Shown here: positions 1 through 64,000 of the stretch, in pieces | Layout of the letters: every line of letters starts with the position of its first letter | Numbering within the stretch: position 1 is the stretch's first letter | NCBI RefSeq assembly: GCF_044324785.1 | Contig: NZ_CP172127.1 | DNA: 64,000 nt | Direction: 5' to 3' (one strand) | DNA from: Escherichia coli | GTDB lineage: Bacteria > Pseudomonadota > Gammaproteobacteria > Enterobacterales > Enterobacteriaceae | Notes under the pieces: model-generated | The model's database searches: none | Seen by the model: the letters and a program-made list of their open reading frames with translations, nothing else | Told to the model about the DNA's origin: nothing | Translations under genes and position numbers: made by a program

Positions 1-167
1 AAGCAGTTAAGCTAACGTGTCAGGGTAACCCTGCGTATTTGACTGAAATTCAGATCTCGATCAAAGCTGACGCCATCAACGCTCCGCTTTCTGCAAACTC
101 ATTCTTGCCACAACCACACCCAGGCAACTGTGGCAAAACCTTTGTGATTGATAAAGCAGGTTATTAA
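1..167 (+). CDS. rna: 3' end of a gene truncated by the window start, likely RNase I (frame starts at nt 3, ends ...NCGKTFVIDKAGY*)
   Basis: Stop-free frame from window start to TAA at 165-167; position upstream of rnk matches K-12 gene order. Called from synteny, not sequence recognition. Confidence 0.5.
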   Translation, partial: AVKLTCQGNPAYLTEIQISIKADAINAPLSANSFLPQPHPGNCGKTFVIDKAGY

Positions 168-316
168 TCCTCTGATTTACAAAAGACGCTAATTCGTCTT
201 CCATAAACCATGACGATTAAGATTTATACATAATGCGCTGCATTGAGGAATTCCCTGAATGTGACGCAAATCACTTCAAAGAGTGAGCAACAGTCAGTAT
301 CATCATGTGAGTTAAA

Positions 317-348
317 CCCTCGCCGCCTGACGGTGAGGGTTTTCTTTT
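317..348 (+). terminator. Intrinsic terminator-like hairpin (ccctcgccg/cggtgaggg) followed by a T-run, between rna and rnk
   Basis: Inverted repeat with 5-nt loop followed by ttttctttt, seen directly. Confidence 0.5.
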
Positions 349-396
349 GGGTATGTTTATCTGCGACACTCGCAGTACCGACGACATGGAGTAAAA

Positions 397-807
397 ATGT
401 CCAGACCAACTATCATCATTAACGACCTGGATGCCGAACGCATCGATATTCTGCTGGAGCAACCCGCCTATGCTGGTTTGCCAATCGCCGACGCGTTAAA
501 CGCAGAGTTGGATCGCGCCCAAATGTGTTCGCCAGAACAGATGCCACACGACGTGGTGACAATGAACAGCCGGGTTAAATTCCGCAATCTTAGCGATGGC
601 GAAGTGCGTGTGCGCACGCTGGTGTATCCGGCAAAAATGACCGATAGCAATACTCAGCTTTCCGTTATGGCTCCGGTAGGTGCCGCACTGCTGGGACTGC
701 GCGTTGGCGATTCCATTCACTGGGAACTTCCGGGCGGCGTTGCAACCCACCTTGAAGTGCTGGAACTCGAATACCAGCCAGAAGCTGCTGGCGACTACCT
801 GCTTTAA
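397..807 (+). CDS. rnk: Regulator of nucleoside diphosphate kinase (GreA/GreB-like), 136 aa
   Basis: Full-length ORF; protein [35 protein letters not shown]... recognised as E. coli Rnk. Confidence 0.93.
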
Positions 808-840
808 TCCCATCTGCACAAGCGATAACTCGCTTTGCCC

Positions 841-866
841 AGAGGATGCACTCGCATCCTCTTTCC
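841..866 (+). terminator. Putative rnk terminator hairpin (gaggatgc/gcatcctc)
   Basis: 8-bp inverted repeat directly after the rnk stop, followed by a short T-rich tract. Confidence 0.4.
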
Positions 867-1162
867 GCTCAAATATCAACCAGATTTATCATTTTGCTCT
901 TAAGCGCAGCATTCTAATCTGAACTGGTTATTCATCTGCGGAACCTCATATGAGCGAAGCTCTCGGTATCACTGCATTTTATATATTCATAGCCGCAATT
1001 ATTGTTGCTGCAGTGCTATACCTTGAACAACGCTGGTAGCGCCTGGTTTTATTTATTTTCCAGCTCAATAGCAAATTCAGATCAAATCAGCCTCGCAAAT
1101 CATAGATTCATAACCAATAATGTGCTGTTATGTATACATGCAAAAACAAGGAGAGAATGCTT

Positions 1163-1591
1163 ATGTACAAAACAATCATCATGCCAGTGGATGTTTTCGA
1201 AATGGAATTGAGCGACAAAGCGGTTCGCCACGCTGAATTCCTCGCCCAGGATGACGGAGTTATTCATCTACTTCACGTACTACCGGGGTCAGCCAGCCTG
1301 AGCCTGCACCGTTTTGCCGCTGATGTGCGTCGTTTTGAAGAGCATCTGCAACATGAAGCAGAAGAACGTCTGCAAACGATGGTCAGCCACTTCACCATCG
1401 ATCCTTCCCGCATTAAGCAACATGTCCGTTTTGGTAGTGTGCGGGATGAAGTTAACGAGTTAGCGAAAGAACTTGATGCAGATGTAGTAGTGATTGGTTC
1501 GCGTAACCCATCAATTTCAACTCATCTGTTGGGTTCTAACGCCTCGAGCGTAATCCGCCACGCCAATTTGCCGGTGCTGGTTGTGCGTTAA
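1163..1591 (+). CDS. uspG: Universal stress protein G (YbdQ), 142 aa
   Basis: ORF-track frame 1130..1591; start chosen at the internal ATG ([12 protein letters not shown]...) preceded by AAGGAG; sequence recognised as UspG. Confidence 0.92.
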
Positions 1592-1607
1592 TTGCCAGAA
1601 TAAGTCT

Positions 1608-1646
1608 CCCGCCCTGCCCGGAGCCATCCCGGCGGGGCTTTTTATT
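1608..1646 (+). terminator. Putative uspG terminator (GC-rich hairpin then ttttt)
   Basis: cccgccctgcccgg...cccggcggggc followed by tttttatt downstream of the uspG stop. Confidence 0.5.
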
Positions 1647-1651
1647 GCCAT

Positions 1652-1682
1652 AAAAAAGCCGCCAGGTTTGACCCCGGCGGCT
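1652..1682 (-). terminator. Putative ahpF terminator (agccgcc/ggcggct hairpin then T-run on minus strand)
   Basis: Reverse complement reads agccgccggggtcaaacctggcggctttttt, immediately downstream of the ahpF stop. Confidence 0.6.
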
Positions 1683-1711
1683 AAGCAATTGCAGGTGAAT
1701 CTTACTTCTTC

Positions 1712-3277
1712 TTATGCTGTTTTGGTGCGAATCAGGTAGTCAAAAGCACTCAGAGAGGCTTTGGCACCTTCGCCAGTGGCGATGATGATCTGCTTGTACG
1801 GAACCGTTGTACAGTCACCCGCTGCGAACACGCCTTTGACGTTGGTTTCGCATTTCGCATCAATGATAATCTCGCCCATGCGGTTACGTTCGACTGCGCC
1901 TTCGAGCCAGTTGGTGTTCGGCAGCAGACCAATCTGCACGAAAATACCGGCCAGTTCGATGTTGTGAATATCGCCGCTGACACGATCGCGATATTCCAGA
2001 CCAACGACTTTGCTGCCGTCGCCTTTCACTTCCGTAGTTTGCGCATTCAGAATAATGTCGACGTTTTTCAGGCTACGTAGTTTGTCCTGTAGAACCTGGT
2101 CGGCTTTCATTTCTGGCGCAAATTCCAGCAGAGTTACGTGCTCAACGATACCCGCCAGGTCGATTGCTGCTTCCACGCCGGAGTTACCGCCGCCGATAAC
2201 CGCTACGCGTTTGCCTTTAAACAGCGGGCCGTCGCAGTGCGGGCAGTAGGTCACGCCTTTGGTGCGATACTGATCTTCGCCCGGAACGTTCATGTTGCGC
2301 CATTTTGCACCGGTCGCCACGATAATGCTGCGTGCTTTCAGTACCGCGCCAGAAGCTGTTTCAATCTGATGCAGGCCACCTTCAACCGCTGCCGGGATCA
2401 GTTTGCTGGCGCTCTGGCTGTCGATCACATCAACGTCGTATTCATCAACGTGAACTTTCAGCGCACCTGCCAGTTTCTGGCCTTCGGTCTTCGGTACAGA
2501 AATGTAGTTTTCGATATCAACAGTATCGAGGATCTGACCACCAAAACGTTCGCCCATCAGACCGGTACGGATGCCTTTACGTGCGGAGTAAATTGCTGCC
2601 GCTGCACCCGCCGGGCCGGAACCAACGATTAATACGTCATAAGCATCACGCTTGTTCAGCTCTTCTGCCGCACGTTTTTCCGCGCCAGTATCAATTTTGG
2701 CGACGATTTCAGTCAACGTCATGCGACCCTGACCAAACTCTTTCCCGTTTACGAACACTGCCGGAACGCCCATCACGTTGCGATCGGTGATTTCGTTCTG
2801 GAAGGTGCCGCCGTCAATTGCAGTGTGCTTGATGCGCGGGTTCAGTACGCTCATCAGGTTCAGCGCCTGCACCACGTCCGGGCAGTTGTGGCAAGAGAGC
2901 GAGTAATAGGTTTCGAATTCAAAATCACCGTCAATATGGCGAATCTGCTCCAGCAGAGACTGCGCTTCTTTCGACGGATGACCACCGGTCCACAACAACG
3001 CCAGTACCAGCGAGGTAAACTCGTGGCCCAGCGGGGAACCTGCAAAACGTGGCCCCTGGTTAGAACCTGGGTTAGTGATCAGGAAAGACGGCTTACGCAC
3101 CGGCAAGCTGTTATCTTCTTTAAAGGTGACTTTGTCTGACAGTTCTGCGATTTCAGCCAACAGTTCCTTGATTTCTGCCGATTTAGCGCTGTCATCCAGC
3201 GTGGCAATTAACTCAACAGGCTTGGTCAATTTCTCAAGGTAAGCCTTGAGTTGAGTTTTCATATTTGTGTCGAGCAT
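1712..3277 (-). CDS. ahpF: Alkyl hydroperoxide reductase subunit F (NADH-dependent peroxiredoxin reductase), 521 aa
   Basis: ORF-track frame 1712..3307; start set at [17 protein letters not shown]... as in K-12 AhpF; CxxC and FAD/NAD-binding glycine motifs present. Confidence 0.95.
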
Positions 3278-3447
3278 GTTTATCTCCTGGGCTTTAAACA
3301 TCATCATGCAAGCGGCCTCTGCGGCTACCTGGATGCAGCTTGCATCATGGTGCGGGGAAGAAAATCGGGTGCCGCAGCACCCGAAGAATTAGGTGAATTT
3401 CCGAAGTATTTCGCGCCGGAGTTGGTAGCGCGAAAGACGAAGGAAAT

Positions 3448-4011
3448 TTAGATTTTACCAACCAGGTCCAGAGACGGAGCCAGAGTTGCTTCACCTTCTT
3501 TCCATTTAGCCGGGCAAACTTCACCTGGGTGAGAAGCTACGTACTGTGCTGCTTTGATTTTACGCAGCAGGTCAGACGCGTCACGGCCAATGCCTTCAGC
3601 GGTAACTTCGATTGCCTGGATGATACCCTGCGGGTCAACAACGAAGGTCGCACGGTCAGCCAGACCTTCATCTTCACGCATGTTGTCGAAGTTACGGGTC
3701 AGGGCGCCAGTCGGGTCGCCGATCATCGCATATTTGATTTTAGCGATGGTTTCAGAGCTGCTGTGCCATGCTTTGTGGGTGAAGTGAGTATCAGTAGATA
3801 CTGCGTATACGTCTACACCCAGTTTCTGCAGTTCTTCGTAGTGGTCAGCAACGTCACCCAGTTCGGTCGGGCATACGAAAGTAAAGTCAGCCGGGTAGAA
3901 GAAGAAGACGCTCCAGCGGCCTTCGGTATCTTTTTCGGTGATTTCGATGAATTCGCCGTTTTTGAATGCCTGGTTTTTAAAAGGTTTAATTTTGGTGTTA
4001 ATCAAGGACAT
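3448..4011 (-). CDS. ahpC: Alkyl hydroperoxide reductase subunit C (2-Cys peroxiredoxin), 187 aa
   Basis: [28 protein letters not shown]...FTFVCPTE... recognised as AhpC; GGAGG ribosome-binding site upstream. Confidence 0.97.
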
Positions 4012-4382
4012 CTATACTTCCTCCGTGTTTTCGATGAGATGTAAGGTAACCAATTTTTGCCGATTCGGCTAATGCGTTTCCATTATCAAATCGATAAGTT
4101 TTACCTTACAACCTTCGTAAGACAACTTTGTGAACTTTGCACCGCCAGCGGCGATAAAAAGTAAAATGGCCCCCTTTCCAGGTGACCGTGTAATCTGAAC
4201 TACCCTTTGGTATCTTCAGCGCCTGCCTGCAGGCTGAGGTGTTGCCCTTACAAAGGCAACAACGACATGGATTACAACACCCTCATAAACAAAGGGCAAT
4301 CACCTGATCTAAGCTCTTACCTATGACAGTGATAGGTTATGCCTTTTACCCGACTTTTGCACTGACTGAAAAGGACAAATTA
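4012..4382. promoter_or_regulatory. Divergent ahpC / dsbG promoter region (OxyR-controlled ahpCF promoter in E. coli)
   Basis: Intergenic region between divergent starts; OxyR control is established knowledge for ahpC; the exact site was not mapped here. Confidence 0.5.
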
Positions 4383-5129
4383 ATGTTAAAAAAGATACTT
4401 TTACTGGCTCTGCTTCCTGCAATCGCCTTCGCAGAGGAACTTCCTGCTCCAGTAAAAGCGATTGAAAAACAGGGCATTACAATCATCAAAACGTTCGATG
4501 CCCCCGGAGGAATGAAAGGTTATCTCGGAAAGTATCAGGATATGGGCGTCACCATCTACCTGACTCCAGATGGTAAGCACGCTATCTCTGGTTACATGTA
4601 CAACGAGAAAGGTGAAAACCTGAGTAACACACTTATCGAAAAAGAAATTTACGCACCAGCCGGACGCGAAATGTGGCAACGGATGGAACAATCCCACTGG
4701 CTCCTCGACGGTAAAAAAGATGCGCCGGTCATTGTCTACGTTTTCGCCGATCCGTTCTGCCCATATTGTAAACAGTTCTGGCAGCAGGCGCGCCCGTGGG
4801 TAGATTCTGGCAAAGTGCAATTAAGAACATTGTTGGTTGGCGTTATCAAGCCAGAAAGCCCGGCGACAGCAGCGGCAATTCTTGCCTCCAAAGATCCCGC
4901 AAAAACCTGGCAAGAATATGAAGCCTCTGGTGGCAAGCTTAAGCTAAACGTGCCTGCAAACGTAAGTACAGAGCAAATGAAAGTGTTAAGCGACAACGAA
5001 AAACTCATGGACGATCTGGGGGCAAATGTCACACCAGCTATCTATTACATGAGTAAGGAAAATACACTGCAACAGGCCGTGGGGTTGCCCGATCAGAAAA
5101 CGCTTAATATCATTATGGGGAATAAATAA
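4383..5129 (+). CDS. dsbG: Periplasmic disulfide isomerase/thiol-disulfide oxidase DsbG, 248 aa precursor
   Basis: ORF-track frame 4323..5129; start at [17 protein letters not shown] (signal peptide); CPYC thioredoxin-fold motif present. Confidence 0.93.
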
Positions 5130-5141
5130 AAGATAATTCAT

Positions 5142-5178
5142 GGATGGTTGAAATATATCCCTATTTTTCAACCATCCT
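5142..5178. other. Long imperfect hairpin downstream of dsbG (ggatggttgaa...ttcaaccatcc)
   Basis: 11-bp inverted repeat with a 14-nt loop; no clear U-tract, so terminator function is uncertain. Confidence 0.35.
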
Positions 5179-5336
5179 AAAAAAGCATGAATTGCTCGCT
5201 CTGCCCTAAGTGGCTGTGCTATTTTAGAAAAACTTAATTCTGAATTAAGCAAAAAAACATAATACAAATAAATACAACAGCAACATTATTGATCAAGTGA
5301 ATGATTTATAGAAGAGATAATATAACGGAGTATGTT

Positions 5337-6239
5337 ATGGCGAATCTTTATGACCTAAAAAAATTTGATCTGAATTTACTGGTCATATTTGAGTGTATTT
5401 ATCAACATCTCAGCATTAGTAAAGCGGCAGAATCATTATATATAACGCCCTCTGCTGTTAGTCAGTCGTTACAACGTTTACGTGCGCAATTTAATGACCC
5501 GTTATTCATTCGCTCAGGGAAAGGTATCGCGCCGACTACGACAGGGTTAAATCTGCATCATCATCTTGAGAAAAATCTCAGAGGCATTGAACAAACGATC
5601 AATATTGTTAATAAGTCTGAGCTAAAGAAAAATTTTATTATCTACGGTCCTCAGCTTATTTCTTGTACTAATAACAACATGCTAATCCGCTGTCTTAGAC
5701 AAGATACTTCAATCGATATAGAATGCCATGACATACTGCTTTCAGCTGAAAATGCCGAAGAACTGTTGGTTCAACGCAAAACTGACCTGGCAATTACACT
5801 ACAACCAGTAATTAGCCGCTCTGTCATCTGCATGCCGTTACATACTATTCGCAATTCTCTTATATGTAGCAACAAACATCCTCGTATTACCGATACCAGT
5901 AACTATGAACAAATTATCGCCGAAGAATTCACCTTGTTGATATCTAAATCAGCAGGGATTGACGAAATTCAAATGGACATAGATGAACGTTTTATGAACC
6001 GTAAAGTTTCATTTCGCAGTTCTTCTTTGTTGACGATAATTAATAGTATTTCTGTTACTGACTTATTGGGCATTGTGCCCACCGAACTGTACGATTTACA
6101 TCGTGATTTTTTGAAGTTACAAGAGATAAAACTGGAACGACCACTTCCTGCGGTTAAACTTTATATTTCCTATAACAAGGCTTCGTTGAACAACCTTGTC
6201 TTCTCACGATTCATAGATCGTTTAAATGATAGCTTCTGA
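5337..6239 (+). CDS. ybdO: LysR-family transcriptional regulator YbdO (CitR), 300 aa
   Basis: ORF-track frame 5301..6239; start at MANLYDLKKFDLNLLVIFECIY...; N-terminal helix-turn-helix; gene is visibly AT-rich. Confidence 0.88.
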   Translation: MANLYDLKKFDLNLLVIFECIYQHLSISKAAESLYITPSAVSQSLQRLRAQFNDPLFIRSGKGIAPTTTGLNLHHHLEKNLRGIEQTINIVNKSELKKNFIIYGPQLISCTNNNMLIRCLRQDTSIDIECHDILLSAENAEELLVQRKTDLAITLQPVISRSVICMPLHTIRNSLICSNKHPRITDTSNYEQIIAEEFTLLISKSAGIDEIQMDIDERFMNRKVSFRSSSLLTIINSISVTDLLGIVPTELYDLHRDFLKLQEIKLERPLPAVKLYISYNKASLNNLVFSRFIDRLNDSF

Positions 6240-6385
6240 TTTATTACCACGGATAAATGTTATATTACGCATCAATTGATTCATTGTGTGAATATAAAAT
6301 AATGTGCTCTATCTTGCTTCGTTTACCCTATAATTAGCGGATTCATCTCACGAGTCGCCCCGTAACGTTCAGAGAGCGTTTTCAG

Positions 6386-7606
6386 ATGTCTATTTATAAA
6401 ATCCCGCTTCCACTGAATATTCTGGAAGCTGCAAAAGAACGTATTACCTGGACACTTAACACCCTACCCCGCGTCTGCGTTTCTTTTTCGGGTGGTAAAG
6501 ATTCCGGATTAATGCTGCATCTGACCGCCGAACTTGCCCGACAAATGGGCAAAAAAATTTGTGTTTTATTTATCGACTGGGAAGCTCAGTTCTCTTGCAC
6601 CATTAACTATGTTCAGTCCCTGCGCGAGTTGTACACCGATGTCATCGAAGAGTTTTACTGGGTTGCGCTCCCGCTTACAACGCAAAATTCCCTATCACAA
6701 TACCAACCCGAATGGCAGTGCTGGGAACCTGATGTCGAATGGGTACGTCAGCCCCCGCAAGATGCGATAACCGATCCTGACTTTTTCTCCTTTTACCAGC
6801 CTGGCATGACCTTCGAACAATTTGTGCGTGAGTTTGCCGAATGGTTTTCGCAAAAACGTCCGGCGGCGATGATGATCGGCATCCGTGCGGATGAGTCCTA
6901 CAACCGTTTTGTCGCCATCGCCAGTTTAAATAAACAACGTTTTGCCGATGATAAGCCCTGGACTACTGCCGCACCAGGCGGTCATAGCTGGTACATTTAC
7001 CCCATCTACGACTGGAAAGTCGCTGATATCTGGACCTGGTATGCTAACAATCAACAGCTCTGTAACCCACTGTATAATATAATGTATCAGGCAGGCGTCC
7101 CTCTGCGCCATATGCGAATTTGCGAACCTTTTGGCCCGGAGCAACGACAAGGATTATGGCTCTATCACGTTATCGAACCGGATCGCTGGGCTGCTATGTG
7201 CGCACGAGTCAGCGGGGTAAAAAGTGGCGGCATTTACGCCGGACATGACAACCATTTTTATGGTCATCGGAAAATCCTCAAGCCCGAACATTTAGACTGG
7301 CAGGAGTATGCATTATTGCTACTCAACAGCATGCCGGAGAAAACAGCTGAGCATTATCGCAATAAAATCGCCATTTATTTGCACTGGTATCAGAAAAAAG
7401 GCATCGAGGTTCCACAAACCCAGCAAGGGGACATTGGCGCGAAAGATATCCCCTCCTGGCGGCGAATATGCAAAGTTTTACTCAATAACGATTACTGGTG
7501 TCGGGCATTATCATTTAGCCCGACCAAAGCGAAGAACTATCAGCGTTATAACGAACGAATAAAAGGAAAACGTCAGGAATGGGGGATACTATGCAACAAC
7601 GATTAA
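6386..7606 (+). CDS. ybdN: PAPS-reductase-like / PP-loop ATP pyrophosphatase family protein YbdN (IbrA-like), 406 aa
   Basis: Full ORF; PP-loop motif SFSGGKDS near the N-terminus; recognised as K-12 YbdN. Confidence 0.9.
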   Translation: MSIYKIPLPLNILEAAKERITWTLNTLPRVCVSFSGGKDSGLMLHLTAELARQMGKKICVLFIDWEAQFSCTINYVQSLRELYTDVIEEFYWVALPLTTQNSLSQYQPEWQCWEPDVEWVRQPPQDAITDPDFFSFYQPGMTFEQFVREFAEWFSQKRPAAMMIGIRADESYNRFVAIASLNKQRFADDKPWTTAAPGGHSWYIYPIYDWKVADIWTWYANNQQLCNPLYNIMYQAGVPLRHMRICEPFGPEQRQGLWLYHVIEPDRWAAMCARVSGVKSGGIYAGHDNHFYGHRKILKPEHLDWQEYALLLLNSMPEKTAEHYRNKIAIYLHWYQKKGIEVPQTQQGDIGAKDIPSWRRICKVLLNNDYWCRALSFSPTKAKNYQRYNERIKGKRQEWGILCNND

Positions 7607-8208
7607 CGCAGGATTTAACCCAATTTCTCGCCAGCTTGCCGGAAGACGATCGCATCAAAGCGATTAATGAAATCCGCATGGCGATCCATAAGGTCAGTCC
7701 TTTTCGTGAAGAGCCGGTGGATTGTGTTTTGTGGGTGAAAAATAGCCAGCTCGTGCCGAATGATTACAATCCCAATAATGTGGCACCACCAGAGAAGAAA
7801 CTGCTGCAAAAATCCATTGAAATAGATGGCTTTACGCAACCCATTGTGGTCACGCATACAGATAAAAATGCCCTGGAAATTGTTGATGGTTTTCACCGCC
7901 ATGAAATAGGTAAAGGCTTATCATCGTTAAAATTACGCTTAAAAGGTTATTTGCCAGTAACCTGTCTGGAAGGTACACGTAATCAACGCATCGCCGCGAC
8001 TATTCGTCATAACCGCGCCCGTGGTCGCCATCAAATCACTGCCATGTCCGAAATTGTTCGTGAACTCAGCCAGTTGGGATGGGACGATCATAAAATCGGC
8101 AAAGAGCTGGGAATGGACAGCGACGAGGTGCTGCGCTTGAAACAAATTAACGGCCTGCAAGAACTGTTTGCCGACCGTCAATATTCCCGCGCCTGGACGG
8201 TTAAATAA
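7579..8208 (+). CDS. ybdM: ParB/sulfiredoxin-like domain protein YbdM (IbrB-like), 209 aa
   Basis: ORF overlaps the ybdN 3' end by 28 nt; DGFHR motif typical of ParB N-terminal-like domains. Confidence 0.88.
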   Translation: MGDTMQQRLTQDLTQFLASLPEDDRIKAINEIRMAIHKVSPFREEPVDCVLWVKNSQLVPNDYNPNNVAPPEKKLLQKSIEIDGFTQPIVVTHTDKNALEIVDGFHRHEIGKGLSSLKLRLKGYLPVTCLEGTRNQRIAATIRHNRARGRHQITAMSEIVRELSQLGWDDHKIGKELGMDSDEVLRLKQINGLQELFADRQYSRAWTVK

Positions 8209-9369
8209 CTACAGCTGGCGCAGGCGTTCAGCGGCAGCCAGCAACGTCGATTCCTTCTTGGCAAAACAGAGACGAATCAGTTTATGGGGGAAGGGATCGG
8301 CGCAAAACACCGACAGCGGGATCGCCGCTACGCCGTGCTCCCGCGTCAGCCACTGGCAAAACTCAACATCATCCAGCGTAGACACGGCGCTGTAATCCAC
8401 CAGCAAAAAGTATGTACCTTCGCACGGTAAAATCTCCAGCCGGCTTTCATTTAAAGCATTCACCAGAATATCGCGCTTCTGGCGATAAAAGTCCGGTAAC
8501 GCAAGATAATGCTCAGGTTCTGCACGTAGCATATCGGCAAGTGCCAGCTGTGCCGGGGTATTCACCGAAAAGGTCAGATACTGATGTACCTTGCGAATTT
8601 CGGCACTGATGGGCGCTGGCGCAACGCAATAACCCACTTTCCAGCCGGTCATATGATAGGTCTTGCCAAATGAAGAAACTGCCACCGCCCGCTCACGCAG
8701 CTGCGGATGCGCCAGCACGCTGGCATGGCCCTGTTGTGAAAAGTTGATGTGCTCGTAGACTTCATCGCTAATGACAAAAATCTCGTGCCCGCCGATCGCC
8801 TGCCACAGAGCGGAGAAATCAGCCTGCTGCCAGACAGTTGCACTGGGGTTATGCGGGGTGTTGAGGATCACCAGTCGGGTGCGCTCGCTTAACAATGCGG
8901 CAAATTCCTGCCAGTCCACGCGAAAATGCGGTGGTTGCAGTGCCATACGTTTCACTATTCCCCCCGAAAGCGCGATGGCGGGCGCGTAACTGTCATAGCT
9001 GGGATCAAAGCAGATCACTTCATCACCATTGCGCACCAATGCGGTAATCGCTGCATATAACGCTTCCGTCGCCCCTGCCGTTACGGTGATATCGCTATCG
9101 GCATCCGGTTGATAGCCATACAGACGTTCCGTTTTCTGAGCAATCGCCTCGCGCAAGGCCTGCACGCCAGTCATAGGCGCGTATTGGTTTGCCCCTTGGT
9201 CAACATGGTACGCCAGCCGCTCCTGCAAATAGCGCGGACCATCAAAATCAGGAAAGCCTTGCGACAGGTTAATCGCCTGGTGTTGCTGCGCCAGCGCGCT
9301 CATCTGGGTGAAAATAGTGGTGCCAAGTTGTGGAAGTTTGCTTTGTGGAATCAGAGGGTTATTTGTCAT
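8209..9369 (-). CDS. ybdL: PLP-dependent methionine aminotransferase YbdL, 386 aa
   Basis: ORF-track frame 8209..9405; start at MTNNPLIPQSKLPQLGTTIF...; aminotransferase class I fold with SFGKT lysine motif. Confidence 0.92.
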   Translation of the reverse strand: MTNNPLIPQSKLPQLGTTIFTQMSALAQQHQAINLSQGFPDFDGPRYLQERLAYHVDQGANQYAPMTGVQALREAIAQKTERLYGYQPDADSDITVTAGATEALYAAITALVRNGDEVICFDPSYDSYAPAIALSGGIVKRMALQPPHFRVDWQEFAALLSERTRLVILNTPHNPSATVWQQADFSALWQAIGGHEIFVISDEVYEHINFSQQGHASVLAHPQLRERAVAVSSFGKTYHMTGWKVGYCVAPAPISAEIRKVHQYLTFSVNTPAQLALADMLRAEPEHYLALPDFYRQKRDILVNALNESRLEILPCEGTYFLLVDYSAVSTLDDVEFCQWLTREHGVAAIPLSVFCADPFPHKLIRLCFAKKESTLLAAAERLRQL

Positions 9370-9476
9370 TTTTTGTTGTGCCTGACGAAGTTGTGTTGAA
9401 GGCACTATAACACGATGCTAGTATTTGGCAATCAAGACGTTTAGATGTCTAAATAAAACAATAAGGACAACACAAC

Positions 9477-10565
9477 ATGCCTCACAATCCTATCCGCGTG
9501 GTCGTCGGCCCGGCTAACTACTTTTCACATCCAGGAAGTTTCAATCACCTGCATGATTTTTTCACTGATGAACAACTTTCTCGCGCGGTGTGGGTCTACG
9601 GCGAACGCGCCATTGCTGCGGCGCAAACCAAACTTCCGCCAGCGTTTGAACTGCCAGGGGCAAAGCATATTTTGTTTCGCGGTCATTGCAGCGAAAGCGA
9701 TGTACAGAAACTGGCGGCTGACTCCGGTGACGACCGCAGCGTGGTGATTGGCGTCGGCGGCGGCGCACTGCTCGACACCGCGAAAGCCCTCGCCCGCCGT
9801 CTCGGTCTGCCGTTTGTTGCCGTTCCGACGATCGCCGCTACCTGCGCCGCCTGGACACCGCTCTCTGTCTGGTATAACGATGCCGGACAGGCGCTGCATT
9901 ATGAGATTTTCGACGACGCCAATTTTATGGTGCTGGTGGAACCGGAGATTATCCTCAATGCGCCGCAAGAATATCTGCTGGCGGGGATCGGTGACACGCT
10001 GGCGAAATGGTATGAAGCGGTGGTGCTGGCCCCGCAACCAGAAACGTTGCCGTTAACCGTGCGCCTGGGGATTAATAACGCGCAGGCCATTCGCGACGTC
10101 TTGTTAAACAATAGCGAACAGGCGCTTGCCGATCAGCAAAATCAACAGTTAACGCAATCATTTTGCGATGTGGTGGATGCGATTATCGCCGGAGGTGGAA
10201 TGGTCGGTGGTCTGGGCGATCGTTTTACGCGTGTGGCGGCGGCCCATGCCGTGCATAACGGTCTGACCGTGCTGCCGCAAACCGAGAAGTTTCTTCACGG
10301 TACCAAAGTCGCCTACGGAATTCTGGTGCAAAGCGCCTTGCTGGGTCAGGATGATGTGCTGGCACAATTAACCGGGGCGTATCAGCGTTTTCATCTGCCG
10401 ACTACGCTGGCGGAGCTGGAAGTGGATATCAATAATCAGGCGGAGATCGACAAAGTGATTGCCCACACCTTACGTCCGGTGGAATCCATTCATTACCTGC
10501 CAGTCACGCTGACACCAGATACGTTACGTGCAGCGTTCGAAAAAGTGGAATCGTTTAAAGCCTGA
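9477..10565 (+). CDS. ybdH: Iron-containing alcohol/hydroxycarboxylate dehydrogenase YbdH (HcxA), 362 aa
   Basis: Full ORF; glycerol-dehydrogenase-like GGGxxxD region; recognised as YbdH. Confidence 0.9.
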   Translation: MPHNPIRVVVGPANYFSHPGSFNHLHDFFTDEQLSRAVWVYGERAIAAAQTKLPPAFELPGAKHILFRGHCSESDVQKLAADSGDDRSVVIGVGGGALLDTAKALARRLGLPFVAVPTIAATCAAWTPLSVWYNDAGQALHYEIFDDANFMVLVEPEIILNAPQEYLLAGIGDTLAKWYEAVVLAPQPETLPLTVRLGINNAQAIRDVLLNNSEQALADQQNQQLTQSFCDVVDAIIAGGGMVGGLGDRFTRVAAAHAVHNGLTVLPQTEKFLHGTKVAYGILVQSALLGQDDVLAQLTGAYQRFHLPTTLAELEVDINNQAEIDKVIAHTLRPVESIHYLPVTLTPDTLRAAFEKVESFKA

Positions 10566-10574
10566 CGTACATAT

Positions 10575-10772
10575 TTAGCAGCAGCGCGCGCCGCCTTTTC
10601 CACCGTAGCGCGCGTCCTGCCGCTCACGGAAAAACTCCTCGTAGGTCATCGGCGTTTGATCGGGATGGTTTACCCGCATATGTTCGACATAGTTGTCGTA
10701 ATCAGGCATACCAATCATCAGCTTCGCCGCCTGACCTAAATATTTTCCGGCTTTTGCCAGTGAATCAAACAT
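10575..10772 (-). CDS. ybdD: Small DUF466 protein YbdD, 65 aa
   Basis: [58 protein letters not shown]...; downstream of cstA as in K-12. Confidence 0.85.
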
Positions 10773-10834
10773 CAATACCTCCGGTAAACAGGTTGCTGAT
10801 AGAGTGCATTAATAGCTATCAACGCGCTCGGTCA

Positions 10835-10935
10835 GTCCCCTCGCCCCACCGGGGAGAGGGTTAGGGTGAGGGGGAACCCTCGGCACCATGCCAACTTTCG
10901 CCAACATTCGCCAACATTCCCCCCTCACTCTGACT
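10835..10935. repeat. GC-rich imperfect-palindrome element with tandem 'ttcgccaaca' direct repeat, in the cstA-ybdD spacer
   Basis: ccctcgccccaccggggagagggttagggtgaggggg contains nested inverted repeats; cgccaacattcgccaacatt direct repeat follows. Confidence 0.4.
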
Positions 10936-13041
10936 TTAGTGCGCGCCTTTCGCCTGCGCCACGATCTCCTCGACATTTTCCGGCATTGGCTCATACGGCG
11001 TTTCTTTCGCCGTTGGCTTCGGCTCTTTCAATGCCGCCAGTGCCGTCTTAATCGAGAACAGTGCCAGAACCACCACGACCACCATAAAGAAGATGGTTAA
11101 CCCGGCATCAAGACGGTTGTTGAACACCAGTTGCGCCAGTTGTGACTCAGTATACTGCGATGGAATATTGCCGCTGTCGATCATTGCCTGGAACTTGTTA
11201 GCAATCGCCAGGAAGCCGACTTTCGCATCCGGGCTAAACGCTTTCTGCCAGCCTGCGGTCAGGGTACAAATCAGCAGCCAGGCCGTTGGTACCAGCGCCA
11301 CCCAGGCGTAACGTTGACGTTTCATTTTGAACAGCACCACAGCACAGAGCATCAGCGCCATCCCTGCCAGCATCTGGTTGGCAATACCAAACAGCGGCCA
11401 CAAGGTGTTAATACCGCCCAGCGGATCGACCACACCCTGATGGAGGAAGTAGCCCCACGCCAGCACGCACAGCGCCGTTGCCAGCAGGTTAGCAGGCAGT
11501 GAATCGGTCCGCTTCAGGCCAGGAGACACCACGCCCAGCAGATCCTGCAACATAAAGCGCGCAGCACGCGTACCCGCATCTACCGCCGTCAGAATAAACA
11601 GAGCTTCAAACAGAATGGCGAAGTGATACCAGAACGCCACATCCATCATGCCGCCCAGCGCGCCGTGCAGAATGTAGGCCATCCCCACCGCCAGCGTCGG
11701 CGCACCGCCCGCACGGGAAATGATCGACTGTTCACCCACTTCGCTGGCAATCTGGTTGAGCGTATCTGGTGTAATGCTAAAGCCCCAGCTACTCACCACC
11801 TGCGCGGCAGAAGCGACTACATCCGCCGTCCCTGCAGGAGCCAGCACCGCCATCGGGCTGTTCATGGCGAAGTACACACCTGGATCGATGATACAGGCGG
11901 AAACCAGCGCCATAATCGCCACGAAGGATTCCATCAACATCCCACCGTAGCCGATAAAGCACGCCTGCCCTTCGTTCGCCAGCATCTTCGGCGTGGTGCC
12001 GGAAGAGATCAGCGCATGGAAGCCAGACACCGCGCCACAGGCGATGGTGATAAACAGGAACGGGAACAGGTTACCGGTCCATACCGGGCCAGTGCCATCG
12101 ACAAATTTAGTTAGCGCAGGCATGGTCAGCGTCGGGCGCATAATCAAAATGCCTACCGCCAGACCGACGATGGTCCCGATTTTCAGGAAGGTTGAGAGGT
12201 AGTCGCGCGGGGCCAGCAACAGCCACACCGGCAGCACCGCCGCCACAAAACCGTAACCCACCAGCATCCAGGTCAGCTGCACGCCGGTAAAGTCAAAGTA
12301 CGGTGCCCAGGTCGGACTTTCTGCCACCCAGCCGCCAGAGATAATGGCGAAAATCAGGAACACCAAACCGATGACCGACACTTCGCCAATACGCCCCGGA
12401 CGCAGATAGCGCAGGTAGATCCCCATAAACAGCGCCAGCGGAATAGTGAACGCAACGGTATACGTTCCCCACGGGCTATGAGTCAGGGCTTTCACCACGA
12501 TCATCGCCAGTACTGCAAGGATAATGACCATGATCATAAAGCAGGCCACCAGCGCTATCACCCCGGCGGTTGGCCCCATCTCTTCTTTGACCAGCTCACC
12601 CAGCGAGCGACCGTCACGGCGCGTAGAAACAAACAGCACCATGAAATCCTGCACCGCACCGGCGAGAACCACCCCGGCGAGCAGCCAGATCATCCCTGGC
12701 AGGTAACCCATTTGCGCCGCCAGTACCGGCCCCACCAGCGGGCCAGCTCCGGCAATGGCCGCAAAATGGTGACCGAACAGCACTTTCTTGTCCGTCGGCA
12801 CATAGTCCAGCCCGTCGTTATGGCGCACCGCGGGCGTCATACGCGTCGGGTCAACCGCCAGCACATTTTTGGCGATATACAGACCATAAAAACGGTAAGC
12901 GATCAGATAGATACAGACCGACGCCACCACAATCCACAGCGCATTGATCTGTTCCCCACGATTTAAAGCAATGTATCCCAGAGCAAATGCTCCCATTACA
13001 GAGAGCACTGTCCAGACGAGGTATTTCCCTGATTTGTTCAT
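10936..13041 (-). CDS. cstA: Carbon starvation protein A (pyruvate/peptide transporter), 701 aa
   Basis: Full ORF, polytopic membrane protein; MNKSGKYLVWTVLSVMGAFALGYIALNRGEQINALWIV... recognised. Confidence 0.96.
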   Translation of the reverse strand: MNKSGKYLVWTVLSVMGAFALGYIALNRGEQINALWIVVASVCIYLIAYRFYGLYIAKNVLAVDPTRMTPAVRHNDGLDYVPTDKKVLFGHHFAAIAGAGPLVGPVLAAQMGYLPGMIWLLAGVVLAGAVQDFMVLFVSTRRDGRSLGELVKEEMGPTAGVIALVACFMIMVIILAVLAMIVVKALTHSPWGTYTVAFTIPLALFMGIYLRYLRPGRIGEVSVIGLVFLIFAIISGGWVAESPTWAPYFDFTGVQLTWMLVGYGFVAAVLPVWLLLAPRDYLSTFLKIGTIVGLAVGILIMRPTLTMPALTKFVDGTGPVWTGNLFPFLFITIACGAVSGFHALISSGTTPKMLANEGQACFIGYGGMLMESFVAIMALVSACIIDPGVYFAMNSPMAVLAPAGTADVVASAAQVVSSWGFSITPDTLNQIASEVGEQSIISRAGGAPTLAVGMAYILHGALGGMMDVAFWYHFAILFEALFILTAVDAGTRAARFMLQDLLGVVSPGLKRTDSLPANLLATALCVLAWGYFLHQGVVDPLGGINTLWPLFGIANQMLAGMALMLCAVVLFKMKRQRYAWVALVPTAWLLICTLTAGWQKAFSPDAKVGFLAIANKFQAMIDSGNIPSQYTESQLAQLVFNNRLDAGLTIFFMVVVVVLALFSIKTALAALKEPKPTAKETPYEPMPENVEEIVAQAKGAH

Positions 13042-13161
13042 AGTTGTTATCCGTGTGCATGTCCATAGAGATGTTACATTTTGTTTCTATAACATCTTTG
13101 TACAATTTAACAACACAGCAACCATGTAAATCGGAGTTGAAACCAATATTTAACTTAACAA

Positions 13162-13177
13162 TGTTAACTCGATCACT
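13162..13177. promoter_or_regulatory. Candidate CRP site upstream of cstA (tgttaactcgatcact, 2 mismatches to TGTGA-N6-TCACA)
   Basis: Motif about 125 bp upstream of the cstA start; cstA is known to be cAMP-CRP dependent; site called by eye. Confidence 0.35.
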
Positions 13178-13221
13178 CCGTTAACCGAGTTTTCCTGCAA
13201 TCTCATTTAATTCTGTCGGGT

Positions 13222-14383
<1,162 letters not shown>

Positions 14384-14384
<1 letters not shown>

Positions 14385-15241
14385 TATTTCACCTCGCGGG
14401 AGAGTAGCTTCCACCAGGCGTCGATGGTCGGTTTTTTCGCCAGCATGACAAAGTCGATATCGCCATGTACTTTGCGCCAGCGCGCCGCCAGCGCCATCAT
14501 CCGCACCGAATCCAGACCGTAGTCGATCAGGTTGTCGTCATCGAACGGTTCATCGGACTCGTCCAGCAACGGCAGGATCACCTCACGCAACGCCGCTTTG
14601 CTGGCGGGGACAGGTGCTGGCAGCAATTCTTCGGTCATCACCACCCGGCCAGAACGTCCGGCCACATATTTCAGCGACATCAAATGCTCGTCACGGCTGA
14701 AATCGGCCAGCGCATCTGCCACCATAAACGGTTTAATATCGCGCATAAATGCGTCCGTTGCGGTGGTCATACAGCCAATGTGGGCATATACCCCGGTAAT
14801 AATCAGCTGGTTACGTCCACTCTCTTTCAGCATTTGCTCCAGCGGGGAACGATGAAACGCGCTGTAGCGCCACTTCACCAGCACCGTGTCGTCGGCATCT
14901 GGCGTCAGGCTATCCACCACCTTTTGCTGTTCCGGCGAACGGGTCAGGCCAGGCCCCCACATATCATTCAACAGCGCCCGATCTTCATCGCTCTGCTCTT
15001 TCGGCTGGGCAGTGTAATAAACCGGGATATTGTGCTGTTTGCAGTAGTCGCGTAGTGCCGCAATATTCGCGATCACCTGCTCCATCATCGGGCAGTTCTC
15101 GCCCCAGAAGCTGACAAAATAGTCCTGCATATCATGGATTAACAACGCGGCACGTTGCGGTTCAAAGGCCCAGTCGACTTTATTCTTAGGGATATCGTGA
15201 GACTCCGGCAGTGCGTAAGCCTGTAATTTTGGAATAGCCAT
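14384..15241 (-). CDS. entB: Isochorismatase / aryl carrier protein EntB, 285 aa
   Basis: Full ORF; isochorismatase domain plus C-terminal carrier domain with the GLDSVRMM serine motif. Confidence 0.96.
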
Positions 15242-15254
15242 CGTGTTCTCTCCT

Positions 15255-16865
15255 TCAGGCTGATGCGCGTGACGCCAGCCACTGACGTAATTGTTTTTTA
15301 TCGACTTTCCCGACCGCCGTCAGCGGAAGTGAATCCACACACTCCACGCGATCCGGTAATTTAAATTCGGCAATACCCTGTTCACGCAGGAAACGACGCA
15401 CCTGCACCGCGCGTAGAGGCTCTTTTACCACCAGATAAGCACAGCTTTTTTCGCCCATCAGCTCATCTTCCATGCTCACCAGTGCGGCGTAGATCACCGC
15501 CGGATGGCGCAGCAGCAGGTTTTCGATCTCTTCGGCAGCGATCTTCTCGCCGCCACGGTTGATCTGATCTTTCTCGCGCCCCTGCACGGTGATGTACCCC
15601 TCTGGATCAATAGAGATCAGATCGCCGGAACAGTAAAAACCGTTGGCATCAAAGGCGCTGGCATTGTGCTGCGGGCTTTTGTAATAGCCGCGGAAGGTGT
15701 ACGGACCGCGCGTCATCAGGCGTCCGACTTCCCCTTGCGGCAGTGGATTTCCTTCGGCATCGGCAACCCACACTTCATCGTCCGGACACATTGGATAGCC
15801 CTGGGTATGGATTATTTTCTCCGCGCTATCATCAAGTCGGGTGTAGTTCACCAGTCCTTCCGCCATGCCGAATACCTGCTGTAACTGGCAGCCAATCTCT
15901 GCGGGAATACGCGCCGCAAGCGTGGCAGAAAGACGTGCACCACCGACCTGTAACAGTTTCAGCGAGGCAAGCTGCGCCCGGCTTTCGCCTTCGGTCAGCG
16001 CCTGTAACCACAGGCTGACTGCGGGTGGCACCAGCGCGGTGACGTTGACCTGATGTTTTTCAATCAATGGGAAGCAGAGCGTGGCGCTGGGGTCGGCAGC
16101 CAGAACGACAGTGCCGCCAGCGAGAAATACGCCCAGCGATCCTGGCGAACTCATGGCGTAGTTATGAGCCGCCGGGATCGCGCACAGGTAGCGTGTCTGT
16201 TGTGTGAACTGACAAATATCGACGCTACGACGCACGCTGTAGTAATAGTCGTTATGAGTGCGCGGGATCAGTTTCGGTGTGCCGGTGGTGCCGCCGGAAA
16301 GCTGGAAATAGGCCACTTCATCAGCAGGTGACGGCGTGGCAGTAAAATCCTCAGCCGGATGGTTAATCGCATCCTGCAAATTATGCTCACCGCTGTCGTT
16401 GTGCAGTTGCACCACGCGAATGGAGGAATGCTCTGCAACAAATGTATTGAGGAAATCATCTCCGCTAAACAGCGCATGCTGGCGATCGGCAATCAGTAAC
16501 GCCGGTTCAATCTGGCTGGCATAGGCGTTCAGTTCACTACGCTGATGGCTGAACAGCGCCAGCACCGGTGCAACGCCCAGCTTCAGCAGCGCGAAAAAGG
16601 TAATATACAATTCAGCGACGTTACCCAGTTGTACCAGCGCGGTTTCACCAGGTTTAATGCCCTGACGGCGCAAACTACAGGCGAGGTTATCCGCCGCCTG
16701 ATTCAGCTCCCGGTAACTCAACTGCCGCTCGCCGTCGATGACCGCGATGCTGTCGCTTGCGGCATGACGGGTCAGAATGTCGGTCAGCGGCAAATCCTGC
16801 CAGTAGCCTTTTTCCCGATAGCGACGGGCAAATTCTTCCGGCCAGCGGGTGAATGGAATGCTCAT
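15255..16865 (-). CDS. entE: 2,3-dihydroxybenzoate-AMP ligase EntE, 536 aa
   Basis: ORF-track frame 15255..16871; start at [12 protein letters not shown]...; adenylation-domain motifs (SGGTTGTPK). Confidence 0.96.
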
Positions 16866-16874
16866 CCTCACTCC

Positions 16875-18050
<1,176 letters not shown>

Positions 18051-18078
18051 ATCATCCTCCACAAAATGATAAAGGCTT

Positions 18079-18097
18079 TAATAATGATTATCATTTA
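18079..18097. promoter_or_regulatory. Fur box in the divergent entC / fepB promoter region
   Basis: aataatgattatcatttat closely matches the Fur consensus GATAATGATAATCATTATC. Confidence 0.8.
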
Positions 18098-18238
18098 TAT
18101 TTTCGGTCGCTAACCTAAAAGCAAACGCGCACTATGTCAACTCTTGAGGTAACGCAATCTGCAACTCGGGGTTGCATCTGGTTGTGGTTACAATGAAAAT
18201 GAGAAGCATTAACTTCATTAATAACAGGAAGCTGATTT

Positions 18239-19195
18239 GTGAGACTCGCCCCGCTCTACCGCAACGCCCTTCTATTAACAGGACTTTTGCTTTCAGGAAT
18301 AGCCGCAGTTCAGGCCGCCGACTGGCCGCGTCAGATTACTGACAGCCGTGGCACTCATACCCTGGAAAGCCAGCCGCAGCGTATTGTTTCCACCAGCGTC
18401 ACCCTGACCGGCTCACTGCTGGCGATTGATGCTCCGGTGATCGCCAGCGGCGCGACCACGCCAAATAACCGCGTAGCGGATGACCAGGGCTTTTTACGCC
18501 AGTGGAGCAAGGTGGCGAAAGAACGCAAACTGCAACGGCTCTATATCGGCGAACCGAGTGCAGAAGCCGTTGCCGCGCAAATGCCGGATCTGATTTTAAT
18601 TAGCGCAACCGGCGGGGATTCGGCGCTGGCGCTGTACGATCAGCTTTCCACCATCGCCCCAACATTAATCATCAATTACGACGACAAAAGCTGGCAGTCG
18701 CTGTTAACGCAGCTTGGCGAAATTACCGGGCATGAGAAACAAGCGGCAGAGCGGATTGCACAGTTTGATAAGCAACTGGCAGCGGCGAAAGAGCAAATCA
18801 AATTACCGCCGCAGCCGGTCACTGCCATTGTCTATACCGCCGCTGCACACAGTGCCAATCTCTGGACGCCGGAATCAGCACAAGGGCAGATGCTGGAACA
18901 ACTCGGCTTTACGCTGGCAAAGTTGCCCGCAGGGTTAAACGCCAGCCAAAGCCAGGGCAAACGCCATGACATCATTCAGCTTGGTGGAGAAAATCTGGCT
19001 GCAGGGTTAAACGGTGAATCGCTATTCCTGTTCGCCGGTGATCAGAAAGATACCGATGCGATTTATGCTAATCCGCTGCTCGCGCACCTGCCTGCAGTAC
19101 AAAACAAGCAGGTTTATGCGCTGGGAACCGAGACGTTCCGTCTGGATTACTACAGCGCCATGCAAGTGCTGGAACGGCTTAAGGCGCTGTTTTAA
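18239..19195 (+). CDS. fepB: Ferric enterobactin periplasmic binding protein FepB, 318 aa (GTG start)
   Basis: Full ORF with signal peptide [26 protein letters not shown]; long leader upstream. Confidence 0.93.
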
Positions 19196-19198
19196 GCA

Positions 19199-20449
19199 TT
19201 AACTGTCGGACGCTGTCACCTGCGGCGGCGTCTGGCGAAAACGCCGCAACTCCACCAGCACCAGCAATAACAACACGCCGATAATCAACAAACCAAAACC
19301 GCTCGCGCTTGCGGAAGCAACCGGTGTCATCATCGCGCCCAAACCGCCCAGCAGCGCCGCGCCTATGGCATCGCCCGTCACGTTTTGTGCCGTCCACAAA
19401 CCGTTAATCCGCCCTAACATCGCTTCCGGGGTTTGCGTTTGCAGCATTGTGTATTGCAGCAACGAACTAACCGCGCTCAGCCAGCCGAACAGCGCCAGAC
19501 AAACCACGCCTAAAATCCACATCGGCATCAAGCCAAACAGCCCAATGGCGAGGAACGATCCCAGCGTGGAGAGCAGCATCAATAACCCTGGTCGCGCGCT
19601 ATGTGCCAGCTTCCCGCTGGTTAACGCGCCAATAGCCGCACCGAGCGGGATCGCCGCATAGAGAAAACCAATCTGTGCCGCCGACATCTGCCAGTTGTCA
19701 GCCAGCGCCGGATACAGTACCCGCACCGCGCTCGCCATCGTCAATAAACCACCCAACAGCGCAATCCCTCCTACCAGCGGGCTGGCGAGCAGAAAACGAA
19801 ATCCTGCCAGTAATGATTTCAACGGATGCTCACGCGGCTGCGGTGGTGGTGGTAACGCCGGAAGGCTTAACAACGGTAGCAAGGTAATAAACGTGCCCGC
19901 CGCCGCCAGTCCGTAGTTCCAGGCTACGCCTCCGGTCGCCAGCAATAAACCGCCAATCATGGGCGAAATCACCGATCCCAGACGCACGGTCAACATGGTG
20001 ATCGCCCCGGCCTGCATTAAGTTTTCACGCCCTACCAGTGCTGGTGTCGCCGCCAGTAGCGCCGTAACGCCAAGTGATGCGAAAAAACCATCCCATAAAC
20101 CGAGTAAATAGATTGCCAGCAAAGATGGCTCCGGCAGCAACGCGTTCAGGCACAGTCCAATGAAGCCAATGCCACAGGTGCCGCGCGCCAGCAAAATCAC
20201 TTTTTTGCGCTCATAGCGATCCGCCAGCACACCGCCGACCATCAGGCCAACAAACATCGCGCCGCCGGTCAGCGTCACCGAAAGCCCCACCTGCCAGGTA
20301 GAATGCGTCATCATCTGGATCTGCACCGGTACCGCGACACCGAGCAAACCCAGAGACACAATTGAGATAAAACGAGCGAGGAATACTGCGCGAAACGCCG
20401 GGTGCGTTTTCAACAGGCTGAGGTTAAGCAGCCAGGATTGTTTATTCAT
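19199..20449 (-). CDS. entS: Enterobactin exporter EntS (YbdA), MFS transporter, 416 aa
   Basis: Full ORF, 12-TM-like hydrophobic profile; recognised sequence. Confidence 0.94.
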
Positions 20450-20522
20450 TACAATGCCTTGCCATCAAATATTTTAAATACCTATTCTTAGGCTGCACAT
20501 GCTAACATATCCAAATAAGATC

Positions 20523-20547
20523 GATAACGATAATTAATTTCATTATC
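20523..20547. promoter_or_regulatory. Fur box(es) in the divergent entS / fepD promoter region
   Basis: gataacgataattaatttcattatc contains overlapping Fur-consensus hexamers. Confidence 0.75.
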
Positions 20548-20559
20548 ATGGAAGTTCGT

Positions 20560-21564
20560 ATGTCTGGTTCTGTTGCCGTGACACGCGCCATTGCCGTGCC
20601 CGGATTGCTGTTATTACTGATTATCGCGACGGCATTAAGCCTGCTCATTGGGGCAAAATCACTCCCCGCTTCCGTAGTGCTGGAGGCCCTCTCCGGCACC
20701 TGCCAGAGCGCCGACTGCACCATCGTGCTCGACGCGCGACTGCCGCGCACCCTTGCCGGTTTACTGGCAGGCGGCGCGCTTGGGCTTGCCGGGGCGCTGA
20801 TGCAAACCCTCACCCGAAACCCACTTGCCGACCCCGGCTTGCTTGGTGTGAACGCCGGAGCCAGCTTTGCCATTGTGCTGGGTGCGGCGCTGTTTGGTTA
20901 CTCATCCGCGCAGGAACAACTGGCGATGGCCTTCGCCGGGGCGCTGGTGGCCTCATTGATTGTTGCCTTTACCGGCAGTCAGGGCGGAGGGCAGTTAAGT
21001 CCGGTGCGTTTAACCCTGGCGGGCGTGGCGCTGGCGGCGGTGCTGGAAGGGCTGACCAGCGGCATCGCCCTGCTTAATCCTGACGTCTACGATCAACTGC
21101 GTTTCTGGCAAGCCGGTTCGCTGGATATTCGTAATTTACACACCTTAAAAGTAGTGCTGATCCCGGTGCTGATCGCCGGAGTAACCGCGCTATTACTGAG
21201 CCGCGCACTGAACAGTTTAAGCCTTGGCAGTGACACCGCGACGGCGCTGGGCAGTCGCGTGGCGCGCACACAGTTGATTGGTCTGCTGGCGATTACCGTG
21301 CTTTGTGGTAGTGCGACGGCGGTAGTTGGCCCGATTGCCTTTATTGGCCTGATGATGCCGCACATGGCGCGCTGGCTGGTAGGTGCCGATCATCGCTGGT
21401 CGCTGCCCGTCACGCTACTTGCCACCCCTGCCCTGCTGCTGTTTGCCGATATCATCGGGCGGGTGATTGTGCCCGGCGAACTGCGCGTTTCTGTAGTCAG
21501 TGCCTTTATTGGCGCACCGGTGCTGATCTTCCTCGTGCGACGTAAAACGCGAGGTGGCGCATGA
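20560..21564 (+). CDS. fepD: Ferric enterobactin ABC transporter permease FepD, 334 aa
   Basis: ORF-track frame 20548..21564; start at MSGSVAVTRAIAVPG... (alternative ATG 12 nt upstream). Confidence 0.93.
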   Translation: MSGSVAVTRAIAVPGLLLLLIIATALSLLIGAKSLPASVVLEALSGTCQSADCTIVLDARLPRTLAGLLAGGALGLAGALMQTLTRNPLADPGLLGVNAGASFAIVLGAALFGYSSAQEQLAMAFAGALVASLIVAFTGSQGGGQLSPVRLTLAGVALAAVLEGLTSGIALLNPDVYDQLRFWQAGSLDIRNLHTLKVVLIPVLIAGVTALLLSRALNSLSLGSDTATALGSRVARTQLIGLLAITVLCGSATAVVGPIAFIGLMMPHMARWLVGADHRWSLPVTLLATPALLLFADIIGRVIVPGELRVSVVSAFIGAPVLIFLVRRKTRGGA

Positions 21565-22553
21565 TTTACGTCTCTCGCCGATTAATTATCACCTGTTTGC
21601 TGCTAATTACCGCCTGTGTGGTTGCAGGTATCTGGGGATTACGCAGCGGTGCCGTCACGCTGGAAACCTCGCAGGTATTCGCCGCGCTGATGGGCGATGC
21701 GCCGCGCAGTATGACGATGGTGGTCACCGAATGGCGTTTACCACGCGTGCTGATGGCGCTGTTAATTGGCGCGGCACTGGGCGTCAGCGGCGCGATTTTT
21801 CAGTCGCTGATGCGTAACCCGCTCGGCAGCCCTGACGTAATGGGCTTTAACACCGGGGCGTGGAGCGGCGTGCTGGTGGCGATGGTGCTGTTTGGTCAGG
21901 ACCTGACGGCTATCGCCCTGGCAGCAATGGCGGGCGGCATTGTCACCTCGCTGCTGGTCTGGCTGCTCGCATGGCGTAACGGCATCGACACCTTTCGGTT
22001 GATTATTATTGGTATCGGCGTTCGCGCCATGCTGGTGGCCTTTAATACCTGGCTGTTGCTGAAAGCGTCTTTAGAAACGGCGCTAACAGCGGGTTTGTGG
22101 AATGCCGGATCGCTCAACGGCCTGACGTGGGCAAAAACCTCGCCTTCCGCACCCATCATTATATTGATGCTCATTGCCGCCGCCTTGCTGGTGCGGCGGA
22201 TGCGATTGCTGGAGATGGGTGATGATACCGCATGTGCGCTGGGCGTCAGCGTCGAACGTTCGCGGCTGTTAATGATGCTGGTCGCCGTAGTACTTACCGC
22301 AGCTGCCACTGCCCTGGCGGGGCCGATTTCCTTTATTGCTTTAGTCGCGCCGCACATTGCCCGACGCATTAGCGGCACCGCTCGCTGGGGGCTGGCCCAG
22401 GCGGCGCTGTGCGGAGCGTTGTTACTGCTGGCGGCCGATCTCTGTGCTCAACAACTGTTTATGCCGTATCAACTTCCGGTTGGCGTCGTTACCGTCAGCC
22501 TCGGCGGTATTTACCTTATCGTCTTGTTAATTCAGGAGTCTCGCAAAAAATGA
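21561..22553 (+). CDS. fepG: Ferric enterobactin ABC transporter permease FepG, 330 aa
   Basis: Full ORF, 4-nt ATGA overlap with fepD. Confidence 0.94.
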   Translation: MIYVSRRLIITCLLLITACVVAGIWGLRSGAVTLETSQVFAALMGDAPRSMTMVVTEWRLPRVLMALLIGAALGVSGAIFQSLMRNPLGSPDVMGFNTGAWSGVLVAMVLFGQDLTAIALAAMAGGIVTSLLVWLLAWRNGIDTFRLIIIGIGVRAMLVAFNTWLLLKASLETALTAGLWNAGSLNGLTWAKTSPSAPIIILMLIAAALLVRRMRLLEMGDDTACALGVSVERSRLLMMLVAVVLTAAATALAGPISFIALVAPHIARRISGTARWGLAQAALCGALLLLAADLCAQQLFMPYQLPVGVVTVSLGGIYLIVLLIQESRKK

Positions 22554-23365
22554 CCGAATCAGTAGCCCGTTTGCGTGGCGAACAGTTAACCCTCGGATAT
22601 GGCAAATATACCGTTGCGGAAAATCTGACTGTAGAAATACCTGATGGTCACTTCACGGCAATTATCGGGCCAAATGGCTGCGGTAAATCCACGTTACTGC
22701 GGACCTTAAGCCGCCTGATGACGCCTGCTCACGGGCATGTCTGGCTGGATGGCGAGCACATTCAACATTACGCCAGTAAAGAGGTTGCACGCCGGATTGG
22801 TCTGTTGGCGCAGAATGCTACCACGCCGGGCGATATCACCGTGCAGGAGCTGGTGGCGCGTGGGCGTTACCCGCATCAACCGCTGTTTACCCGTTGGCGC
22901 AAAGAGGATGAAGAAGCGGTAACGAAAGCGATGCAGGCCACGGGAATAACTCATCTGGCAGATCAAAGCGTGGATACCCTTTCTGGCGGGCAACGCCAGC
23001 GAGCGTGGATCGCGATGGTGCTAGCCCAGGAAACGGCAATTATGCTGCTCGATGAACCCACGACCTGGCTGGATATCAGTCATCAGATTGATCTACTGGA
23101 ACTGTTAAGCGAACTGAACCGCGAGAAAGGCTATACCCTGGCGGCGGTGCTGCACGATCTTAATCAGGCCTGTCGTTACGCCAGCCATTTGATTGCATTG
23201 CGGGAAGGGAAAATTGTTGCTCAGGGAGCGCCGAAGGAGATTGTCACTGCTGAATTGATCGAGCGCATTTATGGTCTGCGCTGCATGATTATTGACGATC
23301 CGGTAGCCGGAACTCCGCTTGTGGTGCCGCTCGGACGAACGGCACCTTCAACCGCAAATAGTTAA
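22550..23365 (+). CDS. fepC: Ferric enterobactin ABC transporter ATPase FepC, 271 aa
   Basis: ORF-track frame 22409..23365; start at MTESVARLRGEQL... overlapping the fepG stop; Walker A GPNGCGKST and LSGGQ signature. Confidence 0.95.
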   Translation: MTESVARLRGEQLTLGYGKYTVAENLTVEIPDGHFTAIIGPNGCGKSTLLRTLSRLMTPAHGHVWLDGEHIQHYASKEVARRIGLLAQNATTPGDITVQELVARGRYPHQPLFTRWRKEDEEAVTKAMQATGITHLADQSVDTLSGGQRQRAWIAMVLAQETAIMLLDEPTTWLDISHQIDLLELLSELNREKGYTLAAVLHDLNQACRYASHLIALREGKIVAQGAPKEIVTAELIERIYGLRCMIIDDPVAGTPLVVPLGRTAPSTANS

Positions 23366-24495
23366 ACTAAGTGGTCTGCTATCATGGCATCCTGTTTTCT
23401 GGATGCCATCGCATAGCGCAACAGCACGCCACCACAAGCCACCATCCCGCCGATCATCGCAGAAAGGATCACAATAATCGCCTTACCCGGACCGTCTTTT
23501 TTCACTGGCAATGACGGGCTTAACTGATATTTAAACGGCGTAAAATTCACATCGTTGATATTTGCTTTTGTTAACTGCTCAACAAGATACTGACGATTAC
23601 GTAATTCACCGTTCAGTTCCGCAACGTCAGTAACCGCTTTTTCAATTTCCAGTTTGCGTTCAATACCGTCTGCGCCGAGAGAAATAGAGAAATCGGGGTC
23701 ATCTTTAACGGCCTGACCATTACTGTATACGGGCTTTTTAATTCCTGCCGCGTTGGCAATGTCGAGTGAATAATTGAGGCGCTGAATGTTTGCATCAAGT
23801 TGATTTTTCGTTTTAATGCGATCCTGAGCCAGTTTTTCTTTTTCAAACTGGGTTTTGATCTCCAGTTTATTACGGACGTTTTCTATCGACTCTTTCACCA
23901 CCAACGCAGAGATATAATCGATATACCCGCTCAAAACGGTCTGCGCCTCTTCACTGGTTGGCGCGGTAAAACTGAGCGTCCAGGAGGTATACAGTGACGG
24001 TTCATCTTTTTTCTTACTGGCATTGTCATCAACCGCTTTCATTTTTTCGCTCAATGCGACGATAGCTCGATGCAAATCCAGTTCGTCGATTTTCGCCTCT
24101 TTTAATTGGTCCATCACATAAGGTGATGAGCGCAGGTACTCTTCTAGTAAGCTAACAGACTGAAACTTCTTGATAAACAGGTTAAATGCACCGCCACGGT
24201 CGATATTAACATCGAGATCAAGAACGCGGAGTTTGGTAAAGGTTTTCTCCAGGTCCTGCCACTGAATGGCTTCGGCGGGAGTAATGACGGCTGAGCTGGT
24301 CCATTTTTGCGGCAGGATGAAAGAGATCAGCAATCCTGTGCAGGCAAACGCAAAAATGACCGCCATGACCGTTTTTTTGGCCCGCCATAAAACTTCGATT
24401 AGATTAAGTAAATCAATTTCATTATTACTGGGCGACGCCAGAGGATACTCGGGAAAATGAGCGTCACTTCCCTGTTTAATATTCATTGATGACAT
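23362..24495 (-). CDS. fepE: Wzz-family polysaccharide co-polymerase FepE (O-antigen very-long-chain regulator), 377 aa
   Basis: Full ORF; convergent with fepC, both using the same palindromic TTAA for their stop codons. Confidence 0.92.
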   Translation of the reverse strand: MSSMNIKQGSDAHFPEYPLASPSNNEIDLLNLIEVLWRAKKTVMAVIFAFACTGLLISFILPQKWTSSAVITPAEAIQWQDLEKTFTKLRVLDLDVNIDRGGAFNLFIKKFQSVSLLEEYLRSSPYVMDQLKEAKIDELDLHRAIVALSEKMKAVDDNASKKKDEPSLYTSWTLSFTAPTSEEAQTVLSGYIDYISALVVKESIENVRNKLEIKTQFEKEKLAQDRIKTKNQLDANIQRLNYSLDIANAAGIKKPVYSNGQAVKDDPDFSISLGADGIERKLEIEKAVTDVAELNGELRNRQYLVEQLTKANINDVNFTPFKYQLSPSLPVKKDGPGKAIIVILSAMIGGMVACGGVLLRYAMASRKQDAMIADHLV

Positions 24496-24662
24496 GGGGT
24501 ATAACCTGAAAATGAGTCCAATAGGGGGAAATCTCCACGGCGCTCACTTTACCAGTTGGTGAGAATTATCCGAAGCTGAAGTTTGTAAATTACTCCCACT
24601 GAATGCAACATTCACTCTATTTCAGAGAAATACCTACCAAATTTATAAATTAAACAAATGAT

Positions 24663-24695
24663 AAACCCATAATTATTTTCTGTAATTATGGGTTT
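24663..24695 (-). terminator. Perfect 13-bp inverted repeat hairpin between entF and fepE
   Basis: aaacccataatta / taattatgggttt with 7-nt loop, 16 bp downstream of the entF stop; flanks are AT-rich. Confidence 0.45.
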
Positions 24696-24710
24696 ATAGA
24701 TAATATAAAT

Positions 24711-27700
24711 TTACTTATTTAGCGTCGCCCGAATAATCGGCCCAATTTTTTCAAACGCCACCGGAGAGATAATATCCACATGCGCACAATCCTGACGATA
24801 GATATCCAGCTCATCAATCCACGGTGCCCAGGCCTGTTCAGGACTCATACCTTCCTGAAGCGTGCGTTCGGCAACAAATAGCGTCGCTTTACCATCAAAC
24901 GGTACGCTATGAGCTGTCGTCAGCAGGCGCACAGCATCAGCGTAGTTGCCTTCAATGGTGGAAAACAATTCCGTGGAAGTACTTCCCTGCTGTGCCGCCA
25001 GGAAGGCTTCGCGCTCGCGGTTAATCTCCGCCAGCACTTCCGGGTCCAGACCATTAGCCTCTTTTTCCTGCCAGTTTTGCGTTTCTGGCGGCCAGGTATC
25101 CAGCAAGCCAAGAAATGCCACCTGTTCGCCACGGGCACGCAGTCGCGCCGCAATGCCCTGCGCCAGCGTACCGCCAAGTGAATAACCCAGCAGGTAATAA
25201 GGACCGTGCGGTTGTTGTTCAAGTAACGTTGCCAGATGCGCTTCGCAGACTTCATCCAGGTTTGCCGCCGTCTGCATGGGGCCATGAGGGCGCGGCGACT
25301 GAATGCCGATAATCGACCATTGTGGATCGAGATAACGCGAAAGCACGCTAAACTGCCAGGCAAAACCGGATGCCGGATGGAAACAAAACAGCGTCGGGCC
25401 ATTACCTTCACGCAACGTCAGAATGGTTTCGAATCCCATGCGCTGGGTGCTGTCTTCTTCACCATCAATAATCGTTGCCAGTTTGGCGACAGTTGACGCG
25501 ACCATCACCTGCCCCGGCGTCACCTGACGAGCAAACTGTCGACTTAACTGCGCTGCCAGTTTCATTGCCAGTAGCGAATGACCACCAAGCGCGAAGAAGT
25601 CAGCATCGGCATCCTGCACGTCACAACCCAGCAACGACGCGAATGCCGCAGCGATAATCGTTTCACTGCCCGCTTTCGGCGCACACCCCGGCGCTTGTGC
25701 TTTCAGTTCAGGCAACGGTAAGGCTTTGCGATCCAGCTTGCCGTTGGCGCTAAGAGGTAACTGTGGAAGTTGCAGCAGAACCACTGGCACCATATGTGGT
25801 GGCAATGTTTCGCGAAGCTGCGCCTGTAATGCGCTGGTATCCAACGGCAGGCCCGATTGCGACACCAGATAGCCCACCAACTGACGCGCATCACCACCAG
25901 TGGCTGCCGCCTGGTTAATCACACAGGCGTGGGTAACGGCTTGTTCGACATCCGGCAGCGCCTGCATCACGCGATCAATTTCGCCTAGTTCGATACGCTG
26001 CCCGCGAATTTTTAGCTGATCGTCACTGCGCCCGAGGTACTCCACTGCGCCGTTATCCAGCCAGCGGGCCACATCGCCGGTACGGTACATCCGTTCACCT
26101 GGGGCAAAAGGATCGGCAATAAAGCGGCTGGCGGTCAGATCGGGTCGTCCAAGATACCCCTGCGCCAGTTGAATACCGGTGAGATAGAGATCTCCCGCCA
26201 CACCCGGCGGCACCGGATGCATCATCGCATCAAGAATACGCAGGCCCGTATTCCACACCGGATAACCAATCGGCACACTGCTGCCGCGCACCTGTGCCAG
26301 TTCCTCGCCAAAAGCCGGATACCAGCTGACATCTACCGCCGCTTCCGTCGGGCCATATAGATTATGCAACGGCGCGCCGGTTAACTGTTGCCATTCGCGG
26401 CATAAATCAGCGGGTAAGGCCTCACCACTACAGAAAACCTGTTTCAACGTCGCGCAATTCTGGCGAGCGGTTTGCGGAGTCAGCGATGCAACAAATGCCG
26501 CCAGCATTGAGGGAACAAAGTGCGTGGTCGTTACACCATATTCGGCAAAGAATTGCTGCATAGCGAGCGGGTCGCGGTGCGCTTCCGGTTCAGCCATCAC
26601 CAGTTTAGCCCCGGCAATAAACGGCCAGAAAAACTCCCACACCGAGACATCAAAACTGCACGGCGTTTTTTGGGCAACGACATCTTCGCCTGTAAGCGGA
26701 TAATGATTTTGCATCCAAAGCAGGCGGTTAACGATAGCCGTCTGCCCGACCATTACCCCTTTCGGCCTGCCGGTGGAGCCAGAGGTAAAGATGATATAGG
26801 CCGTGTGGTGCGGTTGTGAAAGTTTCAGCGGCGCACTGCCCTGTGGGGTAAGCGGGGCGTTATAGCAAAGGCTGGTTAAATCTGGAACATCGGCAAAGCG
26901 CGGCAGTTGATCGTCGGTGGTGATTAACAGCGACGGACGCGCATCTTCCAGCATCATTTTCAGGCGATCGTCCGGATAGCCGGTATCCAGCGGTAACCAG
27001 GCCGCACCAGCCTCAACAATTGCATGTAGCGCCAGAGTCAAAAAGACCGAGCGCGGTAGCGCCACCGCCACGCTGTCGCCTGGTTTAACGCCGCGCTCAC
27101 GCAGCAGATTCGCCAGCGCCACCACCTGCTCGCGCATTTCCCGATAGCTGAACTGGTAACGCGCATCTGCCAGCGCCGGAGCATCCGGTGTTTTTGCCGC
27201 TTGTTCTGCCACCAGCGCGCTAAGCGTGGTTTCTGGAATCTCAACCTGAGTGGCGTTGATATGCGCTAACTGCGCATACTCACCTGGCAGCATAATATCG
27301 ACATCGCCGCACAACAGCGCCGGATCCGCGGCGAACTGGGCAATCAGCATTTTCAGGCGTTCAGCGTGTTGAATTAACGTTGGCTCAGCGTAACGCTGTT
27401 TATTGGCGAGGATCTCAATACTCAAATCACCGTGTTCATCCGGGAACAGGGCCAGTTCAAGGTCATTAACCGGACCGGTTGCCAGGGTATGGGTTTGCGT
27501 CTGAACACCAGGAATATCCAGTTGGTAATCAAATACCTTGATATTGAGTACCGGACCAAACAGCGGTTCATCATCTGCCGCTCGCCCGCTGTCACGGACA
27601 ATTTGTTCGGCATCGTAACGTTGATGACGACGCATTTTTTTCAGTTGTGCTGCCAGTCGGGTTGCCAGTTGCGGCAGCGTTTCTTGCACCGCAATGTGAA

Positions 27701-28592
27701 TCCCCAGCGGCAAAACGTTGAGCACGGGTCCGGTAGCCGTCAGCGCCGCCGAGCCCAGTCGACGCATAAAGATAAATCCGGCGGCGTAGTCCATGCGATT
27801 GCACAATCGCCCCAGCCACAAAGCCGTCAGCGCAAGGGCTAAATCGGTACGCTGCACTCCTGAAAGTTGCATAGCCAGCTGGCGGAATTCCCCGTCGGTA
27901 AACTCCAGTTTCAGGCGCAAAATATCTGCCGAAGCGCTGCGCCCCGGTAAAGGTGCCGGAGAAAGTGACGCGGGCGGTGGCAGTTGACGACGCTGTTCCG
28001 CCCAGAATGCCGCATCACGCTGCCAGGCTTCGCTTTCGCGGTATTGCTGGTACTCTTCCACTACATCAGCGAAAGGCGTAAACGGCGAAGCAGGCGTTGG
28101 TTCGCCACGCAGCAATGCGCAGTAAATATTGGCGATCTGGCGTGTAATGGCCGGGAAACTGAAGCCATCGACCAGCAAATGGTGATAACGCTGATACCAG
28201 TACCAGCGGTTATCCGCCACCTGTATCAGCTGATGAAAGACCAGTGGTTTACCACTATCGACGCGCAAATCTTGTTGCAAATCCGCCTGCATTAATGCCC
28301 GCGCAGTACCGTGCGGATCAATGTTGGTTCGCAGGTCGATAATTTCTGGCAATTCGAACGTCTGCGCATCATCGACCCACTGCCAGACTTCGCCGTTATC
28401 TTCCGTAAAACGCATCCGCAACGTATCTGCTTGCGCTAGTCCGGCAACCACCGCGCGGGCCAGTAATGGCGCATCAACCTCTCCGGTTAACTCAACGTAA
28501 TGCGCCACGCTCCAGGCGGAGGGTAAATCCGACAGTTTTTCTGCCATCCAGATGCCGGGCTGTGCGGCGACCAAAGGTAAATGCTGGCTCAT
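24711..28592 (-). CDS. entF: Enterobactin synthase component F (NRPS: C-A-PCP-TE, serine-activating), 1293 aa
   Basis: Full ORF; NRPS adenylation motifs and thioesterase GYSLGG motif; recognised sequence. Confidence 0.97.
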   Translation of the reverse strand: MSQHLPLVAAQPGIWMAEKLSDLPSAWSVAHYVELTGEVDAPLLARAVVAGLAQADTLRMRFTEDNGEVWQWVDDAQTFELPEIIDLRTNIDPHGTARALMQADLQQDLRVDSGKPLVFHQLIQVADNRWYWYQRYHHLLVDGFSFPAITRQIANIYCALLRGEPTPASPFTPFADVVEEYQQYRESEAWQRDAAFWAEQRRQLPPPASLSPAPLPGRSASADILRLKLEFTDGEFRQLAMQLSGVQRTDLALALTALWLGRLCNRMDYAAGFIFMRRLGSAALTATGPVLNVLPLGIHIAVQETLPQLATRLAAQLKKMRRHQRYDAEQIVRDSGRAADDEPLFGPVLNIKVFDYQLDIPGVQTQTHTLATGPVNDLELALFPDEHGDLSIEILANKQRYAEPTLIQHAERLKMLIAQFAADPALLCGDVDIMLPGEYAQLAHINATQVEIPETTLSALVAEQAAKTPDAPALADARYQFSYREMREQVVALANLLRERGVKPGDSVAVALPRSVFLTLALHAIVEAGAAWLPLDTGYPDDRLKMMLEDARPSLLITTDDQLPRFADVPDLTSLCYNAPLTPQGSAPLKLSQPHHTAYIIFTSGSTGRPKGVMVGQTAIVNRLLWMQNHYPLTGEDVVAQKTPCSFDVSVWEFFWPFIAGAKLVMAEPEAHRDPLAMQQFFAEYGVTTTHFVPSMLAAFVASLTPQTARQNCATLKQVFCSGEALPADLCREWQQLTGAPLHNLYGPTEAAVDVSWYPAFGEELAQVRGSSVPIGYPVWNTGLRILDAMMHPVPPGVAGDLYLTGIQLAQGYLGRPDLTASRFIADPFAPGERMYRTGDVARWLDNGAVEYLGRSDDQLKIRGQRIELGEIDRVMQALPDVEQAVTHACVINQAAATGGDARQLVGYLVSQSGLPLDTSALQAQLRETLPPHMVPVVLLQLPQLPLSANGKLDRKALPLPELKAQAPGCAPKAGSETIIAAAFASLLGCDVQDADADFFALGGHSLLAMKLAAQLSRQFARQVTPGQVMVASTVAKLATIIDGEEDSTQRMGFETILTLREGNGPTLFCFHPASGFAWQFSVLSRYLDPQWSIIGIQSPRPHGPMQTAANLDEVCEAHLATLLEQQPHGPYYLLGYSLGGTLAQGIAARLRARGEQVAFLGLLDTWPPETQNWQEKEANGLDPEVLAEINREREAFLAAQQGSTSTELFSTIEGNYADAVRLLTTAHSVPFDGKATLFVAERTLQEGMSPEQAWAPWIDELDIYRQDCAHVDIISPVAFEKIGPIIRATLNK

Positions 28593-28807
28593 TGTGCCTC
28601 CTGCAACTGGGTGAAATTCGCCGGTGTCAGAGTACGCCAGTGGGCTTCAAGCCACTGCTGGCAGGACGCCTGTGACTGCGGCTGACACACAACGTCCCAG
28701 CCTGCCGGTAAGGCGCATTGTTGCGGCCACAGACTGAATTGCCCCTGCGCATTGCGCAAAATGTAAAACACGCCCTGCGGATCATCGAAGGGATTACTGA
28801 ATGCCAT
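28589..28807 (-). CDS. ybdZ: MbtH-like protein YbdZ, 72 aa
   Basis: ORF-track frame 28589..28813; start at MAFSNPFDDPQG...; overlaps the entF start by 4 nt. Confidence 0.88.
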   Translation of the reverse strand: MAFSNPFDDPQGVFYILRNAQGQFSLWPQQCALPAGWDVVCQPQSQASCQQWLEAHWRTLTPANFTQLQEAQ

Positions 28808-28809
28808 AT

Positions 28810-30012
28810 TCAACTCCTGTCATGGAAAAGTGGTTGCCAGAGGTCGATTAGCCCCTGCATCAAGCCACCGCGCCAACAAAGCGCATCATGTCCGCCGTCA
28901 ACCTGACGCCAGAAAATGGATTCTTTTATGGGGTGTAATTGCGCATACAGCGCCTGATTGGCCCGCATGATCATCGGCTCGCGAATACCCGCTTCCAGCA
29001 CAATGCGCAGACCTTCGGCGCTAACTTCACCAGCTTTAAGTTGCTCAAGTAAAACACCTTCTTGCTGCCCGCCCCGATGCGGCCACCAGTACGATCCTGA
29101 CTGGCTTAATACACAGCCAAAGCGTTCAGGCCAGTGCAGTCCGGCATACAGCGCGGAAAGCCCACCAAAACTCTGCCCGGCGACCACGGTGCGATCGGCG
29201 CGATCGCTAAAAGGGGCAATAGCTTTCACCAGGGGTAATAACTCTTGCTGTACTGCCAGCCAGAAATCCGCATTACACGGCAGTTCGTGGGCGCGGTGCG
29301 TGGTGTCGATAGCGTCGATCAACACATACACGGCGGGAGGAAGTTGCCGACGATGGGTCAGCGAAGTCAGCGCAGGCCAGACGGGCATACTCTGCGCCCA
29401 AAATTCGCCATCAAGCAAAACTGCCAGCGGGCGTTCTTCTGCTGTTGCATCGCCGGTGGTAAAAATCCATACACGGCGTGAATTTTTCAGCCGCTCACTT
29501 TTCCAGATAATTTCTTTGGCAGGCGTTTCTGGCGCTTGCGGACAATCCCATCCCGGTTGCAGAGGCGCTTGCGGCATTTCGAGTGCAGAAACAGCGTGCC
29601 CTCGCCCGCCTTTCCAGCTTTGTGGATTCAGCGGATCGGCTATCGCCTGGGGTAATAGTTTTCGCCAGCCTTCGCGTAATTCGAGGCGATCGGGGGATGG
29701 TGCAGAAAAAATGTCATCGCGTTCAGTAGGAATAAAGCAGTAGCTGCCGCGCCAGTTGGCATTGAGTTGTGTCGTCCACTGCCAAACATCGGTTCCTGCA
29801 ATTCGCTGCATCGACTGGGGCTGGCTGTTCTGATGGTGATCGGTCACACCAGTGATGTAGACCCATACCCGCTTTATCGTCGAGTATTCTTCAGAACCTT
29901 GGGGATCACGCCACCAGAAAGTGACCTCAAACATTTCGTCATTCAGACGCTGCCATTCCGGGCCATGTTTCGACTGCCACCAGCTCTCACTTCCTACTTT
30001 TAACGCCGTCAC
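28810..30012 (-). CDS. fes: Enterobactin/ferric-enterobactin esterase Fes, 400 aa (GTG start; alternative ATG gives 374 aa)
   Basis: Full ORF; esterase GQSFGG serine motif; recognised sequence. Confidence 0.93.
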   Translation of the reverse strand: MTALKVGSESWWQSKHGPEWQRLNDEMFEVTFWWRDPQGSEEYSTIKRVWVYITGVTDHHQNSQPQSMQRIAGTDVWQWTTQLNANWRGSYCFIPTERDDIFSAPSPDRLELREGWRKLLPQAIADPLNPQSWKGGRGHAVSALEMPQAPLQPGWDCPQAPETPAKEIIWKSERLKNSRRVWIFTTGDATAEERPLAVLLDGEFWAQSMPVWPALTSLTHRRQLPPAVYVLIDAIDTTHRAHELPCNADFWLAVQQELLPLVKAIAPFSDRADRTVVAGQSFGGLSALYAGLHWPERFGCVLSQSGSYWWPHRGGQQEGVLLEQLKAGEVSAEGLRIVLEAGIREPMIMRANQALYAQLHPIKESIFWRQVDGGHDALCWRGGLMQGLIDLWQPLFHDRS

Positions 30013-30064
30013 ACCATAACCCCATGTTTACTGTGCAATTTTTCATTGATTGCAGAAATATATT

Positions 30065-30083
30065 GATAATATTATTGATAACT
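30065..30083. promoter_or_regulatory. Fur box in the divergent fes / fepA promoter region
   Basis: gataatattattgataact matches the Fur consensus. Confidence 0.8.
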
Positions 30084-30254
30084 ATTTGCATTTGCAATAG
30101 CGTAATGGCGCGCCGTGGGAAGCGCGGACATTAATTAACCAACTGCACTGCGTGTCTTTCAGGATCAAAGGTTTTCGCGGTAGCGGGGTGCGTCGTATTG
30201 ATGACGACCATGCCCGACAGTTGCAATTCGTGGCAAAAATGCAGGAATAAAACA

Positions 30255-32495
30255 ATGAACAAGAAGATTCATTCCCTGGCCTTGTTGGTCAATCTGGGGA
30301 TTTATGGGGTAGCGCAGGCACAAGAGCCGACCGATACTCCTGTTTCACATGACGATACTATTGTCGTTACCGCCGCCGAGCAGAACTTACAGGCGCCTGG
30401 CGTTTCGACCATCACCGCAGATGAAATCCGCAAAAACCCCGTTGCCCGCGATGTGTCGGAGATCATCCGTACCATGCCAGGCGTTAACCTGACCGGTAAC
30501 TCCACCAGTGGTCAGCGTGGTAATAACCGCCAGATTGATATTCGCGGCATGGGTCCGGAAAACACGTTGATTTTGATTGACGGCAAACCGGTCAGCAGCC
30601 GTAACTCGGTACGTCAGGGCTGGCGTGGCGAGCGCGATACCCGTGGTGATACCTCCTGGGTGCCACCTGAAATGATTGAACGTATTGAAGTTCTGCGTGG
30701 TCCGGCAGCTGCGCGTTATGGCAACGGCGCAGCGGGCGGCGTGGTTAACATCATTACCAAAAAAGGCAGCGGCGAGTGGCACGGCTCCTGGGACGCATAT
30801 TTCAATGCGCCAGAACATAAAGAGGAAGGTGCCACCAAACGCACTAACTTTAGCCTGACCGGTCCGCTGGGCGACGAATTCAGCTTCCGCTTGTATGGCA
30901 ACCTCGACAAAACTCAGGCTGACGCGTGGGATATCAACCAGGGCCATCAGTCCGCGCGTGCCGGAACGTATGCCACGACGTTACCAGCCGGGCGCGAAGG
31001 GGTGATCAATAAAGATATTAACGGCGTGGTGCGCTGGGACTTCGCACCATTGCAATCGCTGGAACTGGAAGCGGGTTACAGCCGCCAGGGTAACCTGTAT
31101 GCGGGCGATACCCAGAACACCAACTCTGACGCTTACACTCGCTCGAAATATGGCGATGAAACCAACCGCCTGTATCGCCAGAACTACTCGCTGACCTGGA
31201 ACGGTGGCTGGGATAACGGCGTGACCACCAGCAACTGGGTGCAGTACGAACACACCCGTAACTCGCGTATTCCGGAAGGTCTGGCGGGCGGTACCGAAGG
31301 GAAATTTAACGAAAAAGCGACACAGGATTTCGTCGATATCGATCTTGATGACGTGATGCTGCACAGCGAAGTTAACCTGCCGATTGATTTCCTCGTTAAC
31401 CAGACGCTGACGCTGGGTACGGAGTGGAATCAGCAGCGGATGAAGGACTTAAGTTCCAACACCCAGGCACTGACCGGAACGAATACCGGTGGCGCTATTG
31501 ATGGCGTGAGTGCCACCGACCGTAGCCCGTATTCAAAAGCAGAAATTTTCTCGCTGTTTGCCGAAAACAACATGGAGCTGACTGACAGCACCATCGTAAC
31601 GCCGGGGCTGCGTTTCGATCATCACAGTATTGTCGGCAATAACTGGAGCCCGGCGCTGAACATATCGCAAGGTTTAGGCGATGACTTCACGCTGAAAATG
31701 GGCATCGCCCGTGCTTATAAAGCGCCGAGCCTGTACCAGACTAACCCGAACTACATTCTCTACAGTAAAGGTCAGGGCTGCTATGCCAGCGCGGGCGGCT
31801 GCTATCTGCAAGGTAATGATGACCTGAAAGCAGAAACCAGCATCAACAAAGAGATTGGTCTGGAGTTCAAACGCGACGGCTGGCTGGCGGGCGTCACCTG
31901 GTTCCGTAACGATTATCGCAATAAGATTGAAGCGGGCTATGTGGCTGTAGGGCAAAACGCAGTCGGCACCGATCTCTATCAGTGGGATAACGTGCCGAAA
32001 GCGGTGGTTGAAGGTCTGGAAGGATCGTTAAACGTACCGGTTAGCGAAACGGTGATGTGGACTAATAACATCACTTATATGCTGAAGAGTGAAAACAAAA
32101 CCACGGGCGACCGTTTGTCGATCATCCCGGAGTATACGTTGAACTCAACGCTGAGCTGGCAGGCACGGGAAGATTTGTCGATGCAAACAACCTTCACCTG
32201 GTACGGCAAGCAGCAGCCGAAGAAGTACAACTATAAAGGTCAGCCAGCGGTTGGACCGGAAACCAAAGAAATCAGCCCGTACAGCATTGTTGGCCTGAGC
32301 GCGACCTGGGATGTAACGAAGAATGTCAGTCTGACCGGCGGCGTGGACAACCTGTTCGACAAACGTTTGTGGCGTGCGGGTAATGCCCAGACCACAGGCG
32401 ATCTGGCAGGAGCCAACTATATCGCCGGTGCCGGGGCATATACCTATAACGAGCCGGGACGTACGTGGTATATGAGCGTAAACACTCACTTCTGA
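30255..32495 (+). CDS. fepA: TonB-dependent ferric enterobactin outer-membrane receptor FepA, 746 aa precursor
   Basis: ORF-track frame 30198..32495; start at MNKKIHSLALLVNLGIYGVAQA (signal peptide); TonB box DTIVVTA; terminal aromatic residue. Confidence 0.96.
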   Translation: MNKKIHSLALLVNLGIYGVAQAQEPTDTPVSHDDTIVVTAAEQNLQAPGVSTITADEIRKNPVARDVSEIIRTMPGVNLTGNSTSGQRGNNRQIDIRGMGPENTLILIDGKPVSSRNSVRQGWRGERDTRGDTSWVPPEMIERIEVLRGPAAARYGNGAAGGVVNIITKKGSGEWHGSWDAYFNAPEHKEEGATKRTNFSLTGPLGDEFSFRLYGNLDKTQADAWDINQGHQSARAGTYATTLPAGREGVINKDINGVVRWDFAPLQSLELEAGYSRQGNLYAGDTQNTNSDAYTRSKYGDETNRLYRQNYSLTWNGGWDNGVTTSNWVQYEHTRNSRIPEGLAGGTEGKFNEKATQDFVDIDLDDVMLHSEVNLPIDFLVNQTLTLGTEWNQQRMKDLSSNTQALTGTNTGGAIDGVSATDRSPYSKAEIFSLFAENNMELTDSTIVTPGLRFDHHSIVGNNWSPALNISQGLGDDFTLKMGIARAYKAPSLYQTNPNYILYSKGQGCYASAGGCYLQGNDDLKAETSINKEIGLEFKRDGWLAGVTWFRNDYRNKIEAGYVAVGQNAVGTDLYQWDNVPKAVVEGLEGSLNVPVSETVMWTNNITYMLKSENKTTGDRLSIIPEYTLNSTLSWQAREDLSMQTTFTWYGKQQPKKYNYKGQPAVGPETKEISPYSIVGLSATWDVTKNVSLTGGVDNLFDKRLWRAGNAQTTGDLAGANYIAGAGAYTYNEPGRTWYMSVNTHF

Positions 32496-32505
32496 TGCTA
32501 ACGCT

Positions 32506-32532
32506 TCCTCCCCCGATATTTGGGGGAGGAAT
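32506..32532 (+). terminator. Hairpin between fepA and entD (ttcctccccc / gggggaggaa), possible attenuator
   Basis: 10-bp inverted repeat with 7-nt loop, 10 bp after the fepA stop; no strong U-tract. Confidence 0.45.
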
Positions 32533-32544
32533 AATATAGTTGAC

Positions 32545-33165
32545 ATGAAAACTACGCATACCGCCCTCCCCTTTGCCGGACATACGCTGCATTTTGTTGA
32601 GTTCGATCCGGCGAGTTTTCGCGAGCAGGATTTACTCTGGCTGCCACACTACGCACAACTGCAACACGCTGGACGTAAACGTAAAACAGAGCATTTAGCT
32701 GGACGAATCGCTGCTGTTTATGCCTTGCGGGAATATGGCTATAAATATGTGCCCGCTATCGGCGAGCTACGCCAACCTGTGTGGCCTGCGGAGGTATACG
32801 GCAGTATTAGCCACTGCGGGACTACGGCATTAGCCGTGGTATCTCGTCAACCGATTGGCATTGATATCGAAGAGATTTTCTCTGTACAAACCGCAAGAGA
32901 ATTGACAGACAACATTATTACACCAGCAGAACACGAGCGACTCGCAGAATGCGGTTTAACCTTTTCTCTGGCGCTAACACTGGCATTTTCCGCCAAAGAG
33001 AGCGCATTTAAGGCATCGGAGAGACAAACTGATGCAGGATTTCTGGATTATCAGATAATTAGCTGGAATAAACAGCAGATCATCATTCGACTAGAGGATG
33101 AGCAGTTTGCTGTGCACTGGCAGATAAAAGAAAAAATAGTCATAACGCTGTGCCAACACGATTAA
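32545..33165 (+). CDS. entD: Phosphopantetheinyl transferase EntD, 206 aa
   Basis: Full ORF; recognised EntD sequence with a few substitutions relative to my recollection of K-12. Confidence 0.92.
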   Translation: MKTTHTALPFAGHTLHFVEFDPASFREQDLLWLPHYAQLQHAGRKRKTEHLAGRIAAVYALREYGYKYVPAIGELRQPVWPAEVYGSISHCGTTALAVVSRQPIGIDIEEIFSVQTARELTDNIITPAEHERLAECGLTFSLALTLAFSAKESAFKASERQTDAGFLDYQIISWNKQQIIIRLEDEQFAVHWQIKEKIVITLCQHD

Positions 33166-33185
33166 TTGACGACATCTGGTACGAT

Positions 33186-33687
33186 TCGCCCGCAGCCATC
33201 ACCGACCACGGGCGAAAGTGTAAAGCAGGTGCCTTACCACCCTGACCTGACAACCGGATATGCGGGGATTACTCCCCGCACAACGGCTACTTCTTCGGTT
33301 CGTAAGCGAGAACAGCCTTAAACTCAATATTACGTTCCTTCACCGTAAACTCACACAGCGAGTCTCCGACCAGAAGCGTAAATCCCAGTACCGTCAAACA
33401 CAGCACTATGACTGCCACAAGGGCATATTTCGTCAGCATGTTTATATTGCCTCCATGCGAAGAAGGGACTACCATCCAAATTGTCTGGTTTGGAGTGGCA
33501 GCCCCAGGGTTGATAGAAATATCTCCTGGGGCTTCATCTTTCCAGACCTCAGAGTAAACCTGAAACCGGAAAGCTTCAGGCACCCGCCGTTATCTTACCC
33601 TTCCTTAGCAAAATATCTGTTTATTTATACAGTGAGTCCTGTTTCGGACTTCTGTCGGCAAAACTCATCATTGCTCTTAAAACGAAA
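33186..33687. repeat. hok/sok-type toxin-antitoxin locus, tandem unit 1 (about 502 bp)
   Basis: Direct repeat of the following unit at a 502-bp offset, near-identical. Confidence 0.85.
33287..33439 (-). CDS. hokE: Hok-family membrane toxin (HokE-like), 50 aa, copy 1
   Basis: [50 protein letters not shown] at the C-terminus of ORF-track frame 33287..33583. Confidence 0.85.
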
Positions 33688-34165
33688 TCGCCCGCAGCCA
33701 TTGCTGACCGCGGGCGAAAGTGTAAAACAGGTGCCTTACCACCCTAACCTGACAACCGGATATGCGGGGATTACTCCCCGCACAACGGCTACTTCTTCGG
33801 TTCGTAAGCGAGAACAGCCTTAAACTCAATATTACGTTCCTTCACCGTAAACTCACACAGCGAGTCTCCGACCAGAAGCGTAAATCCCAGCACCGTCAAA
33901 CACAGCACTATGACTGCCGCAAGGGCATATTTCGTCAGCATGTTTATATTGCCTCCATGCGAAGAAGGGACTACCATCCAAATTGTTTGGGTTTGGAGTG
34001 GCAGCCCCAGGGTTGATAGAAATATCGTCCTGGGGCTTCATCTTTCCAGACCTCAGAGTAAACCTGAAACCGGAAAGCTTCAGACACCCGCCGTTATCTT
34101 ACCCTTCCTTAGCAAAATAGCTGTTTATTTATACAGTAAGTCCTGTTTCGGACTTCTCAATCCTC
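33688..34165. repeat. hok/sok-type toxin-antitoxin locus, tandem unit 2
   Basis: Second copy of the about 500-bp unit; diverges from unit 1 after about 34163. Confidence 0.85.
33789..33941 (-). CDS. hokE: Hok-family membrane toxin, 50 aa, copy 2 (V8A relative to copy 1)
   Basis: [50 protein letters not shown] within ORF-track frame 33789..33977. Confidence 0.8.
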
Positions 34166-34375
34166 ATTTGATCAACTGAAGCTGAACCCGTTTTTTTCTG
34201 CATGCCTCAATCGTCAAAATTCTTCGCCACCAGTCCGCACTGCCATAACTTGTCATATTGCAAAATGTAGCCAATTTGCTTCAGTCACCATCACCAAAAA
34301 AAAGAAACATTCCAGAACTTCCGCATCTCGCCCAGTCGCTCCCACTTCTATACTGAATAGAAAACGCCAACATAA

Positions 34376-35503
<1,128 letters not shown>

Positions 35504-35568
35504 GCCGGGAATTGCCTTACAGAAGAATATCCCTGACAATGGTGTTTTAACTTACATTTAACAATGTT

Positions 35569-35817
35569 ATGAAACACCCTTTAGAAACCTTGACCACCGC
35601 AGCAGGCATTTTGCTGATGGCTTTCCTTTCTTGCCTGCTGCTGCCCGCCCCCGCACTGGGGCTGACGCTGGCACAAAAACTGGTGACCATGTTCCATCTG
35701 ATGGATCTTAGCCAGCTTTACACTTTATTGTTTTGTCTGTGGTTTTTAGTGCTGGGCGCTATTGAGTATTTTGTTCTGCGCTTTATCTGGCGACGCTGGT
35801 TCTCGCTGGCGGATTAA
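35569..35817 (+). CDS. ybdJ: Small inner-membrane protein YbdJ, 82 aa
   Basis: Full ORF, two hydrophobic segments; recognised. Confidence 0.85.
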
Positions 35818-35881
35818 ACGTCGATTATCGCCGTACTTCGCGGCATACTTTGCTTATTCTCCTTCGCCTAAAGGAACGTTT

Positions 35882-36250
35882 ATGGATAAGCAATCACTGC
35901 ACGAAACGGCGAAACGCCTGGCCCTTGAGTTACCCTTTGTCGAGCTTTGCTGGCCTTTTGGCCCGGAGTTCGATGTTTTTAAAATTGGCGGCAAGATTTT
36001 TATGCTGTCGTCAGAGCTGCGCGGCGTCCCCTTTATCAATCTGAAGTCCGATCCACAAAAATCCCTGTTAAATCAGCAAATATACCCGAGCATCAAGCCA
36101 GGGTATCACATGAATAAAAAGCACTGGATTTCAGTGTATCCCGGCGAGGAAATCTCCGAAGCGTTACTTAGCGATCTGATCAACGATTCGTGGAATCTGG
36201 TGGTTGATGGTCTGGCTAAACGCGATCAAAAAAGAGTGCGTCCAGGCTAA
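35882..36250 (+). CDS. ybdF: DUF419-family protein YbdF, 122 aa
   Basis: ORF-track frame 35762..36250; start at [21 protein letters not shown]... Confidence 0.85.
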
Positions 36251-36343
36251 AGCGGAAATCTATAGCGCATTTTTCTCGCTTACCATTTCTCGTTGAACCT
36301 TGTAATCTGCTGGCACGCAAAATTACTTTCACATGGAGTCTTT

Positions 36344-36997
36344 ATGGATATCATTTCTGTCGCCTTAAAGCGTCATTCCACTAAGGCATTTGATGCCAGC
36401 AAAAAACTTACCCCGGAACAGGCCGAGCAGATCAAAACTCTCCTGCAATACAGCCCATCCAGTACCAACTCCCAGCCGTGGCATTTTATTGTTGCCAGCA
36501 CGGAAGAAGGTAAAGCGCGTGTTGCCAAATCCGCTGCCGGTAATTACGTGTTCAACGAGCGTAAAATGCTTGATGCCTCGCACGTCGTGGTGTTCTGTGC
36601 AAAAACCGCGATGGACGATGCCTGGCTGAAGCTGGTTGTTGACCAGGAAGATGCCGATGGCCGCTTTGCCACGCCAGAAGCGAAAGCCGCGAACGATAAA
36701 GGTCGCAAGTTCTTCGCTGATATGCACCGTAAAGATCTGCATGATGATGCGCAGTGGATGGCAAAACAGGTTTATCTCAACGTCGGTAACTTCCTGCTCG
36801 GCGTGGCGGCTCTGGGTCTGGACGCGGTACCCATCGAAGGTTTTGACGCCGCCATCCTCGATGAAGAATTTGGTCTGAAAGAGAAAGGCTACACCAGTCT
36901 GGTGGTTGTTCCGGTAGGTCATCACAGCGTTGAAGATTTTAACGCTACGCTGCCGAAATCTCGTCTGCCGCAAAACATCACCTTAACCGAAGTGTAA
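36344..36997 (+). CDS. nfsB: Oxygen-insensitive NAD(P)H nitroreductase NfsB, 217 aa
   Basis: ORF-track frame 36293..36997; start at [17 protein letters not shown]...; recognised. Confidence 0.95.
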
Positions 36998-37006
36998 TTC
37001 TCTCTT

Positions 37007-37030
37007 GCCGGGCATCTGCCCGGCTATTTC
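37007..37030 (+). terminator. nfsB intrinsic terminator (gccgggca / tgcccggc, then T-rich)
   Basis: 8-bp GC-rich inverted repeat with 2-nt loop followed by tatttcc. Confidence 0.6.
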
Positions 37031-37056
37031 CCCTCAGATTCTCCTGATTTGCATAA

Positions 37057-38352
<1,296 letters not shown>

Positions 38353-38355
38353 TTA

Positions 38356-38397
38356 AAAAAACCGCTCTCATCGAATGGATGAGAGCGGACATCGTTT
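38356..38397. terminator. Bidirectional intrinsic terminator between the convergent ybdG and pheP
   Basis: ccgctctcatc / gatgagagcgg hairpin flanked by an A-run (5') and T-rich tract (3'); on the minus strand it reads hairpin then ttttttt. Confidence 0.8.
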
Positions 38398-38419
38398 TGT
38401 CGGATGTAGCGTGAATGCC

Positions 38420-39796
38420 TTATTTCCGACGCAGCGTTTTAAATGCTACAAACAGGAATACAATCCACACCGGCAGCAGAATCGCTGACAAGCGCATATC
38501 ATCCATCGTGCACATCAGCAGCAAAATCATGCCGAGGAAAGCGATGCAGAGATAGTTGCCGAACGGATAGAGCAGCGCCTTAAACTGTGTTTCACGTCCC
38601 TGACGTCGCATCGCCGCGCGAAAACGCAGATGCGCCAGGCAGATCATAATCCAGTTCAATAGCAGCGTTGCTACCACCAGCGCCATCAGCAGACCAAACG
38701 CTTTTTGCGGCAGCAGATAGTTGATTAACACCACCAGCGAAGTGATGGCTCCGGAAAGCATCAGCGAGTTAATCGGCACACCGCGACGGCTGACGCGAGT
38801 CAAAAACTTCGGCGCATTACCCTGCACAGAAAGGCCAAACAGCATGCGGCTGTTAGAGTAAACCCCGCTGTTATACACTGACAGCGATGCTACCAGAATG
38901 ACGAAGTTCAGCGCAGAAGCTACCACGTTGCTGTCGAGATTATGGAAAATCATCACAAACGGGCTACTGTTGGATTTCACTTCCACCCACGGATAGAGCG
39001 CCAGTAAAACCACCAGTGAACCGATGTAAAACAGCAGGATGCGATACACCACCTGATTTACCGCTTTTGGAATGCTTTTTTCCGGATCGCGCGCTTCAGC
39101 GGCAGTAATCCCAATCAGCTCCAGACCGCCGAAGGAGAACATAATTACCGCCAGCGACAAAATCAGCCCATTCCAGCCGGTGGCGAAGAAACCACCGTAG
39201 CGCCAGAGGTTGTCGATACTGGCTTTCTCGCCGCCGTGACCAGAAAACAGCAGCCACAGGCCAAAGCCGATCATACCGATGATTGCCAGCACTTTAATCA
39301 GCGCAAACCAGAACTCGGTTTCGCCATATAAGCGCACGTTCACCAGGTTAACGGCGTTGATGATAATAAAGAAGGCGGCAGCCCAAATCCACGTTGGAAC
39401 ATCCGGGAACCAGTACTGCATATAGATGCCCGCAGCGGTCAGCTCTGCCATTCCCACCAGCACGAACATTACCCAGTAGTTCCAGCCAGAGAGGAAGCCC
39501 GCAAACGGTCCCCAGTATTTATAGGCAAAGTGGGCAAATGAACCGGATACCGGCTCTTCGACCACCATCTCGCCGAGCTGGCGCATAATCAGGAAAGCGA
39601 TGATCCCGGCGACGCCGTAGCCCAGCAATACAGCCGGACCCGCCATCTGAATCGCCGGGCCAATGCCAAGAAACAGACCAGTACCAATTGCGCCACCCAG
39701 CGCAATCAGTTGAATATGACGGTTATGTAATCCGCGATGAAGCGTCGGCTCTTGATTCGACGCAGTATCTTCCGATACGGTTGACGCGTTTTTCAC
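38420..39796 (-). CDS. pheP: Phenylalanine-specific permease PheP (APC family), 458 aa, GTG start
   Basis: ORF-track frame 38420..39832; start set at the GTG giving MKNASTVSEDTASNQEPTLHRG... as in K-12 PheP. Confidence 0.93.
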   Translation of the reverse strand: MKNASTVSEDTASNQEPTLHRGLHNRHIQLIALGGAIGTGLFLGIGPAIQMAGPAVLLGYGVAGIIAFLIMRQLGEMVVEEPVSGSFAHFAYKYWGPFAGFLSGWNYWVMFVLVGMAELTAAGIYMQYWFPDVPTWIWAAAFFIIINAVNLVNVRLYGETEFWFALIKVLAIIGMIGFGLWLLFSGHGGEKASIDNLWRYGGFFATGWNGLILSLAVIMFSFGGLELIGITAAEARDPEKSIPKAVNQVVYRILLFYIGSLVVLLALYPWVEVKSNSSPFVMIFHNLDSNVVASALNFVILVASLSVYNSGVYSNSRMLFGLSVQGNAPKFLTRVSRRGVPINSLMLSGAITSLVVLINYLLPQKAFGLLMALVVATLLLNWIMICLAHLRFRAAMRRQGRETQFKALLYPFGNYLCIAFLGMILLLMCTMDDMRLSAILLPVWIVFLFVAFKTLRRK

Positions 39797-39897
39797 GCCT
39801 TTCCCCTGTGTGTCTTTTTTGTTGAGGGGCACCTTTTAACATTTAGTGCCCATCGTCGCAAGACACAATCCACACGGTTAAACCGGGTATCCTGCTT

Positions 39898-42800
39898 TTA
39901 TTTACGTACCCGATGTCGGTGCAGCCACATCAGCTTATACGCCGCCGGGATAATAAACAGCGACAGCAAAGGCGCGGTGATCATGCCGCCAATCATCGGC
40001 GCGGCAATCCGGCTCATCACCTCTGAACCTGCTCCCGTCCCCCACAGAATCGGCAGCAGACCGGCGATAATCACCGCCACCGTCATCGCTTTCGGGCGCA
40101 CGCGCAGGACCGCGCCGTGATATAACGCCTCATCCAGCTTCTGCTCACTGAATGTTTGCGGATTATTCAACGACGGCTCGGCCTCTATAGCGTGACGTAA
40201 ATACATCAGCATCACCACGCCAAATTCGGCGGCGACCCCGGCAAGGGCGATAAAGCCGGTGCCCGTTGCCACAGAAAGATGAAAGCCCATCCACCACAGC
40301 AACCAGATTCCGCCCACCAGCGCAAACGGTACGCTGCTGATAATCAGCAACGCTTCGCCCACCCGACGGAACGCCAGATACAACAGCACGAAGATGATCA
40401 TCAACGTCATCGGCACCATGAGTTTCAGCTTATGGTTGGCGCGCTCCAGTAGCTCGAACTGCCCGGAGAATGCCACGCTGGTACCCGGTTTTAACTGCAC
40501 TTTTTCAGCTATCGCTTTTTGCAGATCGTGAACCACCGACACCATGTCACGATCGCGGGCATCGATATAAATCCAGCTCGTCGGGCGCGCATTCTCGGTT
40601 TTCAGCATCGACGGTCCGGTAGAGACTTTAACGTCAGCCACGTCTGCCAGGGTGATTTGCTGCTTCATCGGCGTCAGAATCGGCAACTGGCGCAACGCCT
40701 GCGGACTATCGCGCCAGCTTTGCGGATAACGCAGATTAATTGGATAACGGGCAATCCCTTCCACCGTTTCGCCAACCATCGCCCCGCCCACCGCAGAAGT
40801 CACAAACAATTGCACATCTGCCACCGTCATACCGTAACGCGCGGCTTTTTCACGGTTAATCTCAACGTTGATATAGCGCCCACCTTCCAGACGCTCGGCA
40901 AGCGCAGAAGCTACGCCTGGCACCGTTCGCGCCACTTCTTCAATTTGCTCCGCCATCGCGTCGATATCCGCCAGCACAGTGCCGGAAACTTTAATGCCGA
41001 TGGGGCTTTTAATGCCAGTCGAGAGCATATCAATACGGTTACGAATTGGCGGCACCCACAGATTCGCCAGCCCCGGCAGCCGCACGGTGTTATCCAGTTC
41101 CTCGATGATTTTGTCCATCGTCATGCCAGGCCGCCACTGATCTTGTGGCTTAAGCTGGATAGTCGTTTCTACCATCTCCAGTGGAGCTGAATCGGTGGCG
41201 GTTTCCGCTTTCCCGGTTTTGCCAAATACCCGCGCCACTTCCGGTACGCTCATAATCAGCTTGTCGGTTTTTTGCAGCATGCTCGCCGCCTCTGCTGCGG
41301 AAATCCCCGGCAGCGTCGATGGCATATACAACAAGTCGCCTTCATTGATCTGCGGTAAAAATTCCCCGCCAACTTTATTGAGCGGCCAGAGAACCGTCAG
41401 CACCGAAAGCGCTGCCACCAACAGCGTGGTTTTCGGCCAGTGCAGTACTTTCAGCAACAGCGGATGATAAACACGAATCAAAAAGCGATTGAGCGGGTTA
41501 CTGCTTTCCGGCGGAATTTTGCCACGGATCCAGTAGCCCATCAGGATCGGGATCACTACGATCGCCAGTAGCGCCGCGCCCGCCATCGCATAGGTTTTGG
41601 TGAACGCCAGCGGGCCAAACAGACGACCTTCCTGCCCTTCCAGGGTGAAGATCGGGATAAACGACAGCGTGATAATCAGCAGACTGATAAACAGCGCCGG
41701 CCCCACTTCAACAGATGCATCGGTGATCACCTGCCAGCGCGTTTTATTATCCAGCGTGGCGTCAGGATGCTGGTGCTGCCACTCTTCCAGCCGTTTATGC
41801 GCATTCTCGATCATGACGATAGCGGCATCGACCATCGCCCCGACGGCAATCGCAATACCGCCCAGCGACATAATATTGGCGTTCAGTCCCTGAAAGTGCA
41901 TGACAATAAAAGCAATACACAACCCCAGCGGCAACGAAATAATCGCCACCAGCGCCGAGCGCACATGCCAGAGAAACAGCGCACAGACTACCGCCACCAC
42001 AATAAACTCTTCCAGCAACTTGCCGCTGAGGTTGTCGATGGCGCGGTCAATGAGCTGACTGCGATCGTATGTTGTAACTATCTCCACGCCTTCCGGCAGA
42101 CTGCTTTTCAGCGTTTCCAGTTTGTCCTTCACGGCGGCGATCACTTCACGGGCGTTTTTGCCGGAACGCAGGATCACCACCCCGCCCGCCACTTCGCCTT
42201 CGCCGTTCAGTTCGGCAATGCCCCGGCGCATCTCCGGGCCAACCTGGACCTTCGCAACATCACGCAGATAAACGGGCACGCCATTTTCACTGGCTTTTAA
42301 AACGATGTGATTAAAGTCGTCAAGCGTTTGCAGATAGCCGCTGGCGCGCACCATATATTCCGCTTCCGCCAGTTCGATCGACGAACCGCCCGCTTCCTGG
42401 TTTGAAGCATCCAGCGCGCTTTTTACTTCGGCGAGACTGATGCCATACTGCGCCAGGCGCTGAGGATCGATAACCACCTGATACTCTTTCACCACACCGC
42501 CCACCGACGCCACTTCCGCAACGTCAGGGATGGTTTTTAGCTCATATTTGAGAAACCAGTCCTGCAATGAGCGTAAATCGGCCAGATCGTGCTTACCGCT
42601 GCGATCCACCAGTGCATATTCATAGATCCAGCCAACACCCGTGGCATCTGGCCCCAGCTCGGCGCTGACTCCCGCAGGCAGCTTACCCTGTACCTGGTTG
42701 AGGTACTCCAGCACCCGCGAGCGCGCCCAGTATGGATCGGTGCCATCTTCGAAAATAACATACACATAAGAGTCGCCAAACTGCGAGAAACCACGCACAG

Positions 42801-43041
42801 TCTTCGCGCCAGGCACCGACAACATCGTGGTGGTTAGCGGATAAGTCACCTGATTTTCAACGATTTGCGGTGCCTGACCGGGATAGCTGGTTTTAATAAT
42901 CACCTGCACATCGGAGAGATCCGGCAGCGCATCCACTGGCGTGTTAATGATGGTCCAGGTGCCCCAGATACTCAGAAACAACGCGCCCATCAGCACCAGA
43001 AAACGGTTCGCCACCGAGCGACGAATAATCCATTCAATCAT
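39898..43041 (-). CDS. cusA: Cu(I)/Ag(I) RND efflux pump CusA, 1047 aa
   Basis: Full ORF; recognised sequence. Confidence 0.97.
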
Positions 43042-43052
43042 TGGTTATTCCC

Positions 43053-44276
43053 TCAATGCGCATGGGTAGCACTTTCAGAGCGCATCCGCTCCAGTGCGCC
43101 AGAAATATTGGCTTCGGAATCAATCAGGAACAGGCCGCTGGAAACCACCTTTTCACCTTCCGCCAGACCAGAGCGTAACGCGGTGACGCCTTGCGATGCC
43201 TGGAAAACGGCAACGCGTTTCGGTACAAAGCGCCCGTCGGCATCAACGGTAATCACCCGCTGTTCGTTGCCGGTATCAATCAGCGCCTGTGACGGAATGA
43301 GCAGCATCGGTTCGCTAGCGGTATTGAGTTGCAACCAGGCGTTCATTCCCGGTTTTAGCGCCTCGTCGGCGTTGTCGACTTCCAGACGCAGCTGCAGCGT
43401 GCGGGTCGCGGCATCCACGCCGGGTAGCAGGGTCCATTTGCGAATGGTGAGTGTTTTATCCGGTCGCGCCGGAACGGTGAGCGTAAACTGCGGGGCATCT
43501 TTCACCAGCCAGGCGATGGACTCCGGGATCGCTGCAGTGACCCACACCGGGTCCATACCCTGAATTTTCGCGACCACGTTATCTTTGGCGATATTCATAC
43601 CCGCACGCAGATCAAACGCGGTGATCACGCCATCAATGGGCGCTTTGAGCGTAAAGCGAGTCTGGATTTTTTGCGTGGCGATCAGGCGGCGAATATCCGC
43701 CTCCGGCATTCCCGCCAGTCTCAGCCGCTCAAGAATGCCTTCAGTCTGGGTCGCCGTACCGCCGGTTTCGCGCAGCAGTAAATACTCACTCTGCGCTTCC
43801 ACCCAGTCGGGAATGGTCAGGTCGAGAAGCGGCGCGCCCTTTTGCACTTTATCGCCCACGGTAAGCGGATACACCTTGTCGATAAACCCGGCGGCGCGGG
43901 CCTGCACAATGGCATACTGATACTCGTTGTAACTGACATTCGCCGGGAAACTCTGGGCAAAAGTCAGCGGCCCGCGCGTGACGGTAGCCGTTTTCACCCC
44001 CAGATTCTGCGTCTGAGTCGGGTCAATGCGCACACCAGACGCAGAACTCTCTTCATCGGCATATTTCGGCACCAGATCCATATCCATAAACGGCGATTTA
44101 CCTGGTTTATCGAACCGCGTATTGGGATACATCGGGTCGTACCAGAATAAGACTTTACGTTCTGCGGTCGACGTTTTTTCTGCGGGCAGTTCAGCCCGGT
44201 CAAACCAGGTAAAACCTGCCGCAGAAATAATACCGCCCGCGATCATGCTGCCGATAATAAGCGCGATTTTTTTCAT
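43053..44276 (-). CDS. cusB: Cu/Ag efflux membrane-fusion protein CusB, 407 aa
   Basis: Full ORF; recognised. Confidence 0.96.
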   Translation of the reverse strand: MKKIALIIGSMIAGGIISAAGFTWFDRAELPAEKTSTAERKVLFWYDPMYPNTRFDKPGKSPFMDMDLVPKYADEESSASGVRIDPTQTQNLGVKTATVTRGPLTFAQSFPANVSYNEYQYAIVQARAAGFIDKVYPLTVGDKVQKGAPLLDLTIPDWVEAQSEYLLLRETGGTATQTEGILERLRLAGMPEADIRRLIATQKIQTRFTLKAPIDGVITAFDLRAGMNIAKDNVVAKIQGMDPVWVTAAIPESIAWLVKDAPQFTLTVPARPDKTLTIRKWTLLPGVDAATRTLQLRLEVDNADEALKPGMNAWLQLNTASEPMLLIPSQALIDTGNEQRVITVDADGRFVPKRVAVFQASQGVTALRSGLAEGEKVVSSGLFLIDSEANISGALERMRSESATHAH

Positions 44277-44291
44277 CTCATTAAACCTGGG

Positions 44292-44624
44292 TTACTGGCT
44301 GACTTTAATATCTTGTAATAAAGAAAGGCTGCCCTGCTGGACAAAATTAAACGCCACTTTGTCGCCGGTTTTAATTTCACTCATTTTCGTCTGCGGGGTG
44401 ATAGTAAAGCGCATGGTCATCTCCGGCCAGTTCACGGCAGCAATCGGATCGTGATGGATGGTGATTTTTTTGCTTTCCAGATCAACACCTTTTACCACGC
44501 CAGTGGCGCTAATAACCTGCGGTTGTACTTCGCTCATGGTTTCATGATGATGTTCGTTAGCCTGGGCATTAAAGCCAATAACGGTAAACAGACTGAACAT
44601 TGCGACTTGCAGTGCTTTTTTCAT
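44292..44624 (-). CDS. cusF: Periplasmic Cu(I)/Ag(I) chaperone CusF, 110 aa
   Basis: Full ORF with signal peptide and His-rich N-terminus; recognised. Confidence 0.95.
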   Translation of the reverse strand: MKKALQVAMFSLFTVIGFNAQANEHHHETMSEVQPQVISATGVVKGVDLESKKITIHHDPIAAVNWPEMTMRFTITPQTKMSEIKTGDKVAFNFVQQGSLSLLQDIKVSQ

Positions 44625-44647
44625 TTATTCTCTCCTGGAGTTAAAAA

Positions 44648-46030
44648 TTATTGCTGCCAACCGCCGCCTAAGGCGGTATATAAAGAAATTTCGTTAACCT
44701 GACGGGCATAATTCAGGTCAAGTAAAGTTTGTCGGGTTGCAAATAAAGAACGCTCAGCATCCAGCACTTCCAGATAACTTACCGCGCCGTGCTGATATAA
44801 TGCCCGCGCCCGTTGCAAAGTAATTTGCAGCGACGCCAGATAACGCTGCTGGGCGCTAATTTGATCGTTCAGGCTTTGACGTAATGCCAGCGCATCTGCC
44901 ACTTCTTTAAAGGCGTTCTGGATTTTCTGTTCATAATTCACCACCGACTGCTGCTGGCGAATTTCGGCGATATCCAGATTGGCCTGGTTACGTCCGGCAT
45001 TAAAAATGGGGATCTCAATTTTGGGTATAAAATTCCACATCCCGCTGCTGGCGTTAAATAATGACGACAGATCGCTGCTGGCGGTTGATATTCCGCTGGT
45101 CAGGCTTATAGATGGGAAAAATGCCGCGCGTGCGGCCCCAATATTGGCATTAGCCGCCATTAACGCGTGTTCAGCTTCCATAATATCCGGGCGCTGCAAT
45201 AAGATTTGCGACGACAAGCCCGCCGGTAATTGAACGCTTTGCAGGCTGTCGCTGTTTACTGTCTGCGCTTGCGGCAGCTTGCCGTAGCTTCCCAATAACA
45301 GTTGCAATGCATTATTCGCCTGCGCCAGTTCCCCCTGACGTTTAGCGATGTCGCTGCGGGTACTTTCAATCACCCCGCGAGCCTGTTCCAGCGCCAGAAC
45401 ATTACTGCTACCTGTCAACAGTTGTTTTTCGACAAACGCATATGACTGCTGATAATTACGCAGCGTTTCTTCGGCTATTTGCAATTGCGCATACGCCAGC
45501 TGCTGATTGAAATAGCTTTGCGCGACATTAGAAACCAGCAGAATATGCACCGCGCGCTGGGCTTCCTCAGTGGCTAAATAATTTTGTCGTTCGGCTTCGC
45601 TCATGTTCTTTAAGCGACCGAAAAAATCGAGATCAAAGCTGGCGTTAAGGCCGGTCGAGAACTCCCGCGTCGTGGCTGAATCGCCTTTAAGATTGCCGCT
45701 CCAGCTGCCGCTGCCCTCGCCATTGAGCTGTGGGTAGCGGTCGGCATCGGTCAGACGATATTGCGCCCGCGCTTCCTGCACTTTCAGCGTCGCCATGCGC
45801 AAATCCCGGTTATTCACCAGCGCCTCGCTAATCAGCATCTTCACCTGGTTATCAACAAAAAAGGTGCGCCAGCCCGCGTTCTGGTAGTTATCTGCTGCGT
45901 TAACCAGGCCGTTCTGGTTGAGTGAGAACTGCTGCGGCACGGGCATTGCCGGGCGCTGATAATCCGGTGCCAGTGAACAACCGGTTAGCGCAAGGGCCAC
46001 ACAAAATGGCAGAAGTTTACAAGGAGACAT
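44648..46030 (-). CDS. cusC: Outer-membrane factor CusC (lipoprotein), 460 aa
   Basis: Full ORF; lipobox LTGCS; recognised. Confidence 0.95.
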   Translation of the reverse strand: MSPCKLLPFCVALALTGCSLAPDYQRPAMPVPQQFSLNQNGLVNAADNYQNAGWRTFFVDNQVKMLISEALVNNRDLRMATLKVQEARAQYRLTDADRYPQLNGEGSGSWSGNLKGDSATTREFSTGLNASFDLDFFGRLKNMSEAERQNYLATEEAQRAVHILLVSNVAQSYFNQQLAYAQLQIAEETLRNYQQSYAFVEKQLLTGSSNVLALEQARGVIESTRSDIAKRQGELAQANNALQLLLGSYGKLPQAQTVNSDSLQSVQLPAGLSSQILLQRPDIMEAEHALMAANANIGAARAAFFPSISLTSGISTASSDLSSLFNASSGMWNFIPKIEIPIFNAGRNQANLDIAEIRQQQSVVNYEQKIQNAFKEVADALALRQSLNDQISAQQRYLASLQITLQRARALYQHGAVSYLEVLDAERSLFATRQTLLDLNYARQVNEISLYTALGGGWQQ

Positions 46031-46099
46031 AGGCTCATAATTTCTGGTGATTTTATGCCGCCAACTTTACTCGCCAGGCTCTGATTTTCCGGTGACAGG

Positions 46100-46121
46100 A
46101 AAATGACAAAATTGTCATTTT
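46100..46121. promoter_or_regulatory. CusR box in the divergent cusC / cusR promoter (aaaatgacaaaattgtcatttt)
   Basis: Perfect palindrome AAAATGACAA-NN-TTGTCATTTT, matching the known CusR binding site. Confidence 0.8.
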
Positions 46122-46186
46122 GCCAATAAGCGATTGCCATCTGATCCCGCTACTCTAGAATTGCCCGGGCAACATGCGGAGGAAAT

Positions 46187-46870
46187 ATGAAACTGTTGAT
46201 TGTCGAAGATGAAAAGAAAACCGGAGAATACTTGACCAAAGGGTTAACCGAAGCCGGTTTTGTGGTCGATTTGGCCGACAATGGGCTGAATGGCTACCAT
46301 CTGGCGATGACCGGTGATTATGACCTGATAATCCTCGATATTATGCTGCCGGACGTGAACGGCTGGGATATCGTGCGCATGTTGCGCTCCGCCAATAAAG
46401 GGATGCCGATTCTGTTGCTTACCGCGCTTGGCACCATTGAACATCGCGTCAAGGGGCTGGAGTTGGGGGCCGATGACTATCTGGTGAAGCCGTTCGCTTT
46501 TGCTGAACTGCTGGCGCGGGTGCGCACTCTCCTGCGGCGCGGGGCGGCGGTGATTATCGAAAGTCAGTTTCAGGTTGCCGATCTGATGGTCGATCTCGTC
46601 AGCCGCAAAGTCACCCGCAGCGGCACGCGCATCACTCTGACCAGTAAAGAATTTACTCTGCTGGAGTTTTTCCTTCGCCATCAGGGCGAAGTGCTGCCCC
46701 GCTCGCTTATCGCCTCGCAGGTATGGGACATGAATTTCGACAGCGACACTAACGCCATTGATGTGGCGGTGAAGCGGCTACGCGGCAAAATCGACAACGA
46801 CTTTGAGCCGAAGCTGATTCAAACCGTGCGCGGCGTGGGTTACATGCTTGAGGTGCCGGATGGTCAGTAA
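46187..46870 (+). CDS. cusR: Copper-responsive response regulator CusR (OmpR family), 227 aa
   Basis: Full ORF; receiver domain plus winged-helix domain; recognised. Confidence 0.96.
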
Positions 46871-48308
46871 GCCATTTCAGCGCCCGTTTTCGCTGGCAAC
46901 CCGCCTGACCTTTTTTATCAGCCTGGCCACCATCGCGGCGTTTTTCGCCTTTGCATGGATCATGATCCACTCAGTAAAAGTGCATTTTGCCGAGCAGGAT
47001 ATTAATGATTTAAAAGAGATTAGCGCCACACTCAAGCGCGTTCTTAATCATCCCGAAGAGACACAAGCCCGACGCTTAATGACGCTGGAAGATATCGTCA
47101 GTGGTTATTCCAACGTGTTGATTTCCCTGGCAGATAGCCACGGTAAAACGGTATATCACTCCCCCGGTGCGCCCGATATCCGCGAGTTTGCACGTGATGC
47201 CATACCCGATAAAGACGCGCGGGGCGGCGAGGTGTATCTCCTTTCCGGCCCGACAATGATGATGCCGGGCCACGGTCACGGGCATATGGAACACAGCAAC
47301 TGGCGGATGATTAACTTGCCGATTGGCCCGTTGGTGGACGGCAAACCGATTTATACGCTCTACATCGCGCTTTCGATCGATTTTCATCTTCATTACATAA
47401 ATGATTTGATGAATAAACTTATTATGACCGCATCGATCATCAGCATCCTGATCGTCTTTATCGTGCTATTGGCGGTACATAAAGGTCACGCGCCGATCCG
47501 CAGCGTCAGCCGTCAAATCCAGAATATCACCTCGAAAGATCTCGACGTTCGCCTTGACCCGCAGACCGTGCCGATTGAGCTGGAACAGTTGGTACTGTCG
47601 TTCAACCATATGATCGAGCGTATTGAGGATGTCTTTACCCGCCAGTCCAATTTCTCAGCGGATATCGCCCACGAAATTCGTACACCAATTACGAATCTCA
47701 TAACGCAAACGGAAATCGCCCTCAGCCAGTCGCGCAGCCAGAAGGAGCTGGAAGATGTGCTCTACTCTAATCTCGAAGAGCTGACGCGAATGGCGAAAAT
47801 GGTCAGCGATATGTTGTTTCTCGCCCAGGCCGATAACAACCAGTTAATCCCCGAAAAGAAAATGCTCAACCTGGCGGATGAAGTCGGCAAAGTGTTCGAT
47901 TTTTTCGAGGCGTTAGCGGAAGATCGCGGCGTGGAGTTGCGGTTTGTTGGTGACGAGTGTCAGGTTGCGGGCGATCCGCTGATGTTGCGTCGGGCGTTAA
48001 GCAACCTGCTTTCGAACGCCCTGCGTTATACGCCACCCGGAGAGGCAATTGTTGTGCGCTGCCAGACGGTCGATCACCAGGTGCAAGTTACCGTCGAAAA
48101 CCCCGGTACGCCCATTGCGCCCGAGCACTTACCGCGATTGTTTGACCGTTTCTATCGCGTTGACCCCTCCCGTCAGCGAAAAGGCGAAGGTAGCGGCATT
48201 GGTCTGGCGATAGTGAAATCGATAGTTGTCGCGCATAAAGGCACGGTTGCGGTAACGTCAGATGCGCGGGGGACAAGGTTTATGATCAAACTACCGGAGA
48301 AAGGTTAA
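46860..48308 (+). CDS. cusS: Copper/silver sensor histidine kinase CusS, about 482 aa
   Basis: ORF-track frame 46848..48308; ATG at 46860 ([10 protein letters not shown]...) overlaps the cusR stop; H-box [10 protein letters not shown]. Confidence 0.94.
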
Positions 48309-49051
48309 TTAGTTAGTTCAAACTCAAAGAGTGATGTATCGCCTTCTGTTATTATTTATCAATAAAACAGGGAAGACCTTATTGGTCGTCTGAAATCGAA
48401 GGTTATTCATTTTCGGATATTTACGAGATATTTAGATATGCAATTTAATCAAATTCGTGTTTCTACCAATTGTAGAGCACAATGCTATTACTAAATTTTC
48501 ATCACTATAAAAGAATCGGCTATAATATAAAGCGCAGTCAGGCATCATTAATCTCTATATTATTCACACAATCTATTTATCAAGTGAATTTGATAAATTC
48601 CTAATTTAAAATATTCACTATTAAGCCAGCGTCTAACGACGTTAAGATGGCAATGTGCAGATCATGTTATCAGGGTGGGGCGGTAGCGTATATTCCTTAT
48701 ACAAACCATCATTCATTTCAATAATATTTATTGAGTTATTTATTATTGTGAATAAAAAGACATTACAAATATTGGTTTAACTTTGCATATCAGGTGTTTT
48801 TTTGTTACTCGATGTAATATACGAGCCTGTCCTTAATAACATCGTGAACCCGTCAGTTGAGTTTGTGATTATTTTGTTGACTCAACAGCCCCCCGTTTCT
48901 CTGAAGTAAAATCCCGGACAAAATTCTCACATAACCATGACACTTTTCTGATATTCCCCGGTAACGCCTGAAGCCGGCCCGCTTATCTCATTACCCGACA
49001 TGTTGTACATGCAATATGTGCGGATTATTATTCATTTTCACGGAGGTTGCT
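48309..49051. other. AT-rich non-coding junction between the core genome (cusS) and the Rhs/vgrG accessory element
   Basis: About 740 bp with no convincing ORF and abrupt compositional change; K-12 gene order would place nfrB here. Confidence 0.6.
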
Positions 49052-50953
49052 ATGTCAACCGGATTACGTTTCACACTGGAAGTGGACGGCCTGCCACCGG
49101 ACGCTTTTGCGGTGGTCTCCTTTCATCTCACCCAGTCACTCTCTTCACTTTTTTCCCTAGACCTTTCTCTGGTCAGTCAGCAGGTTCTCTCCCTTGAATT
49201 TGCGCAGGTGCTGGACAAAATGGCCTACCTGACGGTATGGCAGGGCGATGACGTACAGCGCCGGGTGAAAGGCGTGGTGACCTGGTTTGAACTCGGGGAG
49301 AACGACAAAAACCAGATGCTGTACAGCATGAAGGTGCGCCCGCCGCTGTGGCGGGCAGGACTGCGTCAGAACTTCCGTATCTTCCAGAACGAGGACATCA
49401 GAAGCATCCTCGGCACCATACTGCAGGAAAACGACGTCACGGAGTGGAGCCCGCTGTTCAGCGAGCCGCATCCTTCCCGTGAGTTTTGTGTCCAGTACGG
49501 TGAAACCGATTACGACTTTCTCTGCCGGATGGCAGCGGAGGAAGGCATCTTCTTCTATGAGGAGCACGCGCAGAAAAGTACCGACCAGAGTCTGGTGCTG
49601 TGCGACACGGTCCGCTATCTGCCGGAGTCCTTTGAAATCCCCTGGAACCCGAACACCCGTACCGAGGTGAGCACCCTCTGCATCAGCCAGTTCCGCTACA
49701 GCGCACAAATCCGTCCTTCCTCCGTGGTGACCAAAGACTACACCTTTAAACGCCCCGGCTGGGCCGGGCGTTTTGACCAGGAAGGCCAGCATCAGGATTA
49801 CCAGCGCACACAGTATGAAGTGTATGACTGGCCGGGGCGTTTCAAGAGCGCCCACGGGCAGAACTTTGCCCGCTGGCAGATGGACGGCTGGCGAAACAAC
49901 GCAGAAACCGCGCGGGGAATGAGCCGCTCGCCGGAGATATGGCCGGGACGGCGAATTGTGCTGACGGAGCATCCGCAGGCGAACCTGAACCGGGAATGGC
50001 AGGTGGTGGCGAGCGAACTGCACGGCGAACAGCCGCAGGCGGTGCCGGGACGGCGGGGCGCGGGGACGGCGCTGGAGAACCAGTTTGTGGTAATCCCGGC
50101 AGACCGGACGTGGCGGCCACAGCCGAAGCCAAAGCCGTCAGTGGACGGTCCACAGAGCGCCGTCGTGACGGGGCCTGCGGGAGAGGAAATCTTCTGCGAC
50201 GAGCATGGCCGGGTGCGGGTGAAATTCAACTGGGACCGCTATAACCCGGCCAACCAGGACAGCTCGTGCTGGATACGGGTGGCGCAGGCGTGGGCGGGGC
50301 CGGGATTTGGCAACCTGGCGATACCGCGCGTGGGTCAGGAGGTCATTGTGGACTTCCTCAACGGCGACCCAGACCAGCCCATCATCATGGGCCGCACCTA
50401 TCACCAGGAAAACCGCACCCCCGGCAGCCTGCCGGGAACGAAGACGCAGATGACCATCCGCTCCAAAACATATATGGGCAGCGGGTTTAACGAGCTGAAG
50501 TTTGACGATGCAACAGGGAAAGAACAGGTCTACATCCACGCGCAGAAGAACATGGATACCGAGGTGCTCAACGACCGTACCACCACCGTAAAACACGATC
50601 ACCGCGAAACCGTAAAAAATGACCAGACGGTCACGATCCAGGAAGGTAACCGCCTTCTTACGGTGGCAAAAGGCCACAAAATCACAGGCGTACTAAAAGG
50701 GTCCTTATCTGAGGATGTCTTTCAGGACAGAGGCACGATTGCCGGTTCAGTGCATGTTGACGCTGTAAACAATGGTGGCGAAGGCGACGGTATACAGGCT
50801 TATACGGCGATTAAGCAAATTATGCTGGCCGTGGAGGAAAGCAAAATTGCGCTGACGCCGGATGGCATTCAGCTACAGGTCGGGGAATCGACGGTAATCA
50901 GGCTGTCGAAGGATGGCATCACCATCGTGGGCAGTTCTGTTTTCATCAACTGA
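49052..50953 (+). CDS. vgrG: Rhs-linked VgrG (type VI secretion spike protein), 633 aa
   Basis: ORF-track frame 49016..50953; start at MSTGLRFTLEVDGLPPDAFAVVSF with GGAGG ribosome-binding site; gp27/gp5-like VgrG sequence. Confidence 0.9.
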   Translation: MSTGLRFTLEVDGLPPDAFAVVSFHLTQSLSSLFSLDLSLVSQQVLSLEFAQVLDKMAYLTVWQGDDVQRRVKGVVTWFELGENDKNQMLYSMKVRPPLWRAGLRQNFRIFQNEDIRSILGTILQENDVTEWSPLFSEPHPSREFCVQYGETDYDFLCRMAAEEGIFFYEEHAQKSTDQSLVLCDTVRYLPESFEIPWNPNTRTEVSTLCISQFRYSAQIRPSSVVTKDYTFKRPGWAGRFDQEGQHQDYQRTQYEVYDWPGRFKSAHGQNFARWQMDGWRNNAETARGMSRSPEIWPGRRIVLTEHPQANLNREWQVVASELHGEQPQAVPGRRGAGTALENQFVVIPADRTWRPQPKPKPSVDGPQSAVVTGPAGEEIFCDEHGRVRVKFNWDRYNPANQDSSCWIRVAQAWAGPGFGNLAIPRVGQEVIVDFLNGDPDQPIIMGRTYHQENRTPGSLPGTKTQMTIRSKTYMGSGFNELKFDDATGKEQVYIHAQKNMDTEVLNDRTTTVKHDHRETVKNDQTVTIQEGNRLLTVAKGHKITGVLKGSLSEDVFQDRGTIAGSVHVDAVNNGGEGDGIQAYTAIKQIMLAVEESKIALTPDGIQLQVGESTVIRLSKDGITIVGSSVFIN

Positions 50954-50980
50954 TTCACTCAGATTAACAGGGAGTATTTT

Positions 50981-51442
50981 ATGCAGTTCACTTTTAATGA
51001 AGGTCATATTCAGCTGCCATCGCAATGGCAGGATCAGTCGATGCAGGTCCTGGTGTCCACAGATAACAGTGGCATCAACCTGGTCATTACCCGCGAACCC
51101 GTTCCACAGGGAACCCTGACACCAGAACTGTACCAGGAAACGCTGGCGCTGTACCAGGGCAAACTTGATGGGTACACCGAACATGCCTGCCGGGAAATCA
51201 CTCTGGCAGAGGCCCCGGCCTGGCTGCTGGATTATTCCTGGAACGGTCCGGAAGATGAAGGGAATCAGGGGCGGATTAGCCAGATAGCCGTATTCCAGCG
51301 GCGTGGAGATACGCTGCTGACCTTCACTTTCAGCACCTCCTTATCCCTGAAGAACAGTCAAAAGACGATGCTGCTGGAGGTGATAAAGAGCTTCACCCCG
51401 TTGCCACCGGAGAATGACATCCAAAAGGACCAGCCGCGCTGA
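50981..51442 (+). CDS. DUF1795-family (Eag-type) chaperone for a prePAAR effector, 153 aa
   Basis: Full ORF directly upstream of a prePAAR-Rhs gene; family call by gene context and size. Confidence 0.65.
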   Translation: MQFTFNEGHIQLPSQWQDQSMQVLVSTDNSGINLVITREPVPQGTLTPELYQETLALYQGKLDGYTEHACREITLAEAPAWLLDYSWNGPEDEGNQGRISQIAVFQRRGDTLLTFTFSTSLSLKNSQKTMLLEVIKSFTPLPPENDIQKDQPR

Positions 51443-51461
51443 CATAAACGAGGGATAACAC

Positions 51462-54400
51462 ATGAGTGAAGGACCAGGCGGGCCACAGGGAGCGACCGCA
51501 GGCGGTACGCTGGCAATGCGAATGCTGTCACAGCAGGCGATGGTCGCCAGCCAGATGAAACGGGCAGCCAACGACAAAGCCATTGCACAGATGTTGGCAT
51601 CAAAAAAGTCTGGCCCCCCCGCCGCCAGGCTGGGCGATGAAATTCAGCACAAGAGTTTTTTGGGGGCGCTGGCAGGGGCCGTGCTGGGGGCGATAGTGAC
51701 CATCGCAGAAGGTTGCCTGATTATCGCCGCCTGTGCCACCGGCCCTTATGCGCTGGTTCTGGTGCCTGCGCTGATGTATGCCAGCTATAAGGCGAGTGAT
51801 TATGTGGAGGAGAAACAGAACCAGCTTGAATCCTGGATAAACAGCTTTTGTGACAAGGACGGGGCCATCAATACTGGTTCTAAAAATGTAAACATTAACG
51901 GAAAGCCCGCTGCCAGGGCCGCCGTCACACTTCCCCCTCCTCCCCTGACTGAAGCAATACCCTCTCCACCACAGGGGGAACCTTCATGGGGGGATATTGC
52001 CACTGACCTGCTTGAATCGGCAGCGGAAAAAGCAGTGCCACTGGCGAAGGCCTGGGGGAACGCTGTTATCACCCTGACGGACAGCAATGCCAGTTTTATG
52101 GATCGCTTATGTGCAGGCACATCGCTTCTGTTTCCCTACGGCCCGGTATTAATGGAGTTTGCCACCATGGTGGGCGGGCGTGGCGAAATCAAAAAAGACG
52201 TGGATTTCCCGGAAGCCGGTGAAGACACGGCGCTCTGCGACAAGGAGACTAAACCGCCGAGGATAGCCCAGGGCAGCAGCAACGTCTTCATCAACAATCA
52301 GCCTGCCGCGCGCAAGGGCGACAAACTGGAGTGCAGCGCGGCAATCGTGGAAGGTTCGCCGGACGTCTTTATTGGGGGTGAGCAGGTCACCTATCTGGAT
52401 ATCCAGCCGGAGTTCCCGCCGTGGCAGAGAATGATCCTGGGGGGAATAACGATAGCCAGCTATCTTCTGCCGCCAGCGGGACTGCTGGGAAAAATGAAGA
52501 ATCTGGCGAGACTCGGCAAACTGGGAAACCTGCTGGGGAAAAGCGGGAAGCTGCTGGGCGCAAAACTCGGCGCATTGCTGAGCAGAACAAAAAATGCCCT
52601 GAAAAATACGTATAACGTCCTGAAAAAGTTTATCAAAGATCCGGTTGACCCGGTAACCGGCGCGTACTGCGACGAACGTACCGACTTCACCCTGGGCCAG
52701 ACCCTCCCCCTCTCCTTCACCCGTTTCCACAGTTCTGTACTGCCACTGCATGGCCTGACGGGCGTGGGCTGGAGCGACTCCTGGAGCGAATACGCCTGGG
52801 TGCGTGAACAGGGAAACCGGGTGGATATCATCAGCCAGGGAGCCACGCTGTACTTTGCCTTCGACGGAGACAGTGATACGGCGGTTAACCCGTATCACGC
52901 CCAGTATATCCTGCGCCGCCGCGACGATTACCTGGAGCTGTTCGACCGTGATGCCCTGAGCAGCCGCTTCTTTTATGACGCCTTTCCGGGAATGCGCCTG
53001 CGCCACCAGGTGACCGGCGATACCAATGATGACCGCCTGGCACACAGCCCCGGTGACCGGATGTACATGCTGGGCGGAATGAGTGACACCGCCAGCAACC
53101 GCATCACGTTTGAGCGCGACAGTCAGTACCGGATCACGGGTGTCAGTCACACCGACGGGATCCGGCTTAAACTGACGTACCACGCCAGCGGCTACCTGAA
53201 AGCCATTCACCGCACGGATAACGGCATACAGACGCTGGCGACCTACGAACAGGACGAACGGGGACGGCTGACAGAAGCGGATGCGCGGCTGGACTACCAC
53301 CTGTTTTATGAGTACGACGATGCGGACCGGATCATCCGCTGGTCCGATAACGACCAGACGTGGAGCCGTTTCACCTACGATGCACAGGGCCGGTGCGTGA
53401 CCGTCACCGGGGCGGAAGGCTATTACAACGCCACGCTGGACTATGGTGACGGCTGCACTTCCGTGACGGACGGCAAGGGCATTCACCGTTATTACTATGA
53501 TCCTGACGGCAATATCCTGCGGGAAGACGCGCCGGACGGCAGTACCACCACGTATGAATGGGATGAATTCCATCACCTGCTGGCCCGCCACTCCCCTGCC
53601 GGACGGGTGGAGAAATTTGAATACAACGCCGTACACGGTCAGTTAAGCCGTTACACGGCGGCAGACGGCGCGGTGTGGCAGTACCGCTATGATGAGCGCG
53701 GCCTGCTCAGCAACATCACCGACCCTGCCGGGCAGACGTGGACACAGCAGTGTGATGAACGCGGCCTGCCGGTAAGTCTGGTGTCGCCACAGGGCGAAGA
53801 GACCCGGCTGGCGTACACGCCACAGGGGCTGCTGTCGGGGATATTCCGCCAGGATGAACGGCGTCTGGGCATAGAGTACGACCACCACAACCGGCCGGAA
53901 ACACTCACCGACGTGATGGGCCGTGAACACCACACCGAATACAGCGGTCACGACCTGCCGGTGAAGATGCGCGGCCCCGGCGGTCAGTCAGTGCGGTTAC
54001 AGTGGCAGCAGCACCATAAACTGAGTGGCCTTGAGCGGGCAGGAACCGGCGCGGAAGGATTCCGCTACGACCGCCACGGCAACCTGCTGGCGTACACGGA
54101 CGGTAACGGCGTTGTCTGGACAATGGAATACGGCCCGTTCGATTTGCCGGTGGCGCGAACGGACGGTGAAGGCCACCGCTGGCAGTACCGCTACGATAAA
54201 GACACGCTGCAACTGACAGAAGTCATCAATCCGCAGGGTGAGTCATACCGTTATATTCTCGACAACTGTGGCCGGGTGACGGAAGAGCGTGACTGGGGCG
54301 GCGTGGTCTGGCGTTACCGCTATGACGCCGATGGCCTGTGTACCGCCAGGGTTAACGGCCTGGAGGAAACTATCCTCTACAGCCGGGACGCCGCAGGCCG

Positions 54401-56324
54401 CCTGGCAGAAGTCATCACCCCGGAAGGCAAAACGCAGTATGCGTATGACAAATCCGGCAGGCTGACGGGTATCTTCAGCCCGGACGGCACATCACAGCGC
54501 ACCGGCTACGACGAACGCGGGCGGGTGAATGTCACCACTCAGGGCAGACGGGCCATTGAGTACCACCACCCCGATGAACACACCGTTATCCGCTGTATCC
54601 TGCCACCGGAAGATGAACGCGACAGACACCCCGGTGAATCCCTGCTGAAAACCACCTACCGCTACAACGCCGCCGGAGAACTGACGGAGGTTATCCTGCC
54701 GGGGGATGAGACGCTGACGTTCAGCCGTGATGAGGCAGGACGTGAAGTGCTCCGGCACAGTAACCGGGGTTTTGCCTGTGAACAGGGCTGGAATGCAGCC
54801 GGTCAGCTTACCAGCCAGCGCGCCGGATTTTTCCCGGCGGAAGCCACATGGGGCGGACTGCTCCCCTCACTGGTGCGGGAGTACCGTTACGACAGCGCGG
54901 GCAATGTGTCGGCTGTCACCAGCCGGGAAGACTACGGACGGGAAACACGGCGGGAGTACCGGCTGGACCGGAACGGCCAGGTCACAACGGTGACAGCCTC
55001 AGGCACCGGGCTGGGCTATGGCGAAGGCGACGAGACTTATGGCTATGACAGCTGCGGCTACCTGAAGGCGCAGTCTGCGGGCAGGCACCGGATAAGTGAA
55101 GAGACTGACCAGTATGCCGGAGGCCACCGGCTGAAACAGGCCGGAAACACGCAGTATGACTATGACGCCGCAGGCCGGATGGTCAGCCGCACCAGACACC
55201 GTGACGGCTACCGCCCGGAAACAGAGCGGTTCCGGTGGGACAGCCGGGACCAGCTGACCGGGTATTGCAGCGCACAGGGGGAGCAGTGGGAATACCGCCA
55301 CGACGCCAGCGGCAGGCGGACGGAAAAACGCTGCGACCGGAAGAAAATCCGTTTTACGTACCTGTGGGACGGCGACAATATTGCGGAAATCCGGGAATAC
55401 CGCGATGATAAACTGTACAGCGTACGGCACCTGGTGTTTAACGGCTTTGAGCTGGTAAGCCAGCAGTGCAGCCGGGTACGGCAGGCGCATCCGTCCGTGG
55501 CCCCGCAGTGGGTGACGCGAACGAATTATGCGGTGAGCGACCTGACAGGCCGCCCGCTGATGCTCTTTAACAGTGAAGGTAAAACCGTCTGGCGGCCGGG
55601 ACAGACCAGCCTGTGGGGGCTGGCACTCAGCCTGCCCGCAGACACCGGCTACCCGGACCCGCGCGGGGAACTGGACCCGGAAGCCCCCCCCGGCCTGCTG
55701 TATGCGGGACAGTGGCAGGATACGGAATCGGGGCTGTGCTATAACCGGTTCCGGTATTACGAGCCGGAAACCGGAATGTACCTGGTGAGTGATCCGCTGG
55801 GGTTGCAGGGAGGTGAGCAGACTTACCGGTATGTGCCTAATCCTTGTGGGTATGTTGATCCGCTGGGGCTGGCAAAAACCAGTATTATAAAATCTTCTAC
55901 AGGCAAAATCCCACAAGGGTTAACAAAAAGCGAATTTGAGATTTTTTCAAAAAAATTAAAGGATGTATTAGCCCGAGAGGGAATCTCGACAGAGAATGTG
56001 TTTGTACATGGCAGTAGAGCCAGAGGAGATGCTGTATCAGGTGTTTCAGATATTGATATAAAAGTGATCCTTAGTGATAAAGATTTTGGTGCCTTTGCAG
56101 CAAGACGTATTGCTGAGTCCTCAGGAAGGACTCGAAATTTAATCAGGAAGGCCGTTGCTAAAAATCAAAAAATAAATTCAAGAGGAATTTCTAAAACTTT
56201 TGAATCTACTGTATGGGATGAGGTTTTCACTACCTTACCAAAAGGTGAGTTTTCAAGCATTCAAGTTTCTGTTATGACCAAAACTTCACCATTCAACACT
56301 AATCCGAGTATTATATTACCATGA
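51462..56324 (+). CDS. prePAAR/PAAR-domain Rhs effector with C-terminal polymorphic toxin domain, 1620 aa
   Basis: N-terminal AARLGDEIQH prePAAR motif and TM helices, split PAAR region, YD/Rhs repeats, PxxxxDPxGL-type demarcation (PNPCGYVDPLGL), then an AT-rich 150-aa C-terminal extension. Confidence 0.92.
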   Translation: MSEGPGGPQGATAGGTLAMRMLSQQAMVASQMKRAANDKAIAQMLASKKSGPPAARLGDEIQHKSFLGALAGAVLGAIVTIAEGCLIIAACATGPYALVLVPALMYASYKASDYVEEKQNQLESWINSFCDKDGAINTGSKNVNINGKPAARAAVTLPPPPLTEAIPSPPQGEPSWGDIATDLLESAAEKAVPLAKAWGNAVITLTDSNASFMDRLCAGTSLLFPYGPVLMEFATMVGGRGEIKKDVDFPEAGEDTALCDKETKPPRIAQGSSNVFINNQPAARKGDKLECSAAIVEGSPDVFIGGEQVTYLDIQPEFPPWQRMILGGITIASYLLPPAGLLGKMKNLARLGKLGNLLGKSGKLLGAKLGALLSRTKNALKNTYNVLKKFIKDPVDPVTGAYCDERTDFTLGQTLPLSFTRFHSSVLPLHGLTGVGWSDSWSEYAWVREQGNRVDIISQGATLYFAFDGDSDTAVNPYHAQYILRRRDDYLELFDRDALSSRFFYDAFPGMRLRHQVTGDTNDDRLAHSPGDRMYMLGGMSDTASNRITFERDSQYRITGVSHTDGIRLKLTYHASGYLKAIHRTDNGIQTLATYEQDERGRLTEADARLDYHLFYEYDDADRIIRWSDNDQTWSRFTYDAQGRCVTVTGAEGYYNATLDYGDGCTSVTDGKGIHRYYYDPDGNILREDAPDGSTTTYEWDEFHHLLARHSPAGRVEKFEYNAVHGQLSRYTAADGAVWQYRYDERGLLSNITDPAGQTWTQQCDERGLPVSLVSPQGEETRLAYTPQGLLSGIFRQDERRLGIEYDHHNRPETLTDVMGREHHTEYSGHDLPVKMRGPGGQSVRLQWQQHHKLSGLERAGTGAEGFRYDRHGNLLAYTDGNGVVWTMEYGPFDLPVARTDGEGHRWQYRYDKDTLQLTEVINPQGESYRYILDNCGRVTEERDWGGVVWRYRYDADGLCTARVNGLEETILYSRDAAGRLAEVITPEGKTQYAYDKSGRLTGIFSPDGTSQRTGYDERGRVNVTTQGRRAIEYHHPDEHTVIRCILPPEDERDRHPGESLLKTTYRYNAAGELTEVILPGDETLTFSRDEAGREVLRHSNRGFACEQGWNAAGQLTSQRAGFFPAEATWGGLLPSLVREYRYDSAGNVSAVTSREDYGRETRREYRLDRNGQVTTVTASGTGLGYGEGDETYGYDSCGYLKAQSAGRHRISEETDQYAGGHRLKQAGNTQYDYDAAGRMVSRTRHRDGYRPETERFRWDSRDQLTGYCSAQGEQWEYRHDASGRRTEKRCDRKKIRFTYLWDGDNIAEIREYRDDKLYSVRHLVFNGFELVSQQCSRVRQAHPSVAPQWVTRTNYAVSDLTGRPLMLFNSEGKTVWRPGQTSLWGLALSLPADTGYPDPRGELDPEAPPGLLYAGQWQDTESGLCYNRFRYYEPETGMYLVSDPLGLQGGEQTYRYVPNPCGYVDPLGLAKTSIIKSSTGKIPQGLTKSEFEIFSKKLKDVLAREGISTENVFVHGSRARGDAVSGVSDIDIKVILSDKDFGAFAARRIAESSGRTRNLIRKAVAKNQKINSRGISKTFESTVWDEVFTTLPKGEFSSIQVSVMTKTSPFNTNPSIILP
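55872..56321 (+). other. Rhs C-terminal toxin domain, candidate nucleotidyltransferase fold
   Basis: HGSRARGDAVSGVSDIDIKV matches the hG[GS]-x(9-13)-DhDh nucleotidyltransferase signature by eye; sharp drop in GC at the DPLGL boundary. Confidence 0.55.
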
Positions 56325-56671
56325 AGAAAAAAGATATTAGATTTGCAATATCCATTAACTCCAACTTAAGTAAGATAGAATTAATGGAAAAAATTAAAAA
56401 TATAATCCCAGGGCTTATTGAAATAACTTCCAGTGCATTAAGAGAAGAAAAAAACATGGTAGTTATTGAAGAAAATGATCTTTATGACCCTATAAAAGCA
56501 GAGGGAGCTGATGGATGGATGTATTATAAATTCATATTATCCATATTCCCATTAAAGGGAGTGGAAACAACATTAGAATATCAACGGGAATTATCTTTTC
56601 TTTTCTTAAAGAAAATAAAAGATGCGGGCCTGTTGGGTGAACTTATATGCGAGGATGATTTTCATGACTGA
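56321..56671 (+). CDS. Putative cognate immunity protein for the Rhs toxin, 116 aa
   Basis: ATG overlaps the rhs stop (ATGA); AT-rich small ORF immediately downstream of the toxin domain. Confidence 0.7.
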   Translation: MKKKDIRFAISINSNLSKIELMEKIKNIIPGLIEITSSALREEKNMVVIEENDLYDPIKAEGADGWMYYKFILSIFPLKGVETTLEYQRELSFLFLKKIKDAGLLGELICEDDFHD

Positions 56672-56719
56672 TGACCTCTACATATATCCTCAGTTCGTGG
56701 CTGGTATTACATGATCTGA

Positions 56720-56880
56720 CAGGGAAAGATCGTGGCGAAATCAAAAAAGACGTGGATTTCCCGGAAGCCGGTGAGGACACGGCGCTCTGCGACAAGGAGA
56801 ACAAACCACCGAGGATAGCCCAGGGCAGCAGCAACGTCTTCATCAACAATCAGCCTGCCGCACGCAAAGGGGACAAACTG
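56720..56880 (+). repeat. Displaced copy of an rhs PAAR-region fragment (matches about 52180-52328), flanked by 'cagggaaagat' 11-mers
   Basis: About 150 bp near-identical to the main rhs gene; left flank carries the same 11-mer that begins the H-repeat element. Confidence 0.8.
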
Positions 56881-58171
56881 CAGGGAAAGATCACGTAACG
56901 CTGCTTTTTTGTACTAAATAATTCGCATTTTATGTTTAAAAATTGAGATATTCCTCATTACCTAAAGCTGTTTTTTATTGCTTATACATGATCAAATACT
57001 CCTTACATAATTAAGGAGAACAAAATGGAACTTAAAAAATTGATGGAACATATTTCTGTTATCCCCGATTACAGACAAGCATGGAAAGTAGAACATAAAT
57101 TGTCAGATATTCTACTGTTGACTATTTGCGCCGTCATTTGTGGTGCAGAAGGCTGGGAAGATATAGAGGATTTTGGTGAAACACATCTCGATTTTTTGAA
57201 GCAATATGGTGATTTTGAAAATGGTATTCCTGTCCACGATACCATTGCCAGAGTTGTATCCTGTATCAGTCCTGCAAAATTTCACGAGTGCTTTATTAAC
57301 TGGATGCGAGATTGCCATACTTCAGATGATAAAGACGTTATTGCAATCGATGGAAAAACACTCCGGCATTCTTATGACAAGAGTCGCCGCAGGGGAGCGA
57401 TTCATGTCATTAGTGCGTTCTCAACAATGCACAGTCTGGTCATCGGACAGATCAGGACGGATGAGAAATCTAATGAGATTACAGCTATCCCAGAACTTCT
57501 TAACATGCTGGATATTAAAGGAAAAATCATCACAACTGATGCGATGGGTTGCCAGAAAGATATTGCAGAGAAGATACAAAAACAGGGCGGTGATTATTTA
57601 TTCGCTGTAAAAGGAAATCAGGGGCGGCTTAATAAAGCCTTTGAGGAAAAATTCCCACTGAAAGAATTAAATAATCCAGAGCATGATAGTTACGCAATTA
57701 GTGAAAAGAGTCACGGCAGAGAAGAAATCCGACTTCATATTGTTTGCGATGTCCCTGATGAACTTATTGATTTCACGTTTGAATGGAAAGGGCTGAAGAA
57801 ATTATGCATAGCAGTCTCCTTTCGCTCAATAATAGCAGAGCAAAAGAAAGAGCCAGAAATGACGGTCAGATATTATATCAGTTCTGCTGATTTAAACACA
57901 GAAAAGTTCGCCACAGCAATCCGAAACCACTGGCACGTGGAGAATAAGCTGCACTGGCGTCTGGATGTGGTAATGAATGAAGACGACTGCAAAATAAGAA
58001 GAGGAAATGCAGCAGAATTATTTTCAGGGATACGGCACATCGCTATTAATATTTTGACGAATGATAAGGTATTCAAGGCAGGGTTAAGACGTAAGATACG
58101 AAAAGCAGCTATGGACAGAAACTACATGGCGTCAGTCCTTGCGGGGAGCGGGCTTTCGTAATCTTTCCCTG
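56881..58171 (+). mobile_element. H-repeat (ISAs1-family) insertion sequence, complete copy, about 1.29 kb
   Basis: Terminal inverted repeats cagggaaagatcacg (left) and cgtaatctttccctg (right); contains an intact transposase ORF. Confidence 0.85.
57025..58161 (+). CDS. ISAs1-family (H-repeat-associated) DDE transposase, 378 aa
   Basis: Full ORF with AAGGAG ribosome-binding site; [50 protein letters not shown]... typical of E. coli H-repeat ORF-H proteins. Confidence 0.88.
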
Positions 58172-58174
58172 GAC

Positions 58175-58396
58175 ATGACGATTATTGTTCGTTCAAATCC
58201 GAGTAAAGCCGCTATTCTTGAAGAATTTTTACATGGTACACAAGAGAAACTAGGAATAGCTGAAAAATTAGGACGTTATGGACTAGGGAGTGCAGAAACG
58301 CACGTTAAGGATTTCATGATAAGACACAAAAAAATGCTTGGGTTATCTGATGAGGATGTAGCAATACTCAAAATATTGAAAGACAAGGGGTTGTGA
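58175..58396 (+). CDS. Hypothetical small protein, 73 aa (possible toxin C-terminal remnant or immunity protein)
   Basis: ATG 3 nt after the IS right end; ORF-track frame 58139..58396 begins inside the IS. Confidence 0.35.
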   Translation: MTIIVRSNPSKAAILEEFLHGTQEKLGIAEKLGRYGLGSAETHVKDFMIRHKKMLGLSDEDVAILKILKDKGL

Positions 58397-58683
58397 TGAA
58401 TATAATTCTGCCGATAAAAGATATATTTATTATTGCGGGAAACATAGTTTTTAGCGTTTTATACAATGAACATATTGAGTTCCCATGCCGCTGCCAATTA
58501 CTATCTTCAAATTCTGAAGTTATGCAAGAGTTATATATTGAAAAAGAGTTATTTATTAAACGCACTACAGAAAATGATTGTCGTGCTTTAGTGTTAAGAG
58601 GAACATTGGAATACTTATTTGATGAAATTATTGCTGGCGATTGTGCATTGGCCTTATTACAAAAAGAAATAAAAAAAGATTAA
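58393..58683 (+). CDS. Hypothetical protein, 96 aa, candidate orphan immunity protein
   Basis: ATGA overlap with the preceding ORF; AT-rich; position within the Rhs orphan array. Confidence 0.45.
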   Translation: MMNIILPIKDIFIIAGNIVFSVLYNEHIEFPCRCQLLSSNSEVMQELYIEKELFIKRTTENDCRALVLRGTLEYLFDEIIAGDCALALLQKEIKKD

Positions 58684-58895
58684 TCCAATATGTAGAACTG
58701 GACAATACCCATCTTTTAACAATGAACTTCGTAATTTTTATCTTAGAAATAATGCTACATTATATGAGGTATATCATGAAGTAATTCATGCCAAGCAATT
58801 TGCGAAAATATTTCTATCGGAGGTGCTGATGCACCATCTAATATGAGACTTATGGATATAATGACACATACAACTCATCATAAATATTACAGGCC

Positions 58896-59264
58896 TTGGG
58901 AATGATAAATAAAATAGTGAAAAAAATGTTGGTTTCATATAGCCCTAAGAAACCGGAGTCTAGGGGCGGGGATTTTGTTATTCCGTTGTTTTTTAATGAG
59001 AAAGTTTCTTTTTTTAGCATAAAAAGTGGCAAGCCAGTGCGATATGGTCTTATGGTATTTACAGGGAAAGTAATTACCATAGATGATATTCTTAGTAAAG
59101 TTCGTTTTCCTGATGTTATGAATGAGCAAAATATTCAACCGTTAATTGACTTTATTAATAACATTAGCGATTTTAAAATAGGGGATGTTATTGAAATTGA
59201 TGATAATGGTAAATTGAAAGTTGTGCCAAAATCAGCAGGACACCCTGTGAGTAAATTGCCATGA
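58896..59264 (+). CDS. Hypothetical protein, about 120 aa, candidate orphan immunity protein
   Basis: AT-rich ORF (ATG at 58902); its stop lies about 20 bp before orphan rhs homology begins, in the same frame. Confidence 0.45.
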   Translation: MGMINKIVKKMLVSYSPKKPESRGGDFVIPLFFNEKVSFFSIKSGKPVRYGLMVFTGKVITIDDILSKVRFPDVMNEQNIQPLIDFINNISDFKIGDVIEIDDNGKLKVVPKSAGHPVSKLP

Positions 59265-59284
59265 TACTTAAGGGGCCTGATTTT

Positions 59285-62051
59285 CTGTTTTTGCCAGTGG
59301 GACGAATACCATCACCTGCTGGCGAGGCTGTCTCCGGCAGGACGGCTGGAAAAGTTTGACTATCATCTGACACTCGGTCAGTTAAGCCGTTACACGGCGG
59401 CAGACGGCGCGGAGTGGCAGTACCGCTATGATGAGCGCGGCCTGCTCAGCAACATCACCGACCCTGCCGGGCAGACGTGGACACAGCAGTGCGATGAACG
59501 CGGCCTGCCGGTGAGTCTGGTGTCGCCACAGGGCGAAGAGACCCGGCTGGCGTACACCGCTCAGGGGCTGCTGTCGGGGATATTCCGCCAGGATGAACGG
59601 CGTCTGGGCATAGAGTACGACCACCACAACCGGCCGGAAACACTCACCGACGTGATGGGCCGTGAACACCACACCGAATACAGCGGTCACGACCTGCCGG
59701 TGAAGATGCGCGGCCCCGGCGGTCAGTCAGTGCGCTTACAGTGGCAGCAGCACCATAAACTGAGCGGCATTGAACGTGCTGGAACCGGCGCGGAAGGATT
59801 TCGCTATGACCGCCACGGCAACCTGCTGGCCTGGACGGACGGCAACGGTGTTGACTGGACAATGGAATACGGCCCGTTTGATTTGCCGGTGGCGCGAACG
59901 GACGGTGAAGGCCACCGCTGGCAGTACCGCTACGATAAAGACACGCTGCAACTGACAGAAGTCATCAATCCGCAGGGCGAGTCATACCGTTATATTCTCG
60001 ACAACTGTGGGCGGGTGACGGAAGAGCATGACTGGGGCGGCGTGGTCTGGCGTTACCGCTATGACGCCGATGGTCTGTGTACCGCCAGGGTTAACGGCCT
60101 GGAGGAAACCATCCTCTACAGCCGGGACGCCGCAGGCCGCCTGGCAGAAGTCATCACCCCGGAAGGGAAAACGCAGTATGCGTATGACAAATCCGGCAGG
60201 CTGACGGGTATCTTCAGCCCGGACGGCACATCACAGCGCACCGGCTACGACGAACGCGGGCGGGTGAATGTCACCACTCAGGGCCGACGGGCCATTGAAT
60301 ACCACCACCCCGATGAACACACCGTCATCCGCTGTATCCTGCCACCGGAAGATGAACGCGACAGACACCCCGGTGAATCCCTGCTGAAAACCACCTACCG
60401 CTACAACGCCGCCGGAGAACTGACGGAGGTTATCCTGCCGGGGGATGAGACGCTGACGTTCAGCCGTGATGAGGCAGGACGTGAAGTGCTCCGGCACAGT
60501 AACCGGGGTTTTGCCTGTGAACAGGGCTGGAATGCAGCCGGTCAGCTTACCAGCCAGCGCGCCGGATTTTTCCCGGCGGAAGCCACATGGGGCGGACTGC
60601 TCCCCTCACTGGTGCGGGAGTACCGTTACGACAGCGCGGGCAATGTGTCGGCTGTCACCAGCCGGGAAGACTACGGACGGGAAACACGGCGGGAGTACCG
60701 GCTGGACCGGAACGGCCAGGTCACAACGGTGACAGCCTCAGGCACCGGGCTGGGCTATGGCGAAGGCGACGAGACTTATGGCTATGACAGCTGCGGCTAC
60801 CTGAAGGCGCAGTCTGCGGGCAGGCACCGGATAAGTGAAGAGACTGACCAGTATGCCGGAGGCCACCGGCTGAAACAGGCCGGAAACACGCAGTATGACT
60901 ATGACGCCGCAGGCCGGATGGTCAGCCGCACCAGACACCGTGACGGCTACCGCCCGGAAACAGAGCGGTTCCGGTGGGACAGCCGGGACCAGCTGACCGG
61001 GTATTGCAGCGCACAGGGGGAGCAGTGGGAATACCGCCACGACGCCAGCGGCAGGCGGACGGAAAAACGCTGCGACCGGAAGAAAATCCGTTTTACGTAC
61101 CTGTGGGACGGCGACAATATTGCGGAAATCCGGGAATACCGCGATGATAAACTGTACAGCGTACGGCACCTGGTGTTTAACGGCTTTGAGCTGGTAAGCC
61201 AGCAGTGCAGCCGGGTACGGCAGGCGCATCCGTCCGTGGCCCCGCAGTGGGTGACGCGAACGAATTATGCGGTGAGCGACCTGACAGGCCGCCCGCTGAT
61301 GCTCTTTAACAGTGAAGGTAAAACCGTCTGGCGGCCGGGACAGACCAGCCTGTGGGGGCTGGCACTCAGCCTGCCCGCAGACACCGACTACCCGGACCCG
61401 CGCGGGGAGCTGGACCCGGAAGCCGACCCCGGCCTGCTGTATGCAGGACAGTGGCAGGATACGGAATCAGGGCTGTGCTATAACCGGTTCCGGTACTACG
61501 AGCCGGAAACCGGAATGTACCTGGTGAGTGATCCGCTGGGGTTGCAGGGGGGTGAGCAGACTTACCGGTATGTGCCGAATCCTTTAAGATATAAAGATTT
61601 CTATGGGCTTAGTAAGAGTTCAATAATAACGAGAGGAAAGAATGCTGGTCATGGCTATGCAGCCAGCGTTACACCTGGAGGCAAAGGTACGGTGTTGGCT
61701 GGTCACGGAGGATCAAAATTTGGCGATAAAATGATTATACCAGAAGGCGTATCGATAACGATGCCGAGAGATGGTATTAAAATATCAGATATGACTGGAA
61801 AATTACTGGAATCTGGTAATGTGGATGATATAATTAAAGCTGCAAGTAATAATCCTCGTGTAGCTAGCGATCTTGAAGGTTGGGTTACTTATTTGCCCGG
61901 CACTGAAATCCCTGATTATATTTTAAAACCACCCACCAATCTTAACATACTGGAAAATTCAGTAACGGTGAACACTTCAACTTATTTATCTCAAATGGTA
62001 AATGCTGGTCAAGGTAATGTAATCTGGGCTGCATGCACCGAATTTTTTTAA
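59285..62051 (+). CDS. Orphan rhs C-terminal cassette (Rhs core repeats plus alternative toxin domain); no canonical ATG, first in-frame start is GTG at 59511
   Basis: Near-identical to the main rhs from about aa 700 onward, then diverges at a degenerate PNPLRYKDFYGL motif into a distinct roughly 147-aa AT-rich C-terminus. Confidence 0.8.
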
Positions 62052-62065
62052 CGCGGGGTAATCGT

Positions 62066-62548
62066 ATGTATTTTAAAGATGATACTGACTATACATATTT
62101 CCTTCCTAATGAATATTTTTTACACGGGGTGAAAAATGTGGGCTGGATAGACAGAGAACACCCCTTCACAAAAGGGATTAGTGACGCTGAATTTATTGAA
62201 AAGTTAAAAGCAATAATTCTAACAGAGAATGAAGCAACTTGTTTTTCAGTTAATAAAATAAGAGGATTTCACAAATGTAATTTTTGCAATAGTGAAATGA
62301 TAACAATAACCGATGGAAGAAAAAAAGGATACCTTGGCATGAGTGAAATATGGATTCCATCCATCCACCATAATGAGTATTACGCGTTTCCTTCATTAAT
62401 TTTCCATTATATAACATCTCACATGTATAGACCACCAGAGGACTTTATTGTATCTGTTTTAAACTTGAATTTAAGCGAGAGTTTTTGCGCTCAAAACATA
62501 TATGACAATAAAATTAAGGAATTAAAAATAGACTTCTGGTTTCGTTAA
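62066..62548 (+). CDS. Putative immunity protein for the orphan Rhs toxin, 160 aa
   Basis: ORF-track frame 62033..62548; ATG at 62066 just after the orphan toxin stop; AT-rich, Cys/His-containing. Confidence 0.6.
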   Translation: MYFKDDTDYTYFLPNEYFLHGVKNVGWIDREHPFTKGISDAEFIEKLKAIILTENEATCFSVNKIRGFHKCNFCNSEMITITDGRKKGYLGMSEIWIPSIHHNEYYAFPSLIFHYITSHMYRPPEDFIVSVLNLNLSESFCAQNIYDNKIKELKIDFWFR

Positions 62549-62559
62549 AGCTGGTAATT

Positions 62560-62917
62560 TAACTTATCGGGAATACCGCTATGATGGCAGTTTCAGACGG
62601 ACGGAGAAATGCTGTCAGCAAAAAGACTTCCGCTTCGCGTATCTGTGGGGCATGGGGATAATTTATCTTCATCAATTGATATATTGATTAATGGCAAGGA
62701 GGCCATTGAAATTCCGTAAGGCCAACTTGATATGACGCCTGGCACACAGCCCCGGTGACCGGATGTATATGCTGGGCGGGATGAGCGACACCGCCAGCAA
62801 CCGCATCACGTTTGAGCGCGACAGCCAGTACCGGATCACGGGTGTCAGTCACACCGACGGGATCCGGCTTAAACTGACGTACCACGCCAGCGGCTACCTG
62901 AAAGCCATTCACCGCAG
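62560..62917 (+). pseudogene. Degenerate rhs core fragments (one matching about 55270-55380, one matching 53038-53214 of the main rhs)
   Basis: Two short stretches of rhs homology, the first degenerate, the second truncated by the H-repeat insertion at 62915. Confidence 0.7.
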
Positions 62918-64000
62918 GGAAAGATCACGTAACGCTGCTTTTTTGTACTAAGCAATTCGCATTTTATGTTCAGTATTTGAGATACTCCTTATAACACAAA
63001 CCTGTTTTTCATAGCTTATATATGTAGGAAAAGATCACGTAACGCTCCTTTTTTGTACTAAATAATTCGCATTTTATGTTTAAAAATTGAGATATTCCTC
63101 ATTACCTAAAGCTGTTTTTTATTGCTTACACATGATCAAATACTCCTTACATAATTAAGGATAACAAAATGTAACTTAAAAAATTGATGGAACATATTTC
63201 TATTATCCCCGATTACAGACAAGCCTGGAAAGTGGAACATAAATTATCGGATATTCTACTGTTGACTATTTGTGCCGTTATTTCGGGTGCAGAAGGTTGG
63301 GAAGATATAGAGGATTTTGGGGAAACACATCTCGATTTTTTAAAACAATATGGTGATTTTGAAAATGGTATTCCTGTTCACGATACCATTGCCAGAGTTG
63401 TATCCTGTATCAGCCCTGCAAAATTTCACGAGTGCTTTATTAACTGGATGCGAGATTGCCATACTTCAGATGATAAAGACGTCATCGCAATTGATGGAAA
63501 AACACTCCGGCATTCTTATGGCAAGAGTCGCCGCAGGGGAGCGATTCATGTCATTAGTGCGTTCTCAACAATGCACAGTCTGGTCATCGGACAGATCAGG
63601 ACGGATGAGAAATCCAATGAAATTACAGCTATCCCTGAACTTCTTAACATGCTGGATATTAAAGGAAAAATCATCACAACTGATGCAATGGGTTGCCAGA
63701 AAGATATTGCAGAGAAGATACAAAAACAGGGCGGTGATTATTTATTCGCTGTAAAAGGAAATCAGGGGCGGCTTAATAAAGCCTTTGAGGAAAAATTTCC
63801 ACTGAAAGAATTAAATAATCCAGAGCATGACAGTTACGCCATTAGTGAAAAGAGTCACGACAGAGAAGAAATCCGTCTTCATATTGTTTGCGATGTCCCT
63901 GATGAACTTATTGATTTCACGTTTGAATGGAAAGGACTGAAGAAATTATGCGTGGCAGTCTCCTTTCGGTCAATAATAGCAGAACAAAAGAAAGAGCCAG
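62915..64000 (+). mobile_element. Second H-repeat (ISAs1-family) element, partial (runs off the window); 5' end carries a degenerate about 110-bp duplicate of the IS left end
   Basis: cagggaaagatcacgtaacgctgc... repeated at 62915 and again (ggaaaagatcacgtaacgctcc...) at 63027; the rest is near-identical to the first copy. Confidence 0.8.
63197..64000 (+). CDS. ISAs1-family transposase, second copy, partial at window end; ancestral start codon is followed by TAA (ATG TAA) so translation could only begin at the Met7-equivalent
   Basis: aaaatgtaacttaaaaaattgatggaacat versus aaaatggaacttaaaaaattgatggaacat in copy 1; downstream frame intact to the window end. Confidence 0.6.

Follow-up and report, generated by a model that had tools for sequence, protein, structure and literature searches.

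Three small AT-rich open reading frames (ORF1 to ORF3) lie one after the other on the plus strand between an insertion sequence and an orphan rhs gene, and the question that this locus raises is whether they encode anything and, if so, whether they are left over from toxin/immunity modules. The window, which is the whole stretch of 64,000 nucleotides analysed here, is identical to the chromosome of E. coli strain N3 (NZ_CP031609.1). All three ORFs of the original prediction are present in it, and the proposal that they are relic toxin/immunity modules is supported, with small corrections, by homology and by a toxin-then-immunity order of the genes that is conserved across taxa; this order, the identities and the junctions are observed directly. 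Older Rhs tips are known to be displaced downstream as orphan modules and Rhs C-terminal toxins are paired with immunity genes (PMC3150448; PMC3032704). In all likelihood, the interval from 58172 to 59264 is a graveyard of such displaced Rhs toxin/immunity modules, with three relics in strain N3. The first relic would consist of ORF1, the 3' 73 codons of a toxin gene severed by an ISAs1-family IS, and of the intact ORF2 after it; the second of a 33-codon scrap of a Tox-MPTase4 toxin; and the third of the last 32 codons of an HNH toxin followed by the intact ORF3. Successive replacement of the rhs 3' end probably displaced these modules, which would later have been eroded by IS insertion and deletion.

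The three ORFs belong to a T6SS-associated vgrG–PAAR-Rhs island, whose site in other strains is between cusS and nfrB/nfrA. The island starts with vgrG, a DcrB-related (Eag-type) gene, the main PAAR-Rhs of 1620 aa (51462-56324, plus strand) with a nucleotidyltransferase domain as its C-terminal tip, a small gene directly 3' of it (56321-56671, plus strand), which is taken as its immunity gene, and a PAAR-region rhs fragment (56731-56880, plus strand). It continues with the ISAs1-family IS, the three ORFs, the orphan rhs core, a DUF7919 gene, an ISEc1-like IS and nfrB/nfrA. All three ORFs are therefore located 3' of a full-length rhs and in the same plus orientation. Their GC content is 0.30-0.34 across the interval (33% overall) as compared to about 0.62 in the rhs core.

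The PAAR-region fragment, annotated by PGAP as an incomplete PAAR domain protein, corresponds in translation to residues ~238-286 of the main Rhs and abuts the left end of the IS. The IS itself (56881-58171, plus strand; H-repeat/ISEc1-like) encodes a transposase of 378 aa (57025-58161; ISAs1 family transposase in PGAP) with Pfam matches to DDE_Tnp_1_assoc (PF13808, 2.4e-34) and DDE_Tnp_1 (PF01609, 3.2e-29), and is bounded by terminal inverted repeats of 25 nt (56881-56905 and 58147-58171). A DDE transposase of the family together with terminal inverted repeats identifies it as a member of the ISAs1 family. No target-site duplication was seen around the IS, the left flank being the PAAR fragment and the right flank the toxin tail. 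The other IS of the island, ISEc1-like, is located 3' of the DUF7919 gene. Mosaic breakpoints are visible at 58171/58172, at 58784/58785, where the homology with strains of the 214-4 type ends, and at ~58809. Deletions also recur with an endpoint at 58204.

ORF1 (58175-58396, ATG start, 73 aa) makes up nearly all of a toxin 3' remnant (58172-58396, plus strand) of a family that we refer to by its motif EEFLHGTQ. It was described as starting 3 nt past the right end of the IS, and this is indeed the case (IS end at 58171, ATG at 58175), because the inverted repeat ends at 58171 and the toxin-gene homology begins at 58172. A TTG at 58139, within the IS, is a further possible start of the same open frame. 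The remnant is ~99% identical to the 3' end of a toxin gene in other E. coli, and the suggestion that ORF1 is a truncated toxin C-terminus could be confirmed: it equals the last 73 residues of the 1603-aa PAAR-Rhs of strains SC422 and N1286. In these two strains the intact parent is a single protein that ends …DLMGVEKAAPELL…KDKGL and stop, reading on through …DPLGLNKGASLSKMMNSSSDLMGVEKAAPELL…ILKDKGL to the stop codon. ORF1 is homologous to the region of this full-length Rhs that follows DPxGL, and the codon that forms its start ATG specifies an internal Met of the parent toxin.

Most carriers, strain 214-4 among them, have the sequence of ORF1 as the 3' part of an 86-aa ORF just past the main Rhs. 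The frame of this 86-aa ORF is open further upstream and one G added to a GGGG run joins it to the Rhs frame; SC422 and N1286 carry GGGGG at this position and their frame is intact. Of 558 E. coli genomes, 20 have an exact match to a 76-nt probe across the G-run (in-frame G5), while the remaining 538 (96%) fell in a band of 95-99% identity, where all of the inspected matches carry a one-base G5-to-G4 deletion (98.7% identity over a 75-nt span). These counts indicate that the toxin is frameshifted in most E. coli carriers. Programmed -1 frameshifting at the G4 run was considered and rejected, and a simple one-base deletion preferred, because an X_XXY_YYZ heptamer is absent and in-frame G5 alleles exist. 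It is an oddity that the 538 carriers that differ from the intact probe at the G5 tract keep the immunity gene.

Beyond E. coli, the parent toxin belongs to a widespread family. Apart from the near-identical E. coli fragments, a conceptual toxin domain of 118 aa retrieved 117 homologues of 42-71% identity, none of which carries a Pfam annotation on this region and one of which is fused to a PT-HINT domain. When one genome per species was scanned, 46 toxin-domain loci emerged, distributed over Gamma-, Beta- and Alphaproteobacteria, Myxococcus, Bacteroidota, Chloroflexota, Acidobacteriota, Planctomycetota, Verrucomicrobiota, Cyanobacteria/Melainabacteria and an anammox bacterium. The domain forms the C-terminus of long proteins, among them VgrG (locus L011), Rhs (Photobacterium and an Opitutaceae MAG) and others. 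Residues invariant in the alignment are E76-E77-F-L-H80-G-T-Q, E101, K105, F107 and M108; the motif of the parent toxin is thus EExxH (E76-E77-F-L-H80) and not HExxH, with E101 also invariant. Scans of the parent toxin domain against Pfam and NCBIfam gave no match, a Foldseek search of the toxin model against the PDB gave none either (best E 0.9), a toxin-profile search of PDB sequences returned nothing useful, and a full-text literature search for the motif or the WP accessions returned no paper. The toxin and immunity families of the ORF1/ORF2 pair are undescribed and have no Pfam or NCBIfam match. The wider value of the locus lies in this toxin domain, carried by VgrG, Rhs and other proteins from Proteobacteria to Cyanobacteria and Planctomycetota.

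ORF2 (58396-58683, plus strand, ATG start, 95 aa; alternative GTG start at 58393) is intact. It had been predicted to share an ATGA overlap with ORF1, which is not what the sequence contains: the junction reads GTGATGA with the ORF1 stop TGA at 58394-58396, and the two ORFs share 1 nt (TGATG) if ORF2 starts at its ATG, or 4 nt (GTGA) if it starts at the GTG. All E. coli copies inspected show ORF2 overlapping the stop codon of the toxin (by 1 nt in SC422 and N1286), and a Shine-Dalgarno-like AAGGGG lies 5 nt upstream of the ORF2 ATG. The further claim that ORF2 is the immunity gene of the ORF1 toxin is supported, as it belongs to a family of small ORFs that follow the toxin domain. In 40 of the 45 loci that are not E. 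coli-like, an ORF of 86-114 aa starts within a few nt of the toxin stop, and two metagenome contigs have the same toxin-then-small-ORF arrangement. An HMM of these downstream ORFs, built without ORF2, matches residues 1-93 of ORF2 with 21.7 bits and an E-value of 8.6e-9, which applies to one planned test of ORF2 alone against the HMM. When the same HMM was compared to all 546 six-frame open segments of the window, ORF2 was the sole match (E 5e-6; next best 3.5 bits). Only the profile linked these proteins, phmmer of ORF2 against the downstream ORFs of other taxa having given nothing. Likewise, a single-sequence search with ORF2 among 1.84 billion representatives gave 12 matches, all of them near-identical copies or fragments, and the same type of search with ORF3 gave one cluster among 5.8 billion proteins. 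The impression that ORF2 and ORF3 are near-orphans, which such searches create, was overturned by the context-guided comparison.

About 550 of 5426 complete E. coli genomes contain the DNA of ORF1 and ORF2 at ≥98% identity, and virtually all of the genomes sampled list ORF2 as an intact CDS; the E. coli copies are near-identical, however, and intactness among them is no measure of purifying selection. The ORF2 protein is unchanged (WP_001021473.1) in strains in which the toxin has been destroyed independently, by an IS1 just upstream in 2017-02-1CC and by a deletion from PAAR to the toxin tail in HCM-25C-3. The N3 allele itself departs from this common protein at two residues.

Between ORF2 and ORF3 lies an internal fragment of a Tox-MPTase4 zincin toxin (58710-58810, plus strand, ~33 codons), which was absent from the earlier reading and has neither a start codon nor an immunity gene. 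It matches Pfam PF15640 at profile positions 53-86 of 132 with 27.1 bits (cut-off 25; E 4.3e-6), is annotated by PGAP as a zincin-like metallopeptidase toxin pseudogene, and shares 86% identity with a portion of an orphan Rhs zincin CT of strain N1286. In common with Tox-MPTase4 domains, the scrap passes the gathering score and carries an HExxH motif (HEVIH, 58775-58789), but it is a fragment with only a quarter of the domain.

The scrap is followed by the end of an HNH-type Rhs C-terminal toxin (58809-58905, plus strand), of which the last 32 codons (…ISIGGADAPSNMRLMDIMTHTTHHKYYRPWE and stop) remain. From 58809 on, the window can be aligned collinearly, at 99% identity, with DETEC-S792 and PS2Canimalfeces12. 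In both strains an Rhs tip with an HNH signature ends upstream of ORF3 (…GYHVDHIVPISIGGADAPSNMRLMDIMTHTTHHKYYRPWE and stop), and 58809-58905 corresponds to the end of this Rhs HNH CT. The full-length CT of DETEC-S792 scores 20.5 bits against Pfam HNH (PF01844), just under the cut-off of 21.4, the PS2Canimalfeces12 copy is labelled 'HNH endonuclease signature motif containing' by PGAP, and one homologue has a precomputed PF01844 match. With regard to HNH/EndoVII polymorphic toxin domains, the tail thus derives from a CT with a PGAP HNH signature and is present here as a fragment only. An undamaged full-length Rhs with this HNH CT was not found among the complete E. coli genomes.

ORF3 (58902-59264, plus strand, ATG start, 120 aa; alternative TTG at 58896) is intact, and the true ATGA overlap of the locus is the junction of the HNH toxin tail with ORF3 (58902-58905). 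Although a PDB sequence search with ORF3 gave nothing useful and ORF3 was found in 3 of the 5426 complete E. coli genomes, its relatives could be reached by searching with the HNH toxin instead. In Salmonella Oranienburg, the gene after a homologue of the HNH CT encodes a protein of 120 aa with 58% identity to ORF3, and in Rhodobacteraceae KLH11 the corresponding protein has 121 aa and 29% identity (E 5e-15). These comparisons support the assignment of ORF3 as an orphan immunity gene for an Rhs-CT of the HNH type, whose tail the earlier reading had not recognized. Homologues of the ORFs adjoin Rhs toxins and the frames are conserved in related strains, and neither of these two checks speaks against the original prediction. 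It is very probable, judging from these sequence comparisons, that the three ORFs represent one toxin stump and two intact immunity genes. The gain in annotation would be modest, three 'hypothetical proteins' becoming one toxin stump and two orphan immunity genes.

The most likely role of these genes, if any, would be a passive one. If transcribed, ORF2 and ORF3 may each bind and block the cognate toxin injected by a competitor, and N3 would therefore be resistant to toxins that are no longer made. Specifically, N3 should resist the 20 genomes with an in-frame toxin, e.g. SC422 and N1286. From the genomic evidence, a present protective function of ORF2 and ORF3 seems to stand at, or slightly under, an even chance; what counts against it is that sequenced E. 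coli seldom carry the cognate toxins, or carry them in broken form. The same rarity favours another reading, in which the ORFs are correctly identified relics that are now silent, neutral debris, ORF2 and ORF3 being intact for want of decay time. We regard this as a serious possibility, if not quite an even one. A promoter/terminator scan of the region was at chance level (10 promoters seen, 9.1 expected), ORF3 is restricted to its three complete genomes, and in PS2Canimalfeces12, one of these three carriers, it is already frameshifted. An Rfam scan gave a single sub-threshold snoRNA match. The Shine-Dalgarno sequence of ORF3 is weak and the upstream toxin gene, a possible source of translational coupling, is gone. 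Against silence, ORF2 is intact in its roughly 550 genomes, including those that lost the toxin by IS1, deletion or frameshift, its AAGGGG is suitably placed as a Shine-Dalgarno-like sequence, and read-through could come from the IS transposase gene or the main rhs operon.

It is very unlikely that ORF1 is still an active toxin fragment which forms an internal toxin-antitoxin pair with ORF2, an arrangement reported for a Salmonella orphan Rhs (PMC7043789). ORF1 does keep the motif helices and every invariant motif residue (EEFLHGTQ, E101 and K105), an immunity gene follows it, and its open frame extends back into the end of the IS. However, ORF1 starts at residue 61 of the modelled region of 133 residues, and together with the first 60 residues two of the three predicted strands and two helices are gone; moreover, it has no Shine-Dalgarno sequence and its ATG is the parent's internal Met codon. 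With no delivery part and without the first 60 residues of the modelled region, ORF1 is presumably inert.

Downstream of ORF3, an orphan rhs core fragment with a Stv-like C-terminal domain (59298-62051, plus strand; Pfam Stv, 6e-13) is followed by a gene for a DUF7919 protein (62033-62548, plus strand; Pfam PF25535, 4.4e-34), which is presumed to be its immunity gene. ORF3 had been reported to end about 20 bp before the rhs homology and in the same frame; the frame is indeed shared, whereas the core homology begins at 59298, 33 nt past the ORF3 stop. A functional meaning of this shared frame, i.e. an ORF3-Rhs fusion made by stop-codon read-through, or translation coupling, was considered and rejected as highly improbable: no stop lies between 59265 and the rhs core and three E. 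coli strains share the junction, but a shared frame is expected by chance in one of three cases, about 900 nt separate the ORF3 homologue from the rhs homology in Salmonella, no known mechanism applies, and an immunity-Rhs fusion would be without PAAR and delivery parts. The notion that the ORFs are chance open frames of AT-rich intergenic DNA coding for nothing is equally remote: Pfam and NCBIfam scans of ORF1, ORF2 and ORF3 gave noise only, single-sequence searches gave almost only E. coli copies and the minus strand of the interval also has stop-free runs of 103 and 94 codons, but among 5000 shuffles of 58172-59264 (P=0.0025 for a stop-free run of at least 120 codons) none had all three observed runs together, and the homology of ORF1 to a toxin domain conserved across phyla at 50-70% identity, of ORF2 to the downstream-ORF profile and of ORF3 to proteins of Salmonella and Rhodobacteraceae rules it out.

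Within the reading of the interval as a graveyard of displaced modules, the structure predicted for ORF2 provides a lead on its toxin. The AlphaFold2 model of ORF2 is a beta-barrel (pLDDT 86), and this predicted barrel matches domain II of translational GTPases in fold, with similar scores for GH110 glycosidases and phage tail proteins. A search of PDB sequences with the immunity-family profile gave 10 matches, all of them EF-Tu but at E-values of 0.3-1, in which the N-terminal stretch 'kFemkVtdvFqlsdgktVfag' of the immunity family is paired with a 21-residue segment of EF-Tu. In hhalign, the comparison with a hand-entered sequence of domain II of E. coli EF-Tu gave a probability of 48% and a P-value of 1.8e-4 over 26 columns. 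These models are suggestive, not proof, of an immunity protein that mimics the target or a cofactor of its toxin. A more specific reading is that ORF1 and ORF2 are an undescribed pair in which the toxin is a gluzincin variant and the ORF2-type immunity protein a copy of EF-Tu domain II acting as a target decoy; we consider this reading, as a whole, to be unlikely. The toxin domain of ~120 aa, with its motif EEFLHGTQ…E-x-H-V-K-D-F-M, may in that case have had its first zinc-binding His changed to Glu. If the immunity protein is a copy of EF-Tu domain II, the toxin would therefore dock on or cleave EF-Tu or a related translational GTPase, and an EF-Tu-like immunity fold, if confirmed, would mean a new toxin target or mechanism. 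The immunity proteins in the known CDI complexes with EF-Tu are not known to be EF-Tu mimics.

Small gluzincin/zincin-like hydrolases, such as the ArdC metalloprotease domain (6sna), Spartan SprT (6mdx), YbeY and projannalysin, differ from the ORF1 parent toxin, which has EExxH in place of HExxH and is matched neither by a PDB structure in Foldseek nor by a Pfam or NCBIfam model. The EF-Tu-dependent CDI toxins, represented by the CdiA-CT/CdiI/EF-Tu ternary complex of E. coli NC101 (PDB 5i4q), have no sequence relation to the ORF1 toxin in their CdiA-CT, and a tie of the pair to this group would come from the fold alone.

As a whole, the locus is of a kind already known, namely orphan rhs-CT/rhsI relics, which are ordinary genomic debris, and it illustrates how rhs loci erode through IS cuts, nested deletions and shuffling of modules between strains. 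Like the orphan rhs-CT/rhsI modules or 'C-terminal tips' described earlier (Poole et al. 2011, PMC3150448; Koskiniemi et al. 2014, PMC3967940; E. coli W, PMC3032704), the relics lie 3' of a main rhs in the same orientation, their toxin parts are identical to full-length Rhs CTs of other strains, and a small immunity ORF overlaps each toxin stop (TGATG or GTGA for ORF2 and ATGA for ORF3). Further shared features are AT-rich DNA, a mosaic that changes from strain to strain and an associated H-repeat/ISAs1 element. Classical orphans, in contrast, keep an rhs core with DPxGL and can be re-fused to the main rhs, whereas the stumps of ORF1 and of the HNH toxin are reduced to 73 and 32 codons, the former cut by the IS at 58171/58172 and the latter joined to the Tox-MPTase4 scrap. 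Since neither stump has a core or DPxGL, re-fusion to the main rhs is not available to them.

Orphan immunity arrays offer a second comparison, and acquired interbacterial defence clusters in Bacteroidales are an example of these. In T6SS orphan immunity arrays, e.g. the PAAR-Rhs poly-immunity cluster reported for Stenotrophomonas in a preprint (bioRxiv 10.64898/2026.07.13.738213), immunity genes are likewise present without their toxin and could protect against non-kin. Unlike such arrays, the N3 locus has two genes only, each with a visible toxin stump, and unlike dedicated, acquired immunity islands the set of ORF2 and ORF3 would have been formed by decay in situ.

The insertion sequence at 56881/58171 of the window is flanked on its left by an rhs fragment from the PAAR region (56731-56880) and on its right by the toxin tail, and no target-site duplication of this element was found. 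Therefore, it marks a deletion or recombination junction at which an rhs gene has lost about 4 kb, and is not a simple insertion. A small piece of rhs core (ORF 62763-62951) lies ahead of a second, ISEc1-like copy, whose left end of about 110 nt is duplicated in tandem (62911-63024 and 63021-63134), with the two repeats sharing 86-95% identity with 56877-56990.

The right-hand fusion endpoint in the toxin domain is constant (…|KAAILEEFLHG) and lies at window 58204, corresponding to codon K71 of the domain. We observed the same endpoint at 4000/4001 of L059, another locus, and in the proteins P0046, P0110 and P0051. Four different upstream partners are joined at it, namely VgrG, a DcrB/Eag-like protein, the Rhs core and the PAAR region. 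Deletions or rearrangements have thus ended repeatedly at this position, and no obvious microhomology is seen there.

The upstream part of the toxin gene, which lies outside the window, contains a G-tract that we compared between the E. coli locus L002 (7864-7887) and L008 (5863-5887), a locus with an intact PAAR-Rhs. The ORF1-type Rhs toxin is present in 558 complete E. coli genomes, of which 20 matched an intact GGGGG probe exactly and the remaining 538 matched in the 95-99% band; all of those listed among the 538 carry a one-base deletion (GGGGG to GGGG), which frameshifts the toxin directly past the Rhs core. The immunity gene is still intact in strains with the frameshifted toxin.

Within ORF3, a sub-threshold Rfam match to the eukaryotic snoRNA family snoZ40 (59111-59166; 25 bits where the gathering score is 50; E 0.05) is almost certainly due to chance in AT-rich DNA.

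The main PAAR-Rhs (51462-56324) is a single uninterrupted ORF of 1620 aa in the window, and its tip is a nucleotidyltransferase domain; for strain N3, RefSeq annotates it in two pieces, as a 'frameshifted, incomplete' RHS pseudogene and a separate nucleotidyltransferase CDS of 108 aa. The modules of the window are also present in strain PS2Canimalfeces12 (L004, 6777-10491), where they follow a different order: the HNH C-terminal toxin, a frameshifted ORF3, an orphan rhs core with the ORF1-type toxin tip (GGGG allele) and then ORF2. This difference in order shows that the modules have been shuffled between strains.

Follow-up and report, generated by a model that had tools for sequence, protein, structure and literature searches.

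The far end of the rhs toxin island described here is probably made of three pieces, a scrap of rhs core, the left end of an older LF82-like element and a complete ISEc1, which were brought together at a junction anchored by the insertion sequence (IS), with decay of the complete element afterwards; the order and the mechanism of these events are inferred, not observed. The observed features are far beyond chance. The complete element (copy 2) is an ordinary, decaying copy of the E. coli ISEc1 (H-repeat, ISAs1 family) at the far edge of the island. Moreover, the architecture is already known from K-12 RhsC and is not novel: reports of H-repeats at Rhs ends, of defective H-repeats in tandem and of orphan rhs fragments go back to the 1990s, and in E. 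coli N3 these features already carry RefSeq annotations.

The rhs island at cusS-nfrB and its two ISEc1 copies

The window, that is, the whole stretch of 64,000 nt that was analysed, ends inside copy 2. From its gene content, the region reads as the far border of a type VI secretion effector island of the vgrG/rhs kind, inserted between cusS and nfrB, which are adjacent in K-12 with a 149-bp spacer. The island begins with vgrG (PF05954), a DcrB-family gene (PF08786) and a prePAAR-PAAR-Rhs gene with a nucleotidyltransferase-like tip (PF05488, PF05593 and C-terminal PF01909), continues with a PAAR fragment joined to ISEc1 copy 1, an orphan Rhs-CT (PF05593 and PF21527) and a DUF7919 gene, and closes with the rhs fragment, the 110-bp relic, copy 2 and nfrB. 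This is the composition of a vgrG-linked Rhs element with orphan core-CT and immunity modules, and the DUF7919 gene is the last intact cassette 5' of the rhs fragment and the IS. E. coli W (rhsW3) and Crooks reportedly have an Rhs element at b0570-b0569, which is this same cusS-nfrB site, with the layout seen here, in which C-terminal tips follow the main rhs (PMC3032704). Among cusS-nfrB Rhs elements, both the cassettes and the left junction of the terminal ISEc1 vary by strain. The features on which the analysis draws are as follows.

56731-56880, + strand: PAAR-region rhs fragment abutting the left end of copy 1 (95% identical to 52179-52331; annotated in N3 as a PAAR pseudogene)
56881-58171, + strand: reference ISEc1 (copy 1; 1291 bp), oriented like copy 2; its 378-aa transposase (57025-58161) is intact
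62033-62548, + strand: DUF7919 gene (PF25535, E = 4e-34), presumed immunity gene of the orphan Rhs-CT (59511-62051)
62736-62914, + strand: internal rhs core fragment, equivalent to codons 525-584, without N- and C-terminal parts (by homology to the main rhs, 51462-56324)
62915-63024, + strand: apparent outer ISEc1-family left-end relic (element positions 1-110) with the canonical terminal repeat CAGGGAAAGATCACG (by alignment to copy 1)
63025-64000, + strand: inner element, ISEc1 copy 2, of whose 1291 positions the window covers 1-976
63025-63047, + strand: degenerate inner left terminus TAGGAAAAGATCACGTAACGCTCC (copy 1: CAGGGAAAGATCACGTAACGCTGC), with three private substitutions
63157-63162, + strand: weakened Shine-Dalgarno AAGGAT (AAGGAG in copy 1), within a hairpin that sequesters the Shine-Dalgarno (by copy alignment and RNA folds)
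63169-63174, + strand: start-stop ATG TAA, codon 2 changed from GAA to TAA (by copy alignment)
63187-64000, + strand: transposase open reading frame (ORF) from Met7, cut by the window end; 372 aa in N3 (WP_106379230.1)

The initial annotation had recognised a second H-repeat copy here, and the transposase profiles, together with the length and termini of the element, identify it as ISEc1. The profile NF033564 for ISAs1-type DDE transposases (cut-off 70) is matched at 412 bits by the copy 2 protein read from Met7 and at 417 bits by that of copy 1, and both proteins match PF13808 and PF01609. ISEc1 measures 1291 bp between terminal inverted repeats CAGGGAAAGAT; in copy 1 the left terminus reads CAGGGAAAGATCACG and the right terminus, inverted, CAGGGAAAGATTACG. 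YhhI, YdcC and YbfD of K-12 (ISEc1/H-repeat) have the same 1291 bp, CAGGGAAAGAT termini, 378-aa DDE NF033564 transposase and Rhs association, whereas copy 2 departs from them by nonsense at codon 2, D118G, a Shine-Dalgarno that is weakened and a left repeat that is degraded and now internal.

Over 61550-64000 the window agrees at every position with the RefSeq complete genome of E. coli N3 (NZ_CP031609.1). About 240 differences separate the two further upstream, with concentrations in 47.5-55 kb and 60-61.5 kb, and therefore they are not the same assembly. The part of copy 2 within the window is identical to N3 L001 15525-16500, and in N3 the element, 1291 bp long, has kept its right inverted repeat intact and shares 96.1% identity with copy 1. 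When the differences of copy 2 from the other copies were binned to look for a mosaic structure, no clear recombination breakpoint emerged.

The 110-bp outer left end

Tandem Repeats Finder reported a repeat at 62916-63128 (period 110, 1.9 copies, 84% matches, score 314), which resolves into an outer unit at 62915-63024 and an inner unit at 63025-63134. The outer unit matches the inner one at 91/110 positions and copy 1 at 95/110, and the inner unit matches copy 1 at 106/110. The first 37 nt of the outer unit are the same as in copy 1 and the remainder is about 79% identical. Seven of its 15 differences from copy 1 are common to the LF82-type ISEc1 variant and the other eight are unique to it; some of the LF82-type states are also found in O111 and in the solo end of KY1497. 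Among 5426 complete E. coli genomes, only N3 carries the outer unit at 99% identity or more, and all other matches are at 88% or less, none of them a full-length element with the outer variant. In addition, two outer-specific patterns (27 and 20 nt) had no exact match in 100,044 species-representative genomes. The absence of the variant elsewhere suggests that the donor element is unsampled or extinct, and since no full-length element of this type was found, the older element itself stays hypothetical. Because seven of the 15 differences are of LF82 type and the best match outside N3 is 88%, we regard the 110-bp unit, on these alignments, as the relic of a different, LF82-like ISEc1 sub-lineage and not as a duplicate of copy 2's own end. 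The initial annotation had described a diverged duplicate of about 110 bp of the left end 5' of the element: the repeat itself is there, and its derivation from the element's own end gives way to the LF82-type states.

The termini of the two units lead to a further correction, since the inner end had been taken as the real left end. The perfect left terminal repeat, with the canonical terminal 37 nt, stands on the outer unit, and the inner left terminus (TAGGAAAAG...CTCC) has three private substitutions. These are three of the 20 changes private to copy 2, and about 0.36 would be expected in the first 23 nt (Poisson, P ~0.006).

A tandem duplication of the left end of copy 2 in situ, by slippage or unequal exchange, with later divergence of one copy, would account for a period of exactly 110 and for units in perfect register, but we consider it improbable. 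The 19 differences in 110 positions are too many for a recent event in a region whose flanking DNA equals that of N3 and is about 97-98% identical to that of other strains; the seven outer differences shared with LF82, O111 and KY1497 are states of natural lineage variation and not of random decay; and K-12 RhsC shows that a left-end fragment next to a complete copy can arise between distinct H-rpts. In RhsC (ybfQ/ybfL/ybfD), H-rpt positions 1-381 directly abut a complete 1-1291, which is followed by 21-913. The present boundary resembles it in that, at the downstream end of an Rhs element, a 5' H-rpt fragment is joined directly to position 1 of a complete 1291-bp H-rpt of the same orientation, and differs from it in the length of the fragment (110 bp here), its more diverged sub-lineage, the number of units (two here, three in RhsC) and the location (cusS-nfrB here, kdp-ybgA in RhsC).

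We also considered whether the relic contains a duplicated promoter, and this was rejected, as promoter-like sites were no commoner than in shuffled sequence. The sole promoter-like site common to both copies straddles element position 110, and the relic has no complete one.

Start region of the copy 2 transposase

The transposase of copy 1 starts with ATG GAA (57025-57030), whereas in copy 2 the ATG (63169-63171) is directly followed by TAA (63172-63174), and the next in-frame ATG is codon 7 (63187). Both the stop at codon 2 and the internal Met codon 7 as the sole start left had been pointed out from the sequence at the outset, and comparison of the copies bears this out: Met7 is the only remaining ATG start, and N3 is annotated likewise. 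A second G-to-T change, 10 nt 5' of the stop change, has turned the Shine-Dalgarno AAGGAG into AAGGAT (63157-63162), and the RNA fold at the Shine-Dalgarno hairpin has -8.0 kcal/mol in copy 1 and -5.3 kcal/mol in copy 2. By the sequence arrangement alone, the layout of copy 2 is ATG TAA, 12 nt and then the ATG of Met7, which has no Shine-Dalgarno. Any transposase still made would have to start at Met7, and its expression would probably be very low because Met7 has no Shine-Dalgarno of its own.

The ORF from Met7 is intact, and the NCBI pipeline calls exactly this 372-aa protein in N3 (WP_106379230.1). The Met7 start costs no conserved domain: PF13808 (residues 2-88), PF01609 and NF033564 are all kept. 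Of the codon changes between the ORFs of copy 2 and copy 1, 32 are synonymous and 10 non-synonymous. Fifteen of the 20 changes private to copy 2 lie in the ORF, 12 of them at third codon positions, which indicates that constraint on the ORF held until recently. An ORF constrained until so recently may still be expressed from Met7, and low-level expression of this kind would be a minor possibility. One of the private substitutions is D118G, nine residues past the AIDGK aspartate, at a residue kept in at least 90% of 20 homologues (65-98% identity). Another change, G231D, is also seen in E. albertii and in another homologue. Besides those at third codon positions, the private changes of copy 2, namely the Shine-Dalgarno G-to-T change, the stop at E2, D118G, G231D and the three changes in the left terminus, are all potentially damaging.

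In the homologue alignment the six N-terminal codons, M-x-L-x-x-L, are present across genera, and the first ATG would therefore be the native start; Met7 is itself conserved in at least 90% of homologues. In our reading, the TAA is private to this lineage and marks a recent step towards an inactive transposase. Across 5426 complete E. coli genomes with about 24,000 ISEc1 places, the 101-nt start region of copy 2 was found at 99% identity or more in N3 alone. No complete genome has the TAA allele on the L009 background, the best full-length match being 98%, and the combination of TAA with the weakened Shine-Dalgarno had no match in metagenome contigs. ATG TAA by itself is present in two metagenome copies that are unrelated: the first is a full-length element whose Shine-Dalgarno is canonical and whose ORF is intact, and the second has an internal deletion. 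Two 98% matches to the TAA region (H72 and H74) were considered as further TAA alleles and set aside, as they are ybfD-type copies annotated from a normal ATG.

In other relatives with a 372-aa protein, the shortening goes back to lesions of another kind within the six N-terminal codons. E. albertii copies have A5 where a run of A6 stood, and the frameshift leaves an upstream ORF of five codons (MELKN, stop) whose TGA overlaps the Met7 ATG; a Salmonella-like 372-aa copy has lost the start codon. The recurrence of lesions within the first six codons is suggestive and is confounded by ascertainment, because any lesion 5' of Met7 receives an intact-looking annotation.

These relatives bear on another reading, namely that ATG TAA is a selected one-codon upstream ORF that throttles or couples translation of an active Met7 transposase and so tames the IS. 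A Met7 protein with all Pfam and NCBIfam domains, a Met7 kept in at least 90% of homologues, an otherwise intact downstream ORF, the two unrelated metagenome copies with ATG TAA (one of them full-length with intact ORF and canonical Shine-Dalgarno) and the MELKN upstream ORF of E. albertii would all agree with it. We nevertheless judge it quite unlikely, since the allele is very rare (one of 5426 genomes, with some 24,000 ISEc1 places), is accompanied here by a weakened Shine-Dalgarno, by D118G at a nearly invariant residue and by a degraded inner terminal repeat, and replaces a start that M-x-L-x-x-L marks as native across genera; the bias by which any lesion 5' of Met7 is reported as an intact 372-aa protein also weighs against it. 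Inactivation thus remains the preferred reading of the start region, and copy 2 would best be viewed as an immobilised or nearly immobilised IS. Transposition of H-rpts has reportedly never been observed (PMC3032704). The remaining role of copy 2 would be to provide 1.3 kb of homology in direct repeat with copy 1, which lies 6.1 kb upstream.

Junctions of the nfrB-adjacent ISEc1 and their origin

The rhs fragment was noted initially at 62740-62917 as a core fragment cut at the junction, and alignment confirms this with its end exactly at the IS terminus, 2 bp (CA) being assignable to either side. Positions 62736-62920 share 97% nucleotide identity with 53034-53218 of the main rhs, and the translation corresponds to Rhs residues 525-584 with 60/60 identical. 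The fragment is annotated in N3 as an incomplete RHS repeat pseudogene and is too short for a Pfam match. For what lies past 64000 we relied on N3 in place of the genome from which the window comes. In N3, copy 2 stops at L001 16815, and after it come 45 bp of non-rhs DNA (CGTTAACCGCCCC...CATTCTAC) and then the nfrB upstream region, which is 100% identical to K-12. The source of the window would be expected to continue with the IS right end CGTAATCTTTCCCTG, then CGTTAACC and then nfrB.

ISEc1 has its right end beside nfrB in 2480 of the 5426 complete E. coli genomes (about 46%). In the sampled genomes the right junctions have two forms only, with 45 bp to the backbone in N3, KY1497 and IMT16316 and with 113-118 bp in VE-T10, O111, EC19, DEC5E, ETEC6333 and Ec-RL2-1X, whereas the left junctions have at least seven, with the following left flanks.

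ETEC6333: rhs core, at the equivalent of window position 53065
N3 and the window: rhs core, at the equivalent of window position 53218
VE-T10, O111 and EC19: rhs core, at the equivalent of window position 53366
KY1497: a different rhs position
IMT16316: toxin tip
DEC5E and Ec-RL2-1X: non-rhs DNA
WL297: 5'-truncated IS

VE-T10 agrees with N3 in the immunity gene on the upstream side and in the 5' edge of its rhs fragment, but has 147 bp more of rhs before the IS. A constant right side with a variable left side points to IS-anchored deletion or recombination and not to a simple split insertion.

No target-site duplication was found flanking either copy. The flanks of copy 1, GACAAACTG and GACATGACG, do not repeat each other. 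When the 1401 bp from the outer left repeat to the right repeat are taken as one unit, the flanks of copy 2 are CATTCACCG and CGTTAACCG (7/9 match); this pair was rejected as a target-site duplication, as VE-T10 and O111 already have both sequences, with 147 bp, the IS and 71 bp lying between them. The lack of a target-site duplication suggests a rearranged copy rather than a simple insertion, and it is no argument against the ISAs1 family.

From the rhs fragment that ends exactly at the IS terminus, the initial annotation had proposed that a simple ISEc1 insertion split an rhs core whose 3' half, a further rhs remnant, lies just past the window. This is very hard to maintain. For N3, identical over the last 2.45 kb, it is refuted by the 45 bp of non-rhs DNA and the nfrB backbone that follow the IS, a lack of downstream rhs homology being the outcome that the initial annotation itself had named as refuting; even the 116-bp spacer between IS and backbone of the VE-T10 type has no significant similarity to the rhs genes of the window and does not continue rhs from window position 53367 onwards; target-site duplications are missing; and the rhs fragment also lacks its own 5' part. 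Weaker still is the idea of an artefact of sequencing or assembly (such as a miscalled base or a repeat that collapsed), which could appeal to the frameshifted annotation of several N3 rhs genes and to the difficulty of assembling repeats, but which has next to nothing left once the window equals N3 across the whole feature, yet differs from it at about 240 positions elsewhere in the island, and the 110-bp units differ at 19 positions, so that no identical repeat was collapsed or expanded. The TAA and the tandem left end thus appear not to be a read error confined to the window, N3 being a related but non-identical assembly.

We therefore return to the reading of an anchored junction. An older LF82-like ISEc1-family element would once have sat in rhs sequence, with the resident ISEc1 on the nfrB side as the fixed anchor. 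By one route, an intramolecular (adjacent) deletion would have run from the left end of the anchor to position 110 of the upstream element; by another, an insertion nested in the older element would have been followed by homologous recombination of the two IS bodies with each other. These two routes are not distinguished by the data. Either would have removed the rest of the older element and the intervening rhs DNA, and this removal would leave an rhs fragment without a downstream partner. If the inner left end made a transposase-mediated deletion, the three terminal substitutions would have come afterwards. The later decay is seen in the sequence as the three substitutions in the left terminus, the G-to-T change in the Shine-Dalgarno, the change of codon 2 from GAA to TAA, and D118G.

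Further, the nfrB-adjacent ISEc1 might have served for a long time as a fixed anchor by which the orphan array is remodelled again and again, with lesions in codons 1-6 keeping such anchors immobile and the Met7 ORF intact, a possibility that we hold to be speculative and rather doubtful. If it were true, the H-repeat would supply the downstream homology or deletion end for the turnover of rhs toxin/immunity cassettes, and if it held for all 2480 genomes, the H-repeat, which has long lacked an explanation, would gain a definite function in that turnover. Xiang, Hobbs and Reeves reportedly described in 1994, for the rfb cluster of Salmonella group D2, an H-rpt exactly at the join of unrelated segments and proposed it as a recombination mediator; that junction lies in a different gene cluster and species.

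The corrective value of the comparison is that an rhs fragment abutting an ISEc1 end should not be taken for one half of a gene that was split. At cusS-nfrB the IS is the shared fixed point and the rhs side varies, and this population-level pattern is the only wider point worth following.

A second rhs fragment joined to an ISEc1 end was observed at copy 1. The PAAR-region fragment abuts its left end, and the right flank is an unrelated toxin fragment, so that here too the rhs fragment has no matching rhs on the opposite side.

ISEc1 junctions at the nfrB edge of the island

The right end of ISEc1 adjoins nfrB in 2480 of 5426 complete E. coli genomes. In 11 genomes sampled for comparison of the junctions (loci L001-L006 and L019-L023), the right junction of this nfrB-side element was of only two types while at least seven distinct left junctions were present, and three of these left junctions all lay inside one 300-bp stretch of the rhs core.

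ISEc1 copy 1 of the window, too, joins unrelated pieces (window 56731-58200): its left neighbour is a PAAR-region rhs fragment with 95% identity to window 52179-52331, and its right neighbour is a fragment of a zincin-like toxin. No target-site duplication was found around copy 1 when both flanks were compared.

E. coli KY 1497 has an isolated left end of ISEc1, about 87 nt long (L005 877-965), which is preceded by a PAAR fragment and breaks off into unrelated sequence. Both this relic and the 110-bp relic of the window are truncated ISEc1 left ends, but their breakpoints differ. Separately, an internal stop is annotated in nfrB or nfrA, downstream of the IS, in KY 1497, IMT16316 (L006) and Ec-RL2-1X (L021), and ISEc1 is adjacent in all three.

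Mosaic identity between the window and E. coli N3

When window 47500-61550 was set against N3 (L001) and divergence was counted per 500-bp bin, differences of about 0.8-9% per bin were found at 47.5-55 kb and 60-61.5 kb, mostly within vgrG and rhs genes, whereas the window matched N3 exactly at 55-60 kb and 61.55-64 kb. This mosaic of identical and divergent stretches suggests that recombination has occurred within the island.

Start region of the ISEc1 transposase

The 5' UTR of ISEc1 carries a hairpin, CTCCTTA-N6-TAAGGAG, in which the Shine-Dalgarno sequence is paired with its complement upstream.

56999-57018, 5' UTR hairpin of copy 1
63143-63162, 5' UTR hairpin of copy 2

RNA folding gave -8.0 kcal/mol for copy 1 (z = -2.2), and a G-to-T change in the Shine-Dalgarno sequence of copy 2 removes one hairpin pair, leaving a fold of -5.3 kcal/mol.

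Lesions confined to codons 1-6 of the transposase were found in four independent ISEc1-family copies, two of which have ATG TAA.

L009 11696-11725, codon 1-6 lesion
L010 5404-5433, codon 1-6 lesion
L014 1470-1510, codon 1-6 lesion
L017 180-220, codon 1-6 lesion

The remaining transposase ORF is intact in all of them except L010, which has an internal deletion. An E. albertii copy has its A6 run shortened to A5, and the resulting upstream ORF has a TGA overlapping the ATG of Met7; the start codon is absent from one Salmonella-like copy.

Tandem units between entD and ybdK

Elsewhere in the window, 33186-34157 holds a tandem pair of units, each about 500 bp long and 97-98% identical to the other, that looks like a duplicated hokE-like locus.

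32545-33165, entD, flanking one side
33287-33583, minus strand, Hok-family toxin ORF of one unit
33789-33977, minus strand, Hok-family toxin ORF of the other unit
34385-35503, ybdK, flanking the other side

What the first reader, a model, noticed from the sequence alone, without database searches (positions are those of the whole stretch)
62560..62917. Mosaic of rhs core fragments upstream of the second IS marks a recombination hotspot
A degenerate stretch resembling the rhs core end (YRYDGSFRRTEKCCQQKDFRFAYLW, compare EYRHDASGRRTEKRCDRKKIRFTYLW in the main gene) is followed by a near-identical fragment of an earlier core region (matching 53038-53214). Such scrambled pieces indicate repeated recombination and deletion among rhs copies and IS elements.
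Basis: seen in the sequence. Interest (0 to 1): 0.35.

Follow-up and report, generated by a model that had tools for sequence, protein, structure and literature searches.

The report
Dead Rhs toxin-gene remnants beside ISEc1
This stretch is non-functional debris at the far end of an E. coli Rhs toxin island: a scrap of a foreign rhs gene, the tail of a deleted immunity gene, the first 183 bases of a displaced rhs copy and a broken insertion-sequence end. This is the ordinary, already described look of such islands.

Summary
Window 62732-62920 matches main rhs 53029-53218 at 96.8% (E 2e-87). Window 62569-62649 matches the 3' core region of both resident rhs copies at 71.6% nt (E 7e-6) and 17/26 aa (E 2e-10).

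One is the last ~27 codons of a SUKH-3 immunity gene (62640-62719). The other is a 110-bp divergent ISAs1/H-rpt left end (62915-63024), lying directly before a full ISEc1 (63025 onward).

The locus is the cusS-nfrB vgrG/PAAR-Rhs island of E. coli; the closest complete genome is strain N3.

Comparison with other strains shows most junctions are inherited, not recent:
- The core scrap / SUKH-3 join sits in a 9-nt "YLW" microhomology and is shared by 58 genomes.
- The SUKH-3 / rhs-stub join is shared by roughly 420 genomes.
- In strain PapRG-06-3 the stub continues as a 2.9-kb displaced orphan rhs with its own toxin tip and immunity genes.
- In 379 genomes the stub is 333 bp long and abuts ISEc1.
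- Only N3 and this window have the 183-bp stub plus the IS relic.
- The ISEc1-nfrB junction is fixed in 2288 of 5426 genomes, while its left flank varies.

Verdict: these are relics of C-terminal displacement, trimmed by one microhomology deletion and by IS-end deletions. The phenomenon is known (Jackson 2009; K-12 RhsC). Interest is low.

The parts
62033..62548 (+). Immunity gene (DUF7919) of the preceding orphan Rhs-CT (Stv-like tip). It is intact and marks the upstream border of the relic zone.
   Evidence: ORF. Pfam PF25535 DUF7919, E 4e-34. GC 0.32.
62569..62649 (+). 81-bp relic of the 3' core region of a divergent rhs lineage, equivalent to main Rhs residues 1277-1302. It starts 21 bp after the DUF7919 stop codon and is the stump of a displaced orphan tip whose toxin has been deleted.
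   Evidence: 71.6% nt to 55288-55368 and 61027-61107, E 6.7e-6. 17/26 aa, E 2e-10. 80.2% to F9792 main rhs, L004 9001-9081. GC 0.52.
62640..62652 (+). Deletion junction. The 9-nt microhomology TATCTGTGG (rhs 'YLW') matches TATCTTTGG (SUKH-3 'YLW'), followed by 4 nt of unclear origin. The join is out of frame.
   Evidence: Anchored sequence comparison of window, main rhs, F9792 rhs and O111 SUKH-3. The same junction is present in 58 genomes and in L002 and L006.
62653..62719 (+). 3' end (last ~22-27 codons plus the stop at 62717-62719) of a SUKH-3 family immunity gene. The rest of the gene is deleted.
   Evidence: Window 62640-62920 is collinear with O111 RM9322 L003 12001-12282 at 95%. The intact L003 gene 11644-12081 hits Pfam PF14433 SUKH-3, E 9e-13. 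The intact gene region is present in ~300 genomes. The tail translates to GDNLSSSIDILINGKEAIEIP*.
62720..62731 (+). Short spacer between the SUKH-3 stop and the 5' breakpoint of the displaced rhs copy. This is an old junction shared across strains.
   Evidence: Collinear in L002, L003 and L005.
62732..62914 (+). 183-bp 5' stub of a 5'-truncated, displaced orphan rhs, equivalent to main rhs 53029-53212 (residues ~523-584). It is cut off by an IS end. NCBI's PGAP annotation pipeline marks it as an incomplete RHS pseudogene in N3.
   Evidence: 96.8% to 53029-53218, E 2.5e-87. The same 5' breakpoint continues for 333 bp in L002/L003 and for 2.8 kb plus CT and immunity genes in PapRG-06-3, L005 10609-13558. 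GC 0.62. Annotation.
62915..63024 (+). Relic of a divergent ISAs1-family (H-rpt) element: positions 1-110 of its left end, beginning with the terminal repeat CAGGGAAAGATCACG.
   Evidence: 83-86% to the left ends of the two full ISEc1 copies. End sequences. Unique among 5426 genomes; the next best match is 89-90%, next to ybfQ in RhsC.
63025..64000 (+). ISEc1 (H-rpt) copy 2, cut by the window end. In strain N3 it is the full 1291 bp (equivalent to window 63025-64315) and is followed by nfrB.
   Evidence: 96% to copy 1 (56881-58171). 1291-bp match to L002 ISEc1. Annotated as an ISAs1-like ISEc1 family transposase. Copy 1's transposase hits Pfam DDE_Tnp_1 and DDE_Tnp_1_assoc. Terminal inverted repeats.
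53029..53218 (+). Segment of the main PAAR-rhs gene that is the counterpart of the stub. It forms a direct repeat with 62732-62920.
55288..55368 (+). Segment of the main rhs core (residues 1277-1302) that is the counterpart of the degenerate relic. The same sequence occurs at 61027-61107 in the large orphan.

Best explanation
Window 62549-63024 is a non-functional graveyard at the nfrB-proximal end of the E. coli cusS-nfrB VgrG/EagR(DcrB)/PAAR-Rhs type VI effector island. It holds the leftovers of at least two older Rhs toxin-immunity modules and one older insertion sequence.

Proposed history:

(1) Inferred from the Jackson 2009 model. New 'core fragment + toxin tip + immunity' modules entered the main rhs by homologous recombination and pushed earlier tips downstream. 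This produced, in order, a module ending in a SUKH-3 immunity gene and then a 5'-truncated rhs copy starting at the equivalent of main position 53029. That intermediate state still exists in strain PapRG-06-3.

(2) Shown by junction sequence. A deletion between the codons for Y-L-W in the rhs core and Y-L-W in the SUKH-3 gene (TATCTGTGG / TATCTTTGG) removed the rest of the core, the toxin domain and about 80% of the immunity gene. It left an 81-bp core scrap fused out of frame to the immunity tail.

(3) Truncation shown, mechanism inferred. The displaced rhs copy was truncated at IS ends. In 379 genomes it is cut after 333 bp directly at the ISEc1 left end. In the N3/window lineage it is cut after 183 bp by a different H-rpt variant, which is itself cut after 110 bp by the left end of the resident ISEc1. 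The likely mechanism is transposase-mediated adjacent deletion. The result is a tandem 'partial + full' H-rpt, as in K-12 RhsC.

Nothing in the stretch is expected to be expressed or useful. Its only residual activity is as short direct-repeat homology.
For: Identity of the pieces.

Locus identity and gene order (vgrG, DcrB-like, PAAR-Rhs, immunity genes, ISEc1, nfrB). The nfrB-cusS site is listed as a conserved Rhs locus in Jackson 2009.

Intermediate state: in PapRG-06-3 (L005), SUKH-3 is followed at the same breakpoint by a 2.9-kb orphan rhs with CT and immunity genes.

The deletion junction sits in an 8/9-nt microhomology and is out of frame.

Inheritance counts:
- 58 genomes carry the scrap/SUKH-3 join.
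- 365 genomes carry the SUKH-3 region.
- 379 genomes carry the 333-bp stub/ISEc1 junction.
- 2288 of 5426 carry the ISEc1/nfrB junction.
- 1 genome carries the N3-type junction.

Among the ISEc1 copies whose flanks were compared (window copy 1; N3 copy 2; the nfrB-proximal copy of L002, L003 and L004), none has flanking target-site duplications. The left flanks differ while the right flank is constant in L002-L005.

The K-12-type RhsC locus has the same '380-bp left part + full copy + third partial copy' H-rpt array after an orphan rhs and its immunity gene.

The GC mosaic 0.32/0.52/0.35/0.62/0.34/0.38 matches the piece boundaries.

The displacement model and dissociated tips with core fragments of variable length are described in PMC2935791. 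Orphan rhs-CT/rhsI modules and IS-disrupted orphans are described in PMC3150448.
Against: No intact version of the deleted module (this core end + toxin + SUKH-3) was found anywhere. It is therefore unproven that the core scrap and the SUKH-3 tail once belonged to one module; the deletion could have spanned several modules.

The order of events is inferred from a handful of strains, not from a phylogeny.

The window's array cannot be derived from the PapRG-06-3 arrangement by deletions alone. The immunity genes that follow the long orphan there lie 4 kb upstream of the stub here, at 58172-58784.

IS-mediated adjacent deletion is inferred only from the junction geometry. ISEc1/H-rpt transposition activity was not tested here, and to my recollection it has not been demonstrated experimentally.

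Non-expression was not tested.
Confidence: 0.88

Rival explanations
1. One reading: the fragments were generated in this genome by repeated recombination between its own rhs copies and the two ISEc1 copies, so the site is an active hotspot.
For: The window has 190-bp, 2.29-kb and 1.29-kb direct repeats that could recombine. The stub/IS junction is private to N3 and this window. The locus content differs among strains.
Against: The core scrap is only 71.6% identical to both resident cores. The scrap/SUKH-3 and SUKH-3/stub junctions are shared at 95-99% by 58 and roughly 420 genomes. The junction types are microhomology and IS-end, not rhs-rhs crossovers. Homologous recombination between IS copies cannot create a 'positions 1-110 then 1-1291' tandem.
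Confidence: 0.07
2. The remnants are retained because they are useful, for example the 183-bp stub or the 81-bp core scrap as homology 'landing pads' for loading or exchanging toxin tips, or the small ORF 62763-62951 as a product.
For: Orphan modules with core homology can recombine with the main gene to switch toxins (Koskiniemi 2014, PMC3967940, listed; Poole 2011 discussion). The stub is 97% identical to the main gene. The relics are conserved in tens to hundreds of genomes.
Against: No toxin or complete immunity gene follows either fragment, so recombination with the main gene would only truncate it at residue ~586 and delete the whole effector array. The 81-bp scrap at 72-80% identity is too short and too divergent for efficient RecA recombination (general knowledge). 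The scrap/SUKH-3 fusion is out of frame. PGAP calls the stub a pseudogene. The conservation is explained by clonal inheritance.
Confidence: 0.04
3. The tandem IS left ends and the truncated stub are an assembly artefact of repeated sequence.
For: ISEc1 and rhs cores are multi-copy (median of 5 matching places per genome). The N3 annotation shows several 'frameshifted' genes, which suggests an indel-prone assembly.
Against: The 110-bp piece is only 83-86% identical to any other IS end in the window and at most 90% to any in 5426 genomes, so it cannot be a mis-joined read from another copy. The window and N3 differ by 1-2% elsewhere, so they appear to be independent sequences that share the structure. 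An analogous tandem exists in K-12-type RhsC.
Confidence: 0.02

Closest known systems
Dissociated ('orphan') rhs tips produced by C-terminal displacement (Jackson et al. 2009, BMC Genomics 10:584, whose Table 3 lists the nfrB-cusS locus; Poole et al. 2011, PLoS Genet 7:e1002217)
   Same: Lies downstream of a full-length vgrG-linked PAAR-rhs and its immunity gene. The fragments carry rhs core sequence of variable length, each beginning shortly after the stop of the preceding immunity gene. The same tip is attached in one strain and displaced in another: the zincin tip is attached in NCCP 13905 and orphaned in O157:H7.
   Different: The two fragments in the finding are no longer modules. One has lost its toxin and most of its immunity gene; the other has lost everything after 183 bp. 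The core scrap is much more divergent (72-80%) than the model's expectation that dissociated cores match the resident clade closely.
Distal end of E. coli K-12-type RhsC (ybfO orphan, ybfC, then ybfQ/ybfL/ybfD H-rpt copies). The primary description is, from memory, Zhao et al. 1993 J Bacteriol; I did not read it here.
   Same: An orphan rhs fragment and immunity gene are followed by a truncated left portion of an H-rpt, joined directly to position 1 of a full H-rpt (L007 6002-6382, then 6382-7558), just as window 62915-63024 is joined to 63025 onward.
   Different: Different chromosomal locus. The partial copy is 380 bp there against 110 bp here. RhsC has a third partial copy on the right. The 110-bp relic here belongs to an H-rpt variant not otherwise seen at more than 90% identity.
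Salmonella Typhimurium LT2 main rhs / orphan rhs pair (Koskiniemi et al. 2014, PLoS Genet 10:e1004255)
   Same: Direct repeats of core sequence link a main rhs and a downstream orphan. The window has such a pair at 53559-55845 / 59298-61584 (97.4%).
   Different: That system concerns an intact orphan toxin/immunity module that can be activated by recombination. The fragments in this finding have no toxin to activate.
IS-mediated adjacent deletions (intramolecular transposition), a general property of bacterial insertion sequences. Stated from general knowledge, not tested here.
   Same: One IS end stays fixed (ISEc1-nfrB in 2288 genomes) while the sequence abutting the other end differs between lineages. 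Flanking target duplications are absent.
   Different: Transposase activity of ISEc1/H-rpt was not tested here, and to my recollection it has never been demonstrated. Spontaneous deletions ending at the IS by chance, or recombination with other copies, remain possible.

Membership tests
Rhs dissociated tip / orphan rhs-CT–rhsI module | [quoted passage not shown] | tested here: met
   Main PAAR-rhs 51462-56324 and immunity 56321-56671 lie upstream on the same strand.
Rhs dissociated tip / orphan rhs-CT–rhsI module | Contains sequence homologous to the rhs core | tested here: met
   62732-62920 is 96.8% identical to the core (E 2.5e-87). 62569-62649 is 71.6% nt and 17/26 aa identical (E 2e-10).
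Rhs dissociated tip / orphan rhs-CT–rhsI module | Core fragment runs through the PxxxxDPxGL boundary into a variable C-terminal toxin domain | tested here: not met
   The scrap stops at YLW and is fused to a SUKH-3 tail. The stub stops at an IS end after 183 bp. Both are therefore relics of such modules, not modules.
Rhs dissociated tip / orphan rhs-CT–rhsI module | Followed by a cognate immunity gene | tested here: not met
   Only the last ~27 codons of the SUKH-3 gene remain. Nothing follows the stub except IS sequence.
SUKH-3 immunity protein family (Pfam PF14433) | Encodes a protein matching the SUKH-3 profile | tested here: not met
   The intact orthologue in O111 RM9322 matches PF14433 (E 9e-13). 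The window keeps only 62640-62719, 95% identical to that gene's 3' end. This is a gene remnant.
ISAs1 family, ISEc1 / H-rpt | About 1.29-kb element with imperfect terminal inverted repeats and one DDE transposase gene | tested here: met
   Copy 1 (56881-58171) is 1291 bp, with ends CAGGGAAAGATCACGTAACGC / CAGGGAAAGATTACGAAAGCC. Its transposase hits DDE_Tnp_1 and DDE_Tnp_1_assoc. Copy 2 is complete in N3. The 62915-63024 piece has only the first 110 bp.
ISAs1 family, ISEc1 / H-rpt | Flanking target-site duplication from simple insertion | tested here: not met
   No direct repeat flanks copy 1, copy 2 (N3) or the L002/L003/L004 copies. This is consistent with secondary rearrangement at one or both ends.
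T6SS VgrG–EagR–PAAR-Rhs effector island | vgrG, a DUF1795/DcrB-like chaperone gene, and an rhs with prePAAR/PAAR and RHS repeats, in that order | tested here: met
   vgrG 49016-50953, DcrB-like gene 50981-51442 (PF08786, E 6e-28), and rhs with PAAR, prePAAR and RHS_repeat hits. Secretion itself is not testable with these tools.

The most novel reading that the evidence does not exclude
The long-noticed but unexplained association of H-rpt/ISEc1 elements with Rhs loci may reflect a role for the IS as a fixed distal 'bookend'. On this reading its inward-facing end repeatedly makes one-sided deletions, pruning the oldest displaced toxin/immunity modules and so limiting array length. The evidence compatible with this is that one ISEc1-nfrB junction is shared by 2288 genomes while at least four different sequences abut the other end, and that tandem truncated H-rpt ends recur at two different Rhs loci.
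Probability: 0.15. Interest if true: 0.4.

Novelty: already known. Interest (0 to 1): 0.1.

Why it matters
It matters little on its own. It is a clean, nucleotide-level example of how Rhs effector islands age. Tips are displaced downstream, and toxins are lost before the last traces of their immunity genes. Array ends are trimmed at insertion-sequence ends.

It may be of practical use for annotation: the 81-bp core scrap and the SUKH-3 tail are unannotated in RefSeq. The nested junctions, shared by 1, 58, 379, about 420 and 2288 genomes, could also serve as lineage markers for this island. No open question is made testable beyond the modest IS-pruning idea.

Tried and rejected
(1) Search for an intact ancestor of the deleted module.
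- A degenerate-codon DNA pattern for TEKCCQQKDFR across one genome per species found one contig. It is labelled as a Collinsella MAG but is E. coli rhs sequence carrying the same deletion.
- A pattern requiring EKCCQQK-x5-YLWDG across the metagenome contigs found nothing.
- A protein search with the 43-aa toxin tail that precedes SUKH-3 in PapRG-06-3 found only two short fragments.

(2) In E. coli complete genomes, no copy of the scrap is better than 80% identical outside the 58-genome clade.

(3) No source for the 110-bp IS relic was found. The best match outside N3 is 89-90%, next to ybfQ in RhsC.

(4) An Rfam scan of 56000-64000 found no RNA family.

(5) A shared target motif at the three rhs/IS junctions (main-gene equivalents 52331, 53212 and 53368) was looked for by eye.

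(6) I considered that differences between the window and N3 might mark a recent recombination confined to the rhs core. I rejected this because the whole 64-kb window shows the same patchy 0-3% divergence.

(7) Chance similarity and an assembly artefact were considered and rejected (see the rival explanations).

Full report
**Observation**

Window 62732-62920 aligns to 53029-53218 of the main rhs gene at 96.8% over 190 columns (E 2.5e-87). Window 62569-62649 aligns to 55288-55368 (main gene) and to 61027-61107 (large orphan copy) at 71.6% over 81 nt (E 6.7e-6). At protein level, EYRYDGSFRRTEKCCQQKDFRFAYLW matches residues 1277-1302 of the 1620-aa Rhs at 17/26 (E 2e-10). All other YD repeats of that protein score E > 0.03, so the match is positional rather than generic repeat similarity.

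The two rhs pieces are not contiguous, and the rhs stub does not run up to the full IS.

- Window 62640-62920 is collinear at 95% with E. coli O111 RM9322 (L003 12001-12282). There, the first 81 bp are the 3' end of a 145-aa gene whose product matches Pfam SUKH-3 (PF14433, E 9e-13). So 62653-62719 is the tail of a SUKH-3 immunity gene (…GDNLSSSIDILINGKEAIEIP*).
- The rhs stub ends at 62914. Window 62915-63024 is the first 110 bp of an ISAs1-family element, beginning with the terminal repeat CAGGGAAAGATCACG. It is only 83-86% identical to the left ends of the two full ISEc1 copies, and it is followed immediately by position 1 of the full 1291-bp ISEc1 (63025 onward).
- GC content tracks these boundaries: 0.32 (DUF7919 immunity gene), 0.52 (core scrap), 0.35 (SUKH-3 tail), 0.62 (stub), 0.34 (IS relic), 0.38 (ISEc1).

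**Context**

The window is E. coli. The closest complete genome is strain N3 (NZ_CP031609). It is 100% identical over 62000-63200 but 1-2% different over most of the window, so the window comes from a different, related strain.

The finding lies at the distal end of an island inserted between cusS and nfrB. The gene order is:

- vgrG (49016-50953)
- a DcrB/DUF1795-type adaptor gene (50981-51442)
- a prePAAR/PAAR-Rhs gene with a nucleotidyltransferase-like tip (51462-56324), then its immunity gene
- a 153-bp PAAR-region fragment
- ISEc1 copy 1 (56881-58171)
- immunity genes without toxins, and a zincin-toxin fragment
- a 2.3-kb orphan rhs with an Stv-like tip (59298-62051) and its DUF7919 immunity gene (62033-62548)
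- the relic zone
- ISEc1 copy 2
- nfrB (seen in N3)

. Jackson et al. 2009 list nfrB-cusS as one of the conserved Rhs loci of E. coli and Shigella (PMC2935791).

**Junction by junction**

J1. The core scrap starts 21 bp after the DUF7919 stop codon. This is the usual position for the start of a displaced tip.

J2. The scrap is joined to the SUKH-3 tail inside TATCTGTGG (62640-62648). This sequence is the rhs 'YLW' codons (identical in the F9792 rhs) and differs at one base from the SUKH-3 'YLW' codons, TATCTTTGG. Four bases of unclear origin follow, and the fusion is out of frame. An 8/9 match exactly at a breakpoint is the signature of a microhomology-mediated deletion. The deletion removed the remaining ~155 core codons, the toxin domain and about 80% of the immunity gene. 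The identical junction is present in 58 of 5426 complete genomes at 95-99% identity, including Z1322HEC0006 (L002, 99.2% over 965 bp).

J3. The SUKH-3 stop codon, a short spacer and then rhs sequence starting at the equivalent of main position 53029 form a join found in every strain inspected that has SUKH-3 (L002, L003, L005). That is roughly 420 genomes: the 365 with the SUKH-3 region plus the 58 above. In the baboon isolate PapRG-06-3, rhs continues from this breakpoint for 2.8 kb (95.9% to main 53029-55845), into its own C-terminal tip and two small immunity genes, before reaching ISEc1 and nfrB. The 'near-identical fragment' is therefore the 5' edge of a displaced, 5'-truncated rhs copy. 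This is exactly the product predicted by the C-terminal displacement model (PMC2935791).

J4/J5. In 379 genomes the displaced copy is cut after 333 bp directly at the ISEc1 left terminus. In N3 and this window alone it is cut after 183 bp by the divergent H-rpt end, which is in turn cut after 110 bp by ISEc1.

**The IS as a fixed boundary**

The junction between the ISEc1 right end and the nfrB upstream region is present in 2288 of 5426 genomes, including O157:H7. The sequence abutting the left end, however, falls into at least four classes among the genomes examined:

- zincin-toxin immunity gene plus ~380 bp (F9792, O157:H7, AR144.2, NCCP 13905)
- the 333-bp rhs stub (Z1322HEC0006, O111)
- a PapRG-06-3-specific flank
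- the N3/window relic

. None of the ISEc1 copies whose flanks I compared has a flanking target-site duplication. A constant outer junction with variable inner junctions is what one-sided, IS-end-anchored deletions would give. I infer transposase-mediated adjacent deletion but cannot test it.

A 'positions 1-110, then 1-1291' tandem cannot arise by homologous recombination between IS copies. The same geometry occurs in the K-12-type RhsC locus: a 380-bp left portion joined to a full copy, then a third partial copy. There it follows the ybfO orphan and ybfC.

**Origin of the degenerate scrap**

The scrap is 71.6% identical to both resident cores and at best 80.2% identical to any rhs in 5426 genomes; the best match is the main rhs of F9792 at the same locus, which shares the EKCC(R/Q)QK variant. 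The adjacent relics are 95-97% identical to their counterparts. The divergence is therefore not in-place decay. The scrap comes from a divergent rhs lineage.

The core fragments that precede SUKH-3 in O111 and PapRG-06-3 are also unusually divergent (83-87%). This fits the scrap and SUKH-3 having arrived together on one foreign module, though I could not prove it. No intact copy was found in E. coli complete genomes, in one genome per species of bacteria and archaea, in the metagenome contigs, or by protein search with the 43-aa toxin tail that survives upstream of SUKH-3 in other strains.

**How it works**

It does not. There is no toxin, no complete immunity gene and no in-frame fusion. The stub is annotated as a pseudogene and no RNA family matches. 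Its only residual activity is as repeat homology. Recombination between the stub and its 190-bp counterpart in the main gene would truncate the effector. The functionally meaningful repeat pair in the window is the 2.29-kb core repeat between the main gene and the large orphan (97.4%). That is the kind of substrate shown to load orphan toxins in Salmonella (PMC3967940, listed).

**Interpretation and novelty**

'Scrambled pieces of the resident rhs copies' and 'hotspot' overstate it. Most junctions are old and clonally inherited. One is a microhomology deletion and the others are truncations at IS ends. The primary literature already describes dissociated tips with core fragments of variable length, IS-disrupted orphans and this very locus. 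I rate it as already known, with low interest.

The least ordinary reading still open is that ISEc1/H-rpt acts as a recurrent pruning device at the end of Rhs arrays. I give it about 15%.

Noticed in passing
window 56731-58784: The first ISEc1 copy (56881-58171) shows the same pattern as the second. Its left end abuts a 153-bp fragment of the PAAR region of rhs (94.8% to 52179-52331). Its right end abuts immunity genes (58172-58784, 98.5% to PapRG-06-3 L005 13627-14239), the first of which has lost about 36 bp of its 5' end. There is no target-site duplication. In PapRG-06-3 those immunity genes follow the long orphan whose stub here lies 4 kb further downstream, so the window's array cannot be derived from that arrangement by deletions alone.
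   Followed up: partly
L003 11512-11643 and L005 ~10010-10200 (upstream of SUKH-3 in other strains): About 40 codons of a toxin C-terminus survive upstream of the intact SUKH-3 gene: …SDLEVHTVLVKTGEAFPMCKNC(Q/F)…VVT(S/R)G*. The PMCKNC motif resembles the PCxxC zinc motif of deaminase-type toxins; that resemblance is from memory and untested. No full-length homologue was found among 5.8 billion proteins.
   Followed up: partly
window 1-64000 versus N3 (L001, L008): The window is not strain N3. Divergence is patchy at 0-3% along the whole 64 kb, yet 55000-60000 and 61500-64000 (including the finding) are 100% identical. The main rhs is one intact 1620-aa ORF here, whereas PGAP calls it frameshifted in N3. 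No complete E. coli genome matches the vgrG-rhs 5' part better than N3 does (97.6%; the next is 94%).
   Followed up: partly
L001 16317 onward (N3, just beyond the window end) versus L002 16361-16431: N3 lacks 71 bp immediately to the right of ISEc1 copy 2 that are present in Z1322HEC0006, O111, F9792 and PapRG-06-3. This is a second deletion ending exactly at an IS terminus. It cannot be checked in the window, which ends inside the IS.
   Followed up: partly
window 53559-55845 and 59298-61584: A 2.29-kb direct repeat of rhs core (97.4%) links the main gene to the large orphan with the Stv-like tip and DUF7919 immunity gene. A crossover here would swap the main gene's nucleotidyltransferase-like tip for the orphan tip and delete ISEc1 copy 1 and the genes between.
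   Followed up: no
L006 (JAIJJM010000330.1, labelled MAG: Collinsella sp.): This 3.5-kb contig is E. coli rhs-island sequence. It is 99.2% identical to window 61956-62884 and carries the same scrap/SUKH-3 deletion. It is almost certainly a binning contaminant in the Collinsella MAG.
   Followed up: yes
L009 (O157:H7 strain 2149), L010, L011 (NCCP 13905), L004 (F9792): The zincin-like metallopeptidase tip is attached to the full-length rhs in NCCP 13905 but sits as a displaced orphan behind a different tip in O157:H7 and F9792. The window keeps only a ~100-bp fragment of it (58710-58809, 86%). This is a textbook example of tip displacement at this locus.
   Followed up: partly
window 62915-63024: The 110-bp IS relic represents an H-rpt/ISAs1 variant for which no copy above 90% identity exists in 5426 complete E. 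coli genomes. Its nearest relatives are the partial copies next to ybfQ in RhsC.
   Followed up: partly
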